From: Bispira polyomma
Taxonomy: Eukaryota
NCBI GenBank assembly: GCA_965649765.1
Contig: OZ287754.1
Location: 51,522,001-51,586,000, forward strand
Direction: 5' to 3'
Length of the DNA stretch: 64,000 nucleotides
Positions 1-64,000 of this stretch are shown one piece after another. The notes below the pieces were generated by a model. That model made no database searches. It saw only the letters and a program-made list of their open reading frames with translations, and was not told where the DNA came from. Numbering within the stretch: position 1 is the stretch's first letter; every line of letters begins with the position of its first letter. Position numbers and translations under genes: made by a program.

Positions 1-918
1 TATCTACCTTTATCTGGTATTCAAGGTGGCAATTCACCGTTTCGTAACCCTTTTCGACCCGAAGAGAAAAATATCGATGGAGTCTCTCAAACACAGACTC
101 ATTCTGGCATTCTGGGAGTTACAAAATGCCATTGAGTGCTTTCGGACAACCTAGGGGTTTAAAGGTTTAATTGCAGAAGTAAACAGCACCAGTAACTGAA
201 GACAGTGATGTGGATTATCTGACCATTAACATCAATATCCCCTAGGTTATTTAGCCTGTCCACTGAGGATAGGACCCAATAACAGATCACTGCCCATCTC
301 AAGTGGTCATCTCGGCCACTTTGTATCAGCCTGTACATAGCCCCCCCCCCCCCCCCCCCCACCACCACAAGCATAAACTGAAATTAAACCTAGGTCTTCA
401 GTGTTCCAAAGTGAGTGTTACCTACTGGGCCATGATGGATAATTTACCACTATATTTGCCACAGATATGGTGCCAGTTTTAAACTAGTGTAAACAATGCT
501 TTAAAGAGGAGCAATATTTAACCAAGACTCAGCCCAGATAAGGACTATGTGGGTTGCGATCTTATTCAGATCCTACATACATGTGTGGTGCCAATTCTAA
601 AATTCAGGGTGAAGCTATGTTGGATATTTTGGCATATGAATACATGACTCTAAACCTTAAACGATAACACCTAAAACCCAACAGTGAAATAGCAGGGAGC
701 ACTTAACTTTCAGTTAGCTGCGGCTTAGCCAGAGAATGCTAGAATTTAGTAAAATAGTCTGCTGAACAGTGTCATATACCTTTATAACCCATACATAATT
801 ACTACGATAAATGCTAAATGCGTTATCAATGAAGAAAAAAGCTATACAAATACTTCACAGTATTCTAGCAAGCTGTAAGCTAAGCCTTGATATTACTCGT
901 ATTTAAAAATAAATTTAC

Positions 919-3900
919 CTCCAGTCTTTCCATCTTTTTGCATAAATCTAAAACCTCTCTAGTTCCCATAACATTCATCTGCAAGGATAACCTAGAAAAA
1001 CAATTAGATTAAATAAATGTTATTGGTGAAATGATATTGCAAAGTACTACTAAGAGACAGCAAATGGTTTGTTTTATTTCGATCAAGGTCATTACGGTAA
1101 GACCATAGGTCAAAATAAGTCCAGAGCAGCCAAAATATATAAATTTCTGGAAAAATAGACCCTTTCAGGTTCAAAACGACCTCATAATTGCTCTATCCTG
1201 CACTGCTTTAAAGCTAACAGATTTTTTCAAAAAAAAAAACTTTAAAGAAATTTAAGATGGGTTTGCATGTGGATCAATACTTGTGCTCTCTGACAGCCAT
1301 AAATATACACACATAAATATACCCTCATGTAGAAATCAATACAAGCACTGCCTAGGCTCCCCTCATTCAGTAGTCCTGTACAACTACCTAATCATAATCA
1401 TAGCAACTGCCACAAAAAGTGGAATATATCCACATTTAGAAAAGATAGCATTGCCAATTTAAGAAATTTCACATAAGATACAAAACAGAATATATGTAGC
1501 AGATATGAATGCACACTAATTTCCCAGATTATCTTTTGGACAAACCGTAACCGAGAGTTTTCTGCCACAGTATCAATATGTAAGTTACTGAAATATAGTT
1601 CTGATAAGATTTTTTTAGGTCAAGGTAATTACTCCAAGGTCAAAAGTTAAATTAAGGTTTGACCACAACATAGCATATTTACATGCCTTGATGCACATTT
1701 ATACCAATATAAACTTCCTCCTTCTGAGAAATAGCCCAAAATTGTTAAGGACAAGGTCATTACTTAAAGGTCAAAATGAGGTCAAACCATGATGTTTCAC
1801 ACCTGCACCCCAATTGAATATACTTGTACCAGATATGAACTCCTTTAGTCTCAGGTTTTCTTAAAAATAGCGAGAACAAACATGTAGAAGCTGTCAACTG
1901 CTTACTGGCACATAGGCTGTGGGGTAAAAAAACTAGTGGTTAGGGAGTTGGTGATTAGAAGGTCCCAGGGTCTACTCCCGGTACTGGCCGCTAGTTTTAT
2001 CGGTGCGATGACATCCTTGTGCAAGATGAGTACATACATTTACCTAGTGGCTCGGATGACCACTTAAAATAGAGGTCCTATCCCCAGTGGTAGGCTAAAG
2101 ATCCTTGAGAATGTTGATAAATGGTCATCCTCAAGTCTCTCTTGTCAGTTCAGGGGATGACAAAAACTGTGGCAGTTGACTGTTACAGTCAGGAAAGGGT
2201 GAATCAGTGCATCTGAATACCAGATGAATGTGGATATATGTGCTGAGTATAAATATGAATACTAATACAAATATTGCAAGGTTTACAATTTCCTTATGAC
2301 TTTTATCCGTTTAATGAAAACTAATTGACAAACTTACTTGAGAGCCTCATCAAAGCGAACTGTGGCTGCTGAATGAAATACAATGGAAACTTCTGAACAC
2401 AGGACATCTAAATCTGATTGGCTGATACCAAGACCCACTTCAAGAATGTCACCATTGATGGGGACAACCTTATCTCTGTAATTTGGCTGGTCATGTTGTA
2501 GTAACTCGAACAGCTGCAAAATAGAATGGAAGTGTATACGTTGAAACAAAATACATACAGAATATGAACTGAAAGAAGTACTTTATTAAATATTTTGTGA
2601 CCTGAGGGAATAGTATTCCTGTAAACTGAAGGGAAGTCCGAGTGAACGGGTTGCAGATAGTTAGAGTTACTAAAACACACACCACAGAGGCTCTAAGCAT
2701 TTCATAACAGTCTTTAATATACCTTCTTTCAATTTCACTAAAATATCCACCTATACAATACCTTGCTGTCACTAAAATCACTCAATTCCACTAAAATATC
2801 CTCCTATAAAATACCTTGCTCCCACTAAATTCACTCAATTACACTAAAATGTACAGCTATACAATACCTTGCTGTCACTAAATGCACTCAATTACACTAA
2901 AATGTACATATATACAATACTTAACTATCCCTCAATTCACTCAATTTCACTAAAATCTACACATATACAATACCTTGCTATAACTAAATTTACTCAAGTC
3001 TACTATAATGTCTACCTATAGAATACCTTGTAATTGTATTGTATTCAAATTTATACTCAGTGCATATATTTTCCTTCATCTGATATTCCGAGCACTAATA
3101 AACCCTTTCATGACTGTAACAGTCAACTGCATCAGTCCATTCCGTTATTCCCCTAACTGGAGAGAGGCTTGAGGATGACCATTAATCAACATTCCTAAGG
3201 ATCTTTAGCCTGCCACTGGGGGATAGGACCCAGAGCAACTCCCAAACCACTAGGCCACTAGGGATCACTAAATTCATCCAATTTCACTCCAGTGTGTGCT
3301 TTATAATGTCCAAAATGTTGTGTCGTTACAGTCTACAATCTTCATATGGTGTTCAAATTTCACTACTATTTAATATATACTTTATGCCGTAGTCACATTG
3401 AGTATGTTTGCGTTATGTTGTTTTTTGCGTAAATGGGAGAAAACGAAGTGAAAAACCGTGGGAAAATTGGGAAACGTAGCAAAAATCTACGTATAAGCCA
3501 TTTTGTACACGTTCAGTAGGCATCTGTACACATTTGTACATGCATTTAATACATTTTATTAGCCGTTTTAATTATGTTTAAGTTGTTAGCTACGTTTTAA
3601 TAATACGTTAGCCACGTTTTTAGAAATTCTGTTTCAGTCTCGTTCTCCACGTTTTTAAACGTTTGTAAACCCGTTTTGTTCTTGTTCTCCTCTTCCTTAA
3701 TATTATTTGTAAGTATAGTTCGTTTTACTCCCATCCTTTATTTCAAATACGCATTGAATACCTGCTGCGAACTTGCGTTTCCGAAAAATTTTTAGCAAAT
3801 GGGTAAAAACGTAAAAAATTTCGAGAAGTCCGAAAATTAAGACGTTTTTAAAAAAACAGGATATTAAGGGACCATCTTATCCCTACATGCTTGCGTTTTC

Positions 3901-6900
3901 TTACGCACACTACGTTTTGCTTACGTTTTACCTTACATTAGCCATTTTTCGGGCGTAAGTTCAGTGTGACCACGGCATTATATGGATTTTGTTGTGTCCT
4001 GTTTGGTGCGTATATTATTGTCGTGTAGTGACACATCGTCTTCTGTAGGGCAGTGTCATGTAGTGGCCTGTAAGGCCTTTTAAAACTTTACCTTGCTATC
4101 CAGTAAACCATTAACTCTTTCTCTGGCCTGTTGGCCTTTCTTGGCTCTCACCAGCAAATAAATTTTCTTTACGCCAGAACATGACCGGAGTAGTTTTTCA
4201 ACCAGCACCTGCAACATAGAGAAGAGAAAATTAACCTTATGCCCAGGTGTCACTGTGGAGAAGGTGCTGTGAGTATGGTACTGTTAATATTTTTACTTCT
4301 ATAGCACCACATTCAATGACCAGGCAACCTCTGTGGTGCACATCCCAATCAGTATGCAAAGGTGTAGTCCAATTGGAGCTTGGTGATCAGAGTTCAGTAA
4401 TGACCAGGAGACAAATGTTAAGGCAGAAAAGCGAGCTGGTACAGATGTGCTTTGCGCTTTTTCCTGAAACCTGTGATCTTTGTATGCAGGCGATGGATGC
4501 CGAATTCTAAGTCGCCGTAATTCCCTATCCAGGATTCTGAAAGGGTTATTTTTTTTAAATACTTAACTCTTTTGACGAGTGCACTATGCTTTTAATTTAA
4601 GATCTAGGAAGTATACTTTACCAACCTGTGATAAATGCGCAGGCGAGGTATGAAGACTATCAAACGATAAATAATGGCCAGGTCAGACATTGGCGATTTA
4701 GAGTACCAAATCACGAGGAATAGGGATATCACCTCAGTTGGTAGCTCATTGTTTATTCGTCATGTTTCAATGCTTGTCAATCCTCGCCATTAGGCTGCCA
4801 TAATTTAGGAATGTTGAAAAACTGTTGCCATCATTCATTGTAGTTTTTTCCCACCATAAATTTGACATGCTTAGTAGCACCTTCTTTGTAGTGGTGTCTT
4901 ACAGATATGCACCTATATGTTATCATGCCTATATGTCTATCTTCGCCATGTTGTTTAGTCACACATTCACAAATTTGGATGGCGAATATCGGGGAACCAA
5001 AAATTTTCAACTACAGGACATATATGTCCGTTTACTGTTGCCTACAGCAACAGTAATGGTCATGGCAAAAATTATGGACACCCCTATTTTTTTAATCACA
5101 ATCTAATGGTTCTGTATGAATTTTGCTTACAATTTAAATAAAACTAGACCTAGTGCATCAGAGAACCAATGCATATTTGTATCCACCAGAAAGACAAAGC
5201 ACCCAAGCTAGAAGCTTATGATTTCCTAACATTTATGCTAAAGCCTTAAATAGCACAAGTGGGTTTCACATTGCAAACTTGTGGGACCAATAATAAGTGT
5301 GAGATAGGCACTTTATAGTTTGGCCTACCCGTTTGACCTTGCACTAGGGGTCCAAAGTCAAATCTGGCCACAGCAAAAGATTCCCAGCCCATGATTTTCT
5401 ATAGGTTGGTTTGGCACTCCAAACTGGGACCAATAATAAGTGAGACATAGGCACTTTTAAGTTTGGCCATCCGCATTTGACCTTGAGAGAGGGGTCCAAG
5501 GTCAAATCGGACGACATCAAAAGATTCTCCAGCCATGATTTTCTATTGGTTGGTTTCAGATCCCAAACCTCTAGGACCAATATTAAGCGAGATATAGGCA
5601 CTTTTAAGTTTTCCCAAAATCGGCCACTTGGGGTACTTTGGCATTTTGTCGATGACCTTGAATGAGGAGATTCAAAGTCAAATGTCTGCATGCATATACA
5701 GGACATATATATCTGTTAAACATATCAACTGTAAAGAAATACAACCTTCTACAGAAACAGATACAGGTAAAAGCCTGATTATTTTCAAAGAAATGCCCGT
5801 GGTGGCCATCTTGTTTTTCAAAATAAGGCCAAAATTACTCCCAGGCAAGCTTTTGTAATAAAGGACATTTCCTGTAAATTTCAGGAGCCTAGGTACAAAA
5901 GTGTTTCCAGGAGAGCAGTAACGAAAAAATCTCTTCATAACTGCGTAATGATGCCTAATCCATAGTATCCACTGGAGTTTTCCTTTGAATACAATAAACT
6001 AGGAAACAGAAAAATTTCACCTTTAGCAAAGAAGAGAATTGTCATTATTATTCTGGGTGACTATAATTGGTATACTGACTATCAATTATTGCTACAGTAG
6101 TGGTAGCAGACCAATTAACGTCTGTGTAGCAATCGACGCCCACCTTGTGTGAATTATTGCAAATATTGTTTTAACAATGAAGCAAACACAAACAGTTCTC
6201 ATAATTTCCATTATTATATCAGTATGTTTCTATTACCCAAAAGTCTGTTTAAAGGGGCGAATATACCTGGTCAATTTGCGTCTAAATCCATCATACGATG
6301 TTCGTTTCCGTCATCCAGTGTCCAAATATGCAGATACACTACATCTGGTTTTGTACCGATTTTGAACAATCGGCTCCCGATGTGGAGGTGACGTTGGTCA
6401 GGTGTATCCTACTTTCCTTAGATTTTCATTTTTTGGATGACAGAAACGGACGTTATATGACGGATTCAGAAGCAAAAACAGACAGGTGTATTCACCCCTT
6501 AAAAGTAAGTTCCTAAAAAGAGATTTTCGATCACCTTCTTAATCTGGGTGGGCGTAGATTGCTACCCGGGCGTGAACTGGTCTGCCACCACTGGCCAAGC
6601 AGGCCTGCATCGCTAGATATTTTGGTCAAGTAGATACTTTTGTCATTGCCATTTTATATGCCTTTAAATTGAATAATCTTCTATGTTTTTGTATTATTAT
6701 TATACATTGACCTCTCAAGTAACAGATAATATTATTTTAAAGTCTATACTTGGATTAAAATAATGTTTATATAGCCGATAACGAAAATATCTAGCCAAGT
6801 AGCAATTAAAAGAGAAATACACAAACACGATTTCACAGCAAACAGCTGTAGTACTGTACTATACCTTTCCCATAAACCCTGTTGCCCCAGTAACGAAGAT

Positions 6901-6936
6901 ACTCTTGCCTCCATAAAAATCCTGAATACTTGTCAT
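919..6936 (-). CDS. FAR: Fatty acyl-CoA reductase (FAR1/FAR2-like), 5' part; coding exons 6865-6936, 4092-4208, 2338-2513, 919-991; continues beyond the left edge
   Basis: Spliced translation MTSIQDFYGGKSIFVTGATGFMGK|VLVEKLLRSCSGVKKIYLLVRAKKGQQARERVNGLLDSK|LFELLQHDQPNYRDKVVPINGDILEVGLGISQSDLDVLCSEVSIVFHSAATVRFDEALK|LSLQMNVMGTREVLDLCKKMERLE. Has the Rossmann TGxTGFxG motif and the FAR-typical FHSAATVRF. All introns are GT-AG with matching phases (0,0,2). Confidence 0.95.
1933..2270 (+). mobile_element. tRNA-derived SINE (FAR intron 3)
   Basis: A-box-like TAGTGGTTAG and degenerate B-box GGGTCTACTCCC. Body is shared with an inverted copy at 3032-3260 and with fragments at ~210-310 and ~38660-38720. 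Confidence 0.7.
2729..3030. repeat. 53-bp minisatellite, ~5.7 copies
   Basis: The motif ATAC(C/T)TT recurs at 2758, 2811, 2864, 2917, 2970 and 3023, an exact 53-bp period. Confidence 0.95.
3032..3260 (-). mobile_element. tRNA-derived SINE, internally deleted copy of the 1933-2270 family, inserted into the last minisatellite unit
   Basis: Reverse complement aligns to ~2073-2270 and retains the head TAGTGGCCTAGTGG. Minisatellite sequence (cactaaattcatccaatttcact) resumes at ~3266. Confidence 0.75.
3384..3977. mobile_element. Non-autonomous DNA transposon (MITE), PIF/Harbinger-like
   Basis: TIRs TGCCGTAGTCACATTGA / TCAGTGTGACCACGGCA; TTA target duplication at 3381-3383 and 3978-3980; no coding capacity. 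Confidence 0.8.
5283..5612. repeat. ~145-bp tandem units (about 2.3 copies) inside a TGACCTT/GGTCAA-rich interspersed repeat (~5140-5990)
   Basis: GGACCAAT..AAG...GA.ATAGGCACTTT recurs at 5283, 5426 and 5573. Confidence 0.75.
6098..6593. mobile_element. MITE with ~47-bp TIRs, hAT-like CAGTG termini
   Basis: Left end TAGTGGTAGCAGACCAATTAACGTCTGTGTAGCAATCGACGCCCACC matches the reverse complement of the right end, CAGTGGTGGCAGACCAGTTCACGCCCGGGTAGCAATCTACGCCCACC. No clear TSD. Confidence 0.75.
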
Positions 6937-9900
6937 TCTCAACAAATAATGCAAGACAAATATAAAGATGCTTTTGTTGCTGTGGAAAATTCAGTGTTGT
7001 CTTTGGGTTTTTTGAAGTATAATCGATATACACAGGAGTATAAGTATATCTTCCTTCTTCAAACTACATTCAGTCGTGAAACATTTAATTAATGTACAGT
7101 ACAGTTAAAAGCATCACTACATCAGATCACAACACGTGATTATACAAGTATGCAGTATCTAAATATCCTTGCGAATCCCCCTGTTATATATCAACTTTCA
7201 AACCTCCACTTCTAATTAACACACACAAAAACGCGGTACTTTGTGTACTCCTACTTTTTTAAAAAAAAATTTCGCTAATAAGTCACACGACATTATTACA
7301 TAACATGCACTTGGCATGTGTTTAACACGTGTTACATTGAGATACAATGTATTAAAACCCTCGATCAGTTTACTAGTAGGTGATGCACTTTAATGCAAAC
7401 CATATACCCCTTGAAATAGACATCCATATTAATTTCACTGTTTATTTATCCAAATGTGTAACTTCTTCACATATTATGAGACTACTATACACCATCTTGA
7501 TATGAAACCCAATAAGAACATCCAATATTCAGTTTGTGGTTGTTACACACTGTTACGTGCACTTTGTTCAAATCAACAGACACACTTTACGGAGCCACTT
7601 TTAAGACATAGACATATGAATGACACCCAATTTATCGTGGTAACAAGGTGACCTTGTGCTCACAATAATTTAATTATCTCCTTCCCACAAGACCATCTTG
7701 TTGAAATGAGAGCTTCTTATCTAAACAAGATAATTTGAATTGTATAATGCATCTAACCAGTAGGAAAGTTTTGTTTACTCAGGTGTGTGCTTGTGTGTAT
7801 GTGCGTGTATGTGGACGGGGGGGGGGGGGGGGGGGGGTCATTCCCAGGATATATTATAAACATAAATGTTCAACTTTGGACGTGCAACCCAAAAATTGTA
7901 TGTCCTAAAAGGGACTCCGTAGATACCACTTAAAGTCTATTCCGTCTTGACCGTGCTTTAAAGGTCGCCTATTGTGATGAAGTATCGAGGTTACTGTTAA
8001 TCCACTCCACAGTAGTTATAGTTTGTCCAGGGCATTTTGCCTATCCCTTTTGGGGGGAGGGGCTTAAAATGAAATATACTGGAAACTTGGAGCCCATATA
8101 TATCAGGGGCGTAGCTACTATTAACGCCAGTACGCCCAGGCGTACCAATTTAATGACAAGAAAGAAAATAAATAAATTAATTAATTAAAAAAAATAGAAA
8201 AAAGAAAAAAAAAAAATAATAAAATAAGTTTCTTCTTGTTGTTAAATAAAATTTAATTTGGTACTCCCCAATCCCCCCCCCCCTCCCCCCACCCCCCGAA
8301 ATGAATTTTTGGTAGGACAAAAAAGAACATAATATACTAATATATTGGTTTAATTTGGTAGTACCAGATGAAAAATCGTGGCTATTCCCCTGTATATACT
8401 TTTGTGAATACGGCACTGAATCCTTTAATCTTGTGTTTCAATAAAAAAAACCAAAGAACACATTCTCAGAAGATCCCATCTGCTATTTTTGTTTTCTAAT
8501 AATAGTAAGTCTTATTCAAAGCACATCCATGAGCTTTACAGAGAGGGAGAGTGTGCTAGATACATTTGCTTATGCACAAATAAACCCTAATGCAAAGTTC
8601 ACCTGTGCTTTTAGTGAAGAATATACATGTATTACTAAATTCGAAAGCCTGACTATTGACTTAGTTAAAATGGCCCAAAGTTAGCCTTATATTAAGGAAG
8701 AACAGCAATACATTATATATACATATATGTTTGCATTGGAAGATACGGCTTTGATAAGTTTTGTGGTGTAAATGTCAATGAGAATCACTGACATCTGTGT
8801 TTTTGCTATGTGAACAAGATAAGTATGTTGTTTTTTTTTGCCCACAATATATGCCCTACAACAGGCAAGTAGTATTGATCATACAAGAGGCTGAAAGCTT
8901 CTTTATATATTGGGTAGTAAGTACAGAGAAACAAACCTTATACATGATACAAAATTTAGTTGAATGAGGCTTCTGTGGGTCAATATATGATAAGGAAGTG
9001 TACAGTACTGTTAAAGCTATGTTTCCACATACATCCCTACTAATGCCCTGTTTCCATACACACGTAAAAAAACACACACGTAAACGTCATCCGTATACTT
9101 AACATTTTCACTCCTTCTATATTGATTTAGGGTGTTCTCATACATCTGTGTAGGGTGTGCGTATCAAAATAATTTTTGCCGGGTATGGACGACAAAAGTT
9201 CTTTGTAAAGTCCTGGTCCCACCGGCTGTCACGTTTGCTGTCGTTAGAAAATTAATTTGCGTAGGTTTTGCGAGGAATTTGCTGGAGCTGAAGTTATATA
9301 CATAAACATACATAACCTGACGTGAGAGATGACACGCAAGAAATTAATAATTTCAAACCGTTTGAAATTTGGACATGCAAACTACGTAAGATTGATACGT
9401 AGTTTAATCTAACATTTGCGAGAGCTTTGCGAGAGGTGGCGTAGTATAACGGCTATATGCATCACAATGTGTGAATGACGTGGTTTAACATCATGAAACG
9501 TACCTAAACGTAAACAATGACGACTTTCAATGTGTATTGGCGTACTCATACGTGTCATACAGGGATTTAAATACGTACTTTGACGTGAATTGTTGCATCG
9601 GCTGCGAGTCTTTACAGGTATTGACGTGAATCTCTGGGTAAGTTAACGCCTTTGAAGTAATAAAAAAAATATAAATTGACTTGTGCGTGGACTTTTGCAT
9701 CAAATATTTGTGTCAGCCATGCCTGGTTAACATAGACTAATGTAAATCTGGTGGGACCAGGGCATAAGAAGTGTGTCTTCATTTTCTTCTATGTGGTATT
9801 TAGCATCAAAAATTGGGGGCTTATATAACAATACTAAACCAAATGTTGAAAGAATGATAAAAACATTCTACCACAAATATAAGAAAGTTATGCCTTTAAA

Positions 9901-10110
9901 ACTGTATGTTTTAAAACTGATAATCTTGCCTCCTTGTCGTATATGGATAACGTGCATAACGGATACTGTGCATGCTTGTATGGAAGCCGTACCTAAGATC
10001 CTACTTCAACACAGCAAAAACCAGCACTTATCACCACCAGTCGATTAAAATGATGGGTGCTTGTATATTTCTTGGGAGTGTTCACATCTATGCCCAGCAC
10101 ATATACCAGC

Positions 10111-10329
10111 TGGTTCGTATTCACAATAAGTCTTAGCCTTAACTTAGGCTTAAGCTTGACATTTATTTCTGAAATATTTAAGACTACCCTACTGTCAGTC
10201 CAAGCGTTAACACTGGCCAACGATATGGTGTTACCATCACTGGGATTAAGACCAAACTCTTAACCTCTTCGGCCAAAACCAAAGATTTAAGTTTAGTTAA
10301 GACTAAAACGTTTTGTGAATGTGGTACCA
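10111..10329. mobile_element. Small degenerate MITE (Harbinger-like)
   Basis: Imperfect TIRs TGGTTCGTATTCACAA / TTGTGAATGTGGTACCA with internal AGTCTTAG / TAAGACT motifs. Confidence 0.45.
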
Positions 10330-10499
10330 CTACAGATCCCATGTATTCTTTTTCATAAATAATTTAAAACTGAAGTTGAAGCCAGATAAACTGGATTTCT
10401 AATTATGGGTTCCACTAACCCACATAGGGAAAATGTTTAAAAAACAATTGTGCTCTTAGCTAGTAATAAAACTTCAAATTACAAACTTGTATGATGATA

Positions 10500-10745
10500 A
10501 TGTACTTAAGATATAAACATAATCAATGATTGTGACAGGCCCTTCCTCAGCCACACTTTCGAGATCACTCTCGCCAGTCTCTACTGAAGATGTCCCTCCT
10601 ACCTGATCCCTCCGATCTCTCTCATCAGGCTGTTCCACATCTTCTTCCCATGTGGCAGCACATTCTCCTTGTCCGAGGGAATCCACAACCACACCATGAG
10701 TCCTGACTTTGTACCCCTAGGTCCTAAAAACTTCCTGGGAGGCAT
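10500..10745 (-). mobile_element. Possible LTR-retrotransposon remnant (pol end, polypurine tract, start of LTR)
   Basis: GC-richer patch with an acidic ORF running through ...EEGPVT; the minus strand reads GAGGAAGGGCC followed by TGTCAC at 10537. Confidence 0.3.
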
Positions 10746-11494
10746 AGTTCTGATAGTTTATATAATAACTGATAGCTAATAACAATAATGTAAAAATATT
10801 AAACAAATCTCTAAATATTTAAAATAAATTTAAAAAAATAACTCAAAAAAGCAAGTCCTTATCGAAATTATAAATAGACTAATCATGATGTCACGAAGTG
10901 TATTTAAATTCAAATTTGGTACACAAACTACAATGAAATGAATAATTGTACAAAAATCGGATTGTTCTGCTTGTTCTCCATGTAAAAACACCTTTTATGG
11001 CAACATTCAGTTTGTACAGGGGTGTTGCAGGATGCCACAAAATGGTAGAACATCTTAGGAATTATGTCTAACAAGGACAGTTGGTGGAGCTGGGCTATGG
11101 ATTCAGGTGGTACACACCAGTAACAATTTTTCCCCAAGAGGGCCAACTTTATCATGTAAAGGCATTAAACTACTGAAAACAGTAATGTGAATTAAATAGA
11201 GAAACAAACTTGCATTTCAGTGAATACAATATTGGAAAAGATCTACGTGTTCAATTGATTGAATTTCATAAATATTTAATAGATGACATTATCAATGTAT
11301 TTTTATATCTATTTTTCAACTACTTCAATACTGTGTATTGAAAAAAAATCGAACCATAGTATAGGCCTAGCGTGTAAAACAATCATTTCAATACAATTGT
11401 GTCTTAATGCAGCATCCTAATACTAATATGGTCAAAGAGTAACCAAACTGTTCTTTGTTTTTGTTTTTGTTTTAGTCACACTTTAAGAACATAA

Positions 11495-12844
11495 ATGAGT
11501 AGAACCATGGCTATCAGAAGTGGACCAGTCAATATATACACTGTCATCTTATTTTGTCTCATAGTGTACTTGGTTATGAGAACTATCAACAATGTTCAAA
11601 ATATTGTCATCAAAAGAGAGGAACATACTCAGATTATTAACATGAACAGCGGTCAGTGCCAGCAAAGAGATCCCTATGCAGCGATTCCTCCATTCATGTA
11701 CAAGGTCATTGAGGATATAGTGGAAAGTGACAATCTGCTAATGCCAACATGTAGCAATGGTCAGAAGAAAAATTTCGTGTTTCAGCAGGTCTACAGCTGT
11801 GCATCTGAATCTCTGGCTGAACTTTTTGGCAGGTACGTGCTCAAGAATGGCCTTACTGCTTTGGTACCGGTAAGAGAGAAACAATACCTCGGATGGCCAC
11901 ACTATCTCCATAGCTTTATGTACAAGAATTCTACAGATGGCATTTACAATGCATTGATCCACAAGACAGTTTACAACCGCTCCAGAATTGCCCCATTAAT
12001 GCCCGAGGATACAGTGTATATTACCAATATTAGAGATCCAGCATTCAGGCTGGGCACTGCACTGCATTCCGGAGGTATGAAGTCCTGCGGCCACATGCCA
12101 AAGGAAACCGTTGATGTGACTCAGGAGTTTCTAACAGATATGGAAGGATATGACAATGTGTACAAAGCCCCGTCTAACATCCTTCAAATTGAGGAATGCA
12201 GGTGCAACAAGAAAGCTGTCAGCATTGCCCAGAATTCAATGGCCTTTGATTTAGGTTTTTTTACTGGGTTTCACATGTACACCAGAGACAAATCTAGGAA
12301 CTACACGTTCATTCAGAACTGGCTTAAGGATATACATACCCAACTGGACGTTATCATGATCCAAGAAAAGTTCAACGAGTCCTTGGTGTTCTTAAAGAGA
12401 GCTATGTGCTGGGGATTTAAAGACATTCTCTATAAAACCAAGGCTTTCACAGACAGAAAGATGTATACAAGTAAATACAAGGATGAAGATGTGGCCAAAT
12501 TCAGACAATGGAGCAATGTGGACACTTTGCTCTACGACATGTCTTCTCAACTATTCAACAAACGTGTGGATTCTCTTGGTTTAGACTTTCAACGTGAAGT
12601 AAAGCAGTTCGAACAACAGCTCGCCGCTGTCAATATGTTCTGTTATGATGATTCTGAAAAGACGAGCACTGAAATAAAATTCATGGCCTCCGACTGGGAT
12701 TCAGGCTATGTGATCACACGGCAGGACTGTGCTGCACTCTCTTCGAAATGGATGTATGTTAGGCGTGACCTGAGTGTGGACCATGATAAAAGGCATGGCA
12801 GACAAGCACCAGAGGATGGTTGGAACTATGGTGCATGGTGTTAA
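11495..12844 (+). CDS. Galactose-3-O-sulfotransferase-like type II membrane protein, 449 aa, single coding exon; 5'-PSB motif degenerate (possible pseudoenzyme)
   Basis: N-terminal TM anchor (IYTVILFCLIVYLVM); family motifs YITNIRDP, NSMAFDLG, FNESLVFLKRAMCW and WSNVDTLLY. The KTHK motif is replaced by QVYS. A polypyrimidine acceptor ending at 11475 suggests a 5'UTR intron. Confidence 0.9.
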   Translation: MSRTMAIRSGPVNIYTVILFCLIVYLVMRTINNVQNIVIKREEHTQIINMNSGQCQQRDPYAAIPPFMYKVIEDIVESDNLLMPTCSNGQKKNFVFQQVYSCASESLAELFGRYVLKNGLTALVPVREKQYLGWPHYLHSFMYKNSTDGIYNALIHKTVYNRSRIAPLMPEDTVYITNIRDPAFRLGTALHSGGMKSCGHMPKETVDVTQEFLTDMEGYDNVYKAPSNILQIEECRCNKKAVSIAQNSMAFDLGFFTGFHMYTRDKSRNYTFIQNWLKDIHTQLDVIMIQEKFNESLVFLKRAMCWGFKDILYKTKAFTDRKMYTSKYKDEDVAKFRQWSNVDTLLYDMSSQLFNKRVDSLGLDFQREVKQFEQQLAAVNMFCYDDSEKTSTEIKFMASDWDSGYVITRQDCAALSSKWMYVRRDLSVDHDKRHGRQAPEDGWNYGAWC

Positions 12845-15800
12845 CACTGTCAGAAACTCCAAATTAAATACTAGTATCAATTATTAATATAAATATCTTA
12901 CACCCCTGTTGGTGTCTTTACTGTCTTTTGAGAAGTGGGAATGACAGGGAAAACCTAGAAGATGGATTCAACTAAAATACATGGTGTTATGGGCTTCATA
13001 AACCGCCGACTACACTACACTACAGGGGACAGCACAGCACATCATGACAGTACTATTCACTAGATATTATCAGTACTATCATTAACATACAAACTTTCTC
13101 TGGATTATGGAGACTCAATACACAAAAGTGATATTCTTGAGTGAAAGAGTAAGACAATATGTATTTAATAGAAATTAATTCACAAAATCTCTTTGTGAAA
13201 AAATAAATGTTTTTTTTTTAAATATAATTTGCTTAAATATGATTTAATAAGCTAATATTGAAAATTATGCAGGGAGTATACTATTTACACTGATTGTAAT
13301 ATGTAAAAAAACATGCACTTTTAGGGATGCATCACCAATGATCATGTTGTGGTACTTGTATTATGTTTTACATAGGGTCCCCTAGGGGGCTATATCGAGA
13401 GAATGCCAGAACCTCTTTTTTAATGGACAAGCCCTTTTTTGGTAAAATCAGTGTCTTACAGGATGTTACATCAATTTGGTTCTTTACCAATGATTCAATC
13501 ATTATTATGGTTATTTTCAGTCACAGCTAAGTTTCATTGGTCAGTTTTGATGACATTTACAATATATGTTCTGCCCTGATGCCGTATAGTCACTATGATC
13601 CTTCTTGGAATATAATTCTTAGAATTTTCTTAGTGTCAGCCAATTAAATTATTTAAACAACACTATTTAAATTATACAAATTTTTTGAGACAGATGATTC
13701 AGAATAAGAATCTTTAGCACATCGAAAAGTTTCTTCAATGTGTTAAGTTTCATTGTTCTTAGTTTTCCTCCACAATCTGCCTAAATAATTTCTGTTATAA
13801 TTTCATGCACTAAATTTTAAACGTTTAAGTTTATAAAAAAAAATTTTTTATTATTATTATTATCATTGAAAAAGACAGTAACTCTATGAAGTAAAATATT
13901 TGCATGCCATCAATAAAGAAAACAATTCTGTCAGGTTTTATTCTCCACAATAGAAAATATATATCAGTATTCAATATAATTTCAGGAGTCGCAGCTGTTA
14001 CACCTGTGTGTGTAATCAATACTATAAGAGTATGCAGATAGCCATAAACTTTGGGTAAATAAATATAAATTGACAGAACAATAGATTTAGATTTCTGCTG
14101 ATAACCGTTAAAATAAAGTGTGAAATATACAATATTTTAATTAAATTATATATACTATCATCTTATTATCATTATATAACTTCTAAATTTGAATATGAGT
14201 GATCATTTCATAAAAGTCGTTGTCCAATGGTTGCTAAAAAAAAGAAACAAATATCCTATATGTTGATAACAATCTGTTTCAATGAATGAAAACTCTATAT
14301 TTCTTCTTTTTTCTTTATTCAAATATTTTGTTTTGAAATCTTTTGTAGTTGAAAACAAAATTTGCACACCACAATATGTATTTTCGAGATAATAATAGGA
14401 TATAATTTAGAGGCAAAAATTTTTCATCTATGTCACATTGAATTTACTTTTCATCGTAGGACCGACCATAGCTTGTTAGATTTCTCACATTTTGAGATAA
14501 GATGATTAACTGTTTCTGTGTGTTTACAACATAAACCACACTTGTCTGTATCTATCAGTTTCATTTGGTACAGGCGATGTATTATTCCAAGCATGTTATT
14601 AAGTATCCTATATTGGACCCACTAAATGGAATTGTCAGAGACTGTATGAAAGCACATTTTATATAGTTTTCCATATTTCACCCTAGATACTGAAAATTTG
14701 GACCCCGTTCCAACTTCATTCACTTTTTATAAGTCTTACTGTATGTAGCTACAGTATCATTATTGTAGAATTTATTTATTTAAGTTAGAAAGCATAAGTA
14801 AAATAAATAAGCATATAACGTCTATTCATAAAGGGTATTTGGAGAGCAAGCAGTTCTGTTAACAAAACTTTAATTTAATGCCACCCCTCAATCTTACCAA
14901 AACTAGTGATTTCCATGCACATTATGCAATAAACATATCACAATAATCAGCACTAAACCGGCAAGTTAAGCGTTCGCCAATCTTTCTCTATTCAACCCCA
15001 ACGCAGTGACAACTCATTCTTTATGCGATTAATGTAGTGATGGCCAGTTTGTGTTATGAATTTACCAAACTAGCTTGAATATAAACGTTCTCACGTTATA
15101 TGATTTACAAATTACATAATAATAATAAAAGATAAAGTTTTAAATGTATTTTTAATTTGTATTTATTTATAATTGGGACAGCCTTGACAACGCATCCCTT
15201 CATTTCTTTATAGCTTCTATGGGGGGTCTAATTGGTCATGCATGGCGATTACCTTGTACAACCTCCACTCGAATGAGGCAATCACTACACTTTTACAACA
15301 CATTTATGGTGATGCATTCTATCACATACCCCTTCAAAAATTTAGAAAAAATCATAAATTTTCACAATTGCACTCGCGTTTGGCCTGATGCTGTGTGTTG
15401 AATATTTTACCGCAAAGATGGTGAATTCTGCACTTCTCGCTTACATTCTATGTGTTTGCCACACCTTCTAAACTTGGTCGCAGTGTGAATATAGTGACCG
15501 GGTTCACACAGCGTTCTCTCAACTGAAGCGTGGATGTCTCTTTTGCAGATTCCATAAGTGGGAGGCCCCCCATGGTCATATTGCTAAAGGTTAAGGTCAA
15601 ACTATTGTTAGAGTCTAAGACATTGCATATACCACACCAAAAATATGTTCCAAATCTAATGTATGATCTTCCTCTACAATCTGGATTCACTGGTATTACA
15701 AGTCTTAAAGACATGCATTATGCTCAAATTGATGCCATACGCATCAAATAACTTATTATTAATCATAACCGAGCAATGTCAGGATTGAATGAATTGGAGG

Positions 15801-16272
15801 TTTCGAGACTCAAATACTGGGTAATCTGTTGGAGGTTCTTAATGCTGACAAATACATGCACAGTAAAATTAGTGTGATTTGTGCCTGCTCATTTTACACA
15901 CTATTAATCTTCAGTAAAATGGTCAAAATACGTCTTTTTTTCTTTCAGAGTTTATACATACTTTGTCACATGTTTTGAGTCCCATTTATATTTTATTACA
16001 GAATTGTGAATGGTTTACTCTAAATGATTGGTTATGCTTGACAATAAAACTGACCTATCCAATCCCTAAAAAAGAAAAATTGATTTGATTTATCGAACAC
16101 CTGCTTCAAATTATTGAAAACAACTTAATTATTATGATGGATTAGCAAAACAAATTAGCATCAATTGATAAATTGAAGCATTTATCTCATCACCAATAAA
16201 AATCAGACGTTTGTATATTCAGAAATTTATCAGAATTAAAATTTGCTGACTAACATAAACATTGACTACAAA

Positions 16273-18407
16273 ATGTTAGGATACTTTTACAAACAGTCAC
16301 CTTTACTTTTCTTTCTTATTCTCTGCCTTGTGGTGTTTATATTTCTTCTCTACATGGGTCAGGTGACACACCACCGAAATCATGTGACAGGAGCGATAAG
16401 CGTCTGCATTCCTGATAAAGAAAAAGACATAGAAGACTTCCCAGAAATACCCGACTTTATGTTCACACACATCCATAATATGGCCAAAAATGATCGCTTC
16501 ATGCTACCCACATGTGCATCATCAGGAAAAGTGATGAATTTTGTCTATGCGAAAACACACAAGTGTGCCAGCGATACTTTAGCCGCAATGTGCAGACGGT
16601 TTGCAGTGACACGAAACCTGTCAGTGGTCACGCCAGTCCTTGACAAGTTCCTGCTCGGATGGCCTCATAGCTTTCAGTACTTCATGCACCGGCCAGCCAA
16701 ACATGCAGTAGGCTATAACGTTCTACTGGATCACATGGTCTTTAATTATAACTACATCAGTTCTATCATGCCAAAAGACACTGTGTACTTCACTAGCATT
16801 AGGGAGCCTTTTGCCAGGCTTGGTTCTGCCTTGGTGTACCATGGGATGAAGAAATGTGGTCGAATGCCAGGTGAAGATTTTGTTTTGAATTAAAAAATAT
16901 AGTTATTTAAATACTAATTGCTTAAGTTAAAGTATGTAAACTACTGAACCTCAACCTCAATAGAAATTACACTACAGATACAGAAGAAAATAATTATATA
17001 CTTATTACTATGCTGATTTGCATAAAGGTCACATGAGTTTGTAAGTTGTTCATCCAAACTGTTTCTTCAGGTTATCAAACAATGTCTACTCACTGTAAAT
17101 ATCCCCATATGTGGGAAAAAGTGTAAAAGTCGGTTGTTCAAATTTCTAGAATCAGAATTATCATAAATGAGCCATGTTGTGTTGTGGTGTCGAAAGGCGA
17201 AATAAATCAATGCATGGCCACATTTATTTTTTATCTCCATGAAATACAATTGTCATGGCCATTTAATCCGACATAGAAGGAAGTGAGATATGAAAAGGTT
17301 CTAAATTAATACACACTTTATCGTGGCAGGAAGTAAAAATGTTGGAAAAAATCCATCATGAATATGGTTTCAGGACATACATTTCACATACCAAGATTTT
17401 GTTATTTTATCAACGTGATAAATCACTTTATTGGCTCTTCAGTGACTTTCTCAAATATTTTGTTTTAAATATACTATGTCAGTTCAGTTAACACAATGAA
17501 ATGCGATCCAACCAGCTAATATGTACAGTGCAATAATTCTATTATCCCTTTGTATTTTTTAAAATATAGAATGTACAATATTAGGAGGTAATTTTTATTC
17601 TATATTTAATCTTCACTAGATTTTTTAAAAACGTGTCCCTGTACTTCCAAATACTGTTTTTTTTCAGATGGCGATATAGTGCAAGAATTTCTAGACCACA
17701 TGATCTTGTATGATGATCTATATAAATCGTCTGATAACACTCTGAATCTGACTGGTTGCAAGTGTATCCCAAAAGGACTCAGCATTGCTCGTAATGCCAT
17801 GGCGTTTGACCTGGGATTCCCAACTGGCTGGAACATGTTCACATCAGATCAGCAAAATAATAATACCTACATCTTGGAATGGTTAAGAGATGTTCACCAA
17901 ACTTTCCATGTCATACTTCTTGTGGAGAGGTTTAATGAATCGCTTGTACTGTTGAAGAGGTTCATGTGTTGGGGATTTAAGGATATTCTCTTTCGAACAC
18001 TTCGAGTCAGTAAGCGCCCAAAAGACATTCAATACGACCAAGAACAAATGGACACATTTAGAAGATGGAACAATGTGGACACACTATTGCATTACATGGC
18101 CAGTAAAGTATTTAGCATCAGAGTCAGCAACCTTGGAAGTGACTTTCAGGATGAAGTGTCTGAATATGTTCAGCAAGAAACTCTTGTATTAGATTATTGC
18201 CAATATAAAACTAAGCAGAATAGAAATCTGTCTGTAAGCTCTACCAAGTGGGGCAGTGGTTACACCTTCACACATGAAGACTGTCAACTGCTGATGGACA
18301 AAAGCCACCTCAGAGATCTAGTGAAAGAACAATACAATCTCTTAAATGGTCATGATCATCATGACTTTCCTTTGAAAGAAGGTTATAACATGGCCACATA
18401 TTGTTAA
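16273..18407 (+). CDS. Galactose-3-O-sulfotransferase-like protein, ~445 aa; exons 16273-16870 and 17668-18407
   Basis: TM anchor; intact NFVYAKTHKCASDT (5'-PSB), DHMVF, YFTSIREP (3'-PB), NAMAFDLG and RFNESLVLLKRFMCW. A phase-1 GT-AG intron at 16871-17667 joins the two ORF-track fragments in frame (RMP-D-GDIVQEFL). Confidence 0.93.
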
Positions 18408-19097
18408 AACACCTGCTTTGTTAAGAATATAATCTTTCAAGATAAGAATTTTGACACTTTGTTTATATAGGTTTTTTGCAGGTCAACTTGACCTCAAATA
18501 CCTTAAAGTTGTACAGTAGTGTATAAAGTTTTATAGCTTATAGTGATACGAGGGTATCATCAACTCCTGGTCACTCTACTACTACCACAGCAAAGATAAA
18601 TTTAATATCAAGACAGACCATTTTTAAATATTAAGCTCTTTTAAGTGTGACATATTATCTTTATGTTATCACTAAACAATGGTTTACATTGTAAATCCAA
18701 TATGTAATGTGTGAAACAAATAATTTTTCTGAAAAATTATTTTTTTCTTGAAAAATTGTGTAAGTTCTAGGATTAATATGGTGTGGAACATTTTGCTCAA
18801 GTTACTTTACACTACTTAAATGAATTCATCCAGTGAGTAATATTTATATCAGGAACACCTTCCAGCAGACACACCTTGATGAAACAAATTTGCATTTCAT
18901 GAACAGGAAGGAAATATAAGTCGACGTATACTAGGAAGTGGTTGAAATTTTGTAAAAATTTCCAGTTCACAATTTAACTTGATTAAGATACCGGGTATGT
19001 GGGAATTGGTCCTCTTATCAGGCTCTTGTAAAGCTCTGTTTTGGTGTCTATAAAACACTTTCTCATGGTTCTCAACATAAGGTATGACAGTTTAATT

Positions 19098-22000
19098 ATG
19101 GGTGGCACGCATATCATTGTGGTTTTATCTGCTGTATTTTTCAGCTTTTTTCAAGTCAAACTAGTAATTTCTTGTGATTTTGAAGAATTGCAAACAGTAG
19201 GAATACAAAAGGGTAAACATTATACTGGTGTAAATACTAACATTTCTGGTAAAACTAACATTGCTTTACTAGCTGAATATGAGGATGAATATACTCAAAC
19301 CTCTGAACGAGAACTGGAAGAGAAACATGATGACCATCATAGGGTGAGGAGAATTAATACTTCAGAAACAGATGTCAAAGATGTACTAACGGTAGGGAAG
19401 AATACACAGTCCAGGCATAAGACAGCAAGGGAATGGTACAAGCTGTTTCAGCCCTGTTCACTAAAAACTCTACTACCAAACAATTGTGTTCCCTTCCTTA
19501 GTCATACCTCTGTGGACTGTGCATCATGCCAATATGACACTGATTATTTTAATACATCTGTCTGTTTCTTACATTATCCAGTCAACCTTACAGATGCTTT
19601 GATGCAAAGAGAAATTGATCTTAAAAAGACCAAATCATTAAAGCTTGTCCTTAATAACACCTGGACTGGTTTTATACAGTATAGGAATGTATTGGACTTG
19701 ACAAGGATGAAATACATGACTAAATTGGTCCGATTTCAGGTCATTATATGCTATGTGGAATATTCCAGCAAGTATCACATTGAATACCAGAATGATACAT
19801 TTGAAAAGTTATCAGAAATGATTAAACTAAGGATTAACGTACCAATGTATTTCGCAAAACTCACAGAAATTGTTTCTCATTTTCCAAAGCTACAAATTTT
19901 AGACTTGTCCTATGTGAGAGTAATTGGCATGAATGAGATGGCACAAACAGTGCAAACAGTAAAGAAAACTATCAAAGAGCTAGTGTTAAACAACTTCCAA
20001 ATGATCGGTGACAACAGATACCATGACACCCTGTGTTTTTCCAAGTTCTTTGGAAATGGGACTAGGTTTCGAAAACTCCAAGACCTTACAATACGAGACA
20101 ATTCACTAACACGGATCATCCCAGGAATATCACGTGCTGCCCCTAACCTCAACATTTTGGATGTTTCACGCAATATCATCATTGATTCTAGAAATGTTGC
20201 CTTTTTGTTGGAAGTATTTCTACATCCCAACCTGAGATGTTTGTATGCTGCAGACCAGGGTATCATAGGTGGTGGGCCAGATGTTTATCAGCATGTACGC
20301 AAGCCTGACAATCAGTGTCTAAAGGAGAGAGATGCATCTTTACTACAATACCCAGGGGCGACTGCTAGCAAGACTTTGTCGAAAACATCAGTGTCTCAAA
20401 AAAGCATTGACCATTTTAGATTTTCATCATTGGAAAACAGGAAAAGTAGCACATCTTCATCGGTTAAATATTCAGCGTTTAAAAAAAATATTGATAGGAA
20501 ACTCAGGATAAAAGGGAAATCTCTTGCAAGAGAACAAGCCACTTCACAAGTGGTAAAGCAATCTCCTCCTATTTACTTCAATCAAGTGGCATACAATCAT
20601 TTTATATATTGTGCAAATGAGATTTTGAATCCTTCAGGACCAATTAATATTACTTTGTTCTTTAATGGATCTGACCAAAAGTCACGTTTATTTCGTCTCA
20701 TAAAATGTATGTTACCTTATCAGTTTGACGACAGCATACCCACACATATATTACCTACACTAAGTGAGACTTACAGTTATGAATGTATGTTTTGTACAAA
20801 AGTACCTTTTGGTAAAAACCTTTTAAAGGTAGATATTTCAAATCAACATTGGGAGAAGTCTATTACCCTTGGGCTGAATCTGCACGGAACTTTCTGTGTC
20901 AGAAAAAACAATCTACAATCTTTTCGTCTTTCTGATAATTCTGCTTGGCTAAAATCATTTAAAATTGAAAACGATTTTCGGCATCTAAAATCATTTGATG
21001 GCGTGGAAAAATTGAGATTCCTTGATATTTCAAACAATGATATAACTTTTAATGTTCTTCGAGAATGGGGTTCATTCCCAAATTTGCAGAATTTATCCCT
21101 GTCAGGTAATAATATATCTTTCGCTGCATCTTTTGAGTTCTGTGACAATCGGTCTGTATTGCTGACATCATTAAATCTTTATAAATGTAGTCTTGGCCTA
21201 AAAGGATCTCTACCAGTCCATCTGGTGAGAGGCTGTTCATATTTAAAAGTGCTACATCTGGATGGAAACAGTTTAAATAGCTCCGATCTGGAAACTCTCC
21301 GTTTTGATGGAGTTCATAGCCTGAGCATTCTTAATCTGACCGAAAATGACTTAACCGCACTAACTGATACATTTATTACTAAACTCAAATATCTACAAGC
21401 CATTAAGGACACTGAAAGCAAGAACCTCACCATTGACTTGACCAACAACAACATCCTATGTAACTGTGGCTATTATGAATTTGCAATGTGGTTAGTGATA
21501 GGACACCACAAAGATACAATTCACATTCAGAATGGTGACCAGTTGAAGTGCTTAAATGTGTATGACTCTGTTATGTTGATATCTAAAATATCATTAAAAG
21601 ATTTCCATGATGTATGTTCTGATGTTAAAGTTATATCCATGAGTGTAGCAATTACGGTTGGTTCTGTCCTGATAGTTGTAGTTCTGATTCTTCTCTACAA
21701 AAACAGGTGGCGTATACGTTACACTTTGTTCAGAATACAGCAATCGTGCAAATACTTGTACTATCGTGCCACAAACGATGAAAAAGAGATCATTCCATTC
21801 CAATTCGATGCCTATGTGGCTTATGCAGATGATGACAGATATTGGGTATGTACCTCTTTACTTAGTAAGCTGGAAAATGAGTGCTCATTGAGGTTGTGCA
21901 TCAGAGATAGGAACTTCATGCCAGGGTGCAGCAATCTAGAACTGATTTTACGTGGGATCGAAAAAAGTAGGCATATGATTATCATATTTGGGAAAAACTC

Positions 22001-22343
22001 ACTCAAGTATGAGTGGTTTAAGTTTGAGTTGGAACATGCCATTATCAGGCTGAACACAACAGGAAAGAAACCGATTGTCATCACACTTCACAACATAGGC
22101 AGTATTGGGGGGAACTCAGCAGCCTCACACATTTTAGGTTTGAATCAATATCTGGAATGGGTGGATGATGACAATGGAAAGAAGTTAATGTGGAAAAAGC
22201 TGGTCAAAATGTTATACGGCAATAAAGACCATTGTGAAATGGGTTGCACCAGCAAATGTTTGAAGAAAAGACATAATGGATATACAAGGATTCCATCAGT
22301 AACTCAAGATGATATAAATATATTAACCGTATCAACCAAATGA
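19098..22343 (+). CDS. TLR: Toll-like receptor (signal peptide, LRRs, LRRCT, TM, TIR), single exon; likely ATG at 19098, alternative ATG at 19065
   Basis: LxxLxLxxN repeats; LRRCT NNILCNC...C...C; TM at 21630-21698; TIR from 21804 with FDAYVAY and BB loop LCIRDRNFMPG. Uninterrupted ORF of more than 1000 codons. Confidence 0.96.
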   Translation: MGGTHIIVVLSAVFFSFFQVKLVISCDFEELQTVGIQKGKHYTGVNTNISGKTNIALLAEYEDEYTQTSERELEEKHDDHHRVRRINTSETDVKDVLTVGKNTQSRHKTAREWYKLFQPCSLKTLLPNNCVPFLSHTSVDCASCQYDTDYFNTSVCFLHYPVNLTDALMQREIDLKKTKSLKLVLNNTWTGFIQYRNVLDLTRMKYMTKLVRFQVIICYVEYSSKYHIEYQNDTFEKLSEMIKLRINVPMYFAKLTEIVSHFPKLQILDLSYVRVIGMNEMAQTVQTVKKTIKELVLNNFQMIGDNRYHDTLCFSKFFGNGTRFRKLQDLTIRDNSLTRIIPGISRAAPNLNILDVSRNIIIDSRNVAFLLEVFLHPNLRCLYAADQGIIGGGPDVYQHVRKPDNQCLKERDASLLQYPGATASKTLSKTSVSQKSIDHFRFSSLENRKSSTSSSVKYSAFKKNIDRKLRIKGKSLAREQATSQVVKQSPPIYFNQVAYNHFIYCANEILNPSGPINITLFFNGSDQKSRLFRLIKCMLPYQFDDSIPTHILPTLSETYSYECMFCTKVPFGKNLLKVDISNQHWEKSITLGLNLHGTFCVRKNNLQSFRLSDNSAWLKSFKIENDFRHLKSFDGVEKLRFLDISNNDITFNVLREWGSFPNLQNLSLSGNNISFAASFEFCDNRSVLLTSLNLYKCSLGLKGSLPVHLVRGCSYLKVLHLDGNSLNSSDLETLRFDGVHSLSILNLTENDLTALTDTFITKLKYLQAIKDTESKNLTIDLTNNNILCNCGYYEFAMWLVIGHHKDTIHIQNGDQLKCLNVYDSVMLISKISLKDFHDVCSDVKVISMSVAITVGSVLIVVVLILLYKNRWRIRYTLFRIQQSCKYLYYRATNDEKEIIPFQFDAYVAYADDDRYWVCTSLLSKLENECSLRLCIRDRNFMPGCSNLELILRGIEKSRHMIIIFGKNSLKYEWFKFELEHAIIRLNTTGKKPIVITLHNIGSIGGNSAASHILGLNQYLEWVDDDNGKKLMWKKLVKMLYGNKDHCEMGCTSKCLKKRHNGYTRIPSVTQDDINILTVSTK

Positions 22344-23352
22344 CATTAACTTAAACCTGTACAAAATAAAAAGCTATTATTGCTTGAAAGCTCAAAGAAA
22401 TTGGATTGGACACTAATCACTTTGATACACTGGCATACTTTCATATGTAATGTAATGATAATTTACCATTGCTCAGGTAAACTAGTGACTTCGAGGTGGT
22501 TTTGTAATTGAGTTTGAAATATACTGGTAATTCGTTTAAAACTAGTATAATTGTACACACTAACAATGTGCTGACGAAGATCATTCCATTTAGAAGTTTT
22601 TTTATTAAAAAAATATCAATTTTATTGGTGTTAAACAATAATTAGCGAAAAAAAAGCCATTGTATGTACCAATGGTCTTGTTTGACCCGACCGTTGTTAT
22701 AAGTATAATCAGGCATGATATATTCATTTTTGTAGCTATTGTAAGTGTTCATTTATTTCATGTGAGTCTATACTAGTAGTTTCTTATACTCTATTCAAGT
22801 TACACGAATATCATTGGAATATACATATCATTGACATTAATAAAAAATCAAGTCAGTGATAATTAGTGGAAACTTTATAGCTGAGACCTTTTTCGAATTA
22901 ATGCGGTACAAATTTATAAATATTCCTGAAGTATAAGTTATAGTATAAAATTATTCTTACATAATTATTAGTATATATTATATTCTGTTATTTGGAGCTC
23001 AATAAGCAGAAATATGCCTTAAGAGAGAGAATAATTGTATTCATCAACAGTAGTTTATATTTATATTACAATATAAAAAGTATAATATTCAGTCATTCTT
23101 TGCAAATAGTTAAATTTTGGTATTTCCATTAAGCTATAGCTTTCAGTCGTCCGATTTTGCAGCTAATCCATTGCATTTTAATAGCAATCCTGAGAATAAT
23201 CCAGTAGGGTAGACATGTGGATTTTTCGATGACATTGTGTCCTGAATTTTCTTACTTGCTTGACAATAATGGTTTTGTTCAAGGTGTGTGAGCTTGTAAA
23301 TGCTTTTTGATAAACTCCCAGCAATGTGTTTTTATTGTCATGTCCTTACTAA

Positions 23353-23549
23353 AACAGTAGCCAAAATTGGGTGGTAGAGAGTTGAGGTTTGACAATACTT
23401 TTAAGTTAAAGCTATTGGCCTAAAGGAAATCATGGTCGGTTTATATGGTGAGGAAACCAAGTGCTGTTTGGGATGTATTTATTTTCTATCTACTGCCTCT
23501 ATGTACAACTATACAAGTAAAATTCTGTGTAAAATTTTAAAAATGCCAA
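23353..23549 (-). repeat. Split direct repeat B2 (3' terminus of outer Ngaro)
   Basis: 197-bp copy of 24262-24458, about 9 mismatches. Confidence 0.95.
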
Positions 23550-23825
23550 TATGGCTGCATACAATAACAAAAATGAACCAAAGGGAACAATAAAAAGCCC
23601 CTGAGAAAAGACAATATAAAGTTGAAGTGTAAATACTCAAAATGACTGAGTAAGTTAAAAAACCAAGATATTTTATAAGAAAGTAAAAGTGCTAGTACCC
23701 AGGATGACTGAGTTAATTAAACACTTAAGTATTGTATATCATTCTGAAGGTAAGTATCTTTGAACCTTCATGGACTTGTGAATTATAAATGTGATACCTT
23801 AGCTGCTCATTGCCTCTAACAAAAC

Positions 23826-23980
23826 CGCTCCATGGGATGGAACCCCGGTCCTATGGCACCTAGTCGCCTAGCAGTGAAAGTTCCAGGCTGCAGAGCTGAA
23901 TTCCCTGGTGGCCCACACTAGGGGGAAGTTGCAAGCCGAGAACCAGCACCACACGGACCGAGGTTCAAACATAAGGAGTG
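23826..23980 (-). other. Predicted structured RNA element in the A2-B2 spacer of the outer Ngaro element
   Basis: GC-rich island. Minus-strand arms GAACCTCGGTCCGTGTGGTGCTGGTT and GACTAGGTGCCATAGGACCGGGGTTC pair over ~25 bp with several G.U pairs and enclose further stems. Confidence 0.55.
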
Positions 23981-24042
23981 GGACGCAAGTTATCAAAAAT
24001 GGGAAGCCAAGGAAGATATAATGTTTAGGGTGGAGGGTTGGG

Positions 24043-24458
24043 AAAAAATATATGTGTTGCTTACTTGACTTGCAACTTAATAATGGTGAATTTGTGAGAA
24101 AGGCGGGAAGAGCTATGCTGTGGAGGAAGGTGATTGGTCACTTAGCCTAAGTGTGCTAATATCTAATTGGGGTAGCTAGGTAAACAATTTTAAGAGAAGG
24201 TCTACAGTAAAGTATCGAATTATTTGCCACTGACTTGCCATGCTATACTAGCAGTGACATCAACAGTAGCCAAAATTGGGTGGGAGAGAGTTGAGGTTTG
24301 ACAATACTTTTAAGTTAAAGGTATTGGCCTAAAGGAAATCATGGTCGGTATATATGGTGAGGAAACCAGGTGCTGTTTGGAATGTATTTATTTTTTATCT
24401 ACTGCCTCTATGTACAACTATACAAGAAAAATTTTGTGTACAATTTTAAAAATGCCAA
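24043..24458 (-). repeat. Internal B1-A2 repeat junction (copy of the circle junction)
   Basis: 24043-24265 matches 33971-34192 and 24262-24458 matches 23353-23549; the two overlap in AACA (24262-24265). Confidence 0.95.
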
Positions 24459-24465
24459 AGCCAAA

Positions 24466-25447
24466 TTAAAAAGTAGTAGAGACAATAGAGGCAAAAGTAG
24501 ATGGGATAATGGAGGCTGCATGAGACGTAGCTTGTAAGTATGACCAAACAGCATCGGATTTCCAGCACCCATGTCTTTGTATATCCTGGAGTTTTACATT
24601 TGAGTTAAAAGCTAGAGAGGCTCCAGAACGTCTGAAGCAATGAAAGGAATGGTCATCCAAAGGAATGTTAAGGTGAGTGAGGATGTTATTGAGTGTAAGT
24701 CTGAGCTTAGAATCTGAAAGGCAAAGGCCTTTGTCTGATGGGTGGGCCAGAAATGGGGCTATAGAATGTAGATGATATTTCTTAGATAGAGATGTGGAGG
24801 CTCTAACTGGAAACAACCAGGGGTTTGTAAGTGAAGGTAATTGGATGATGTCTGGGTTTTTTTCTACTGTGGTTAGTCTTGCTCCATTAGAGGATAAGGT
24901 GTATATCTGGTGGGGCGAAAACTATGTCAGCCCTAGTGAGGTGTCTTGTAGGGTCAAAAGGTGAGCCTGAAGTAGTGGTAAGATTGGAAAATCTAAGGAA
25001 GCCGAAGAAAGCGAAAAGAAAGGCTGTCCTGTAGAACTCAGGGAAATGAAGTAAGTCATAGGCCTGTGAAATTTTGGATAATTGGTGGAGATCAAAAACT
25101 CCTTTTATTCTGGGGGTGTATTTGGTGATGAGTTCTAGAGACCTAGTGTACAAAGTTAATCTAGGGTCATATAGGCCTGTGTGTTGGAAATTAAACAGTT
25201 TGGCATTGTGTCTTAAGGCAGACAGGTAATTTGCAATCACTTTGTGAGATATTCCTGATTGTGTTAGAAACTCCAAAAAAAGCTAGGATGGTGTTAAATC
25301 TAAATGTGTGTTGTAAGTCGTAGTACACAGTGAGGGCTAAGAACAGTCTGAATTGACTATTGTATTGTCTCTGGGTTCTGGGTCTGTGGCTCTGTCATAG
25401 TCTTGTAAGGGCACCCTGGATCAGTGAGCCAGCTGAGTGAGAAGTCC
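24466..25447 (-). pseudogene. Tyrosine recombinase of outer Ngaro (stops and frameshifts)
   Basis: RHRY-type motifs FLRFSN, HCFRRSGA and HGCWKSDAVWSY. The N-terminus SHRPRTQRQYNSQFRLFLAL begins right after a TTTCAG acceptor. Confidence 0.9.
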
Positions 25448-25467
25448 CTGAAATTATGAATAATTAT

Positions 25468-27520
25468 CTAATGTAAAAAAGTAAGAGGTATGTCAAACAT
25501 TTTGAAATTGTCAATGATAATAGCCCTAGTGTAGTCGTCACAGGAGTTAGGTTCATACCAACGTGAAAGTGTGTCAGCGATGATATTGTCCTTGCCTGGA
25601 ATGTGACTAATTACAAGGTCAATGTTTACTGTGGCACAAATCTGCCAAAGGTTCCTTAAGCATAGTCCTAGGTAGTTATCTTTAGTCTTGGATGACTGCA
25701 CCACAGTCACCACAGCCATGTTGTCTGACTGAACCTTAAGTTTTTGGTTTTTCCATCTGTGACTCCAAAGCTTTAAAGCAATCAAGATGCTAACCATTTC
25801 AAAATGTATGATTGATAAAGTATGAGTCAAAAAGAGAGGTACAGGAGTTTTAAACACGTTTTTGTCCCATATACCACCAATGCCAAATAAGCAAGCGTCT
25901 ACCTGTAACAGGGCATCATAAGGTTTGTTAACATAATTATAGGTGGTTATTCCGTTAAATTGCAAGAGAAATTTCAAAAACCAAGCTAAATCCTGGTGAA
26001 AATCCGTATTCAGGATAACTGTGTTACAACTAGTAGATTGGCGAAGTAGTGTAAGCATCCTGTTCATAAATATATGCGAGGGTTTAATACATCTGTGAAT
26101 ATACAGCAGTTTTCCTAGTAAAGATTGATATTTCTGTTTACGTACCTTTCTTAGGTATTGGAACTCGACACAAGTATCATATATGGTATTCAGTTTATCC
26201 TCGTCTATACTGAGGGTTTCATTTGTGATATCAATAGTGATGCCCATACAGGTGACTTACTGGGAGAAACTAACTTTTTAGAATTAATGGGAAGACATAA
26301 ATCTATGAGGGTTTCTTGTAAGGTGTTGTAAGCTAAAATGACCTTATCTTCAGACTCTACGAGTAAAAAATCGTCGATGTAGTTAAATACTGTGAAACCT
26401 TCAGTTTTATAATATAAGTGACACAATCTGAGGCCATCATAAAGGCCGCCGTGCCATGGGTTAGGCCAAAGGTCAGGGTAAGATCAATGTAATAGTTATT
26501 TTTCCAAAAGTATCCAAGTTTAAGGCAGTCGTAAGGGTCAATTCTAATGTTGCGAAAAGTGTGAAAAATGTCCACTTTCGCTAAGGTGGCCTTAGGACCA
26601 ATGGTCAAAATGTGGGAAGTAATTTGGTCCATAGTTGGAAGTTTGAGGTTGAAGTTAATGTGGTCATATTTAGTTTTTACTGTGCAGTCATTCACAGATT
26701 GTCCTGTGGGATGGGAGAGATTTAATACTAATCTATGTTGGTCAGTGTCCTTAGGGACTGTTAATAGAGGAGAACAGTGCAAGTCTGGGTAAAGATCACT
26801 ATTGATAGGACCAATTATGGTGCCTCTATTAACCTCAGTAACGAAATATTTGTCTATTGCCTGAGGCAAGGCTTTGGCTGAGAATGATGGTTTTTAACAT
26901 TTGTAACATGTAGTCGATCTTTCTCACGTAAGGAAATAGGGAATACGAATACTTTTGTCAGGGTAGTCAGCAAAATATTCTTTCCACTTGGCCACATTGA
27001 GGTTACTCTTAAGTGGAATACGTGCCAATAGTTAGGGACTCCAGTGGCTTTAATAAAGTTGGCGACCTCCACAAGTTTATGATATGAATCAATGTTGACC
27101 TCTTTTCTAACAGGACCCACAAAGGTGAAGTTATTATACACATGTGGAATGTAACCAAAAAGGTTTACTTTCAATTACTTTCAATTACCAAATTGCCCTC
27201 TTGTATGTTGTTGTTGTTAGTGAGTTTATCTGAGCATTGTGATTGAAGTTCTTGTGTTATAACGTCCTCATGATCTACAAGGGGGATGTGTATGACAGTG
27301 GTATCACGGCTATGAGTATGTTTTATATCTGATAAGATTTTGAGCTTTGTAGTAACAGGTACTACCTGAATTTGTGTCTGTTCATCAAGTTTACATATGT
27401 TATCTATAATATTTGTATAATATATAGTGCTACCTAAAGTGTTACGTGTATGTGAGGAAGTTTTGTTTGAGTTACCTTTCTGAGAGGTGTTTGCACAGCA
27501 GGCCCCTTCAGGGGACTGAT
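25468..27520 (-). pseudogene. RT-RNase H (pol) of outer Ngaro, frameshifted
   Basis: AKVDIFHTFRNI, LTFG, FNYIDDF, LQVDACLFGIGG, IIHFEM, SDNMAVV and NIIADTLSR spread over four ORF fragments. Confidence 0.9.
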
Positions 27521-27812
27521 AGTTCAGTCCACATACAAAATGCTTGATTATAATTCACAACCTTAATTTCGGTTACACCAAAGATATATGTAGCTATTTA
27601 CTGGGCTACTAGCCAATCACAGCCCACACAATTGTTGTTTAGGCTTCACTTTCTAAAGCACAATTTTAAATCTCCATTCAAGCTGTAGATTTCGAATGAA
27701 CAACAAGTGGAAAATATTTTTTATGAAACAAATGGACTGTATATATTTTATTTTATGGTTTTAACTTTGTTTTAATTGTGTGTTACACGGTGCATATTAT
27801 AAAGGAATCGAC

Positions 27813-29196
27813 ATGGGCCGCACTAAGAAAATGCCCACACAAAGCTCTGTGAAAAAATCCACCAAGAAACCACTGACTTCACGTAAGACAAAGGAAAAGC
27901 AGGTAGAAGACACTTTAGTTCAGAACCTTGACGGCCAGTTATCCCAAGTAGCGGGCTGCCTCAGTAATAATAACTCTATCCAACAGATGCATAGCGATAC
28001 ATCCCCTATTATGTCTTCCCAGGGACCCTACTTAAGCCGGGTTCAGACGTGTCCGACAGTCAAAATTCAGAAAAAATGCTAGCCATCCTCATGAGGTTAG
28101 AATCGTCAAAAGCAGATTTAGCTGACCATCTACAGAAGGTAGAACAACAGGCGGCGACAAACGTACCCACGATACACACCCCTCCTCTTATCGGATCCGG
28201 GCATGAGACGGCTATCGGGCAGATGGCAACTACCCCTTCACTGGGCGCGGGATGTGTTCCACCACATAATCAAGCTACTTCAGGGCACTTCGGCCAGGCT
28301 GTGTCTATGTTGCAACCATATACAGGCTATCTCTCTCACCCAGCAGCTCAGGCTAATGCTGCGTTCGCGTTCCCTACACAGGCAGTCGGCGTTGCATCAG
28401 CTTACATGCAAAATACCAGATGAGATGTCCCTGTAGCAACACAGACGGGTTACATGGGACAAGAATTCCAACGAGACGGGATCGTTCCAAACCTCGATAC
28501 TCTGAGATCTATACCACATGTTCAAGCTGAAGTGACTCGACAACTGGCACAGTACTCGGTCCCCACGCAACGTGACTTAACACAAGGTAAGACTTCCCTT
28601 AAACATAAATCAGGGCGCTTTAACAATACAGATGTTACCGCTATGGACCCCAGAGTAAGATGGCCCAATTTGGTTGGGTAGGGGGATCCTCAAAAAAGAA
28701 GCCGACCTTTGACGAACTCACAATGCCGCAGTGGCCTGCAGGGCAGCTCGCTAACGCGCTCTTAGTTCCCAACCCTACAGAAATGAAGGACATGATAAGA
28801 CAGGTAATTTCAGGGTTAAGAGATGCTTCATCTCTCCCATGGCACGTGGTCAGGACAGCTTGGGCCCTCAGTATGCATGAGGTTGAGGAGGGTCGGCTGT
28901 CCTGGCAGAATGACACCCAATGGTCACTGAATAGACTCAGTGCCTCGCAGTTGGCCATGATCAACAGTGCAAACGTAGGTACTAATGGTAATAACGGTAA
29001 CAGTGAATCTAAGCTTATTTGTAAACTCTATAACAATGGCAAGTGTAGCCATAAGTCAGACCACAACAACTACAAACATATTTGCTGGCACTGCAGCCGA
29101 ACCCTAGGAAAGGACTCGAACCATCCCAAGTTCAAGTGTTACAAATCCAATAGTAAACAGCTGGACAGCCAGGCGAATCAAGGGAAACAAAGCTAA
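27813..29196 (+). pseudogene. gag of inner Ngaro (frameshifts, one stop)
   Basis: Homologous to the outer gag (KSGRFN, WPN, FDELTMPQW); C-terminal Cys/His cluster CKLYNNGKCSHKSDHNNYKHICWHC...HPKFKC. Confidence 0.82.
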
Positions 29197-29631
29197 GTCT
29201 TATTTCAACAACCAGGAGAACGAACTATAGATAAAGATGAGTGTAGAGTAGAATTAATGAATAAAGATATTAGTAAAACTGAAACTGCTAAACATTTCTG
29301 TTATGAAAATATAATTAATAAGATATTGCCTTATGGTAACCAATATATCAACTGTGTTAATAATAATGTAAACATTATGAATAATTATGTAAGCACAACG
29401 TACTCCAGTAATGTTATAGATGTTTTAGATGAGGGCATGATGGCTGATCACAATTGTGCATCAGAACATCATGATTTTTATGTGTATGATAATTTGCAGT
29501 CCAGCTTTAGTGGGGGCAACCAATTTCAGAACTATACCAGTGAGTCAGCTTAGAAGTTCAACGCTATCTATGATGGTACTTATAAACCAGCAATAAGGCA
29601 GGTAGTTGATAAAAATCATTTAGAAGTAACA

Positions 29632-31953
29632 GTGACTGTTACCAATTGGCAACATTTCTGTCAAAAATGGTCCATTTGGGCCCCCATAGTTTTCTTAAAT
29701 TGTACTTACAGGGAAATTAAAGGGTTTTATTATATGTACCATCATAGTGGGGATAATGAAGTTAAATATATACCAGTGATACATGTACCTCAAGAAAGAC
29801 TGCAAGTTATAAACAGATATGTCACAGCCATATACCATGACCAGGCGACACAGTTTCAAAACTTAATAGGAAAAAATATCCAATTGAATGCTGAAGACAT
29901 CAAACAAGCAGGCAATGTCTATTACAATTTTAAGAAAGATGAAAAATGTTACCAACAATATGGTTGTGACTATTCTGAACATATAACTAACATTATTGAT
30001 ATTATGTGTGATGAGAAATGGAATGTAGGTAGCAGTGACAGTAGTAGCAGTACAGTCAGAGAAACAGTAAGTACTGCACATGGACACAATACTCTCAAGA
30101 GTGTGGCCTGCGATAAAATATACACCTGTCCGATACGTGACTTCTTCTTCCAAACTGATGGGGTCAATGTTGGCCACACTTCTAACACTAGGGAAAATTT
30201 TGACATTAGTCAACTTGAGAAAAAAGTGGGGTTTATTCCCTTATCTTCAACAAAATTTAAGTTTATTGGTCCTGATCAGGAACCAGTTAAAATTGACTCA
30301 ATTGAAAAGATGAGAGAAATTGCTGCTATAATTAGAGGCACGAATCTCCCTAATTATAAGCAAGCTAGAATTCCATTGATCTCGGGATTACACCATACGG
30401 CTTGGGAGAAAATGCTCACTGACTACCCAGATCAATTATTGTTACAGTATGTAAAATTTGGCTTTCCTTTATCACTCACAGATCCAGAAAAGTTAAACAA
30501 CTCTAAGATTGTGAATCATTATTCTGCTCTGCAATACACTAAGAAAGTCGGACAATATCTTGAGAAAGAAAAGTCAAAGGGGGCAATGTTAGGCCCAGTT
30601 AAACAAGTGAACTCACAACACTATAACTGCTCACCGCTTTTAACCAGACCCAAAGACATAGATAAACGTAGGGTAATTTCGAACCTTTCTTATCCCCAAG
30701 GGCAGTCACTGAATGAAAACGTAAACAAAACACTGTTCGATGGGATCAAATTTACTTTAAAATTCCCAACTATTGATGACATAACGGAAGCAATACAGGA
30801 TACTACAGATCCAGTGGTTTTTAAAATTGATGTGGCCCGAGCTTTCCGTAACTTGAGGGTAGATCCAGTTGATGCACTTAAACTTGGCATACAATTTGCT
30901 GAAGGTCAATACATTGACCCTGCAGTAGCGTTTGGGTGGGTACATGGAAGCGCGGCTTTCCAGTGCTGCTCGGACGTTATAGCAATGTACATGTCTAAAC
31001 ATGGCTTTAAAGTCTTTTGTTACATCGATGACTACATATGTGTATGCACTAAGAGTAGGGCTGATAAGGGTTTCCATATTCTCAAGTATTTACTACTAAA
31101 GCTAGGTTTCCCCATGAACGATGATAAGCTTACACCTCCCACAACAAGGCTCCCAAGTTTAGGTATAGATTTTGACATCATAGCGGGCACTATTAGTATA
31201 CAGCAAGAGAAACTTACAGGTATATTGCGAATGATTAATGACACATCTAACAAACTACACATTTCACGCACACAATTTCAGTCTTTATTAGGAAAATTAT
31301 TATACATCCACAAATGTGTGAGACCAGCCAGAACTTTTATAAACAGATTACTATTACACTTTAGAAAAGATCATAGTTCCAAAAAATTCACAATTTCTGC
31401 TGAAATGCGTAGTAATATAAATTGGTTTCAAAAATTTTTACCACAATATAATGGTATATCATACATTACCCATAAGGACATCTCACACATTGACGAATTA
31501 CATCTGGATGCCTGCTTATCAGGTTTAGGAGGCGTTTGGAACAAAGAAGTCTATGCTACACCATATTTCAATGTATACGGGAGAGAGCTTACCATAGTGC
31601 ATCTAGAGATACTTAACATTGTTCTGGCTTTAAAAGTTTGGGGTGAAAAATGGGCTCACAGTAGACTTGTAATTAAGTGTAATAACATGGCCGTTGTACT
31701 GGTTGTTGAAAGTCAAAAGCCCAAAGACGAATTTCTAGCATTATGTTTAAGAAATATTTGGTTGCTTACAGCCACATATGACATTAATATTGACATTAGA
31801 CACATTCCAGGCAAGAAAAACGTAATAGCAGATGCTCTTTCCAGGATCTACTGTCAAAGTCCACCTAGCGGGAACATGTTACATAACCTATATAAAAATT
31901 ATGTCTGGAATTTAATACCCATCCAACATTTTGACCTAATTTTTTTGATATAA
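29632..31953 (+). CDS. RT-RNase H (pol) of inner Ngaro, 773-aa open ORF; the frame extends upstream to 29197 with one stop
   Basis: FKIDVARAFRNL, AFGW, FCYIDDY, LHLDACLSGLGG, IVHLEILN, CNNMAVV (N where the outer element has D) and NVIADALSR. Confidence 0.92.
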   Translation: MTVTNWQHFCQKWSIWAPIVFLNCTYREIKGFYYMYHHSGDNEVKYIPVIHVPQERLQVINRYVTAIYHDQATQFQNLIGKNIQLNAEDIKQAGNVYYNFKKDEKCYQQYGCDYSEHITNIIDIMCDEKWNVGSSDSSSSTVRETVSTAHGHNTLKSVACDKIYTCPIRDFFFQTDGVNVGHTSNTRENFDISQLEKKVGFIPLSSTKFKFIGPDQEPVKIDSIEKMREIAAIIRGTNLPNYKQARIPLISGLHHTAWEKMLTDYPDQLLLQYVKFGFPLSLTDPEKLNNSKIVNHYSALQYTKKVGQYLEKEKSKGAMLGPVKQVNSQHYNCSPLLTRPKDIDKRRVISNLSYPQGQSLNENVNKTLFDGIKFTLKFPTIDDITEAIQDTTDPVVFKIDVARAFRNLRVDPVDALKLGIQFAEGQYIDPAVAFGWVHGSAAFQCCSDVIAMYMSKHGFKVFCYIDDYICVCTKSRADKGFHILKYLLLKLGFPMNDDKLTPPTTRLPSLGIDFDIIAGTISIQQEKLTGILRMINDTSNKLHISRTQFQSLLGKLLYIHKCVRPARTFINRLLLHFRKDHSSKKFTISAEMRSNINWFQKFLPQYNGISYITHKDISHIDELHLDACLSGLGGVWNKEVYATPYFNVYGRELTIVHLEILNIVLALKVWGEKWAHSRLVIKCNNMAVVLVVESQKPKDEFLALCLRNIWLLTATYDINIDIRHIPGKKNVIADALSRIYCQSPPSGNMLHNLYKNYVWNLIPIQHFDLIFLI

Positions 31954-31959
31954 TTACAG

Positions 31960-32934
31960 GTGCCACTGCCATCAGTCAGAATGTCATCACTTCAGCGTGT
32001 GAAAGAATCCACACAGCTCTCAGACCAAAGACTTCTACTGCTTATGAAAATCAGTTTAGAACTTTTCTTGCCTTCAATAAATTTGCAGGCATTTCAAACA
32101 TTTCTGTACATTCTGTATTGGCCTTTATGGAATATTTAACACAAAATAACATTTCACCTGCTGCAGTGGCAAACTATCTCTCTGCTTTAAAATTTATGGC
32201 TAGAAAACTGAACTGGGACTTAGCCCCCTTCAGTCACAATTCTGTGGCACTTTTTGTTAGAAGCATTACAATCAACTCAAAATTTCGCCCTAGATACAAG
32301 GGACTGTTTGAGATTGCACAATTGGCACAGATATCAGTAGCATGTTCCATTCTGGATGATCCAATACTGTATAGATCCATTTTTATGCTTGCTTATTTTG
32401 CATTCCTTAGATTATCCAATATTGCCCAACACTCAAGGGCTTCATTTGACAGCTCTAGGCACTTTCTTAGACAGGACGTAATGTTTGGATATCCAGGGGC
32501 CCATATTATCTTGAAATGGGCAAAAAAATTGCAAAATAGAACAGACACACATCATACAAATCCCAAAGTTGGAAAATAAGCTGATTTGTCCAGTACTAGC
32601 ATTACAAAAATTACTAGCTGTCAGACATTTACCTCCTTCTGCACCACTTTCTGCAGGCGCTGGTATTCCACATTATACTGTAGTAGAAACTCATGTTAGA
32701 ACAGCATTAGAAAAGGTTCTCACACACATCGGCATTCCATACTCCTCACATGGGTTCCACACGTTTAGATGTTCTGGAGCTTCATTTGCATTCAATCACA
32801 ATGTATCCTTACAAACTATAATGGCCCACGGGCTATGAAGATCATCTTCAGTTTGGGCTTATTTACAGAAAACATCACAAGCAGCATCAGTGGTGCCTCA
32901 GACCTTTGCCTCTGCCATTCCCTCTTCTTTTTAG
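31960..32934 (+). pseudogene. Tyrosine recombinase of inner Ngaro (one frameshift, one TGG>TGA stop)
   Basis: ALRPKTSTAYENQFRTFLAF, FLRLSN, HTFRCSGA and HGL*RSSSVWAY; the ORF starts after a TTACAG acceptor. Confidence 0.9.
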
Positions 32935-32942
32935 TTGGGCTT

Positions 32943-33800
32943 GGGTATGGTCAGATCGTCAAAGGAGAAACGCTTTTTAATGATGCCGGAGAGACAAGCC
33001 TTATTGAGCCACCGTTTCATCGGATCAGAGACGCACATGTCCAACACATTGTAACGCCCAGATTTCTTCTTGGTGGCTAGCTTACCTTGCAAGCATTCAT
33101 CAGCTGCCCAGGCCTCATACCGAGCAAGACGGAGAGACACCTCATTTTGAATCAGGGAGGACTGCTTAAGGACATCAGGTGTCGGTAGGATGGCGTCCTG
33201 TAAAGCTTGTTGTGTGTTGTCAATACTAGGAAGCTCTTGGGTCTGTGACTGCGACTGACCTGCTATGTGAGGTTGAGCGTGAGGCAAGTGGGTGAACTGA
33301 GAGAGGTCTCTATGAATGTCATATCCTGGTACACTAAGAGGTACTTGGGATGCGAATCTGGAGGTAGGGTCTTGAAGAACCTGTGTGTTATGCCCTGGCG
33401 CGTGAAGCTTAGTGGTAGTTGCAGGTCGTATTAGTGGAGTCGTTGCAGGAGCCCCTGCTGTAGATAACTGAGGAATTGGGGTCTCAGAACGACGAGATTT
33501 GAGGTCAGAAACGAACTCTTGAAGTTTAGAAAGAGTTGTGACTAGAGTTTGCATCATAGCTTGTTGTCTACTGTGAATGTCTCGGTGGAAGGTGTCAGAG
33601 TTAACTTTATCAGAGAAATTACTCACAGAATCACTGTCAAAGTTGCTTGCTGCTCCCGGTTCTTAACCTTGTGAAAGTTCCTCTTCAGGTGATCCAGATA
33701 TTCTGTTACATCTAATCCCGACTGGTCGGGGATGAGAGGTATCGCACTTTGAATACATAGCTGTATTTACAGCAAGTTGCTTCTTCCCCCCCTTGCCCAT
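32943..33800 (-). pseudogene. gag of outer Ngaro, N-terminal part; C-terminal half lost at the junction with the inner element
   Basis: ATG at 33800: MGKGGKK...KCDTSHPRPVGIRC...; one internal stop; KKKSGRYN...RFSFDDLTIP aligns to the inner gag. Confidence 0.8.
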
Positions 33801-33970
33801 TTTACTAATAATATCCAAGTGTTAGGCACCACGAGTAGAACTATAATGTGTCTAAGGTAATAATACACTAAAATAACGTAAAAGCAGGGTATAAAATAAA
33901 CCAGAACATATAAAATAACAAAGTTTTCTTCCAAAGTTTGCTGAAAATCCAATATGACCGCTTTGGGCAC

Positions 33971-34192
33971 AAAAAATATATGTGTTGCTTTCTTGACTTG
34001 GAACTTAATAATGGTGAATTTGTGAGATAGGCGGGAAGAGTTATGCTATGGAGGAAGGTGATTGGTCACTTAGCCTAAGTGTGCTAATATCTAATTGGCG
34101 TAACTAGGTAAACAATTTTAAGAGAGGGTCTACATTAAAGTATCGAATTTTTGCCACTGACTTGCCATGCTATACTAGCAGTGACATCAACA
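33971..34192 (-). repeat. Split direct repeat A1 (5' terminus of outer Ngaro)
   Basis: 222-bp copy of 24043-24265; contains CCAAT boxes on the minus strand. Confidence 0.95.
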
Positions 34193-35129
34193 TGATCTCC
34201 CATATCGTAGTGATTAGGGAGTTTATCTGTAGCACAACAGTCTGTAACGTCAAGGGATCATTAGAGACAACAACCATTGACCATATTATCTTCTTAGAAA
34301 ATGCATGTTTTTTTCTTATATAAAATACAACTTCTATTATCTGAATTTCTACAAACAGAATATTTAATTTTATTAACACACTTTCTCTCTCCCCAGTTGG
34401 AAATTTTTTGTTTTTTTTAAATAAATGTATAAATTTTTGTGTTAGTTTGTTTCACATTTATTGTGTCGCAAATTATACGTATATCTGGCAAATGTTGCCT
34501 TCCTATTTCTTTTTAAGAATACCATAGTTTTAGCGTTGACCATACTGAACATCACAAGGCATAGACAAAAATGATTACATATAACTCATCTGTAAAGGTT
34601 AAGGTGAAGTCATGGTTAGAGTATCAGACATTTTATATCTACAGGACCAAAAAAATCAAAAAATCTAAATGCAATGTGTGATCTTCGTCTGCAACATGTG
34701 TCCATTATTATTAAAAGTCTTAAAGATCCGCTAAAAGTCTATGCCCGACACATTGTTTTTGTTATACAAAGGAAGATTTAACTTTTTCTAAACCTCGATA
34801 TGGTGACAGTAGTAGGACCATAAACAGTGACATAAGCATTAATTGTTATAACCATAACAATGTGTTTCAAAATGCTAATAATACTGATGATGATATTTAT
34901 TGCTGTTTATCTAAACCATCACTACAAAAGTATTGTGGCTTCCAGGACATTTTATTATGAATGGGTACAATTTGGGGAAAAACCGGGAAATGTCCTGAAT
35001 GAGGCCAATATAAACAATGACAGAGAAATTCGTGTGCTAGATATGAGTTCGCCATATGTCAGTCATATTACCAGTATATTACTAGAGTGATATGGTCCAT
35101 TGTTATCTATGAGTACATATGTATATCTC

Positions 35130-35700
35130 CTAGAAAAAGTAGCAGATCAGGTGTTTACTGACTTATACAACTTTATAACAAGACTTTCTGGCTTCCTATT
35201 AACAAAGACAAGGTTTCTACCACACATACAAATTACTTGCTTAAGAATAAATGCATACTTATAAGAGTGCAACACTAGTATTATACAGGACAAGCTGAGA
35301 GAAATGCATGCTAGTGGTTGTAAAGTATATACCAAGAAATGGGAAAGCTCGTTTCTGAATAAATTCATTAGATAAGCAAGGTTACCCATCAACAGGATTC
35401 TTCTGGAATTACATAATAACCTACCAGCAAGTCAATTTAACATGATGGCATTTATGCTGATTTATGCACATGCTAATTTAAATTGAAACTTCTTGCCACT
35501 GTACATCATTATTACGTTCACTGAGCCTATATGAACGAGTATTTCACATACCGTCCATCTGGATGCTAGCCTCGCAGGTAAGGGTGTCACTTGGACTAAT
35601 CAAGCTTCTGTCATCCGGTGTTTAAACAAGACATGTTGATTTTTCCTCTCTTGGTGTTAAACATAGTAATCACTTGTAATTCAGGTAACCTCTCTACGAA
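35130..35700 (+). mobile_element. Highly decayed RT/RNase H remnant of a third Ngaro-like element
   Basis: Peptide relics such as PINKDKVST, IQITCLRI, KFIR*ARLPINRILLEL, FLPLY and VHLDASLAGKGVTW are colinear with the pol of the other two elements. Confidence 0.6.
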
Positions 35701-36925
35701 CGAAACCATTATAAGATCTTCAATGATCTAGTGGAATATCCAAAAAACTCTAAGGATGGAACGCATGAGTGGTTAAAGATTACCATAGACTTCCAGCAGG
35801 CTAACATGATTATAAGTTCACAGCAGCTCTCTAACTGGTTGTGAGCACTGTGTGACTGGCCCTTAAGATGGATCACCGGGACAAACCTGTATAAGAACTT
35901 TGTCTAGTAATTTCCAAAGCATAGAGTAACTGGGGGTTTCCTCGGCCACCTTTGGCTTCTCTGTGTAGACATATATCAAGCGTACCTTTAATATTGTCAC
36001 ATCATCTGAGCCGTATTATTAATGTCCTCAAAGTTCCATTTCCTGGTGCTTCTGTGTTGCACCCATTAGGAAACCATTACATAAGCGCAGCTTCATCTTA
36101 GAGCTACTGATGTATGGACGTTTCTAGTCGTAGGTTGTAGGCCGGTAGTAATTTCCAATTTGACAGACAGGAAGAGAAGTTGCAGTACCCTTCTATTAGC
36201 ACCTTTTTCCACCTTACATCTGCCAATGTGTGAACGGGGCATTAGAAAATCCATCATCAATTAAAATCTAAATCAAAACAGTTAAATTATGACCTCAAGA
36301 AATAGCTGACAATTGCATTGACATGAGTATATTGTATGGAGGTGTTGTCTCCTAAAGAATTATGTCCAGAGCACATTTCAGTATTCCAAACCATTATGTC
36401 TTGGTCACACTGAGTACGTTAGCGTTGCAAATATGAAGTTCCACCATAGATTTCAAATTGTTAATAAGAACCATTTTAAGGCCACTGTATGGGGTATATG
36501 TGCTACAAATTTAATTCCTAAAGTGAGGAAATATCTTGGCAGCACAGCAGTCCTGCTTTAATGGGTTTCACTGTGTCACACCATGTATCAAGATGACACA
36601 GTGCCAACACACTCGCCTCCCACCTCTATGGCCCCGGTTCACATCTTGGCTTGGGCTTTAAGTGAGTATGTTGAAAGCGACGTGTCAATCTTGTGCCTTA
36701 TAATCCATTAAATCACAAGACACCACAGTATCAAAGGTATTTTTAGATGCACTTTAAGTAAAACACCTTGTGACCTCCTTGAACATAGCTAGAAAAAGAA
36801 GCCAGATAAACAGTAAGATAATTAGACTTTAAGCTTCTTGAAGATTTACTTTTCAGATATATGTGTGGAGTTTATATGACCAAATTATCACAACATTCAA
36901 CAGATACATCAATAGGCATTCAATC

Positions 36926-39900
36926 ATGGTGATGCATCATCTTATTTGGGCATTTTTTGTGTACACAGTTGGTAAGTAATAACTATGGTTATAATTTATA
37001 ATTGGAAATACTGTTAAATTTCTATTATCTGAACATGTTGAGAGAATAATTGTTTAAGTATTAGAAGGTTTATAAAATAGAACAGGCATTTCTGTACTAA
37101 ACAATAGGAAAAAAAGAAAATTGGGGGGAGTAGAAAATGAGTTTATGACATAAAATATTTGGATAACAGAAGTTTGGATAAAAGAGGTTCAGTAGATGAC
37201 ATATTTCGACTTACTGACATGTTAAGTAAAAGATTTGCATCACTGTATTAAATTTGATAAAGCAACAGTAGTGGATAATATATATTTATAATTTGTAGAT
37301 TTAATATGATCGTGTCAATGATTTATAAAAATTTAAATAAAAGTTCACCAGAAATAAATTAAAGTTTGTTGCAATAATGGCCAAAAATATTATGTATATT
37401 TCTGTGTGTTTTTGGATGAATATATTATTTACTTTATTAACACTTTTGAACTACACTTCTTGCATTGCCATTGTAGTTCTCACAGTTACAAATCAATCAG
37501 AAGTGAACTAAATAAAACAAATAATCAATAACATTTTTTTAATAAAATTCACTTTGTTAAAATATCACACATTTTACTACAGTTGATTTTATCAGTATTT
37601 CGTATGGAAAGCCAATGGCTTGCACTTATGCTGCACATTTTTCGAGGCATGCACTGAACAAGGATGCAAATCTTATTCTAGTTCAATTACAGTGGAAGGA
37701 TTTACATCTCTTGATTAAAGAGCATCACCTAAGGTGATCAAATACCACTTTCAATTTTAAACGGAACTCTATATACCACAGTTCTTTGGGGTCAAAATGT
37801 GAGGTTGTTTTAGATATTTATATTTATGTAACACAGAAAAAAGATTACGGAAAATGATTTATTAGTGACTAGCTTTAGTAAAAACTACAGGTTCAAATAT
37901 ATACAGTTTTAAGTTAGGGCATAAGGACACATTAACTTGAGTCAAGAGTGAATCTAAGGTTGACATATGGTCACCTTAGCTGGAGTTTAAGAATTGATTT
38001 AAGCTTGTATAACAACCCTGTATAAAAACAAACGACACCAGATCTGTTCACTTTCTCGCTACTAACTCTAGCCTCTCAGACGTGTGATGAGAGCAATGGC
38101 TGGTACCAACTGGAAGGTGACTGTTTCCGTGTGAGTCGTTCAGCGCCTGAGACTCAAATGACATGGTATGAGGCCAGGGAGACTTGTCTAGCAGAGGGTG
38201 GGGACCTGGCCAGTATACACAGTCTAGAAGAGCAGGCCTTTATCCTAACACTGGTAAGAACTACAGTACATAACTCCGAAAGAAACTCAAGCTTAAACTC
38301 AAAATCAACTCAAATATAGTGCTATGTGTGGAAGTCATTGTACATGGAATAAACCTATATTTGTGACCATTCATTTTAATTGAAATTTCAGTGCTGAATT
38401 TAAATATGCAGTCAGATTTTACTCGCGACAGATTCTATATATTCTATCTTACAAAATATTTGAACTAGGGTCTGTACTCAAAACTCAGAATCAACTAAAA
38501 TGGAGGTCATGTGGAAATCTTTGTGAAAGCTTGTGTTTGAGTTGAACTTCATATTTTCACAAATATGGCTACTGGTTCATTGATTATGCAGGTGGTAGCA
38601 ACTCAAATTTACAGTCTCCTTTCAAATGCTCTTCCTATTGAACTGCCTCCATCGGCACCTAGGCTTGTTCGAGGATGACCATTTATCAAGGTACCCAAGG
38701 ATCTTTATTGTGCCACTGGATCATTATGATTTCATCCATAATGATTTTCTGCCTGTATTTGCATTTATTTGTATGAACAGACATATTATTTAGATAGACA
38801 GTTAATAGATAGATATTTAGGTGCAAGAATTTCAAGAGAACCTATTCATTATCGGACCAAAAAGAGTCACTTCTAAAACTGCAAGAGTAAAAGTGACTTG
38901 TAAGTACAGTGGTCTATTCACCTCCCACAGATTACTTCAACATATAAATGGTATAGGAACTTTCATATGAATAGATTGTTGACTTGTGATACCAACTAAC
39001 CACAGTCATTTTTAGGTTGCTATATCTTTGAAGTCGGATTTGTCACTGATTGATTGAGGGCCACAGATATGATATAAAGAAATAGTATATTAATCAGATT
39101 TTAAGTACATGCTTTGTAGCAATAAAATAAGGTACTTGTAATAGTAACTAGATCACTCTGATCAGTTAGTTTATCACATTAGTATTCCATCCTATCTTGA
39201 CATCTTGTCCTTGAATATACTATGATGCTACTAGGCCCTTTTAATTCAATTTAAGTTTTAAAACTACCTTAATAGTAAAACTTATTTCCTTATTAAAATG
39301 AAATAGCTTAGACATGTTACTATTTCCTTTGAATAGACTTTGGAACGAGAAACTCAAAAAGTTTCATCTTCATCTTTATTTGTACACACGGAGCAGCAGG
39401 GTATATTTTGAGATTAGAGTGATCCTAAATTAAGACAATTGATAAAATACAAGTCAAGGGGTGCTTGTAATATCAGTGGCTTTTGTGAATAAGACAATTG
39501 TTAGTTGTTGAATGTTAGTTTTGTCAAATCATTATGACAGGTTTGTTTTTTTTTTAATAATTTTTTATATTGGTATCTATTTGTGTTGAGACATTATGCT
39601 GCTGAACAGTTTGTCATGTTTGCATTTTGGAACTTTAAAGTTTAAATTGGTAGAATTAAATTTCAACTGGCCAGGTCATATTATGATACAAATTCACTGG
39701 TGGTAGAAACCAGTGCTGAACCACTGTGAACCATTAACCAAGGTCAGGTACCTGACCACATGAAGGAATGATTGAGATTCAAATATTGATGACAGGCCAG
39801 TGATAAATAACAGTAGACGCTTCTAAAAATTAAGCCACCAAGCCCCCCCCCCCTCCAAAGTGAGAACCAAACCTGGCCTTTGTACTAGTACACCCAAAAC

Positions 39901-42900
39901 TCTAGTATGTGTTAGTATTAGAAGTATATGGTATGTTAGTATTACTTAATATTTCTCCCCTGAGCTGGTTGTCACAAAATTCTTTTTCTTGAATTTCATT
40001 GGTTGAAAATATTGAAATATTGTTTCAGACCTTCTGATTGGCTAAAATTGTGAAATCTTACCAATTACCTATTAAATGTGGTATCCTAAGTAACGTGATC
40101 TAGAGGAGATCCAGTTATCAACCCAGCAAGATTTGTTTCTGTAAAAAAGTGATATTAGTGAGTTAATCTGGTTCATACCTCGATTAAAATCACCTTGCAA
40201 AAGCTTAACCTAAATACACCCCCCCACCCATATTATTATTATTATTATTATAGATTTTTAACGCGCTTTATTGATGCTAGGCATCTTCTAAAGCGCAACA
40301 GCAGAATCATTAGTCCAATTATTAAGTCCATGGAAATTGCAGAGTTGTAAGGAAGAAAGTGGGAGCGTGCACGAGGAAAGCTAAGGTGGGTAGGCAAGAT
40401 TAAAAAGATAGGTTTTAAGATTTTTCCTAAAACCAATAAGTGTGTCAACTGATCTGAGGTCAACTGGGAGACTGTTCCATAACCGTGGAGCTGCGGTGGA
40501 GAACGCTCTGAAACTCGCCTTTCTGATTGGTCTGACCGAAGTGACAGAGAGTCTCTTGCCTCTCTTGCAGTTACTGAAGGAAAGAAGGGCGGCAAGGTAG
40601 GGTGGCTGTTGAGTGATTATAGCCTTAAAAGTGGTAACGTGAATTTTAAACAAAATTCGAGATTTAATGGGCAACCAGTGTAATTTTTTGAGGTAAGGAG
40701 TGACGTCTGTGCGACAACCCAGGCGAAAAATTACCCTACATAGGTAGTTTTGGATGGACTGGAACTTTTTAATGTTTGACTTATTTGCTTCGTACAAGAG
40801 AGAATTGCAGTAGTCGAGGCGGCTACTTACAAGGGCATTTGCCACAGTTATCGCTGTGTCCATGGACAAGTGGTTTCTGATTCTTTTGATGTCGCGTATG
40901 TGGTAATAGCAGGAGCAAAAGTGACACCCAGATTTTTAGCATTTTCGGAAGGTAGTATGTCTTTTCCCAGCAGGGAGATGGGAAACAAAGATTTTAGGAG
41001 TTCACTGTTTTTCTTGTTTCCTATGAGGATGAATTCTGTTTTGTCAGGGTTAAGCTTTAGTTTGGAGTAGTTCATCCACGCCTGGACATCAGACAGACAG
41101 TCTGCAAGTAGGTCTATGTTAGTATCTGCGTTTTGTGGATTGAGGGAGAAATAGACTTGAGTGTCGTCTGCATACATGTGGTGTTTTATATTGTGTTTAT
41201 TGATGACAGTGCTGAGAGGATGTGTATAAAGGGTGAAAAGTAGAGGACCAAGGACGGATCCCTGGGGTACTCCATATGGAAGTTTTATGGAAGATGATAG
41301 GTGATCATCTAGTTTAATTCTTCATGCTCTGGCATAGTAGTTTACGAGTTTGCCTGATGATTGGTCGGATAACATTCTTGGGCAAGAGCTGAACATACTA
41401 TTGCCACGTGGGTAGAACACATCATCTGTTTATTCGGTTGTTGCACTTTAAAAAATGAAAAAAATATGTTAAATATAGTTTAAAAACACAATAGACAATG
41501 TTAGCACAACAAATAAAACAAGTTAACAGATCAGAGAGACCTACTGGGGCTCATTTACTGCTATATTTTACTACACAGTCACATAAACAGAGGCTTCTTG
41601 AACCAAGACCAACTAGCTACCTAAATTAGCTAGCTTGTGTTAAGATATTTTAATCTATGTACGATTTTATATAATCAAGCCCATTGACTTCTCAAAAGTT
41701 AAAAGTTAAGTTAAATGTCTATGGAAAGAATTTGGCTTTTTTTTACAACCTACCCTGCAAAAATTAAATCATGCCTCACTAGTACAGTTGTTTTTCCTGT
41801 TTACTTTAGGTTATACTGAAACATGTAAACTATGTATTTGATTTGCATATTATTTACAGTTTATGTTGGGAAACAATGAACAAGACAGCTTGTCGTGAAT
41901 ACCAACCAATACTAATTTGTAGGGACAGCCTGGTGCATTTTGTGACAAATTGAAAGATGAGTTTCATGTTTGATTTTTCAGGCTACCAATATAGGGTTGG
42001 TTGGTCCACACCTCTGGATGGGGATGAACCAGCTGAATGAGAGATCCGGCGCTTTCAGGTACAAGCTTGTGATCAAATATAGCTCTTGAAATAAATTTCT
42101 ATTTTACCATATATATGACAACCAAATAATATATATATACGTATAGATTTTAATATTCCTATCTGTTAAACTATATATAGTGAAGTTTTACTTTAGTTTG
42201 TGTTCAACGTCTCTCGTAACACGTCTTGTGTCATATCAAAATGGGTAGTTCAATGGTGGTGGAAATCAGTTATAAGGGAGTTGGTCAAGGTTTTTTCCAA
42301 ATCTCCGATCCTCAACAAATCTAGTGCCAACTTTCCCACGTACACACCCGTGCAGAGATTCAAACCCAAGACTGCAGTTATAACAGGCGGATGTAATATC
42401 ACTACACCAACACCGATGGCTCTGTATTGTATATCTTATAATACATTCAAATTTCTGTGACTGGCCAGGGGTGTTTTCTTTCATTTATTTGCAGTTAAAA
42501 CATTTTACTTGCTGTTTCTTGAGACTTTTTTACTCTTACAAAGTTTTTAGTAAGTGAATATTTATCATGTAGTTGAAATTAGTTTGATTTTACAGCACTT
42601 TTAGCAGCTTAGGTCATATCACGATGGCCAGATTCAGTGGTAGAAGAAGCTAACGACCTTCGCCAAATACATTTACAACAAACTTCTCCACATAAATGAG
42701 CTAATGAGATTTAAATTGAAAACGTAGTTTAGAGATTGTAATGCCCCAGTAATCAGAAGTGCATGCTTCACAATCTCTAGCCTGTCACCAAAATGGGGTT
42801 CGAATCACATTTGTTCCTCTGCGTGTAAATCCGTGCCAGGTTTTTGCTGTAGATTGGTGGTTCACAGTATTTTAGCACTAGTTTTTTCTTGAAGCTAGCC

Positions 42901-45900
42901 ATCGTGATATCACGTCAGATGTTGAAAGGTGACATAAAACCCAAGGAAATACAAACCTATTGCTTTATATTTGTGTTGTACACATAGTTGGGTAGATGGT
43001 TCAGCAACTGCATGGACCAACTGGGCCACTTCACAGCCAACATCAGGTGGTCTAACAATGTGTGCTTACACTGTCACTGAATCAGGTAAGGGACTAATTC
43101 AAACTTTTTTGTATCCTTATATAGTATTTTCTTCTTGGCTACTTGGCTAAAATAAAGCTAATATTTGTTGTTAAGACTGTACATATGCTATAAACCAACG
43201 TTCTGACAGTCTGTAAGTTCTACTAGTCCACTATCACAGAACTACAACCAACACATCAGTAAAGAATCCCACTTTCATGGTTACATTTTAGTCTTAGTAA
43301 TAACAAAGTCAGACTCCTTGACTTTCATCTTTGTGGAATCATTTGTGATAGAAATTTCATATTATTTTACTGTCGGTTTGTACATTTAATTCCCTCCAAA
43401 TGTAGAGTAGGCAAAATGATCAAATTCAGAAAACTGAACAAAATCTACAGTGACAAGTTCCAAGCAGACATTGCAGCCTCCTAGCTACTCAGTAACTCCA
43501 GGACAAATGCCACTAATCTGTGTGATCAGTATAATCTCAGAACAAAATATTCACAGGCATGCCGCTTTTCATAAAAAAAACTGTATCGTCCCACCTAGAC
43601 AGCAGCTGGATCCCCCCGGAAATCACTGATGCTAATAGGTGGAAAAGAATCCTCAAGTGGCATAGTATCTCTGCTGCTAATTTCACTCAAAAAAGGATTA
43701 CAAGCTTTAGAAAAAAGCACATATGTAGTAACTTGATTTTTCGCCTTTATATTGTCTGCTGGTTACGATTGAACCCTGATCACGAACCTTTTCTCTCATT
43801 TGACAATTATTTTGTATGCCGACTGGAATGTACGCCACAAAAGATGCCTGGTGATCACTTGTGGTACCATAGAAGAAAATCATTCCTATTTGTAAGTCCT
43901 CACGCTTGTACTATATTTTGAAACAATTTTGCAGTAAATTTTCATTTCGATTGCTCTAACTCTTTGCCAAAGAGAATATTTTACCATCTAAGTGAGCATG
44001 TTAGTTCAGTTGAATTAAAAATTAAATTTTAAATTACATTGACTTAATATGTTTCTGTGTCTATATTTTTAGGACCTAGTCCATTTGAGTACTATCCTTA
44101 CTACTCAGCCCTCTATGGCATTATGAATCCAGACTATGACTGGCCCACAGATGCCGACAATGTGAATACATTTTACTTTGGACAGAACTATGCCTGGAGC
44201 TACATAGATTGCCAGAACCGTTGTGAAGCAGTGAGTTGAGATAAAATGATACACTAGAACCTCTATTATCCAAACCTATTCAGATAGATTTTGTTTTGAT
44301 AAAATGAAGGTAAAGAAATAAAAGAGTCATGTAAGTATGAAGAACAGGGAAACATAAATTGGGGAGAGTGCAAATGTATGTCTAAAATTAAAAAATTCAG
44401 ACAATAGCAGTTTGGATAATAGAGATTCCAATGTAATAGCAGTTAATTTGACCTACTGTTATATTTTTGAATGGTAAAGGGAGACTGTATCTTCATTTCA
44501 TGCTGTATTTTTACAGTTATATACTATCAATAGTGTTTTATGGTAAATATACTGAGTGATATTTGTTTCTAAGAGATATTTTGATGTATTATCACATAGT
44601 TTCTTTTGTTAATACATTATGACATAATTTACAAACTACTGTCTATCTGGGTCAATTCTAATGATGTCTGTAACCACACTGGGTTGCTCACTTACGTGTT
44701 TAAGTCTTATTACTGTCTGAGTTAGTCCAACGCGATAATAAGTCAGCAATTCTATTGTCCGTGCCTAACACATGTTTATATTGCAAATCAATGTCTGCTA
44801 ATGCTAGTTTGGCTTACAAGTTAAAATAGGCACTGTACCAAATGTACCAAATGTTTTAGAAATGGAAAACAAGTTTTTGCTTAACAGTTAATACTAGATG
44901 CTTTTTAGGCTTACTTTCGCCTAAAGTATATTGTTTGTTTGAGTAAAAGAAACAGGTTAGTGAAATTTAGATGGTAAGCATCCACATACTATAACCAAGG
45001 TGGTCATCGTAGAACATCATTTGGCGACCATTGCAAGGAAGCAAAAATAAGCACTCCATACCAAGCAAAGGTTTTAAAAAAACAAAACACGAGTTTGCAC
45101 TTAATACTAGCAATTTTCAGGCTTACTTTCGCCTAAAGTATATAATTTTAAGGAGTGACAGAAACAGGGTGATGCATATGGCATTGAAATTTAGATGGTA
45201 AGCATCCACATATTAAAACCATTGCAGTACATCATTTGGCGACCATCGCAAGGAAGAAAACTTGTATTGTAGCAAGCCATTTTATGCAAGTAATATATTT
45301 TGTATATATTATGTATAGCACCCTGACTGTGCTGCTGCCACTTTCTGGGACTATCACTACTATTACTACTGGGATCACGTGTGTATGGGGAGGACTGACT
45401 TCTTTAATGCCCTTGGTCCAGACAGCTACGCAAGCAGTGGAATCAGAACCCTTGGGGGTGGTGATGCAGGTGAGTCTCATTAAGGTGTACCATCGCTTTC
45501 AACATAAATCGTGATGTATCACAATGGACAATTGGCTGTTGGAGGACATCAGAACAGAGGAATTGGTCAATGTTTACTGCTCTTTTCTGCAAACCACCGT
45601 CCCTTATGAGCAGGTCTACTGGCAACTTTGCAACATACATGCCAGAGCCAAGAGAACAACAGCAGAGTAGGGAGGAGACCGAGTTTGCTGTCCATCAAAA
45701 ATATTTTGATTTTTATTGATGTATACACGGCCAGGGAGGGCTTGTTTACTATAGCAAATCGTTGTAAATCTGACACAGCACTTTATTATATTCTCTTAAA
45801 CAGGAAATATACAGCAATATTTTCAAATAATGATATTTAATTAATCCAGTACTTTTAGGTGGGCCATAAGTTATAATATTGTGTACAGCTATTTGATTAA

Positions 45901-48900
45901 TCAATATACAACCACAGACTAAATGGACAGATGATCATTTTTTTTGTTATAGGTGCCATTACACATGTAATTTTATTTTTACTATGGTAAACATCTCTGG
46001 CCTTCGCCCTTCGTACATCAGTAAAAATCAAAGCATTGTTAATGACAGAAAACTTGGTTTAAATAGAGAAACTAGTTGTCATGATCTTGACCTAGATACG
46101 GTCAGGTTGAAAAATCATCAAAAACGAGAAAGCGCTGAATTTTATTTCCAAGTTTTATTTTTCAAAACACTTTTGCATTCAGTATATAATGTATATCTTC
46201 TCCACAAGCATGTAATACAAATTGTATTGAGAGATAGGTCAGTTCTCACTCCAGTTAGGATGGCTTCTTTATTGAGGTAGTCAACTTAATAATAAATATT
46301 TCAGGGGCTGTGGAGCAGCTGATAAAAAACAATAGTAACTTTAGGGCTTATAAATCTCTCTGTATTGAGGCCAGAGATAGTCATGTTTATGTTGTTTCTA
46401 GTATTTTGATTGTTTCACTAAACTGTATCTCTCTATTTCATTTGACACACAGTGGGCTGGTGGTACGGTGCTAACTGTGGACTAAACAATGGTGTGGCCT
46501 GTAGAAAAGTCGTAGGGTCAGATGCGCCAATCACCATCCCACCCACTCCTGTGGTGGAGTCTTTCTGTCCTGATGGATACTTCAGTGCAGGTCTGCTTTT
46601 TCATGACTAGATATTTAAGTGCCTTGCAAACCAGGGTCTGTTTGAATATGTTCTAAGCCAATGACATATGTGGCATCAACTACAAACATCTCTGAAATTA
46701 AAAAATTCTCTCGAAAGATTTAATGCAGTGTGAAAGCTACATCCCATTTAGTTTTTTTGTGTTTAGTTGGATTGTATGTAACCAAAACTGGTTTGAAATG
46801 ATTTTTATAGTGTATGTAGGATTATTTCTATACCAATCATTACAGAACATTCCACCATGTATTAAGCCCGCTTTACATATAGGCGACAAAACAACAAAAA
46901 TGTTTTTTTTTATATAACAAACACAATATTTGTAGTACATTCTTGAAAACTATACAGTTTGTTTACAAAAAATCCTCTTTAAATTCAAGCTTTGCCCGAA
47001 GTATTTTTATCAAGATGGATTCTATCTTTATTACGCTATAGAAAATTCATACCTGTAACAGCACTTTTTACTATCTCCTTATATCATTTTCACTTCATTT
47101 TCTGTACTTAAGATTGTTTGGTGCTAATGTTATAATATATCTATTTGTTTTGATATATATGTGTTACAGTCAATCTGTGAAACCAGTCATTACACATAAT
47201 AACCAAAATTTTCAGTCATTTCGCGTAATGCCTAAAACCACTAGTTATTATGCGTAATGACTAAAATATTTAGTCAATTCGGTAATGCCTAAAATTATGG
47301 TCCAGTCATTATGCGTAATGACTGAAACTACATTAAGTAGACAATAATATTATATATCATGATCACATGTTTTTCAAATGCAATTTGTTATGTAAATTTG
47401 AGTATTTTTAATACTTCATCTTCTTGGTAGTAGGTGTTTTCCTTTTCCTTGCCATATTGTATTATTAGTTATAATAAGAAACGAAACAAAATGAATGAAT
47501 ACAAGCTGTTGTTTATTATACAACAATGTTACACACTAACATACAAGATAAAACATATAATTTGATAAAATAAGGATTACACACTGATTTATTACTTTCT
47601 ATCAGCACTAAATATTCAGAATATAAATTTGACCAAAGATAACTTTGGTTAATTCCATTAGTTTCCGATTAGGTGTATGTTTCCATTTTTTGTTTAGAAA
47701 AAATTATTATTGTCATTCAAAGACAAATGTATTAAATATTTGCAAAATTTATGTGTAAGTTGTGGAAATATAGGAAATCCAAATTTTGAAGAATCTTTGT
47801 ACACACATTCATTTGGTATATCAACCCGACTTATAGGCCTTAAGGCTCAGTGTTAGAGATTAATTTGTGTGAAATATTCAACTAAACCTTCACACAGGTA
47901 GCAATACAAATGAATCGATTACAAAGGAAGGTTTATGCTGAATTGCAATTAAAGCAATACCAGTGGACAAGCTTAACTTCATAGTATTCATCAACTACTT
48001 TTATTTTCTTTAAACTTTGCTTCAAAATAACAACAAAAAACATCAAAGAAATGGACTTTTTAAAATATCAAAGAAGTAAACCCATTCCTATTTAAAGGAT
48101 AAATTATAAAATATTTCTAAATTTTATCTTGTCAATCACGCAAGATGAAGCCACACTTGGATACTTATAATGTTTAAAATTATGTTAATTCACATAATAT
48201 CATTCCAACCTGAGATACCTATAATGCATAAATTTGAAATACTTTAATTTTAAACAATACTTCATAGAATGTAAGTAACTGCTGCTGCAAAATAAAGGTA
48301 AGAGGCTTTTTGCATAAAAATAATCTTTATTAAAACATACCGTAACATATCTACCAAAACAAAAGAATATTTAATTTACTTCCTACACCTCATCACAGAA
48401 AACTATTACCAAGATAATTACACAGATTGACTGAACTCTCATAATACTGATTAGGCAATCTGTGTGAAAATGAACCACAAATTTCAGTCATTACGCAAAA
48501 TAATTGGAAATTTTTTGGTCATTACGTGTAATGACTAGTGGTTTCAGGCATTATGCGTAATGACTGGTTTCACAGATTGACTGTAACATATATATATACG
48601 AGCAAAACTATGGGTTTGCGAATATATATACTATATATATTTACACATTTTCTCATTTCTTCCAAGTTGTGATAAAGCACGCCTTCCGACTTTGGTTTCG
48701 ACCACTAGAGGTCGGCATGCTACAGTCTTTTTTTTGTAAACAAGGATGACCTTAAAACATAAGATAAATACCATTTTCAAAATGATGGGTGAGAAGTGGC
48801 TAATAGAGAAGAAATTTCCTTGATTCAAAAAATATATTATTATTACATGAAAGTTTGACAAAATATTACCTTATATGCACATATAGTTGCTTCAATCCAT

Positions 48901-51900
48901 TAAAATATCTTTAGTTCATGAGACTTCGTAAACAATGATCAAATATGGCGACCGACCTCATTATATCTTAGGCGAGGCAGTCATTGGCTGACAATCTGGG
49001 CTGTTTCCAATGCGCATGTGTAGAATGCCGAGCAATATGAGGTTAAAGTTTTTTAATTGTATTAATTGGATGAAAATTTTCGGAATTTAAATGTTCAAGA
49101 ATAATTTCATACATTCAGAATCAGTGAATCAATATTTCCGGGGAAGAATTACATAATACATAATTTGGGGTCCTTTTTTCACGAATTTTATACAGCAGTT
49201 ACTGAATTCCTGCAATTCTGTAGATAATTTAAAACCATAATGTCTTGACCAGTTTTAGAACAAACATGAACAATTTGATGCCAAACAGATGCATCAATAT
49301 CTATATGTACTTCTTCATTCCATTTACGTTTGAAGCTCATATTTATTTAAACATTTTGTATAGAAACCTTTATTTGAAAATTTTTTTAGCTACATCAATA
49401 GCAAAGTTAAAAATGTAAAGTTTAAATTTGTCCCGGTCTAAATAAGATGTTACTTAAGATAACTTTTCAATGAGATATGTTTCCTTCTTATCCATATGAA
49501 GTTGGCTTTACTAGTATTCATTCTTAAAACAGAGTTCGGCTACCTATAAATAAATAAGAGTAACAAGGTTGCATAAACATAGTTGCAATATGTGGAAGTT
49601 TGTTGTTATTCAATTAATTGCATGTATTTAGTTGCATTGTGTCCTGTATGCTTTATAAAATGATTTACCTTACTAAATATATGTGGACTGCATTGTCACA
49701 GAGCCATCATACTTAAAACCGGGGGGGGGGGGAAATTGTGAAAAGAGCGAGCGAAGATAAGCCTTCGCAAACAAATAGGTTTGGGGTTTTCTTCTAAAAA
49801 AAATGAGTGAAGATGCAGTCCAAATATATCCCAAGTTAAATCATTCCACAACAGCCGGTGTTTTTGTCTCGCAGACAGAGAGCAAGGAAACAAGTGCTTT
49901 AGAGTTGTGGAGATTCCTAGTGAGACTCAGGGCTTTAGGTGGGAGCAGGCACTGCTTCTCTGCAGGTCAGGGCCAGGAAACAGGCCAGACTTGGCTTCCA
50001 TACAGTCCATAGACGAGAACGGTGAGATATCTGCTATTGCCACTGATTACCTCAATGAATCTGTAAAACCTTGAAAATGAGCTATACTTCTATGCATTAC
50101 TTTCGTAACAAATTCTCTTATAGAATGCTTCTAGAGCTCTCCGAGGAACCCCCTGGGGAAGTATAGGTTATATGATTAAAAAGTGGTTCCACATAAAAGT
50201 TTTATGAGATGGGTTAAACATAGAAAGCTAAAAATATTTTTTTCCTTATTTTGGCTTATTGTAAATTTAAAATATTATAAAACTAACATTTCGGAAAGAT
50301 ATTTATAACCATTTGTAAAGATTTTTCATAATAAAGAAGGAAGGCGACTACAACCTCTATTAAAAACTCATGTGGCATATTTACCAAAAAAATAGACAGG
50401 ATGTTGCAAATGAAAATAAAGGTACACATGACCCAAGCAAGGAATATAAATATATATTACATGGTAGAAAGTCCAATTTGGCAGAATTTGAAACATTTGT
50501 GTGATAGTAAAAAGTCCAGTTTCACAGAATTTTTAATTCTACCGATAGAAAGTCTAGTAAGGAAAAAAAAAACATTCTAAACCCTGCCTGCAGAAACTCT
50601 AATTATTTGTAATAGACTACATACACTACTCAGGAAATAAAACTGAAACTTAAGTTTGTGAAACTCTACATATATAATATTAGATGCAATGGCAATTTAA
50701 ATTTAATGATAGATGACTTAATATATTATACTAATACTTTGAATTTTCAATTTAAATTCTGCAAAATTTGACTTTCTACCGTGACATACATATACAGTTG
50801 TGCAAGCAGCATAGACTACCATTCACATGATGTTGTAAGTATACATAAATATCCATTTCAGCGGTGATAACGTCTCACATTCAGACTTATAGCTGGAATT
50901 ACTGGATAGGCTTGCATTACACTGGTGTACACAACAGCTGGGTGTGGGCAGATAATGATGACAGTTATTACTTCAACTGGGCACCAGGAAGACCTGCAGG
51001 GGTAACAGTTAGACACAGTTTTCTGTCTCAGTTTTGTGGCTTTTAAAGCCACTGGACCGGAGACTAAGTGGTTACCATTAACAAAACTTTACAAATATTT
51101 ACGGCACTTATAACATACAACAAAATTAATCATTTGGTTTGTGGTTGTAATGATTAACACAATAGCCGAGCATAATATTATAACTTATGGCCAACCTAAA
51201 GGCACTTATTTACATTAATATTATTATTTGAAAAAATTTCTGCAAATTTCCTGTTGTATAGTATGGAGTAAACTGCTGTGTCCGATTTGTAAAATTTTAC
51301 CCCTAACTGTGCGTATTATCAGTAAAAATTAAAGCATCATTCAGGGCAGAAAATGCTGGTCTAGGGTAACACTATACTTTAGTCTTCTACTTCTATTTAT
51401 AGGCGCCTCATTGGTGCAGTGGTAACACACTCACCTACAAACACACTGATCAACTACTCAGTTCTGATTTCCTCCACCATTAAACTGCCCATCATGATAT
51501 GACACAACCATCTTGAAAGCTACCTAAAACCTAAAGTAATTTAATCTAATCTAATCAAAATGAATGTACAAATATGCTAGTTATAAAAAGGCATAATTTA
51601 CCAGATTATATGTGATGTTAGGTGTGGCGTACCCATAATAGTATAAAAACTTTAAAATTGTTTCGAGGTTAAGGATTATTGAAACACACTTTTGATATCA
51701 ACGTTTACAGATACTTTGTTTTAGTCAAATGGACTTTTGGCCAAGGCCCTTAGCATTTATACATGTTCGGACAATGACATTGGTTGTAGATGTGAAAAAA
51801 TTATACACTTTTTTCTGTGTTCTATTGTACTGGGACTGTATTCTCCAAAGAAATTCAAGCTAGACGTCAAACTGAACTCAAATTGATGTTTTATGCAAAT

Positions 51901-54900
51901 CCTTGTATATGGAAATAACCTATACTTGTGACCATTGCAACGCTGAATCAAATTTGTAATCGGATATATAGAGACTTTAGAGTTGCGCTTGATATTTAGA
52001 GAATACCACCACACTGGTCTACTTTAGGATGCTGCTTGTGTGGAGATGTGGTCTCTGTCAGGTCCAGGTGGACAGTGGGGAAATCAGGTGTGTGATCAGA
52101 GAAGAGGATACATCTGCCAGACATTTAAAGGTGAAAAAAAAACACTGAAATAAACAGTACATTTTGGTGTCAACTCCAAAAGCAAGTTTTATTAAATTGA
52201 CTTGATGTGCTTAAGTATTGCAGTTTCTGAATGTATACATATAGCAAAACCCCATTTCCTTCTGTGATTAAGTCATTTCATAGAATCAAGATTCTGAATC
52301 TATGAGCACCTATGTTTATTGTGTCCAAACAATATAGATGCAGACAACATAATTCCAACACCAGCCTTCACCACTCCTCATGACTGTGCAGCTGGTTGGA
52401 CTCCATACTGGTATGGCTGCTACCAGTTTCAGAGTGAGCTCAGAACATGGACTTCTGCCAGAGATTACTGTGCAAGTCAGGTAAACAAAACTCATGCTTT
52501 TAACTTAAAGCATCAATTAATGTAGTCTTAATGTGTGAATGAACTTAAAGGCCAAGAATTGTATTTTACTCATTTAGCATGTTGACTTAAAATACTAGGT
52601 GAGGCACTGTTGACAGCTAAAGCCAACTGATAATAACAATTGTCTCTTTTGCTGAAAGTATTAGGTAGCAGGTGTTTTTATCAACAAAAACATTGTTAGT
52701 ACGTTCCTGCCAGAACAAGAGCTGATGACAGGGTAAATATAGAAAATGTAAAAGTTAGGTGATGAAGTATTACCTGATAGCATAGATTGACCATGTTTAA
52801 ACAGACAGGGACACAATATAATAATAAGAATGTATTATATGACAGCACCAATTAAAAATATATTTCTTTTTTATTACCATACCATGTAGTCAGAAAATAT
52901 TTTTATTTATAAGCATGGTGTGTTGTCTGTGTCATTTGTTAGGACTTTTGTGTTACATGCATAAATGAAAAAGAAATATTAAGTTGTAATTAGGTAGTTA
53001 AAAGATATGCCAGGTTTTATGTAGTGTTCTATTGTTGCGTCTTTGAGTCCCTTTGTCCTTCTTCTTTGAAATTTTAATTTTATAATTTTTAACTTTCCTA
53101 TATAAAATGTTATGTGAATTATTTACAAAGCAGAAGACAGTGTTGGTTGGAATGTAAAGCTCAAAATACACACCAATCAAACATAACGGCTGATGCCATA
53201 GATTAGATTGAATACGTTTGGATTACCAGCCTGCCATTGACTTCATACAACTCTGTTTTACAGTATTGTCGTGTGACACACTTGGGGTCATATTACCAGA
53301 CAACGCTCATGCTACCTTAACATTTTTAATTAGTAAAACCAGCAAGGGCGATTTCTGGTATTTTCAGTTATGGAAAACTATCACTAATGACTGTGGTGCA
53401 TATAATTATCTGTAACATAAGGCAATGCATACAAGTAAAATATTAAAAAATCTTCAGGATGAAAGAATCGTTTAAAAGGTCTTCATACTATATTATTGCA
53501 ATACAGGGTGCTACCCTGGCCAGCATCCATGCAGAACCAGAAAACTCAGCAATCTTCTACGGTGCAGACGGATCATTTCCCCTCTGGATTGGACTTACAA
53601 AGGTAAAAACTCTCTACTGTATTGTACAAATGTTGTTCGCTAACATTTTTTTGTTAAGCCACAGATTAAAAAAAATTTTTATGAAAAGCTTGACTAATGT
53701 GTTGAACCAAATTATCAAAAAAATATGTCACACCAAGCTCGTTCGAAACCTACAGAGCTTTGAATATGGTGTGTATTTCCACTTATTCGCCTGTTGTTTT
53801 CGATGGAAAAGCGTGTTTTCAGAAGAAAAATTTCCATAAAAAAGTACTTTGAAAAAATTTCAACCCACAGAATTTATTTTTTTCTCCCCAGTTGTGGTAT
53901 ATTAAAAACTGTAACTAAATATGAGAAAAAATCTACTTTGAAAAAATTTCAACCCACAGAATTTATTTTTTTCTCCCCAGTTGTGGTATATTAAAAACTG
54001 TAACTAAATATGAGAAAAAATCTGGGATTGACAGCACTAATTTTGTTTAGATGTCTGGAATTTTTAGGGCTCAAAACCATATGTTTCTATTGAAATAATA
54101 GGAAACATCTGGAATTTTTCTGAAAATAAACATTATATTTATAGCAGAGTGGCTTAAAAATGGGCAAAGCGACATATCATTCCCAATAGACAATTTAACA
54201 AAGCACCTATTCTGCAATTTTCATGAAAATATATTGAAATTTATTTTTTTGGGAAAAAAATTGCAGCGAACAACCTTAAGTAAATTAGTCTAGGATACGT
54301 GGAAGTCCTGCGTTAAAGAAAGGATATATACTCCTAGTCAATCGTATTAAACTAGCTGTAGGCTGTACCAGAAAGAAGCATTAGAGGGAGAAATTATGAC
54401 AACATTGGAAAGAAAATGCTTATTTTGTTTCTGGAGCCTGATATTTCCATAGGTACCAAAAGTAATGGCCTACGATGCCTGAAATGGCAAACAAACATAT
54501 GTGTAAATATTATAAACACACCCTTTTAGTTAACTGAATTCAAAACTTAAAGGTCAAAATTTCAAGGTGCATCATTAAACTTGAATTTGAATTTGGATAT
54601 TTAACGTCCACTCTAGTACCTTTTTTATATTAGGATGGGTAGTTGAAATGCTGGAGGAAACACTGCATACAGTCGGTCAAGGTTCTGCAGAGAAACCAGC
54701 GGCCCAGAGTAAGGAACTACCACCTTTCCCACGTAGGCATCGACGGGATTCGAACTCACGCCGCCCAGAGGTGAGAGACCAGTGATTGTGAAGCGCAATG
54801 CTTGCTAACCACTAGGCCACCGCGGCCCCGCATCATTAAACTAACACGTTTGGCAAACCTTTTTTGTCAAATCAGTTTAATGGAACACACATATCTGAGA

Positions 54901-57900
54901 AATTGGTACAAATTTGCTATAATAGCCGATCAAACCTAGAAAAATCTTGGATTTTGGACTTGGTGTATATTGAAGCATAAATGTGTCACTTTATGTTCAC
55001 AATTCAACCTTATCACCAAGAAATTCCAAATTCGCAAAGCCTAACATGGAAGAATGAACTGATAAATTTGTCTCTCTCAATGCTTCAAACACATTCTTCA
55101 ATGGTCCTAAATGACTTAGTTACTACCATTAGTCAAAATATCATCCATATTACTTTCAACATTTTGAGACACTTCAACAATAACTTTATTCTATTACAGC
55201 TTGCAGCAGAACTAACAAGACTAAAAAGGACAACTTTAAAGCAAAACATTCCACCATGAACAGTAGCAAAAAGTTTTGTCTCTGTCTTCTTGCTTTATCA
55301 GAATCTGCCAGTGTTCCTTGCTAATGTCTAGCTGTGGAAATAACTTTTTTGAATACAAATTGAAGTATAACTACCCAGGCAATGGGGGTTGACTTTGGAT
55401 ATCAAAATAACAAACTTTATTGAGCTTTCTATAATCAACACAGAAACAAACTAACTTTTTCCTTTTTTCTTAACAACTTCTCTTATTGAAAATGGTAGGA
55501 TGACTTGTAGTCAAGGCAATTCAATGCTCTAGCAAGTTTGTCACCTTGGGTACACATCTGAAAATAAAAATCACCATACTGCTTTAATAGCTTTGCTGGC
55601 TGAATTTGCTCTTACATAATCAGGATGCATTCATGATTCAACACTACATCATGATATAATTCAGACTGAATATCAAATGGAACATCGAATCTATCATAAA
55701 ACTTTAAATCTTTACTTTCAACATTACCAAATTATGCTTTTCTCTGCCAAGAGCCAGGCCACCGCTGGTAATCTAAACACCTGTAAACACCTTCACAAAT
55801 TGACTCTTTCCACACTCAAGTCTACTGTGTGTACCTTGTTCAGCCATGAAAAGCATATATCTTGAAAACACAATGACCGTTAAAGGTAGACTGAAACCTC
55901 CCCATTTCAAATCATAATCTCCTTACACAAAAATATCAACTATAGCCACCCATTTTAATCATTAAAGAACATTCTCAAATCAATAACTTCCAAACTACAA
56001 ACTCACATTGTAATAGAGCTAAAATATATAATGTGTTTATACTAACTTTAATAATTTTCCTTTTAAAGAATCAGACGTCTGGATCATATATCTGGGTTGA
56101 TGGTTGGGGTGTGTTCTACCAGAACTTTGACCAGGGCGGCCAGGATAATGGTGAAGGCTGTGTGATAATGAAGTCCAATGGTCTGTGGAATGATACCCAG
56201 TGTTCTGCCACCCATGCTTCAGTCTGTAAACAAACTGACCGTAAGTGTGTGTGTTGTGCATGTATTTCTTTGGGAAAGAAAATATACACCAACTATTGCA
56301 TTTTATTCTGCATATTATAACTTACTTTTTACTGGTCCGAGCTTGGAATTGGTTTCATACCATTTCAATCAGTAGAATAAGACAAACAATGTAATTTGAA
56401 AAATGAAAGAAACGTTAATTTATTTATGTAAATTGTGAGCCACAAACTGCACAGGTTCATATCATTAAAAGAACACTAAAATAATATTTTCAAAAAGTTA
56501 ACACTCAGATCGACCCTAACCCATTAAAATCAACTGGACTTAAGTACCATAAAGTTCACCATGTTACGTATGCATTTAAGAAAAAGGTGGTAGCTGATAG
56601 CCCAGACAAACAGCAACTATATGCTGAAAATATTGATTTTCTCACTGATCTTACTGTGTACACTTGTAGAGTATTCTCTTCACGTCTAGTGTGATTTTTT
56701 TCCTGTAGATTGCATACCACCTGTTCAAAGGAGAGCTATCTCTAGTTATGTAAACTAATAGCTCAAGAAACAACTCACTTGCAGAGGTGGGTATTTCTGT
56801 ATTCTTTTGACATCTACAGCATACACATACTTCCTTGTTTATTACACTATACATTACCTATATTGTAGAGCCCCCACCCACTGTGGATGCCCCAGATGGG
56901 ACTTACTGTCCTGTAGACTGGATTAAGTGGGGCCTCAAGTGCTACTACTTCTCCAGCATTTCTGAAGACTGGTCAGGTGCATTGACCGACTGTCGTGTGG
57001 TGTGTAAACATCTAATCTAATCTGTTCCTTTCTTTTTAAGAACTAAACTTCCCTAAGACTTGGTTAAAAAGAGACTTAGGATATCTTCTACAAAAATAAA
57101 TGCCCTTTGATGTCCTGATGTGAAGTAGCAGATTGTGCGTCCATCAGAAATAATTTTTGCGGGATTTGATTTAAATATATTTACTTATGTTAAACAATTG
57201 TTTTAATAATTTTAGAAGAGTGAGACATTGTGAAAAACAAATGGTAATATATTTTATAAATTGGGCTAATAATAAATTTATAAGAAATTTGTTCTTTAAA
57301 AACTGCATGTTATAACATAAATGAGTTTCTATCATTTAGTGACATGTTCAATATGCATGATAAGAGACAATGAGAATTCTAAAATGAGCAATATAATACG
57401 GCACTAAGAAAAGAATATTTTGGCAATCATGCTAAAATAGGCTAGTTATTTTAAACACAAAATAGTTCGTTTCAACTTCCTTGATTTATTTATTTATTTA
57501 ATTTGGCAATTGAACGTCCACTCTAGTACCTGTTCAACTTCCTTGATATAGCTTGTCATACATTTTAGGTATCTGATGATGTATGGTCTTACTCTATATG
57601 TTCGTAGTATACAAAATGTAAATATCTAAACTTTAAATATGGAAATTATAGTCATATCTCTGAACACTACCTACTGGTTTGTCTGACTTTTAAAGTATCA
57701 TTAACATTTTTTTGGCTGGCCAGGTACATCCACAACTGTGCATGGGAACGACAAGCTGGCATTGAACCCAAGTGTTCTGTGTTCATAGGAGACTGTACAA
57801 TATTTATGAGATCACAATGACAGATAGTATAGTGTGTGTATATATACACTAAGATGTTCTAGATGACATTTATTTTTCACTTTAAACTATATTTTTTACA

Positions 57901-60900
57901 TGTCAAATGTATCAAATAATGTAATCCAAAAGAGGATATATTTGGACACGAGACAAATGCCTTAATTCATGACATTATGTTAAGTGCTCTCTTGGTTGGT
58001 AACTTTTTTTTACACAGATGTCTTGTTTGAAGCACAATAACATTAGCATAATCCTTATTTGCCCCTCAAAACTATGTTTGTATAGAATATGTGAACATTG
58101 TGTGTGTGTTGTTTCAGAGAGGTGCAAATAACAATGGTGATTTAGTTACTATTGACAATGAGCAAGAAAATCACTTTATATACAGTACACTAGAGTCAAG
58201 ATCAACTGTATATTACGCCTGGATTGGTCTCTACAGAAATCCCACCATGCGTGAGTTTCCTTGTTTTGACACTGTTTTTGCCCTTGCAGTCCATATATAG
58301 TATCACCCAGATGAGCGGGTCGTTTTATGTATCCAGGCTTAAGAGCGAGGAAATTCATATTTGGTACAAATATTCATAAAGGGATGTAGGTGTGCTACAT
58401 CATGGTCAGTGGTTATTACAGTGGATCTCTGCTCATTTATATGCATTTATTACAATGATATTTAATTATGATTTACATTTACAATGATCAAACCTTCTGA
58501 ATAATTTCGAAGATAAATATAAGTAAAATGATTTTGCATGTGAAGTGAGTTTTGGTGGTACCACCTTGACCTTTTCCATTCCAGTTAAATAGGGTTTTCC
58601 CCTTGGTTGGTGGTGGATTTATAAAACATTCGCCTTCCATCTTGGCGAGTCCTTAGTTTGAATCATGGCCGTGGATGCGGAAATTTAGCAGTGTACTTTC
58701 TAAAAGCTGGTGGTTTGAAGAGCAGAAAATCTTGACCAACTACCCTGCTCTAGTTTCCTCCATAAACTGCCTCACATGAACAAGCCGTCGTAATATGAAC
58801 ATGTTATAAGCGACTGTTAAACTCAAACTAAACTAATTAGTTAAAGTAGATGGGTATTTATGTACTATCTCTGTACTAAGAAAAATCTTACACTTGAAGG
58901 TATAGCTTTAACTCATGCTAAACTTTATCTTTGAGTTTATCTTTGAGTTATCAAACTAAAAATTCATTTAAAATTTGTTAATTCATGGACTAACTTGGAT
59001 TTCCTTAGTGGCTGACTCAGAAGGTTATGGTCAACTGTGACAGTGGACGATGATGAAGTATTGTCTTTGACGACTTTCCTGAGGGATCATGTTTTCTTTG
59101 ATCAGAAAAATCCATGGTCCATTTTATCTGATGAGGAGCCTTATTGTACTTTTTGTTTTACCATTATCTAAATATTGACCAATAATATTTGAGTTTATGA
59201 ATAAACATACAGATTGAGTTAATAGTCATGAGTGATTCACTCTACCAAATCCTATAATAACGTGTGAGACTAAAAACTACATTATAACGTTTCAATAAGT
59301 TAAAGAATCTTTTTTTTAGTTCCCCAGTTATTGACATAAGCTGGCTCAACCATAATGCTTGCTTTGATCTTGCAGCTAATTATACCTGGGTGGATGGTTC
59401 TAATGGGGACTACAAAAAGTGGGCTCCCAACGAACCCTCCAATCCAATCAATGAGCTGTGCGTTGAGATGAACCTTTACGACTCATCCTTCCCGAGTTTC
59501 TGGTTTGATGAAGAGTGTAGTTATTCTCAATACTATGTGTGTGAAGGGGACCAAGGTAAACCTGATTTTGTTAGGATGTAACCACAAAAACCGAGCCAAA
59601 ATGTGTACTATGTGTTCATTATTCGGAGGCACAGTAGAACATCCATCATCCAAACTTCTAGTATCCGAATATGTGATTATATGGACTCACTTTTATCCTC
59701 CCAAATTTGGACTTGCACATTGTGTACAAGTCACTAATATCAAAACAGGACCTGGAAAGTGTTAACTATAGGGAGGTGTTTACTATACAAAGGTATTCAC
59801 TATTGGATTTTTTGCTGTACATATATCAGAATGGTGTAGTCGAATCTCTGCTATCTGAACTTCGGTTATCCAATAGTATTATCCTATAAATATTTCTATC
59901 CTTTATGATACTTTAGATTCTTCCACTTTTTCTCTTAAATGTCTTAAATGCCATTTTATGATGACTTCTATACCCAACAAAAAACTAGCTATCTGAAAGT
60001 GTTTGCAAAATAGAGATTCCTCTGTATTAAATATAAAATGTAAGATATATTAGTTATTTGTGCTGCCTGATACTAAAATTAATGAAATCTTCAATAACTG
60101 AAATAAACTAGTATTCATAATTAAATATACTTTGATGTGTTTTTCTATGGGCTTGTAGTCTGATGACACAATATTCAGTGGTAAATATTCTGAAAATCAG
60201 GGGGTTGATTATTGTCTCAAAATGTGCTTTAACGCAATTCTCATGGTAATTGAAAGAAATAGATAATAAAATGCCAGTTTCATCAATATTTTTCTTATAA
60301 ATCACACCTGGGCCCATGCTTATCGAAGTTTGTAAACTTAAACTCATGTTTAATTTCAAAATACCTCATGAAACAATTTATTAATTACTGTAAACTATCT
60401 GGACATATTACCATTCATTTTAATAAAACTTTCAGTGTTATAAACTTCAATAATATGCATCGGTTCATTTCATTCATGTAAAAGATACAGTTACCATCTT
60501 AGATTTGTGCTCTTCAGAAATATTTTCAGCAGGAGATATTTCTTGAGATTCTTCTCATAGGTTAAGGTTTATCTGTCTTGTTTTCACAGGTCCAGAACCT
60601 ACCTACCCAACAGTACCCACATCAGCCCCTGGCGAGTGTCCCTCTTCAGAATGGGTCAAGTCTCAGTCTGGTCCAGACTGCTTCCTAGTCAGACCAATCC
60701 AGTACTTTAGCTGGCAAGGAGCTGTAGAGTAAGGGACAACCTGTTACCATCACCATACTTATCAATGGTTTTAAATATTAATGTCAAAATGTCATGCACC
60801 ACATGACAAGATTTCTTCAATAAAGCAAAAAATACCAAAAAAATAATGTTACTACTATTTATATTAAAGCTTAGCTTTTAGTGAGGAACTCGAATATACA

Positions 60901-62340
60901 GTTAGAATTTAAATATTTTTTATTGCTGATAAAGATACTGGAGGGCATATTTTAAGGTTATTGTGAGATTAAGTTTGTGACCTTTGATGAATATGGGCTC
61001 TAATCTTTTAAATATGTCTGGGGACATATTTACAAAGATTCTTCTTCTTAGAATTACATTTATTCTTAGAATTGTTCTTAGACTAGGAAATTTCTAAGAA
61101 AAATTGTAAGAAATTTTTTTTTTTTAATTTATTTCATTTCCATTCTAAGATTAGTTTTTAGAAAAAAATTGAATGAGGTTAAATTCTAAGAATAGTACAA
61201 AAGTTGACAACTTTGTGGGTAGTAATTCTTTCAACAAAATTTAAGATTAAAAAGCGACAAATGTGATCAATTTGATTCTTAGAATTTTTTTTCTTTGATG
61301 AAGAAAAATACTGAGAAATAAGAATCTGAATATGGCCCCTGGTGTCTAATGGCCTTGTTTACCTATTTATTATCTGTCACCATTATTTGTGTTTTATATT
61401 GAGCATGGCTTGCTTTATTTAGTTGATATTTGGTTTTAAAGGTGTTATTTATAACAAAATACGCTTTCCCTGTTCTCTTTCTATTATTTAACAATGAATT
61501 TTGGATTGATGATGTGGGGGTTAGGTATAATGGTGTATTTTAAATTCATTACACTCAAGGCCAAATATGTCAATTCATCTGCCCTGAGATTATAATTGTA
61601 GTTTCACTTTGCTACAGAATTTGATCACTGTGGCAGTAAAATAATTTTTTCATGTAACTATTGAATGATTTTGGGTTTGACATCGTTTTTAACATGTATT
61701 GTGCCATGTCGCAATGGGTAAGAGTAAATTAGAACAGCATATATGGTCAAGGTTTTCTGCTCTGTAATCCACCGGCCTTCAGCTAGTCTGTTGCAAAATT
61801 TCACTCATATACTTATCTTGACTGCCAAAATACAGCAAATTTGCACCTGTACCTCTTTGGGTCTTCAGTCTAACAAAGAACAGACTTTTTAAAGAACTGG
61901 TTGATCTCATGTTCAGAAGCTCCCCGTTTGGATTCCTGTTAACACTACTACTGCGTTCATTGGTGTGATAACATCATTGTGCATTGTTCACATGACATTG
62001 CGTTTTTTCACCCAGACTATGTGTTACAGGACACATTATTAGTAGATTGAGGCATGTTGTTGCACTTTCGAAGATGCTTCAATTTTTTAAAGCTAAATAA
62101 CGTTAAAAATATAAAATACAAATCTCATCTAGGCCACAGTAACAGATGCATGCCTTACTAACTACATTTGTCTGTATTCTATCAGAAGTTGCAAGTACTT
62201 GACTGGAGGACGGGGATCCCTTGCCACCATCACAAGCATTGAAGAAAACCAGCAAATCTGGTTCTTGGCTGACTACCTCACACCGCCTGGCCACAACCCA
62301 TTGCCCAGCATATGGATTGGATTGTCTAAAACTGGAATAG
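36926..62340 (+). CDS. Multi-C-type-lectin-domain protein (macrophage mannose receptor-like), at least 18 coding exons, at least 5 CTLDs plus an inserted PAN/Apple-like domain; continues beyond the right edge
   Basis: Exons 36926-36971 (signal peptide [15 protein letters not shown]), 38072-38253, 41982-42058, 42988-43085, 44073-44230, 45319-45469, 46453-46590, 49875-50021, 50862-51001, 52028-52130, 52338-52480, 53507-53602, 56069-56240, 56869-56999, 58118-58250, 59376-59555, 60590-60728, 62186-62340. All introns are GT-AG and phase-compatible, with no stops. CTLD motifs C..GW....CY, LASI, WIGL, W.DG and WND..C, with Pro/Thr-rich linkers. Confidence 0.9.
40231..41320 (-). mobile_element. L2/CR1-group LINE, 5'-truncated 3' fragment with (TAA)n tail
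   Basis: [51 protein letters not shown] and LKTYLF. 3' stem GCGCTTT...AAAGCGC is followed by TAA repeats at 40231-40250. Confidence 0.92.
44073..45469 (+). CDS. Two-exon PAN/Apple-like module (103 codons) within CTLD1 of the lectin gene
   Basis: [53 protein letters not shown]|[50 protein letters not shown]. Pattern C-x3-C-x5-C...C...SG; flanking introns are both phase 1. Confidence 0.75.
44868..45260. repeat. Diverged ~212-bp tandem duplication in lectin intron 5
   Basis: GGCTTACTTTCGCCTAAAGTATA at 44908 and 45120; GAAATTTAGATGGTAAGCATCCACATA and CATCATTTGGCGACCAT also occur twice. Confidence 0.85.
47162..48588. mobile_element. Non-autonomous DNA transposon, 1.43 kb, TGT...ACA termini, inserted in a (TA)n tract
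   Basis: Perfect 32-bp TIR TGTTACAGTCAATCTGTGAAACCAGTCATTAC; subterminal palindromic repeats of consensus AGTCATTACGCGTAATGACT. Confidence 0.88.
53631..54276. mobile_element. Probable MITE (Kolobok-like end, TTAA at right flank)
   Basis: Inverted ends GTTGTTCGCT...TTTTTTT / AAAAAAA...AGCGAACAACC. Confidence 0.5.
53845..54022. repeat. 89-bp tandem duplication, two apparently identical copies
   Basis: Units start at 53845 and 53934. Confidence 0.92.
54582..54829 (-). mobile_element. Full-length young tRNA-derived SINE (248 bp) with 13-bp TSD
   Basis: Minus strand starts GGGGCCGCGGTGGCCTAGTGG (A box) and contains GTTCGAATCC (B box). TSD GCATCATTAAACT at 54569-54581 and 54830-54842. Older relatives at ~39660-39850, 42190-42430, 42580-42950, 51400-51540, 58600-58830, 61670-61800 and 63030-63140. 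Confidence 0.9.
57486..57532 (-). mobile_element. 47-bp extreme 5'-truncated retroposon tail with 15-bp TSD
   Basis: TSD TTCAACTTCCTTGAT at 57471-57485 and 57533-57547. The insert shares AACGTCCACTCTAGTACCT with the 3' end of the SINE at 54582-54829 and has a (TAAA)n tail. Confidence 0.85.
61021..61338. mobile_element. MITE, Harbinger-like, CTG target duplication
   Basis: GGGACATATTTACAAAGATTCTT / AAGAATCTGAATATGGCCC, flanked by CTG on both sides; internal TTCTTAGAA / TTCTAAGAA repeats. Confidence 0.65.
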
Positions 62341-63142
62341 GTAAAAATATACATTCTAACATGACACAGCTGTGTCAGGAATCATGATTGGCCGAAAAGA
62401 TTGATTGGCTTTGGTAAAGATTACTACCTACACATGGGCTGTTTTCGTCTGTAGGATGAATGCCCAGAGGGAAATAATTGCTCCAAAAAATATGATATTC
62501 CACTAAACACAACAGGATTTACTAAATTATCTATTTCGTCATGTTAGAATCTGAATTATTTGTACCACTCTTAGAGAGTAGAAACACTTAAGCTTCACCT
62601 GTTACTGTGCCTCAAATCATGGGAAAAAATAATGTATATCTGGGTTTGTTGGGTGTTAGTCCTTAAATAATGTCATCTAGAAAAAGATATAGAACTATGT
62701 GGCCTGATGGTTCGGGACTTGATTTGCTGATCAGCGCTTCAGTGAAAGTTTACACTCATCACATGAGGAATGTCTTGATTGGACCTTTTTACAACCTGTC
62801 ACATGACAGTTATTACCCTGTCCATAAAAGACTATATTTCAGTAAAAGAACTTTCTGTTAAAGAAAGTTCATAAATACATTTCACCTCACAGTTATAAGA
62901 CTGGTCATAAGATTACATTTCAGTGACATTTTAGTTCCAAGAAGCTCATGTTAATGTCATGTTACAATTTGATCCCATTTTGAAATTGAATTTAGGAGTA
63001 AGGACATACACATAACAAGAGACTGCATTCGCCTAGTGTTTAGAAGCACCTCTTTACAATCATTGGTTTCTTACCAATGTTGGCTCGATTCCTCTTTGTT
63101 CTGTTATGTGGGAAAGTTTGTAAGGGTACTTGCCGTAGGTAA

Positions 63143-64000
63143 TTTTTTTTTTTTTAATTTTTAATATTTTATTTTGCATAACAAGACAAGTAGTACAATT
63201 CTTACAATGTTACATTCATAGTTTTACACACAAAACAAATAAAGACACAGATATATAAACCAAGACAGAGATATATCAGTCTTAGCTGATCAACAAGTAT
63301 TAAAGTAACGCAGAAACTATGCTACTCTCTCATTAATAATTCAGAATAAGTTAATATAGGTGAATCTAATTTCTGAGGTGTCATTCTTTCTAAGCTAAGA
63401 AAGCTAAGATATACCTTCATTTTTTATTTTCATTGCATTCAAACAGGTGGTGTGAGACAGTATCAAAACTTCAACAGAAGATATATTCTGGGGAGTCTTT
63501 AATTCCCCTCGTTAAAAAGATTATAATTAGTTAATAATTCTGTGTAATACTTTGTACTGAAAGCTCTGCGTGTTAGTTTTTTTATCACTTTAACTGTAAC
63601 CATAAAAGTGTCATTATAGTTATGTCTTTCTAAAAAGAGGTATAGGTTTATCCAAGTTTCTATTGACGTTGGTGGTTTAGAATGTAATCTTATTAGATCA
63701 TTATATATTATCTTTGATGTGAGATTGAAAAGTGGCACTAGGTTGTTATTAACCTTAACTTGAAATCAATCAGTCCACGGATTTACAGGTATAACAACAG
63801 TTTATAATGGTTTTTGTTTCTACTTCTTGGAATCAAGCTGATGATAGAATTGTTTGTCATTTGACTTATCTTTGCATTTAATTTCAGATTTAGATTATTT
63901 CTCTTTAAAATTTTGCCATTGCTAGCTAAAATATCTATGATTTTGATATTGTACCCAAGTTTGTTTGTAAACTGATTTAAGGAAATCTTTGCTATGGTTA
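63143..64000 (-). mobile_element. L1/Tx1-clade LINE 3' end with poly(A), inserted into a SINE
   Basis: Decayed ORF2 C-terminus (TSKIIYNDLI...PPTSIETW, FQYKILHRII, DTVSHHLFEC in shifting frames); AATAAA and an A-tail on the minus strand near 63143-63175. Confidence 0.75.

Follow-up and report, generated by a model that had tools for sequence, protein, structure and literature searches.

A motif of about 135 nt, located in the 3' spacer of a Ngaro-type retrotransposon, recurs in many families of the Bispira polyomma genome and is not private to the copy in the window. Covariation supports a model in which this stretch, read as sense-strand RNA, forms a three-way junction in which P1 closes the structure, P2 is a long arm, P3 is a hairpin that hardly varies and an invariant G stays unpaired. 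The motif is apparently undescribed, a well-supported RNA of one genome in a class of elements whose priming is an open question. We give a probability of about one half to the reading that the junction is a recognition signal, through which the Gag and RT of the element pick out full-length read-through RNA to package it and to start reverse transcription.

The GC-rich island and its host element

The window, a stretch of 64,000 nt of contig OZ287754.1, carries on its minus strand an element with the following parts:

33971..34192, minus strand: split repeat A1, the 5' end of the element (repeat comparison)
24466..27174, minus strand: frameshifted RT/RNase H and tyrosine-recombinase frames, family F1 (ORF list, RVT_3 match)
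24263..24458, minus strand: split repeat B1, with AATAAA at B+66 (repeat comparison)
24043..24262, minus strand: split repeat A2, 95-100% to A1
23353..23549, minus strand: split repeat B2, the 3' end of the element, with AATAAA at B+66 (repeat comparison)

The split direct repeats of this element are arranged as A1-ORFs-B1-A2-B2. Its intact relatives L113 and L114 have three ORFs on one strand, in the order gag, RT/RNase H and tyrosine recombinase (RVT_1 and Phage_integrase matches; the gag label comes from position alone). No methyltransferase family was present among the Pfam matches of 6 ORFs at E 0.05, a search that a remote, weak methyltransferase could escape. The repeat layout, the gag-RT/RH-YR order and the lack of a methyltransferase match are points of likeness to the Ngaro elements (order DIRS) described in excerpts of PMC8547959, PMC9210276 and PMC4157794. 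Judged from its sequence, the host element, which we place in family F1, fits the published Ngaro type of YR retrotransposon.

The first-pass annotation had described a GC-rich island at 23826-23980, between the 3' split repeats. Indeed, this stretch has a GC content of 0.581 vs 0.34 in the remaining spacer, and it is flanked by A2 (24262-24043) on one side and B2 (23549-23353) on the other. Among 30 F1 loci, 25-nt bins of the island were 0.87-0.96 identical vs 0.69-0.87 downstream in the spacer, a comparison biased by the selection of the loci for likeness to the island. Contigs of three sequencing runs (two samples, one study) pile on 23833-23914 and turn loose at 23838-23840, which is the edge of P1; they reflect shared sequence, not expression.

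A second Ngaro element, from family F2, occupies about 27700-32935 of the window on the plus strand; it is nested head-to-head inside the first and is 3'-truncated directly after the recombinase stop. Adjoining the element are an intronless Toll-like receptor gene (LRR and TIR; 19032-22343, plus strand) and a galactose-3-O-sulfotransferase frame (11495-12844, plus strand).

Evidence for a three-way junction

The predicted junction has the following parts, all on the sense strand of the element:

23835..23971, minus strand: whole three-way-junction motif (match of covariance model R1)
23955..23966, minus strand: 5' strand of P1, GAACCTCGGTCC, pairing with 23851-23840; in 26 representatives, both partners vary at 10 of the 12 pairs
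23840..23851, minus strand: 3' strand of P1, GGACCGGGGTTC (covariation)
23953..23954, minus strand: junction G-U; G unpaired or bulged, U may pair with A23852
23947..23952, minus strand: 5' strand of P2a, GTGGTG, pairing with 23876-23871 (CACTGC); pairing in 97% of cells, compensatory change in 3 of 6 pairs
23871..23876, minus strand: 3' strand of P2a, CACTGC (covariation); P2a is 94% paired on the held-out set
23880..23944, minus strand: P2b arm (GGTTCTCGGC-TGCA / TGCAGCC..GAAC), with a distal hairpin at 23923-23903; the arm covaries
23914-23910 with 23897-23893, minus strand: possible, weakly supported pseudoknot in the P2b arm
23852..23870, minus strand: near-invariant core UA-GGCG-RNUNGG-UGCC-NYA (P3 hairpin and junction strands), from genome pattern matches; variants occur among clusters

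RNAalifold, applied to an unfitted MAFFT alignment of 26 family representatives, returned P1, the unpaired GU, arm P2, UA, P3 and NYA, with 22 pairs, 13 of them compensatory. On the same representatives, the hand-drawn fold was 82% paired, compared with 43-53% in slid controls, and had a covariation score of 0.288 vs 0.157 (0 of 500 shuffles, which ignore kinship). A held-out set of 23 rows, 20 of them selected with no use of the 3' half of P3 and 3 taken from group Z, had 89% of cells paired vs 38-50% in slid controls, 12 of 21 pairs compensatory and a score of 0.382 vs 0.177. RNAalifold recovered P3 only from a gappy, model-fitted alignment of 50 rows. Conservation and covariation of homologous spacers, set beforehand as a test in the first-pass annotation, were thus found across families of one genome, and they support its proposal of a conserved cis-acting sense-strand RNA more strongly than its author could show.

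The three parts of the junction vary in different ways. The P3 pairs, 96% kept on the held-out set, had no compensatory change in either set; the P3 loop has the sequence R-N-U-N-G-G, in which a single U is invariant, and one position of the core, the N of NYA, accepts all four bases. An A-U pair extending P3 was discarded, as it was broken in 14 of the 23 held-out rows. The junction U was present in 41 of 41 representatives and the junction G in 37 of 41; three A variants at the G fit CpG decay. P1 may extend past this G through a U-A pair (22/23 held-out rows) and a G-Y pair (21/23), leaving it bulged, so that the G would be unpaired in either register. The P2 arm measures 59-106 nt in total and has a variable tip. 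The candidate pseudoknot at this tip has some compensatory variants and a mean helix of 4.38 bp vs 3.76 bp in shuffles, with 13 of 29 rows reaching 5 bp and the strand missing from 8 further rows; 8 clusters were dropped before this count, and short arms were skipped. The pseudoknot was ruled out by eye in family F2, where the partner is occupied by the arm. The pistol ribozyme, group II domain V, the SRP Alu domain and the tRNA D/T loops were considered as look-alikes and dropped for misfits of topology or covariation.

The individual helices read from the window copy fared differently in this comparison. The sequence and the single-copy minimum-free-energy (MFE) fold both contain the 12-bp stem formed by GAACCTCGGTCC and GGACCGGGGTTC, the outer CTCC/GGAG stem and both inner stems. 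The proposed 13-bp inward extension of the helix belongs to the single-copy MFE fold only and is not part of the conserved structure: its first 7 pairs had no compensatory change among the 26 representatives, and three of them were broken in 13, 4 and 16 of the 26, respectively.

A further claim, that the fold is specific to the sense strand, could not be read from the window copy, where the sense strand showed modest stability (-68.5 kcal/mol, z -2.69, matched by 3 of 200 shuffles) and the plus strand folded better relative to shuffles (z -4.15, 0/200). We therefore draw on the comparative data for the part of the claim that stands. The strand comparison covered 36 of the 41 clusters, 5 having been dropped as misanchored, deleted or homopolymeric. 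Fold z-scores favored the sense strand in only 19 of the 36 representatives. A strand-neutral count of mismatches gave 96 of the G.U type vs 34 of the A.C type, and the wobble bias pointed to the sense strand in 25 of 36 representatives, with 5 against and 6 tied. This comparative support favors sense-strand folding, since G.U outnumber A.C mismatches.

Distribution among families of the genome

To describe the spread of the motif, we rely on pattern matches over one genome. The core pattern (3' block) had 996 matches with up to 2 mismatches, compared with 0 for the reversed pattern, and the 5' and 3' core blocks linked at 55-85 nt had 494 vs 4 for the control. From the fetched loci came 130 instances, which grouped into 41 clusters at 85%; most of the instances were recruited via the core pattern, which inflates the invariance of the core. 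The recombinase (YR) pieces of motif-bearing families are 24-72% identical, and their flanks do not align. F2 copies, collected via the recombinase alone, carry a GC-rich island in the corresponding position and hold two short blocks in common with F1, although BLAST finds no match. In this YR-picked set, the motif was present in 18 of 18 copies retaining A2 and in 0 of 11 copies without A2. Model R1 scored 128.7 bits at 23835..23971 on the minus strand, its sole match in the window, the window copy being among the training rows.

Families X and Y, met by chance in flanks, gave no match in 28 loci (best, 9.1 bits), nor did six further X loci; thus, the motif is not universal. The YR of family X is 61% identical to that of a motif-bearing family, and most family Y copies stop at B1. 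Family X has a different conserved, GC-rich multistem fold at the same place (L135, L138 and L178-L209), with variation too small to fix the fold.

Outside the genome, exact core patterns gave 0 and 1 match in viral contigs, 2 in metagenomes (both in one bacterial gene) and 7 in prokaryote genomes. We dismissed these matches as chance, since all scored at most 23.6 bits vs 33-134 bits for motif-bearing element loci. An alignment of YR sequences had 154 candidates but no relative among viral contigs, and 258 YR-homologous proteins were found in ENA assemblies.

Rfam searches of the window stretch and 20 loci, at E values up to 10, 5 and 2, returned only chance matches off the motif. Our search of the literature found no description of such a motif; the founding Ngaro papers (Goodwin and Poulter) or Repbase entries may mention one. 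The excerpts of PMC8547959, PMC9210276 and PMC4157794 describe no RNA structure (hairpin or secondary structure) between A2 and B2, and PMC3266345 has no mention of the terms looked up.

Position of the motif and its possible role

All 10 full-length elements examined, drawn from 7 families, have the core between A2 and B2, at 139-310 nt from the former and 267-663 nt from the latter; the motif is at no fixed distance from any element end. It falls downstream of the AATAAA of B1 and upstream of that of B2. B carries AATAAA, the first one at +50 to +105, and this hexamer was present in the B1 of 9 of the 10 full-length elements. Family R has another layout: the motif sits within a B of 445 nt, with AATAAA 243 nt upstream of it and the ACTG end about 80 nt further on. 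Copies of the forms A-ORFs-B and A-spacer-B were seen for this family, along with a single B1|A2 junction and no complete copy; one of its B copies is without AATAAA. If the hexamer is a poly(A) signal, the motif would be present solely in RNA that reads through B1, because it is placed after the B1 AATAAA in both layouts. At one family R locus (L125:7780-7920), the 60 nt before the motif resemble a decayed tRNA D-arm and anticodon arm, duplicated in tandem.

These positions agree with the following scheme for the recognition of read-through RNA. A would act as promoter and B as terminator; the AATAAA in B, a hexamer in AT-rich DNA, would be a poly(A) signal, such that most transcripts would stop in B1. 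Only read-through RNA would then carry the B1|A2 junction required for rebuilding both ends, and a signal confined to this RNA would allow Gag/RT to select it. The variable stems may serve as scaffold, and the ∼25 near-invariant bases of the junction may be the protein contact. The free distance to the ends and the read-through-only placement in family R are as expected for a recognition signal. A separate noncoding RNA initiated in A2 became less probable with family R, in which such an RNA would terminate before the motif.

The working analogue for the recognition reading is hepadnavirus epsilon, a structured cis signal that is bound by RT, selects the genomic RNA and starts replication, the primer then moving to a 3' site (PMC8903280, in excerpt). 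Epsilon is a bipartite stem-loop with a template bulge near the 5' end that requires a terminal-protein domain, whereas the Ngaro motif lies toward the 3' end, is predicted to fold as a three-way junction with no such bipartite organization and has no Rfam match. The CR4/5 domain of telomerase RNA is a three-way junction. It also binds RT and has a small conserved stem-loop, P6.1, with an essential loop U, as P3 of Ngaro has an invariant loop U; P6.1 is lost in protostome telomerase RNAs (both from the consulted parts of PMC8480181). The Ngaro motif differs from CR4/5 in having no sequence or Rfam match, no template and pseudoknot domain, and hundreds of copies inside retrotransposons.

Several other readings compete with recognition by Gag/RT. 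The motif might be a nuclear export or stability element for unspliced read-through RNA that is bound by a host protein, in analogy with the musD transport element, which we consider rather unlikely. This would suit a structured 3' noncoding element with a possible pseudoknot, as the musD element is a structured retrotransposon RNA with tertiary contacts, namely, a pseudoknot and a kissing loop (PMC5767303, excerpts), and a host partner would fit the invariance across families with very different proteins. However, a pol message left unspliced and terminating in B1 would not include the motif, which lies behind the first AATAAA, Rfam gave no match, and the musD element, which acts via the host export machinery, has another size and fold and does not match the motif. 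Readings at another level, with the motif suppressing polyadenylation at B1 or acting as folded single-stranded DNA or as a promoter element, appear very improbable. The position downstream of the B1 AATAAA and a B-box-like word, GGTTCGAACC, at the 5' edge of the motif in several families speak for them; against them, this word is lost in other families, the motif of family R follows both B copies alike, and the strand indicated by the wobble bias is the sense strand, while the cDNA of DIRS-1 corresponds to the antisense strand (excerpt of PMC7192593). The modest stability of the single copy (z -2.69) is what a chance fold would offer, and an inserted MITE or SINE had been named as an identification that would undo the claim. 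We give these next to no credence: the motif sits at the same, fixed place within elements of many unrelated families, stems have compensatory changes, linked blocks had 494 matches vs 4, ARAGORN found no tRNA (0) and Rfam nothing, and the B-box-like word of a tRNA-derived element is not conserved.

A bolder proposal is unlikely in our estimate: the junction may be the missing Ngaro primer, with RT starting DNA on the 2'-OH of the bulged G in retron style, or a new ribozyme class that processes genomic RNA. As an unclassified self-cleaving or ligating ribozyme, the motif would have its scissile position at the identity-free N of NYA. Such a ribozyme, which we find improbable, would account for the ∼25 near-invariant bases at a three-way junction whose stems covary freely and for one position that takes any of four bases. 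However, the first-pass annotation, which found no match by eye to hammerhead, HDV, twister or pistol cores, was borne out: Rfam matched no ribozyme in the window stretch and 20 loci, and on the sense strand the cores of hammerhead (CUGANGA), twister, twister-sister, pistol and hatchet were found in 0 of 41 clusters each, and the HDV loop was found in 3 of 41. In terms of model or core, the motif matches none of the small self-cleaving classes (hammerhead, HDV-like, twister, twister-sister, pistol, hatchet, hairpin). Cleavage here would moreover split the template in the interval from A2 to B2 or, in family R, within B1, and copies end at repeat borders rather than at the motif, in sets that favor complete motifs. 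Thus, the position of the motif argues against self-cleavage and for recognition of read-through RNA. The retron-like version, in which cDNA would start from the 2'-OH of the invariant, unpaired G that adjoins the closing stem and the short product would move to the RNA 3' end, strikes us as quite improbable. Retrons prime from a conserved G bordering the inverted repeats that close the domain (PMC13402713, in part), and the Ngaro motif likewise has a long closing stem of family-specific inverted repeats adjoining an invariant G (37/41), past which P1 can run (U-A 22/23, G-Y 21/23) with the G bulged. Nevertheless, priming in the spacer would lose its 3' part and B2 unless the primer were transferred, and full copies retain both; the motif also has no msd template or long msd-like hairpin on its 3' side, and the RT is of the eukaryotic DIRS type, matching RVT_1 only in Pfam and not a retron RT.

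The recognition reading bears on a gap in the biology of these elements. Template choice and the start of reverse transcription in tyrosine-recombinase retrotransposons are unexplained, and DIRS elements have no known primer, a 3' hairpin having been suggested once (both from the consulted parts of PMC7192593). The 135-nt motif, which has a defined core and occurs in young intact elements, makes direct experiments possible, and the structure of family X offers a natural replacement for comparison. As a new RNA family, the motif also provides a marker for Ngaro elements, the ends of which are difficult to annotate.

The loci examined contained further regularities of the repeats. Half-elements were frequent: about 14 of 29 F1 loci (L002-L030) begin at A with no preceding B1 (A-spacer-B), and 11 of 29 F2 loci (L032-L060) are without A2, mostly terminating at B1; others are L267 and L109. 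These forms resemble the SIRE of VIPER, and isolated A-B units occur here as for Cafeteria and SIRE/VIPER in the excerpt of PMC6681497. They could originate from the recombinase acting between two B|A junctions. Tandem arrays were also found, one reading A-spacer-B|A-ORFs-B|A-spacer-B (L117) and another, in family X, having five spacer units with a period of 1553 bp (L184-L188). A C-rich word (CCACCCTCC-like) directly follows A2, and B begins TTGGG..TTAAAATTTT (window 24020-24045 and 24440-24465, and the same places in other families); these look complementary and could enclose B1|A2 in a single large loop where the template switches are presumed to occur. ACTG forms the end of B in almost every family, and the B1|A2 junction forms a hairpin (e.g., GGACTG...CAGTCC) that is a possible candidate for a folded recombinase site.

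Follow-up and report, generated by a model that had tools for sequence, protein, structure and literature searches.

A probable PAN/Apple-type domain inserted within the first C-type lectin domain of a mannose-receptor-like gene in Bispira polyomma

Introduction

The Apple domains of plasma prekallikrein and factor XI (PAN_1, PF00024) occur as a string of repeats. In the PAN fold, a single helix lies in the cradle of an antiparallel sheet, and disulfides link C2 with C5 and C3 with C4. In the mannose receptor family (MRC1, MRC2/Endo180 and PLA2R), eight to ten C-type lectin domains (CTLDs) are arranged in tandem, behind an N-terminal ricin-type domain and an FN2 domain and ahead of a transmembrane helix and a cytoplasmic tail. 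In carbohydrate-binding CTLDs the Ca2+ site 2 ligands are named after the motifs EPN or QPD and WND. Extracellular proteins are said to have been assembled by shuffling of class 1-1 modules, a rule attributed to Patthy, and such modules normally land between domains. C-type lectin and PAN domains have been described together in one secreted protein, namely in nematode CTLD class IV, which is given as '1-2 CTLD + 1-2 CW' (CW/PAN); the accessible part of that account lists the modules as separate domains and does not mention a PAN domain inside a CTLD (PMC5297725).

Here we describe a 64-kb window of the Bispira polyomma genome (64,000 nucleotides, free of N), in which the two kinds of domain appear to be nested, the Apple-type module sitting within another domain and not in a string of repeats. 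Both domains are well known, and for the Apple-inside-CTLD architecture we found neither a description in a literature search nor a full-length database protein. A profile of one of the two exons that encode the insert (exon C), searched against 1.84 billion representative proteins, returned short ORF fragments only: six of its seven matches were fragments of 38-87 aa, related ORFs from other assemblies. We judged the seventh match, the 526-aa repeat protein P0006, to be unrelated and set it aside.

Results

The window contains one gene out of a tandemly arranged family whose members encode multiple CTLDs and resemble mannose receptors. Five CTLDs were mapped in this gene, so that it has, like the mannose receptor family, at least five CTLDs in tandem. 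The features are as follows.

38083..38256, + strand: CTLD1 N-terminal exon, core only (Pfam Lectin_C, E 1e-6, 29.9 bits, cutoff 22.6)
41967..42056, + strand: CTLD1 middle exon core with the WIGL-type motif LWMGMNQL, conserved in copies 2-4
42988..43085, + strand: exon A, CTLD1 segment, with phase-1 donor CAG/gtaagg
43086..44072, + strand: intron between A and B, phase 1, GT...AG
44073..44230, + strand: cassette exon B, 158 nt, N-terminal half of the PAN/Apple-like module, with C-x3-C-E-A at its end
44231..45318, + strand: intron within the module, phase 0, absent from single-exon copies 5-8
45319..45469, + strand: cassette exon C, 151 nt, C-terminal half of the module, including VCMGRTD (hhalign to the single-exon module)
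45470..46452, + strand: intron between C and D, phase 1
46453..46590, + strand: exon D, CTLD1 end and linker to CTLD2, starting with two bases that complete a codon
49874..62276, + strand: downstream exons of the same gene, CTLD2 to CTLD5 (tblastx against paralogs)
49874-50035, 50861-51016, 52037-52135, 52337-52501, 53489-53563 and 56066-56245, + strand: downstream CTLD cores
56895-57017, 58073-58180, 59351-59560, 60583-60729 and 62184-62276, + strand: further downstream CTLD cores

CTLD1 is identified as a Lectin_C domain (PF00059) by its first exon, which scores above the cutoff of 22.6 and is 76-97% conserved among paralogs; the middle exon core alone gave no Pfam match. Exon A, with 56-97% identity to copies 2-4, aligns with the WVDGS...C part of the Pfam-positive CTLD4 exon (E 2e-5). 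Exon D, with 61-100% identity to the same copies, is in register with the end of CTLD3, at an E-value of only 0.09. Further downstream, three exons match Pfam Lectin_C, one CTLD exon of the gene matches MRC2, MRC1 and PLA2R chains, and the gene seems to extend past the last mapped exon (62184-62276); among the exons mapped up to that point, neither a membrane anchor nor a cytoplasmic tail was seen. In CTLD3 and CTLD4 the entire C-terminal half is a single exon, without an intron at the insertion point.

Unlike the mannose receptor family, the gene has no ricin-type or FN2 exon that we could see upstream of CTLD1. An in-frame hydrophobic stretch resembling the end of a signal peptide lies upstream of the CTLD1 N-terminal exon core and continues straight into CTLD1. 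When positions 34000-38075 were compared with copies 3 and 4, no conserved coding block and no ricin-type or FN2 exon was detected, a weak test with exon 1 unlocated. That the 4 kb preceding the first CTLD exon show no conserved coding sequence is consistent with the original prediction, which held that neither domain precedes CTLD1.

Exon-by-exon translation, together with the splice sites and intron phases, confirmed that CTLD1 of this multi-CTLD gene is split by a two-exon cassette that keeps the reading frame. Exons B and C add up to 309 nt (103 codons), AG acceptors and GT donors were found at all four of exons A, B, C and D, and the A-B, B-C and C-D introns have phases 1/0/1. The cassette had been described as bounded by phase-1 introns; this holds for the outer introns, while the phase-0 intron between B and C had been missed in that wording. 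Because this intron separates B and C, skipping one of the exons alone would shift the frame. The A-B-C-D order, the AG/GT sites and the 1/0/1 phases are identical in four gene copies within 160 kb, the window gene and three more (copies 2-4), and recurrence of four exons with the same order, boundaries and phases is far beyond chance.

In two additional copies (5 and 6) the module is a single 321-nt phase-1/phase-1 exon with six cysteines, flanked by A-like and D-like exons. Using hhalign, exon B (columns 4-51) aligned with positions 2-48 of the single-exon module at 95.4% (E 1.8e-8), and exon C (columns 2-45) with positions 51-97 at 88.8% (E 2.5e-6). By this profile comparison, exons B and C are the colinear halves of the single-exon module. 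Direct genome searches with the window exons missed copies 5-8 and the reverse search missed the window, so that the homology link is based on profile comparison and position. Cassette presence among paralogs, an issue raised by the original prediction, is borne out by the recurrence of the exons in copies 2-4 and by homologous single-exon modules in copies 5-8.

Copies 1-6 have the insertion in the hairpin that precedes the WND strand, a position that we take to be the beta3/beta4 hairpin. In copies 7 and 8, the module occupies another phase-1 CTLD intron, between the WIGL and WxDG exons. On contig 12, a paralog has an empty site: the CTLD position that corresponds to the cassette is occupied by a phase-1 intron of about 1.6 kb that contains no module. 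Exon shuffling, the origin proposed at the outset, gives the best account of this arrangement, in which the module is phase-1 bounded, exists as a symmetrical exon (copies 5-8), and is found in two introns with one empty site; the empty phase-1 intron and the second insertion site both fit such an origin. What sets the locus apart from other class 1-1 shuffling is that the recipient introns lie inside a domain.

The same exon structure would be compatible with alternative splicing, in which B and C are jointly included or skipped to give either a CTLD1-Apple chimera or a plain CTLD1. With phase 1 on both outer sides, joint skipping leaves the reading frame intact in each of the four split copies, the single-exon forms are likewise frame-preserving when skipped, and the empty-site paralog is an existing gene structure with the same intron and no insert. 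Such a switch nevertheless strikes us as rather unlikely. B and C have splice sites of ordinary appearance (GTGAGT donors and pyrimidine-rich acceptors), the cassette and the other exons evolve at equal rates, and frame symmetry is expected from a shuffling origin and is by itself no sign of regulation. Accelerated evolution of the cassette between recent duplicates was considered and rejected: between the window and copy 2 the cassette exons are 96% and 90% identical, values that fall inside the 71-100% span of the other 15 exons.

The idea of a switch in ligand specificity beside a Ca2+/sugar site is also weakened, because in the alignments CTLD1 has lost the Ca2+ ligand motifs: it reads QPT where EPN would be expected and WYG where WND would be. 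The corresponding residues of copies 3 and 4 are NMP and WYS. Judged from its residues, the CTLD1 site is probably not a Ca2+/sugar site. We favor a gene in which inclusion of B and C gives the main, probably constitutive form.

The assignment of the module to the PAN/Apple family relies chiefly on the single-exon copies. The core cysteines, C-x3-C-x(5-8)-C-x(16-20)-C, are present and invariant in the alignments, and all copies share the C-x3-C-x5(8)-C...C framework of the prekallikrein and factor XI Apple domains; in the window, the cysteines form C-QNR-C near the end of exon B and C...C with 17 residues between in exon C. Outer cysteines at both module ends are present in copies 5-8, which share this pair with the prekallikrein and factor XI Apple domains, and in a relative on contig 3. 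In the window and copies 2-4 the Cys1-Cys6 pair of the Apple subtype is absent, its positions being taken by Pro (in exon B) and Gly (in exon C). The window form further differs from the prekallikrein and factor XI domains in being intron-split, sub-threshold in Pfam and rich in aromatic residues: Phe, Trp and Tyr make up 20-27% of the split form vs 12-15% of the six-cysteine form.

Searches with the window exons themselves were largely negative. Exons A, B, C and D, each searched separately against Pfam, gave zero family matches, genome-wide scans with PAN_1 and PAN_4 (150 and 115 matches) did not include the cassette, exon C had no match in the ESM Atlas and its profile had 0 matches in the PDB, and a homologous-protein search with the exon B ORF found none. 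A custom PAN HMM run over 2691 ORFs ranked exon B 5th and 6th (E about 0.5), and hhalign against the genome's own PAN exons gave E-values of 0.016 and 0.081. Family searching of the HMMER/InterPro type thus left the window exons without a Pfam match singly, and reached the predicted family only below threshold, in the contiguous module of copy 6, for which PAN_1 was the sole Pfam family (E 0.045, 14 bits, cutoff 21.4). The contig-3 relative is a near-match to PAN_4 (25.4 bits vs a cutoff of 27).

For fold prediction and a profile search of PDB sequences we used profile A7, composed of four contiguous modules and six exon C pieces; exon B rows were omitted because MAFFT had misaligned their last 15 residues in alignments A5 and A6. 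A7 gave 15 matches at E<=10, and the best nine were all plasma kallikrein or factor XI (E 3.6e-6 to 1.8e-4). The best E-values, 3.6e-6 for plasma kallikrein and 1.4e-5 for factor XI, come from a score that sums over four weak repeat matches, and the four contiguous modules alone (A8) reached only E 0.14. An AlphaFold model of exon C alone had low confidence (pLDDT 46.2), as did an AF2 model of the copy 6 module (pLDDT 49.3), in which the predicted order of elements is E-E-H-E-E-E (strand-strand-helix-strand-strand-strand), an order that, as far as such a model goes, agrees with the prekallikrein and factor XI Apple domains. Foldseek returned nothing at E<=0.001 for the low-confidence module model. 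Across 48,161 chains, VIA-align placed PAN/apple structures in 10 of the 11 top rows, with a best Z of 5.1, in the range that the tool calls common. The fold evidence, derived from models, is weak, yet it points to PAN. The PAN/Apple character predicted for the cassette is supported through its homologous single-exon copies and not by the window exons alone.

A lineage-specific, aromatic-rich four-cysteine fold, resembling PAN in cysteine spacing only, would explain why individual exons match no family, why the models have low confidence and no significant Foldseek match, and why PAN_1 stays below its cutoff. We regard it as improbable, given the profile match to the four Apple repeats of kallikrein and factor XI with nine of nine best matches to Apple proteins, the top rows of the structural search, the six-cysteine pattern of copies 5-8 with a cysteine at both module ends, and the near-match of the contig-3 relative.

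Conservation between copies is confined to the coding frame in tblastx comparisons, and the intron at 43086..44072 shows no conservation vs copies 3 and 4. For the cassette, comparison of the window with copies 3 and 4 gave pN 0.32-0.34 and pS 0.74-0.75, and dN/dS is about 0.15-0.34 with synonymous sites saturated; in two recent cassette pairs it is 0.34 (synonymous vs nonsynonymous changes, 6 vs 9 in one pair and 14.5 vs 22.5 in the second). On these substitution patterns, the cassette is under purifying selection and B and C are real coding exons. That they lie outside the lectin transcript, either as dead exons or as a small gene of their own inside the intron, is very improbable: their absence from any full-length database protein would fit, but neither a start codon nor a signal peptide occurs in the exon B ORF, the intron phases fit the neighbouring CTLD exons in all copies, and dN/dS is well below 1, with synonymous sites saturated but the amino-acid sequence kept.

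Discussion

Taken together, our results make it probable that a PAN/Apple domain was grafted into CTLD1 by class 1-1 exon insertion and was later modified, with both exons included in the product. The domain, complete with about 103 residues, would lie between the strand of the second conserved cysteine (MCAYTV) and the usual WND strand (GWWYGANC). Most likely, a class 1-1 Apple exon was inserted into a pre-existing phase-1 CTLD intron. In the branch leading to copies 1-4, the module would then have acquired its internal phase-0 intron, lost the Apple Cys1-Cys6 pair, which ties the module ends together, and increased its Tyr/Trp/Phe content about twofold; the direction of these changes is our inference. 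The host hairpin may now clamp both ends of the inserted domain, and the aromatic-rich Apple head would project from the CTLD1 face that serves for Ca2+ and sugar binding in other CTLDs. Since the CTLD1 site has lost its ligand residues, it is probably the inserted domain that offers a surface for binding, either to a protein or to a glycan.

Exon shuffling appears to be the source of this unusual domain-within-domain design. Production of the chimera would mean that the CTLD fold can accommodate a domain of about 100 residues in the hairpin adjoining its usual ligand site, and that exon shuffling can build nested domains, not only domain strings. The set of stages is unusually complete: an empty intron, a single-exon six-cysteine insert, a split four-cysteine insert and a second insertion site. 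For invertebrate immunity, this suggests a receptor family in which a lectin scaffold carries a grafted, aromatic-rich binding head.

A more speculative extension, which we put forward tentatively and hold to be doubtful, is that the Apple 'binding head' is mobile and has been dropped repeatedly into phase-1 CTLD introns. Since every insert is frame-symmetrical, each CTLD could then be switched between plain and chimeric forms by exon skipping. If true, this would describe receptors whose lectin scaffold presents a foreign domain and recognition molecules diversified through splicing.

Two remoter cassette-like exon sets, L021 and L022, were noted at distances of 3.4-3.5 Mb, and neither could be assigned to a gene. 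In L021 both cassette-like exons are present with phases 1/0/1 and a CTLD N-terminal exon lies upstream, but about 30 kb of sequence yielded no A-like or D-like exon. L022 consists of a C-like exon only.

Cassette exons and their coding capacity

The window, positions 51,522,001-51,586,000 of contig 7, is gap-free eukaryotic DNA (G+C ~32-42%) from an assembly of 1.035 Gb. Direct reading and exon-by-exon translation confirmed the exon coordinates and translations of the original prediction, in which a two-exon cassette (exons B and C) lies within the first C-type lectin domain (CTLD1, encoded in part by exons A and D) of a multi-CTLD gene. Each of the four exons in the stretch 42988-46590 has an AG acceptor and a GT donor:

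Exon A, 42988-43085, + strand: CTLD1 segment plus one base
Exon B, 44073-44230, + strand: 158 nt
Exon C, 45319-45469, + strand: 151 nt
Exon D, from 46453, + strand: opens with two bases

Together, exons B and C total 309 nt. The cassette had been described as bounded by phase-1 introns, which holds for the outer introns (A/B and C/D); the description needs correcting for an additional internal intron (B/C) of phase 0, owing to which exons B and C could be skipped only as a pair. Both exons might be alternatively skipped, and joint skipping would preserve the frame, yet nothing tested in our analysis favours such skipping. Three sequencing runs from one study each contained 93-94% of the sampled words, including intronic ones, and their records list none of the three as RNA.

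Exon B has four copies in its own genome (100, 96, 54 and 52% identity), and exon C gave 13 own-genome matches at E<=10, comprising four strong ones (100, 90, 58 and 53%), two weaker ones (46% and 39%) and others with E >0.1. The four strong exon C copies are all located on contig 7, which also carries the window, within 160 kb. With the window taken as copy 1, three paralogs with a split cassette (copies 2, 3 and 4) repeat its A-B-C-D order, cassette exon sizes (158 + 151), splice sites and phases. In Nei-Gojobori counts, made on each exon separately, comparison of the window with copies 3 and 4 gave a pS of 0.74-0.75, at which synonymous sites are saturated, and a pN of 0.32-0.34, while dN/dS was 0.34 for two recent copy pairs. 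At 96% and 90% identity between the window and copy 2, the cassette exons fall within the 71-100% spanned by the 15 other exons, which indicates that the cassette evolves like the remainder of the gene. Compared with copies 3 and 4, the introns are unconserved save for repeat-like blocks with matches in several reading frames. In copy 2 (loci L020/L017), the A-B intron measures ~8.5 kb, compared to ~1 kb in the window.

When an exon C profile was searched against 1.84 billion representative proteins, seven proteins were matched at E<=0.001 and none of them was a full-length protein containing exon C. ORF fragments of 38-87 aa account for six; the seventh, a 526-aa repeat protein, was judged unrelated. 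The best four fragments show 42-68% identity to the window exon and, since no own-genome copy has these identities, must come from other genomes. Each carries a Gln immediately before the first exon residue, as read from an in-frame CAG acceptor, so that the start of exon C is conserved.

Single-exon relatives of the module

A search with exon D revealed two more copies on contig 7 (copies 5 and 6) and one on contig 12. Copies 5 and 6 form an inverted, nearly identical pair in which an A-like exon WSDGSTSEFKDWAAGQPVDGGLQQCVYTEVPYTHPG and a D-like exon LWYSSNCGAPLGYICKK flank one single exon of 321 nt, in phase 1 on both sides and encoding six cysteines. Using this module as query, we found two further single-exon copies (copies 7 and 8; 44-45% identical) and a distant relative on contig 3 (E 0.007), whose locus scores 25.4 bits with PAN_4, just short of the cutoff of 27. 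The exon B profile aligns to columns 2-48 of the single-exon module (95.4%, E 1.8e-8) and the exon C profile to columns 51-97 (88.8%, E 2.5e-6), so that B and C are colinear halves of the same module. The intron that divides B from C is absent in the single-exon copies, and in the window module the outermost two of the six cysteine positions are occupied by Pro and Gly, respectively.

On contig 7 at ~51,747,000-51,788,400 (L062, L055/L059, L058, L056/L060 and L061), the - strand carries copies 8 and 5 as a mirror image of copies 6 and 7, which lie on the + strand. Copies 5 and 6 have modules that are 100% identical, and two residues distinguish the ORF list of L055 from that of L056. The arrangement resembles the outcome of a very recent inverted duplication, or is possibly an assembly artefact. 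More distant cassette-like exons occur 3.4-3.5 Mb off:

L021 (contig 7, 55,042,001-55,052,000), 5142-5281 and 5857-6001: both cassette-like exons, 140 + 145 nt, phases 1/0/1
L022, 5241-5450: second cassette-like exon only, amid retrotransposon ORFs

Only a CTLD N-terminal exon was seen near those of L021. The L021 and L022 exons may be decayed or rearranged copies.

Assignment to the PAN/Apple family

Taken singly, the window exons gave no family match in Pfam or with a PAN HMM, nor did exon C in a search of the ESM Atlas or a profile search of PDB. The window cassette was analysed exon by exon, with B and C unjoined; hhalign comparison with this genome's own PAN exons, as recognized by Pfam, gave short colinear matches only (E 0.016 and 0.081). 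For the contiguous module, the sole Pfam family reported was PAN_1 (E 0.045, 14 bits), below the cutoff of 21.4. A family profile of four contiguous modules and six exon-C pieces (A7) gave 15 matches at E<=10 among all PDB sequences. The best nine of the 15 all belong to plasma kallikrein or factor XI (E 3.6e-6 to 1.8e-4), whose repeats are matched one by one across the four-core-cysteine region, and two apicomplexan microneme Apple proteins come next (E 1.9 and 4.7). With a profile of the four contiguous modules alone, kallikrein again ranked first, but at E 0.14. The family profile matched own-genome PAN exons at E 0.0011.

An AlphaFold model of the copy 6 module had a pLDDT of 49.3 and the order strand, strand, helix, strand, strand, strand. 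No Foldseek match to this model was obtained at E<=0.001. In a VIA-align comparison with 48,161 chains, PAN/apple structures made up 10 of the 11 top rows, the best Z being only 5.1, and the eleventh was thyroglobulin. We take the PAN/apple rows to be plasminogen, leech anti-platelet protein, HAI-1, a plant S-receptor complex, three HGF N-domain structures, two kallikreins and one Eimeria PAN module. The PAN/Apple identity first proposed for the cassette thus gains support from the homologous single-exon copies and the A7 match to kallikrein/factor XI, and we consider it highly probable that the module is a divergent PAN/Apple domain. Elsewhere in the window, a 32-aa open stretch at 55374-55469 (- strand) was the top match of our own PAN HMM among 2691 ORFs (E 0.0019, 15.4 bits); it may be a chance match or a stray PAN-like exon fragment.

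Host gene and origin of the insertion

Upstream of the cassette, an exon with its core at 38083-38256 matched Pfam Lectin_C above threshold (E 1e-6), and tblastx comparison with the paralogs mapped CTLD1-CTLD5 across 38083-62276. Exon A aligned with the WVDGS...C part of the Pfam-positive CTLD4 exon (E 2e-5). Exon D was in register with a CTLD3 segment at E 0.09 only, and failed to align with two further CTLD exons. In CTLD3 and CTLD4 the entire C-terminal half is a single exon; the cassette-holding intron is therefore special to CTLD1. Chains of MRC2, MRC1 and PLA2R were among the 36 PDB matches to one of the gene's CTLD exons. In the same tblastx comparison, the 4 kb 5' of the first CTLD exon contained no conserved coding block, consistent with the claim that ricin and FN2 domains are missing; exon 1 was not found. 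Intron blocks at 38324-38719, 40243-40891 and 54578-54852 match paralog loci in several frames and places, and are probably dispersed repeats or transposon fragments rather than exons.

The paralog on contig 12 has an intron of ~1.6 kb at the position and in the phase of the cassette, without the module: its A-like exon ends ...KMCVYADAEGQ plus one base (CAAG/gtgaga), and its D-like exon starts ctttag/GT CTG TGG (LWYTDNC). The module exon of copies 7 and 8 occupies another phase-1 CTLD intron. Its 5' neighbour is the WIGL exon (...YWIGLYRQGQE, donor G/gtattt) and its 3' neighbour, with acceptor ag/AT TCT GAT TTC CAG TGG, is an exon for the entire remaining CTLD half, encoding ...FQWVNGNEV...CGEMMSETGEWDDVSC...YVC. 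Copies 5 and 6 lie on matching strands at a distance of 12-13 kb from copies 7 and 8, which may represent a later CTLD of the same genes. A Thr/Pro-rich, mucin-like stretch (L061:2646-2999; L062, 2913-3296 in gene orientation) comes after the CTLD with this second-site insert and suggests that this CTLD is the final one, ahead of a stalk.

Exon shuffling predicts just this combination of a symmetrical 1-1 exon, an empty homologous intron and another intron that is occupied, and is the most likely origin of the domain within a domain. As to the direction of change, we infer gain over loss, and six cysteines before four. Full-text literature searching yielded no publication that describes a CTLD with a PAN or Apple domain nested in it. 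One paper (PMC5297725) lists CTLD and PAN/CW combinations in nematodes, as separate domains. Sequence comparison shows that the domain-within-domain architecture is real, conserved and made from known parts, with its function and expression being predictions.

Proposed working of the insert

In the standard account of the CTLD fold, strand beta3 begins at the MCAYTV cysteine and beta4 contains the WND motif, which would place the insert in the beta3-beta4 turn, adjacent to the surface that classical CTLDs use to bind Ca2+ and sugar. In exon alignments to CTLD4 and CTLD3, QPT replaces EPN and WYG replaces WND in CTLD1 of the window; NMP and WYS are the residues of copies 3 and 4. Judged by these residues, the Ca2+/sugar site of CTLD1 is degenerate. 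Phe, Trp and Tyr make up 20-27% of the insert in copies 1-4, compared with 12-15% in the six-cysteine copies. In our reading, the lectin domain probably provides the scaffold, and the inserted Apple domain would be the binding head. The host hairpin would keep the ends of the insert together, and loss of the end-to-end cysteine pair may be tolerated for this reason.

Upstream of the lectin gene, the longest open frame of the window runs uninterrupted for 1103 codons (19032-22340, + strand). A long open frame at 11495-12841 and a split one at 16240-18404 resemble each other; the original prediction, from sequence alone, took them for sulfotransferase-like paralogs.
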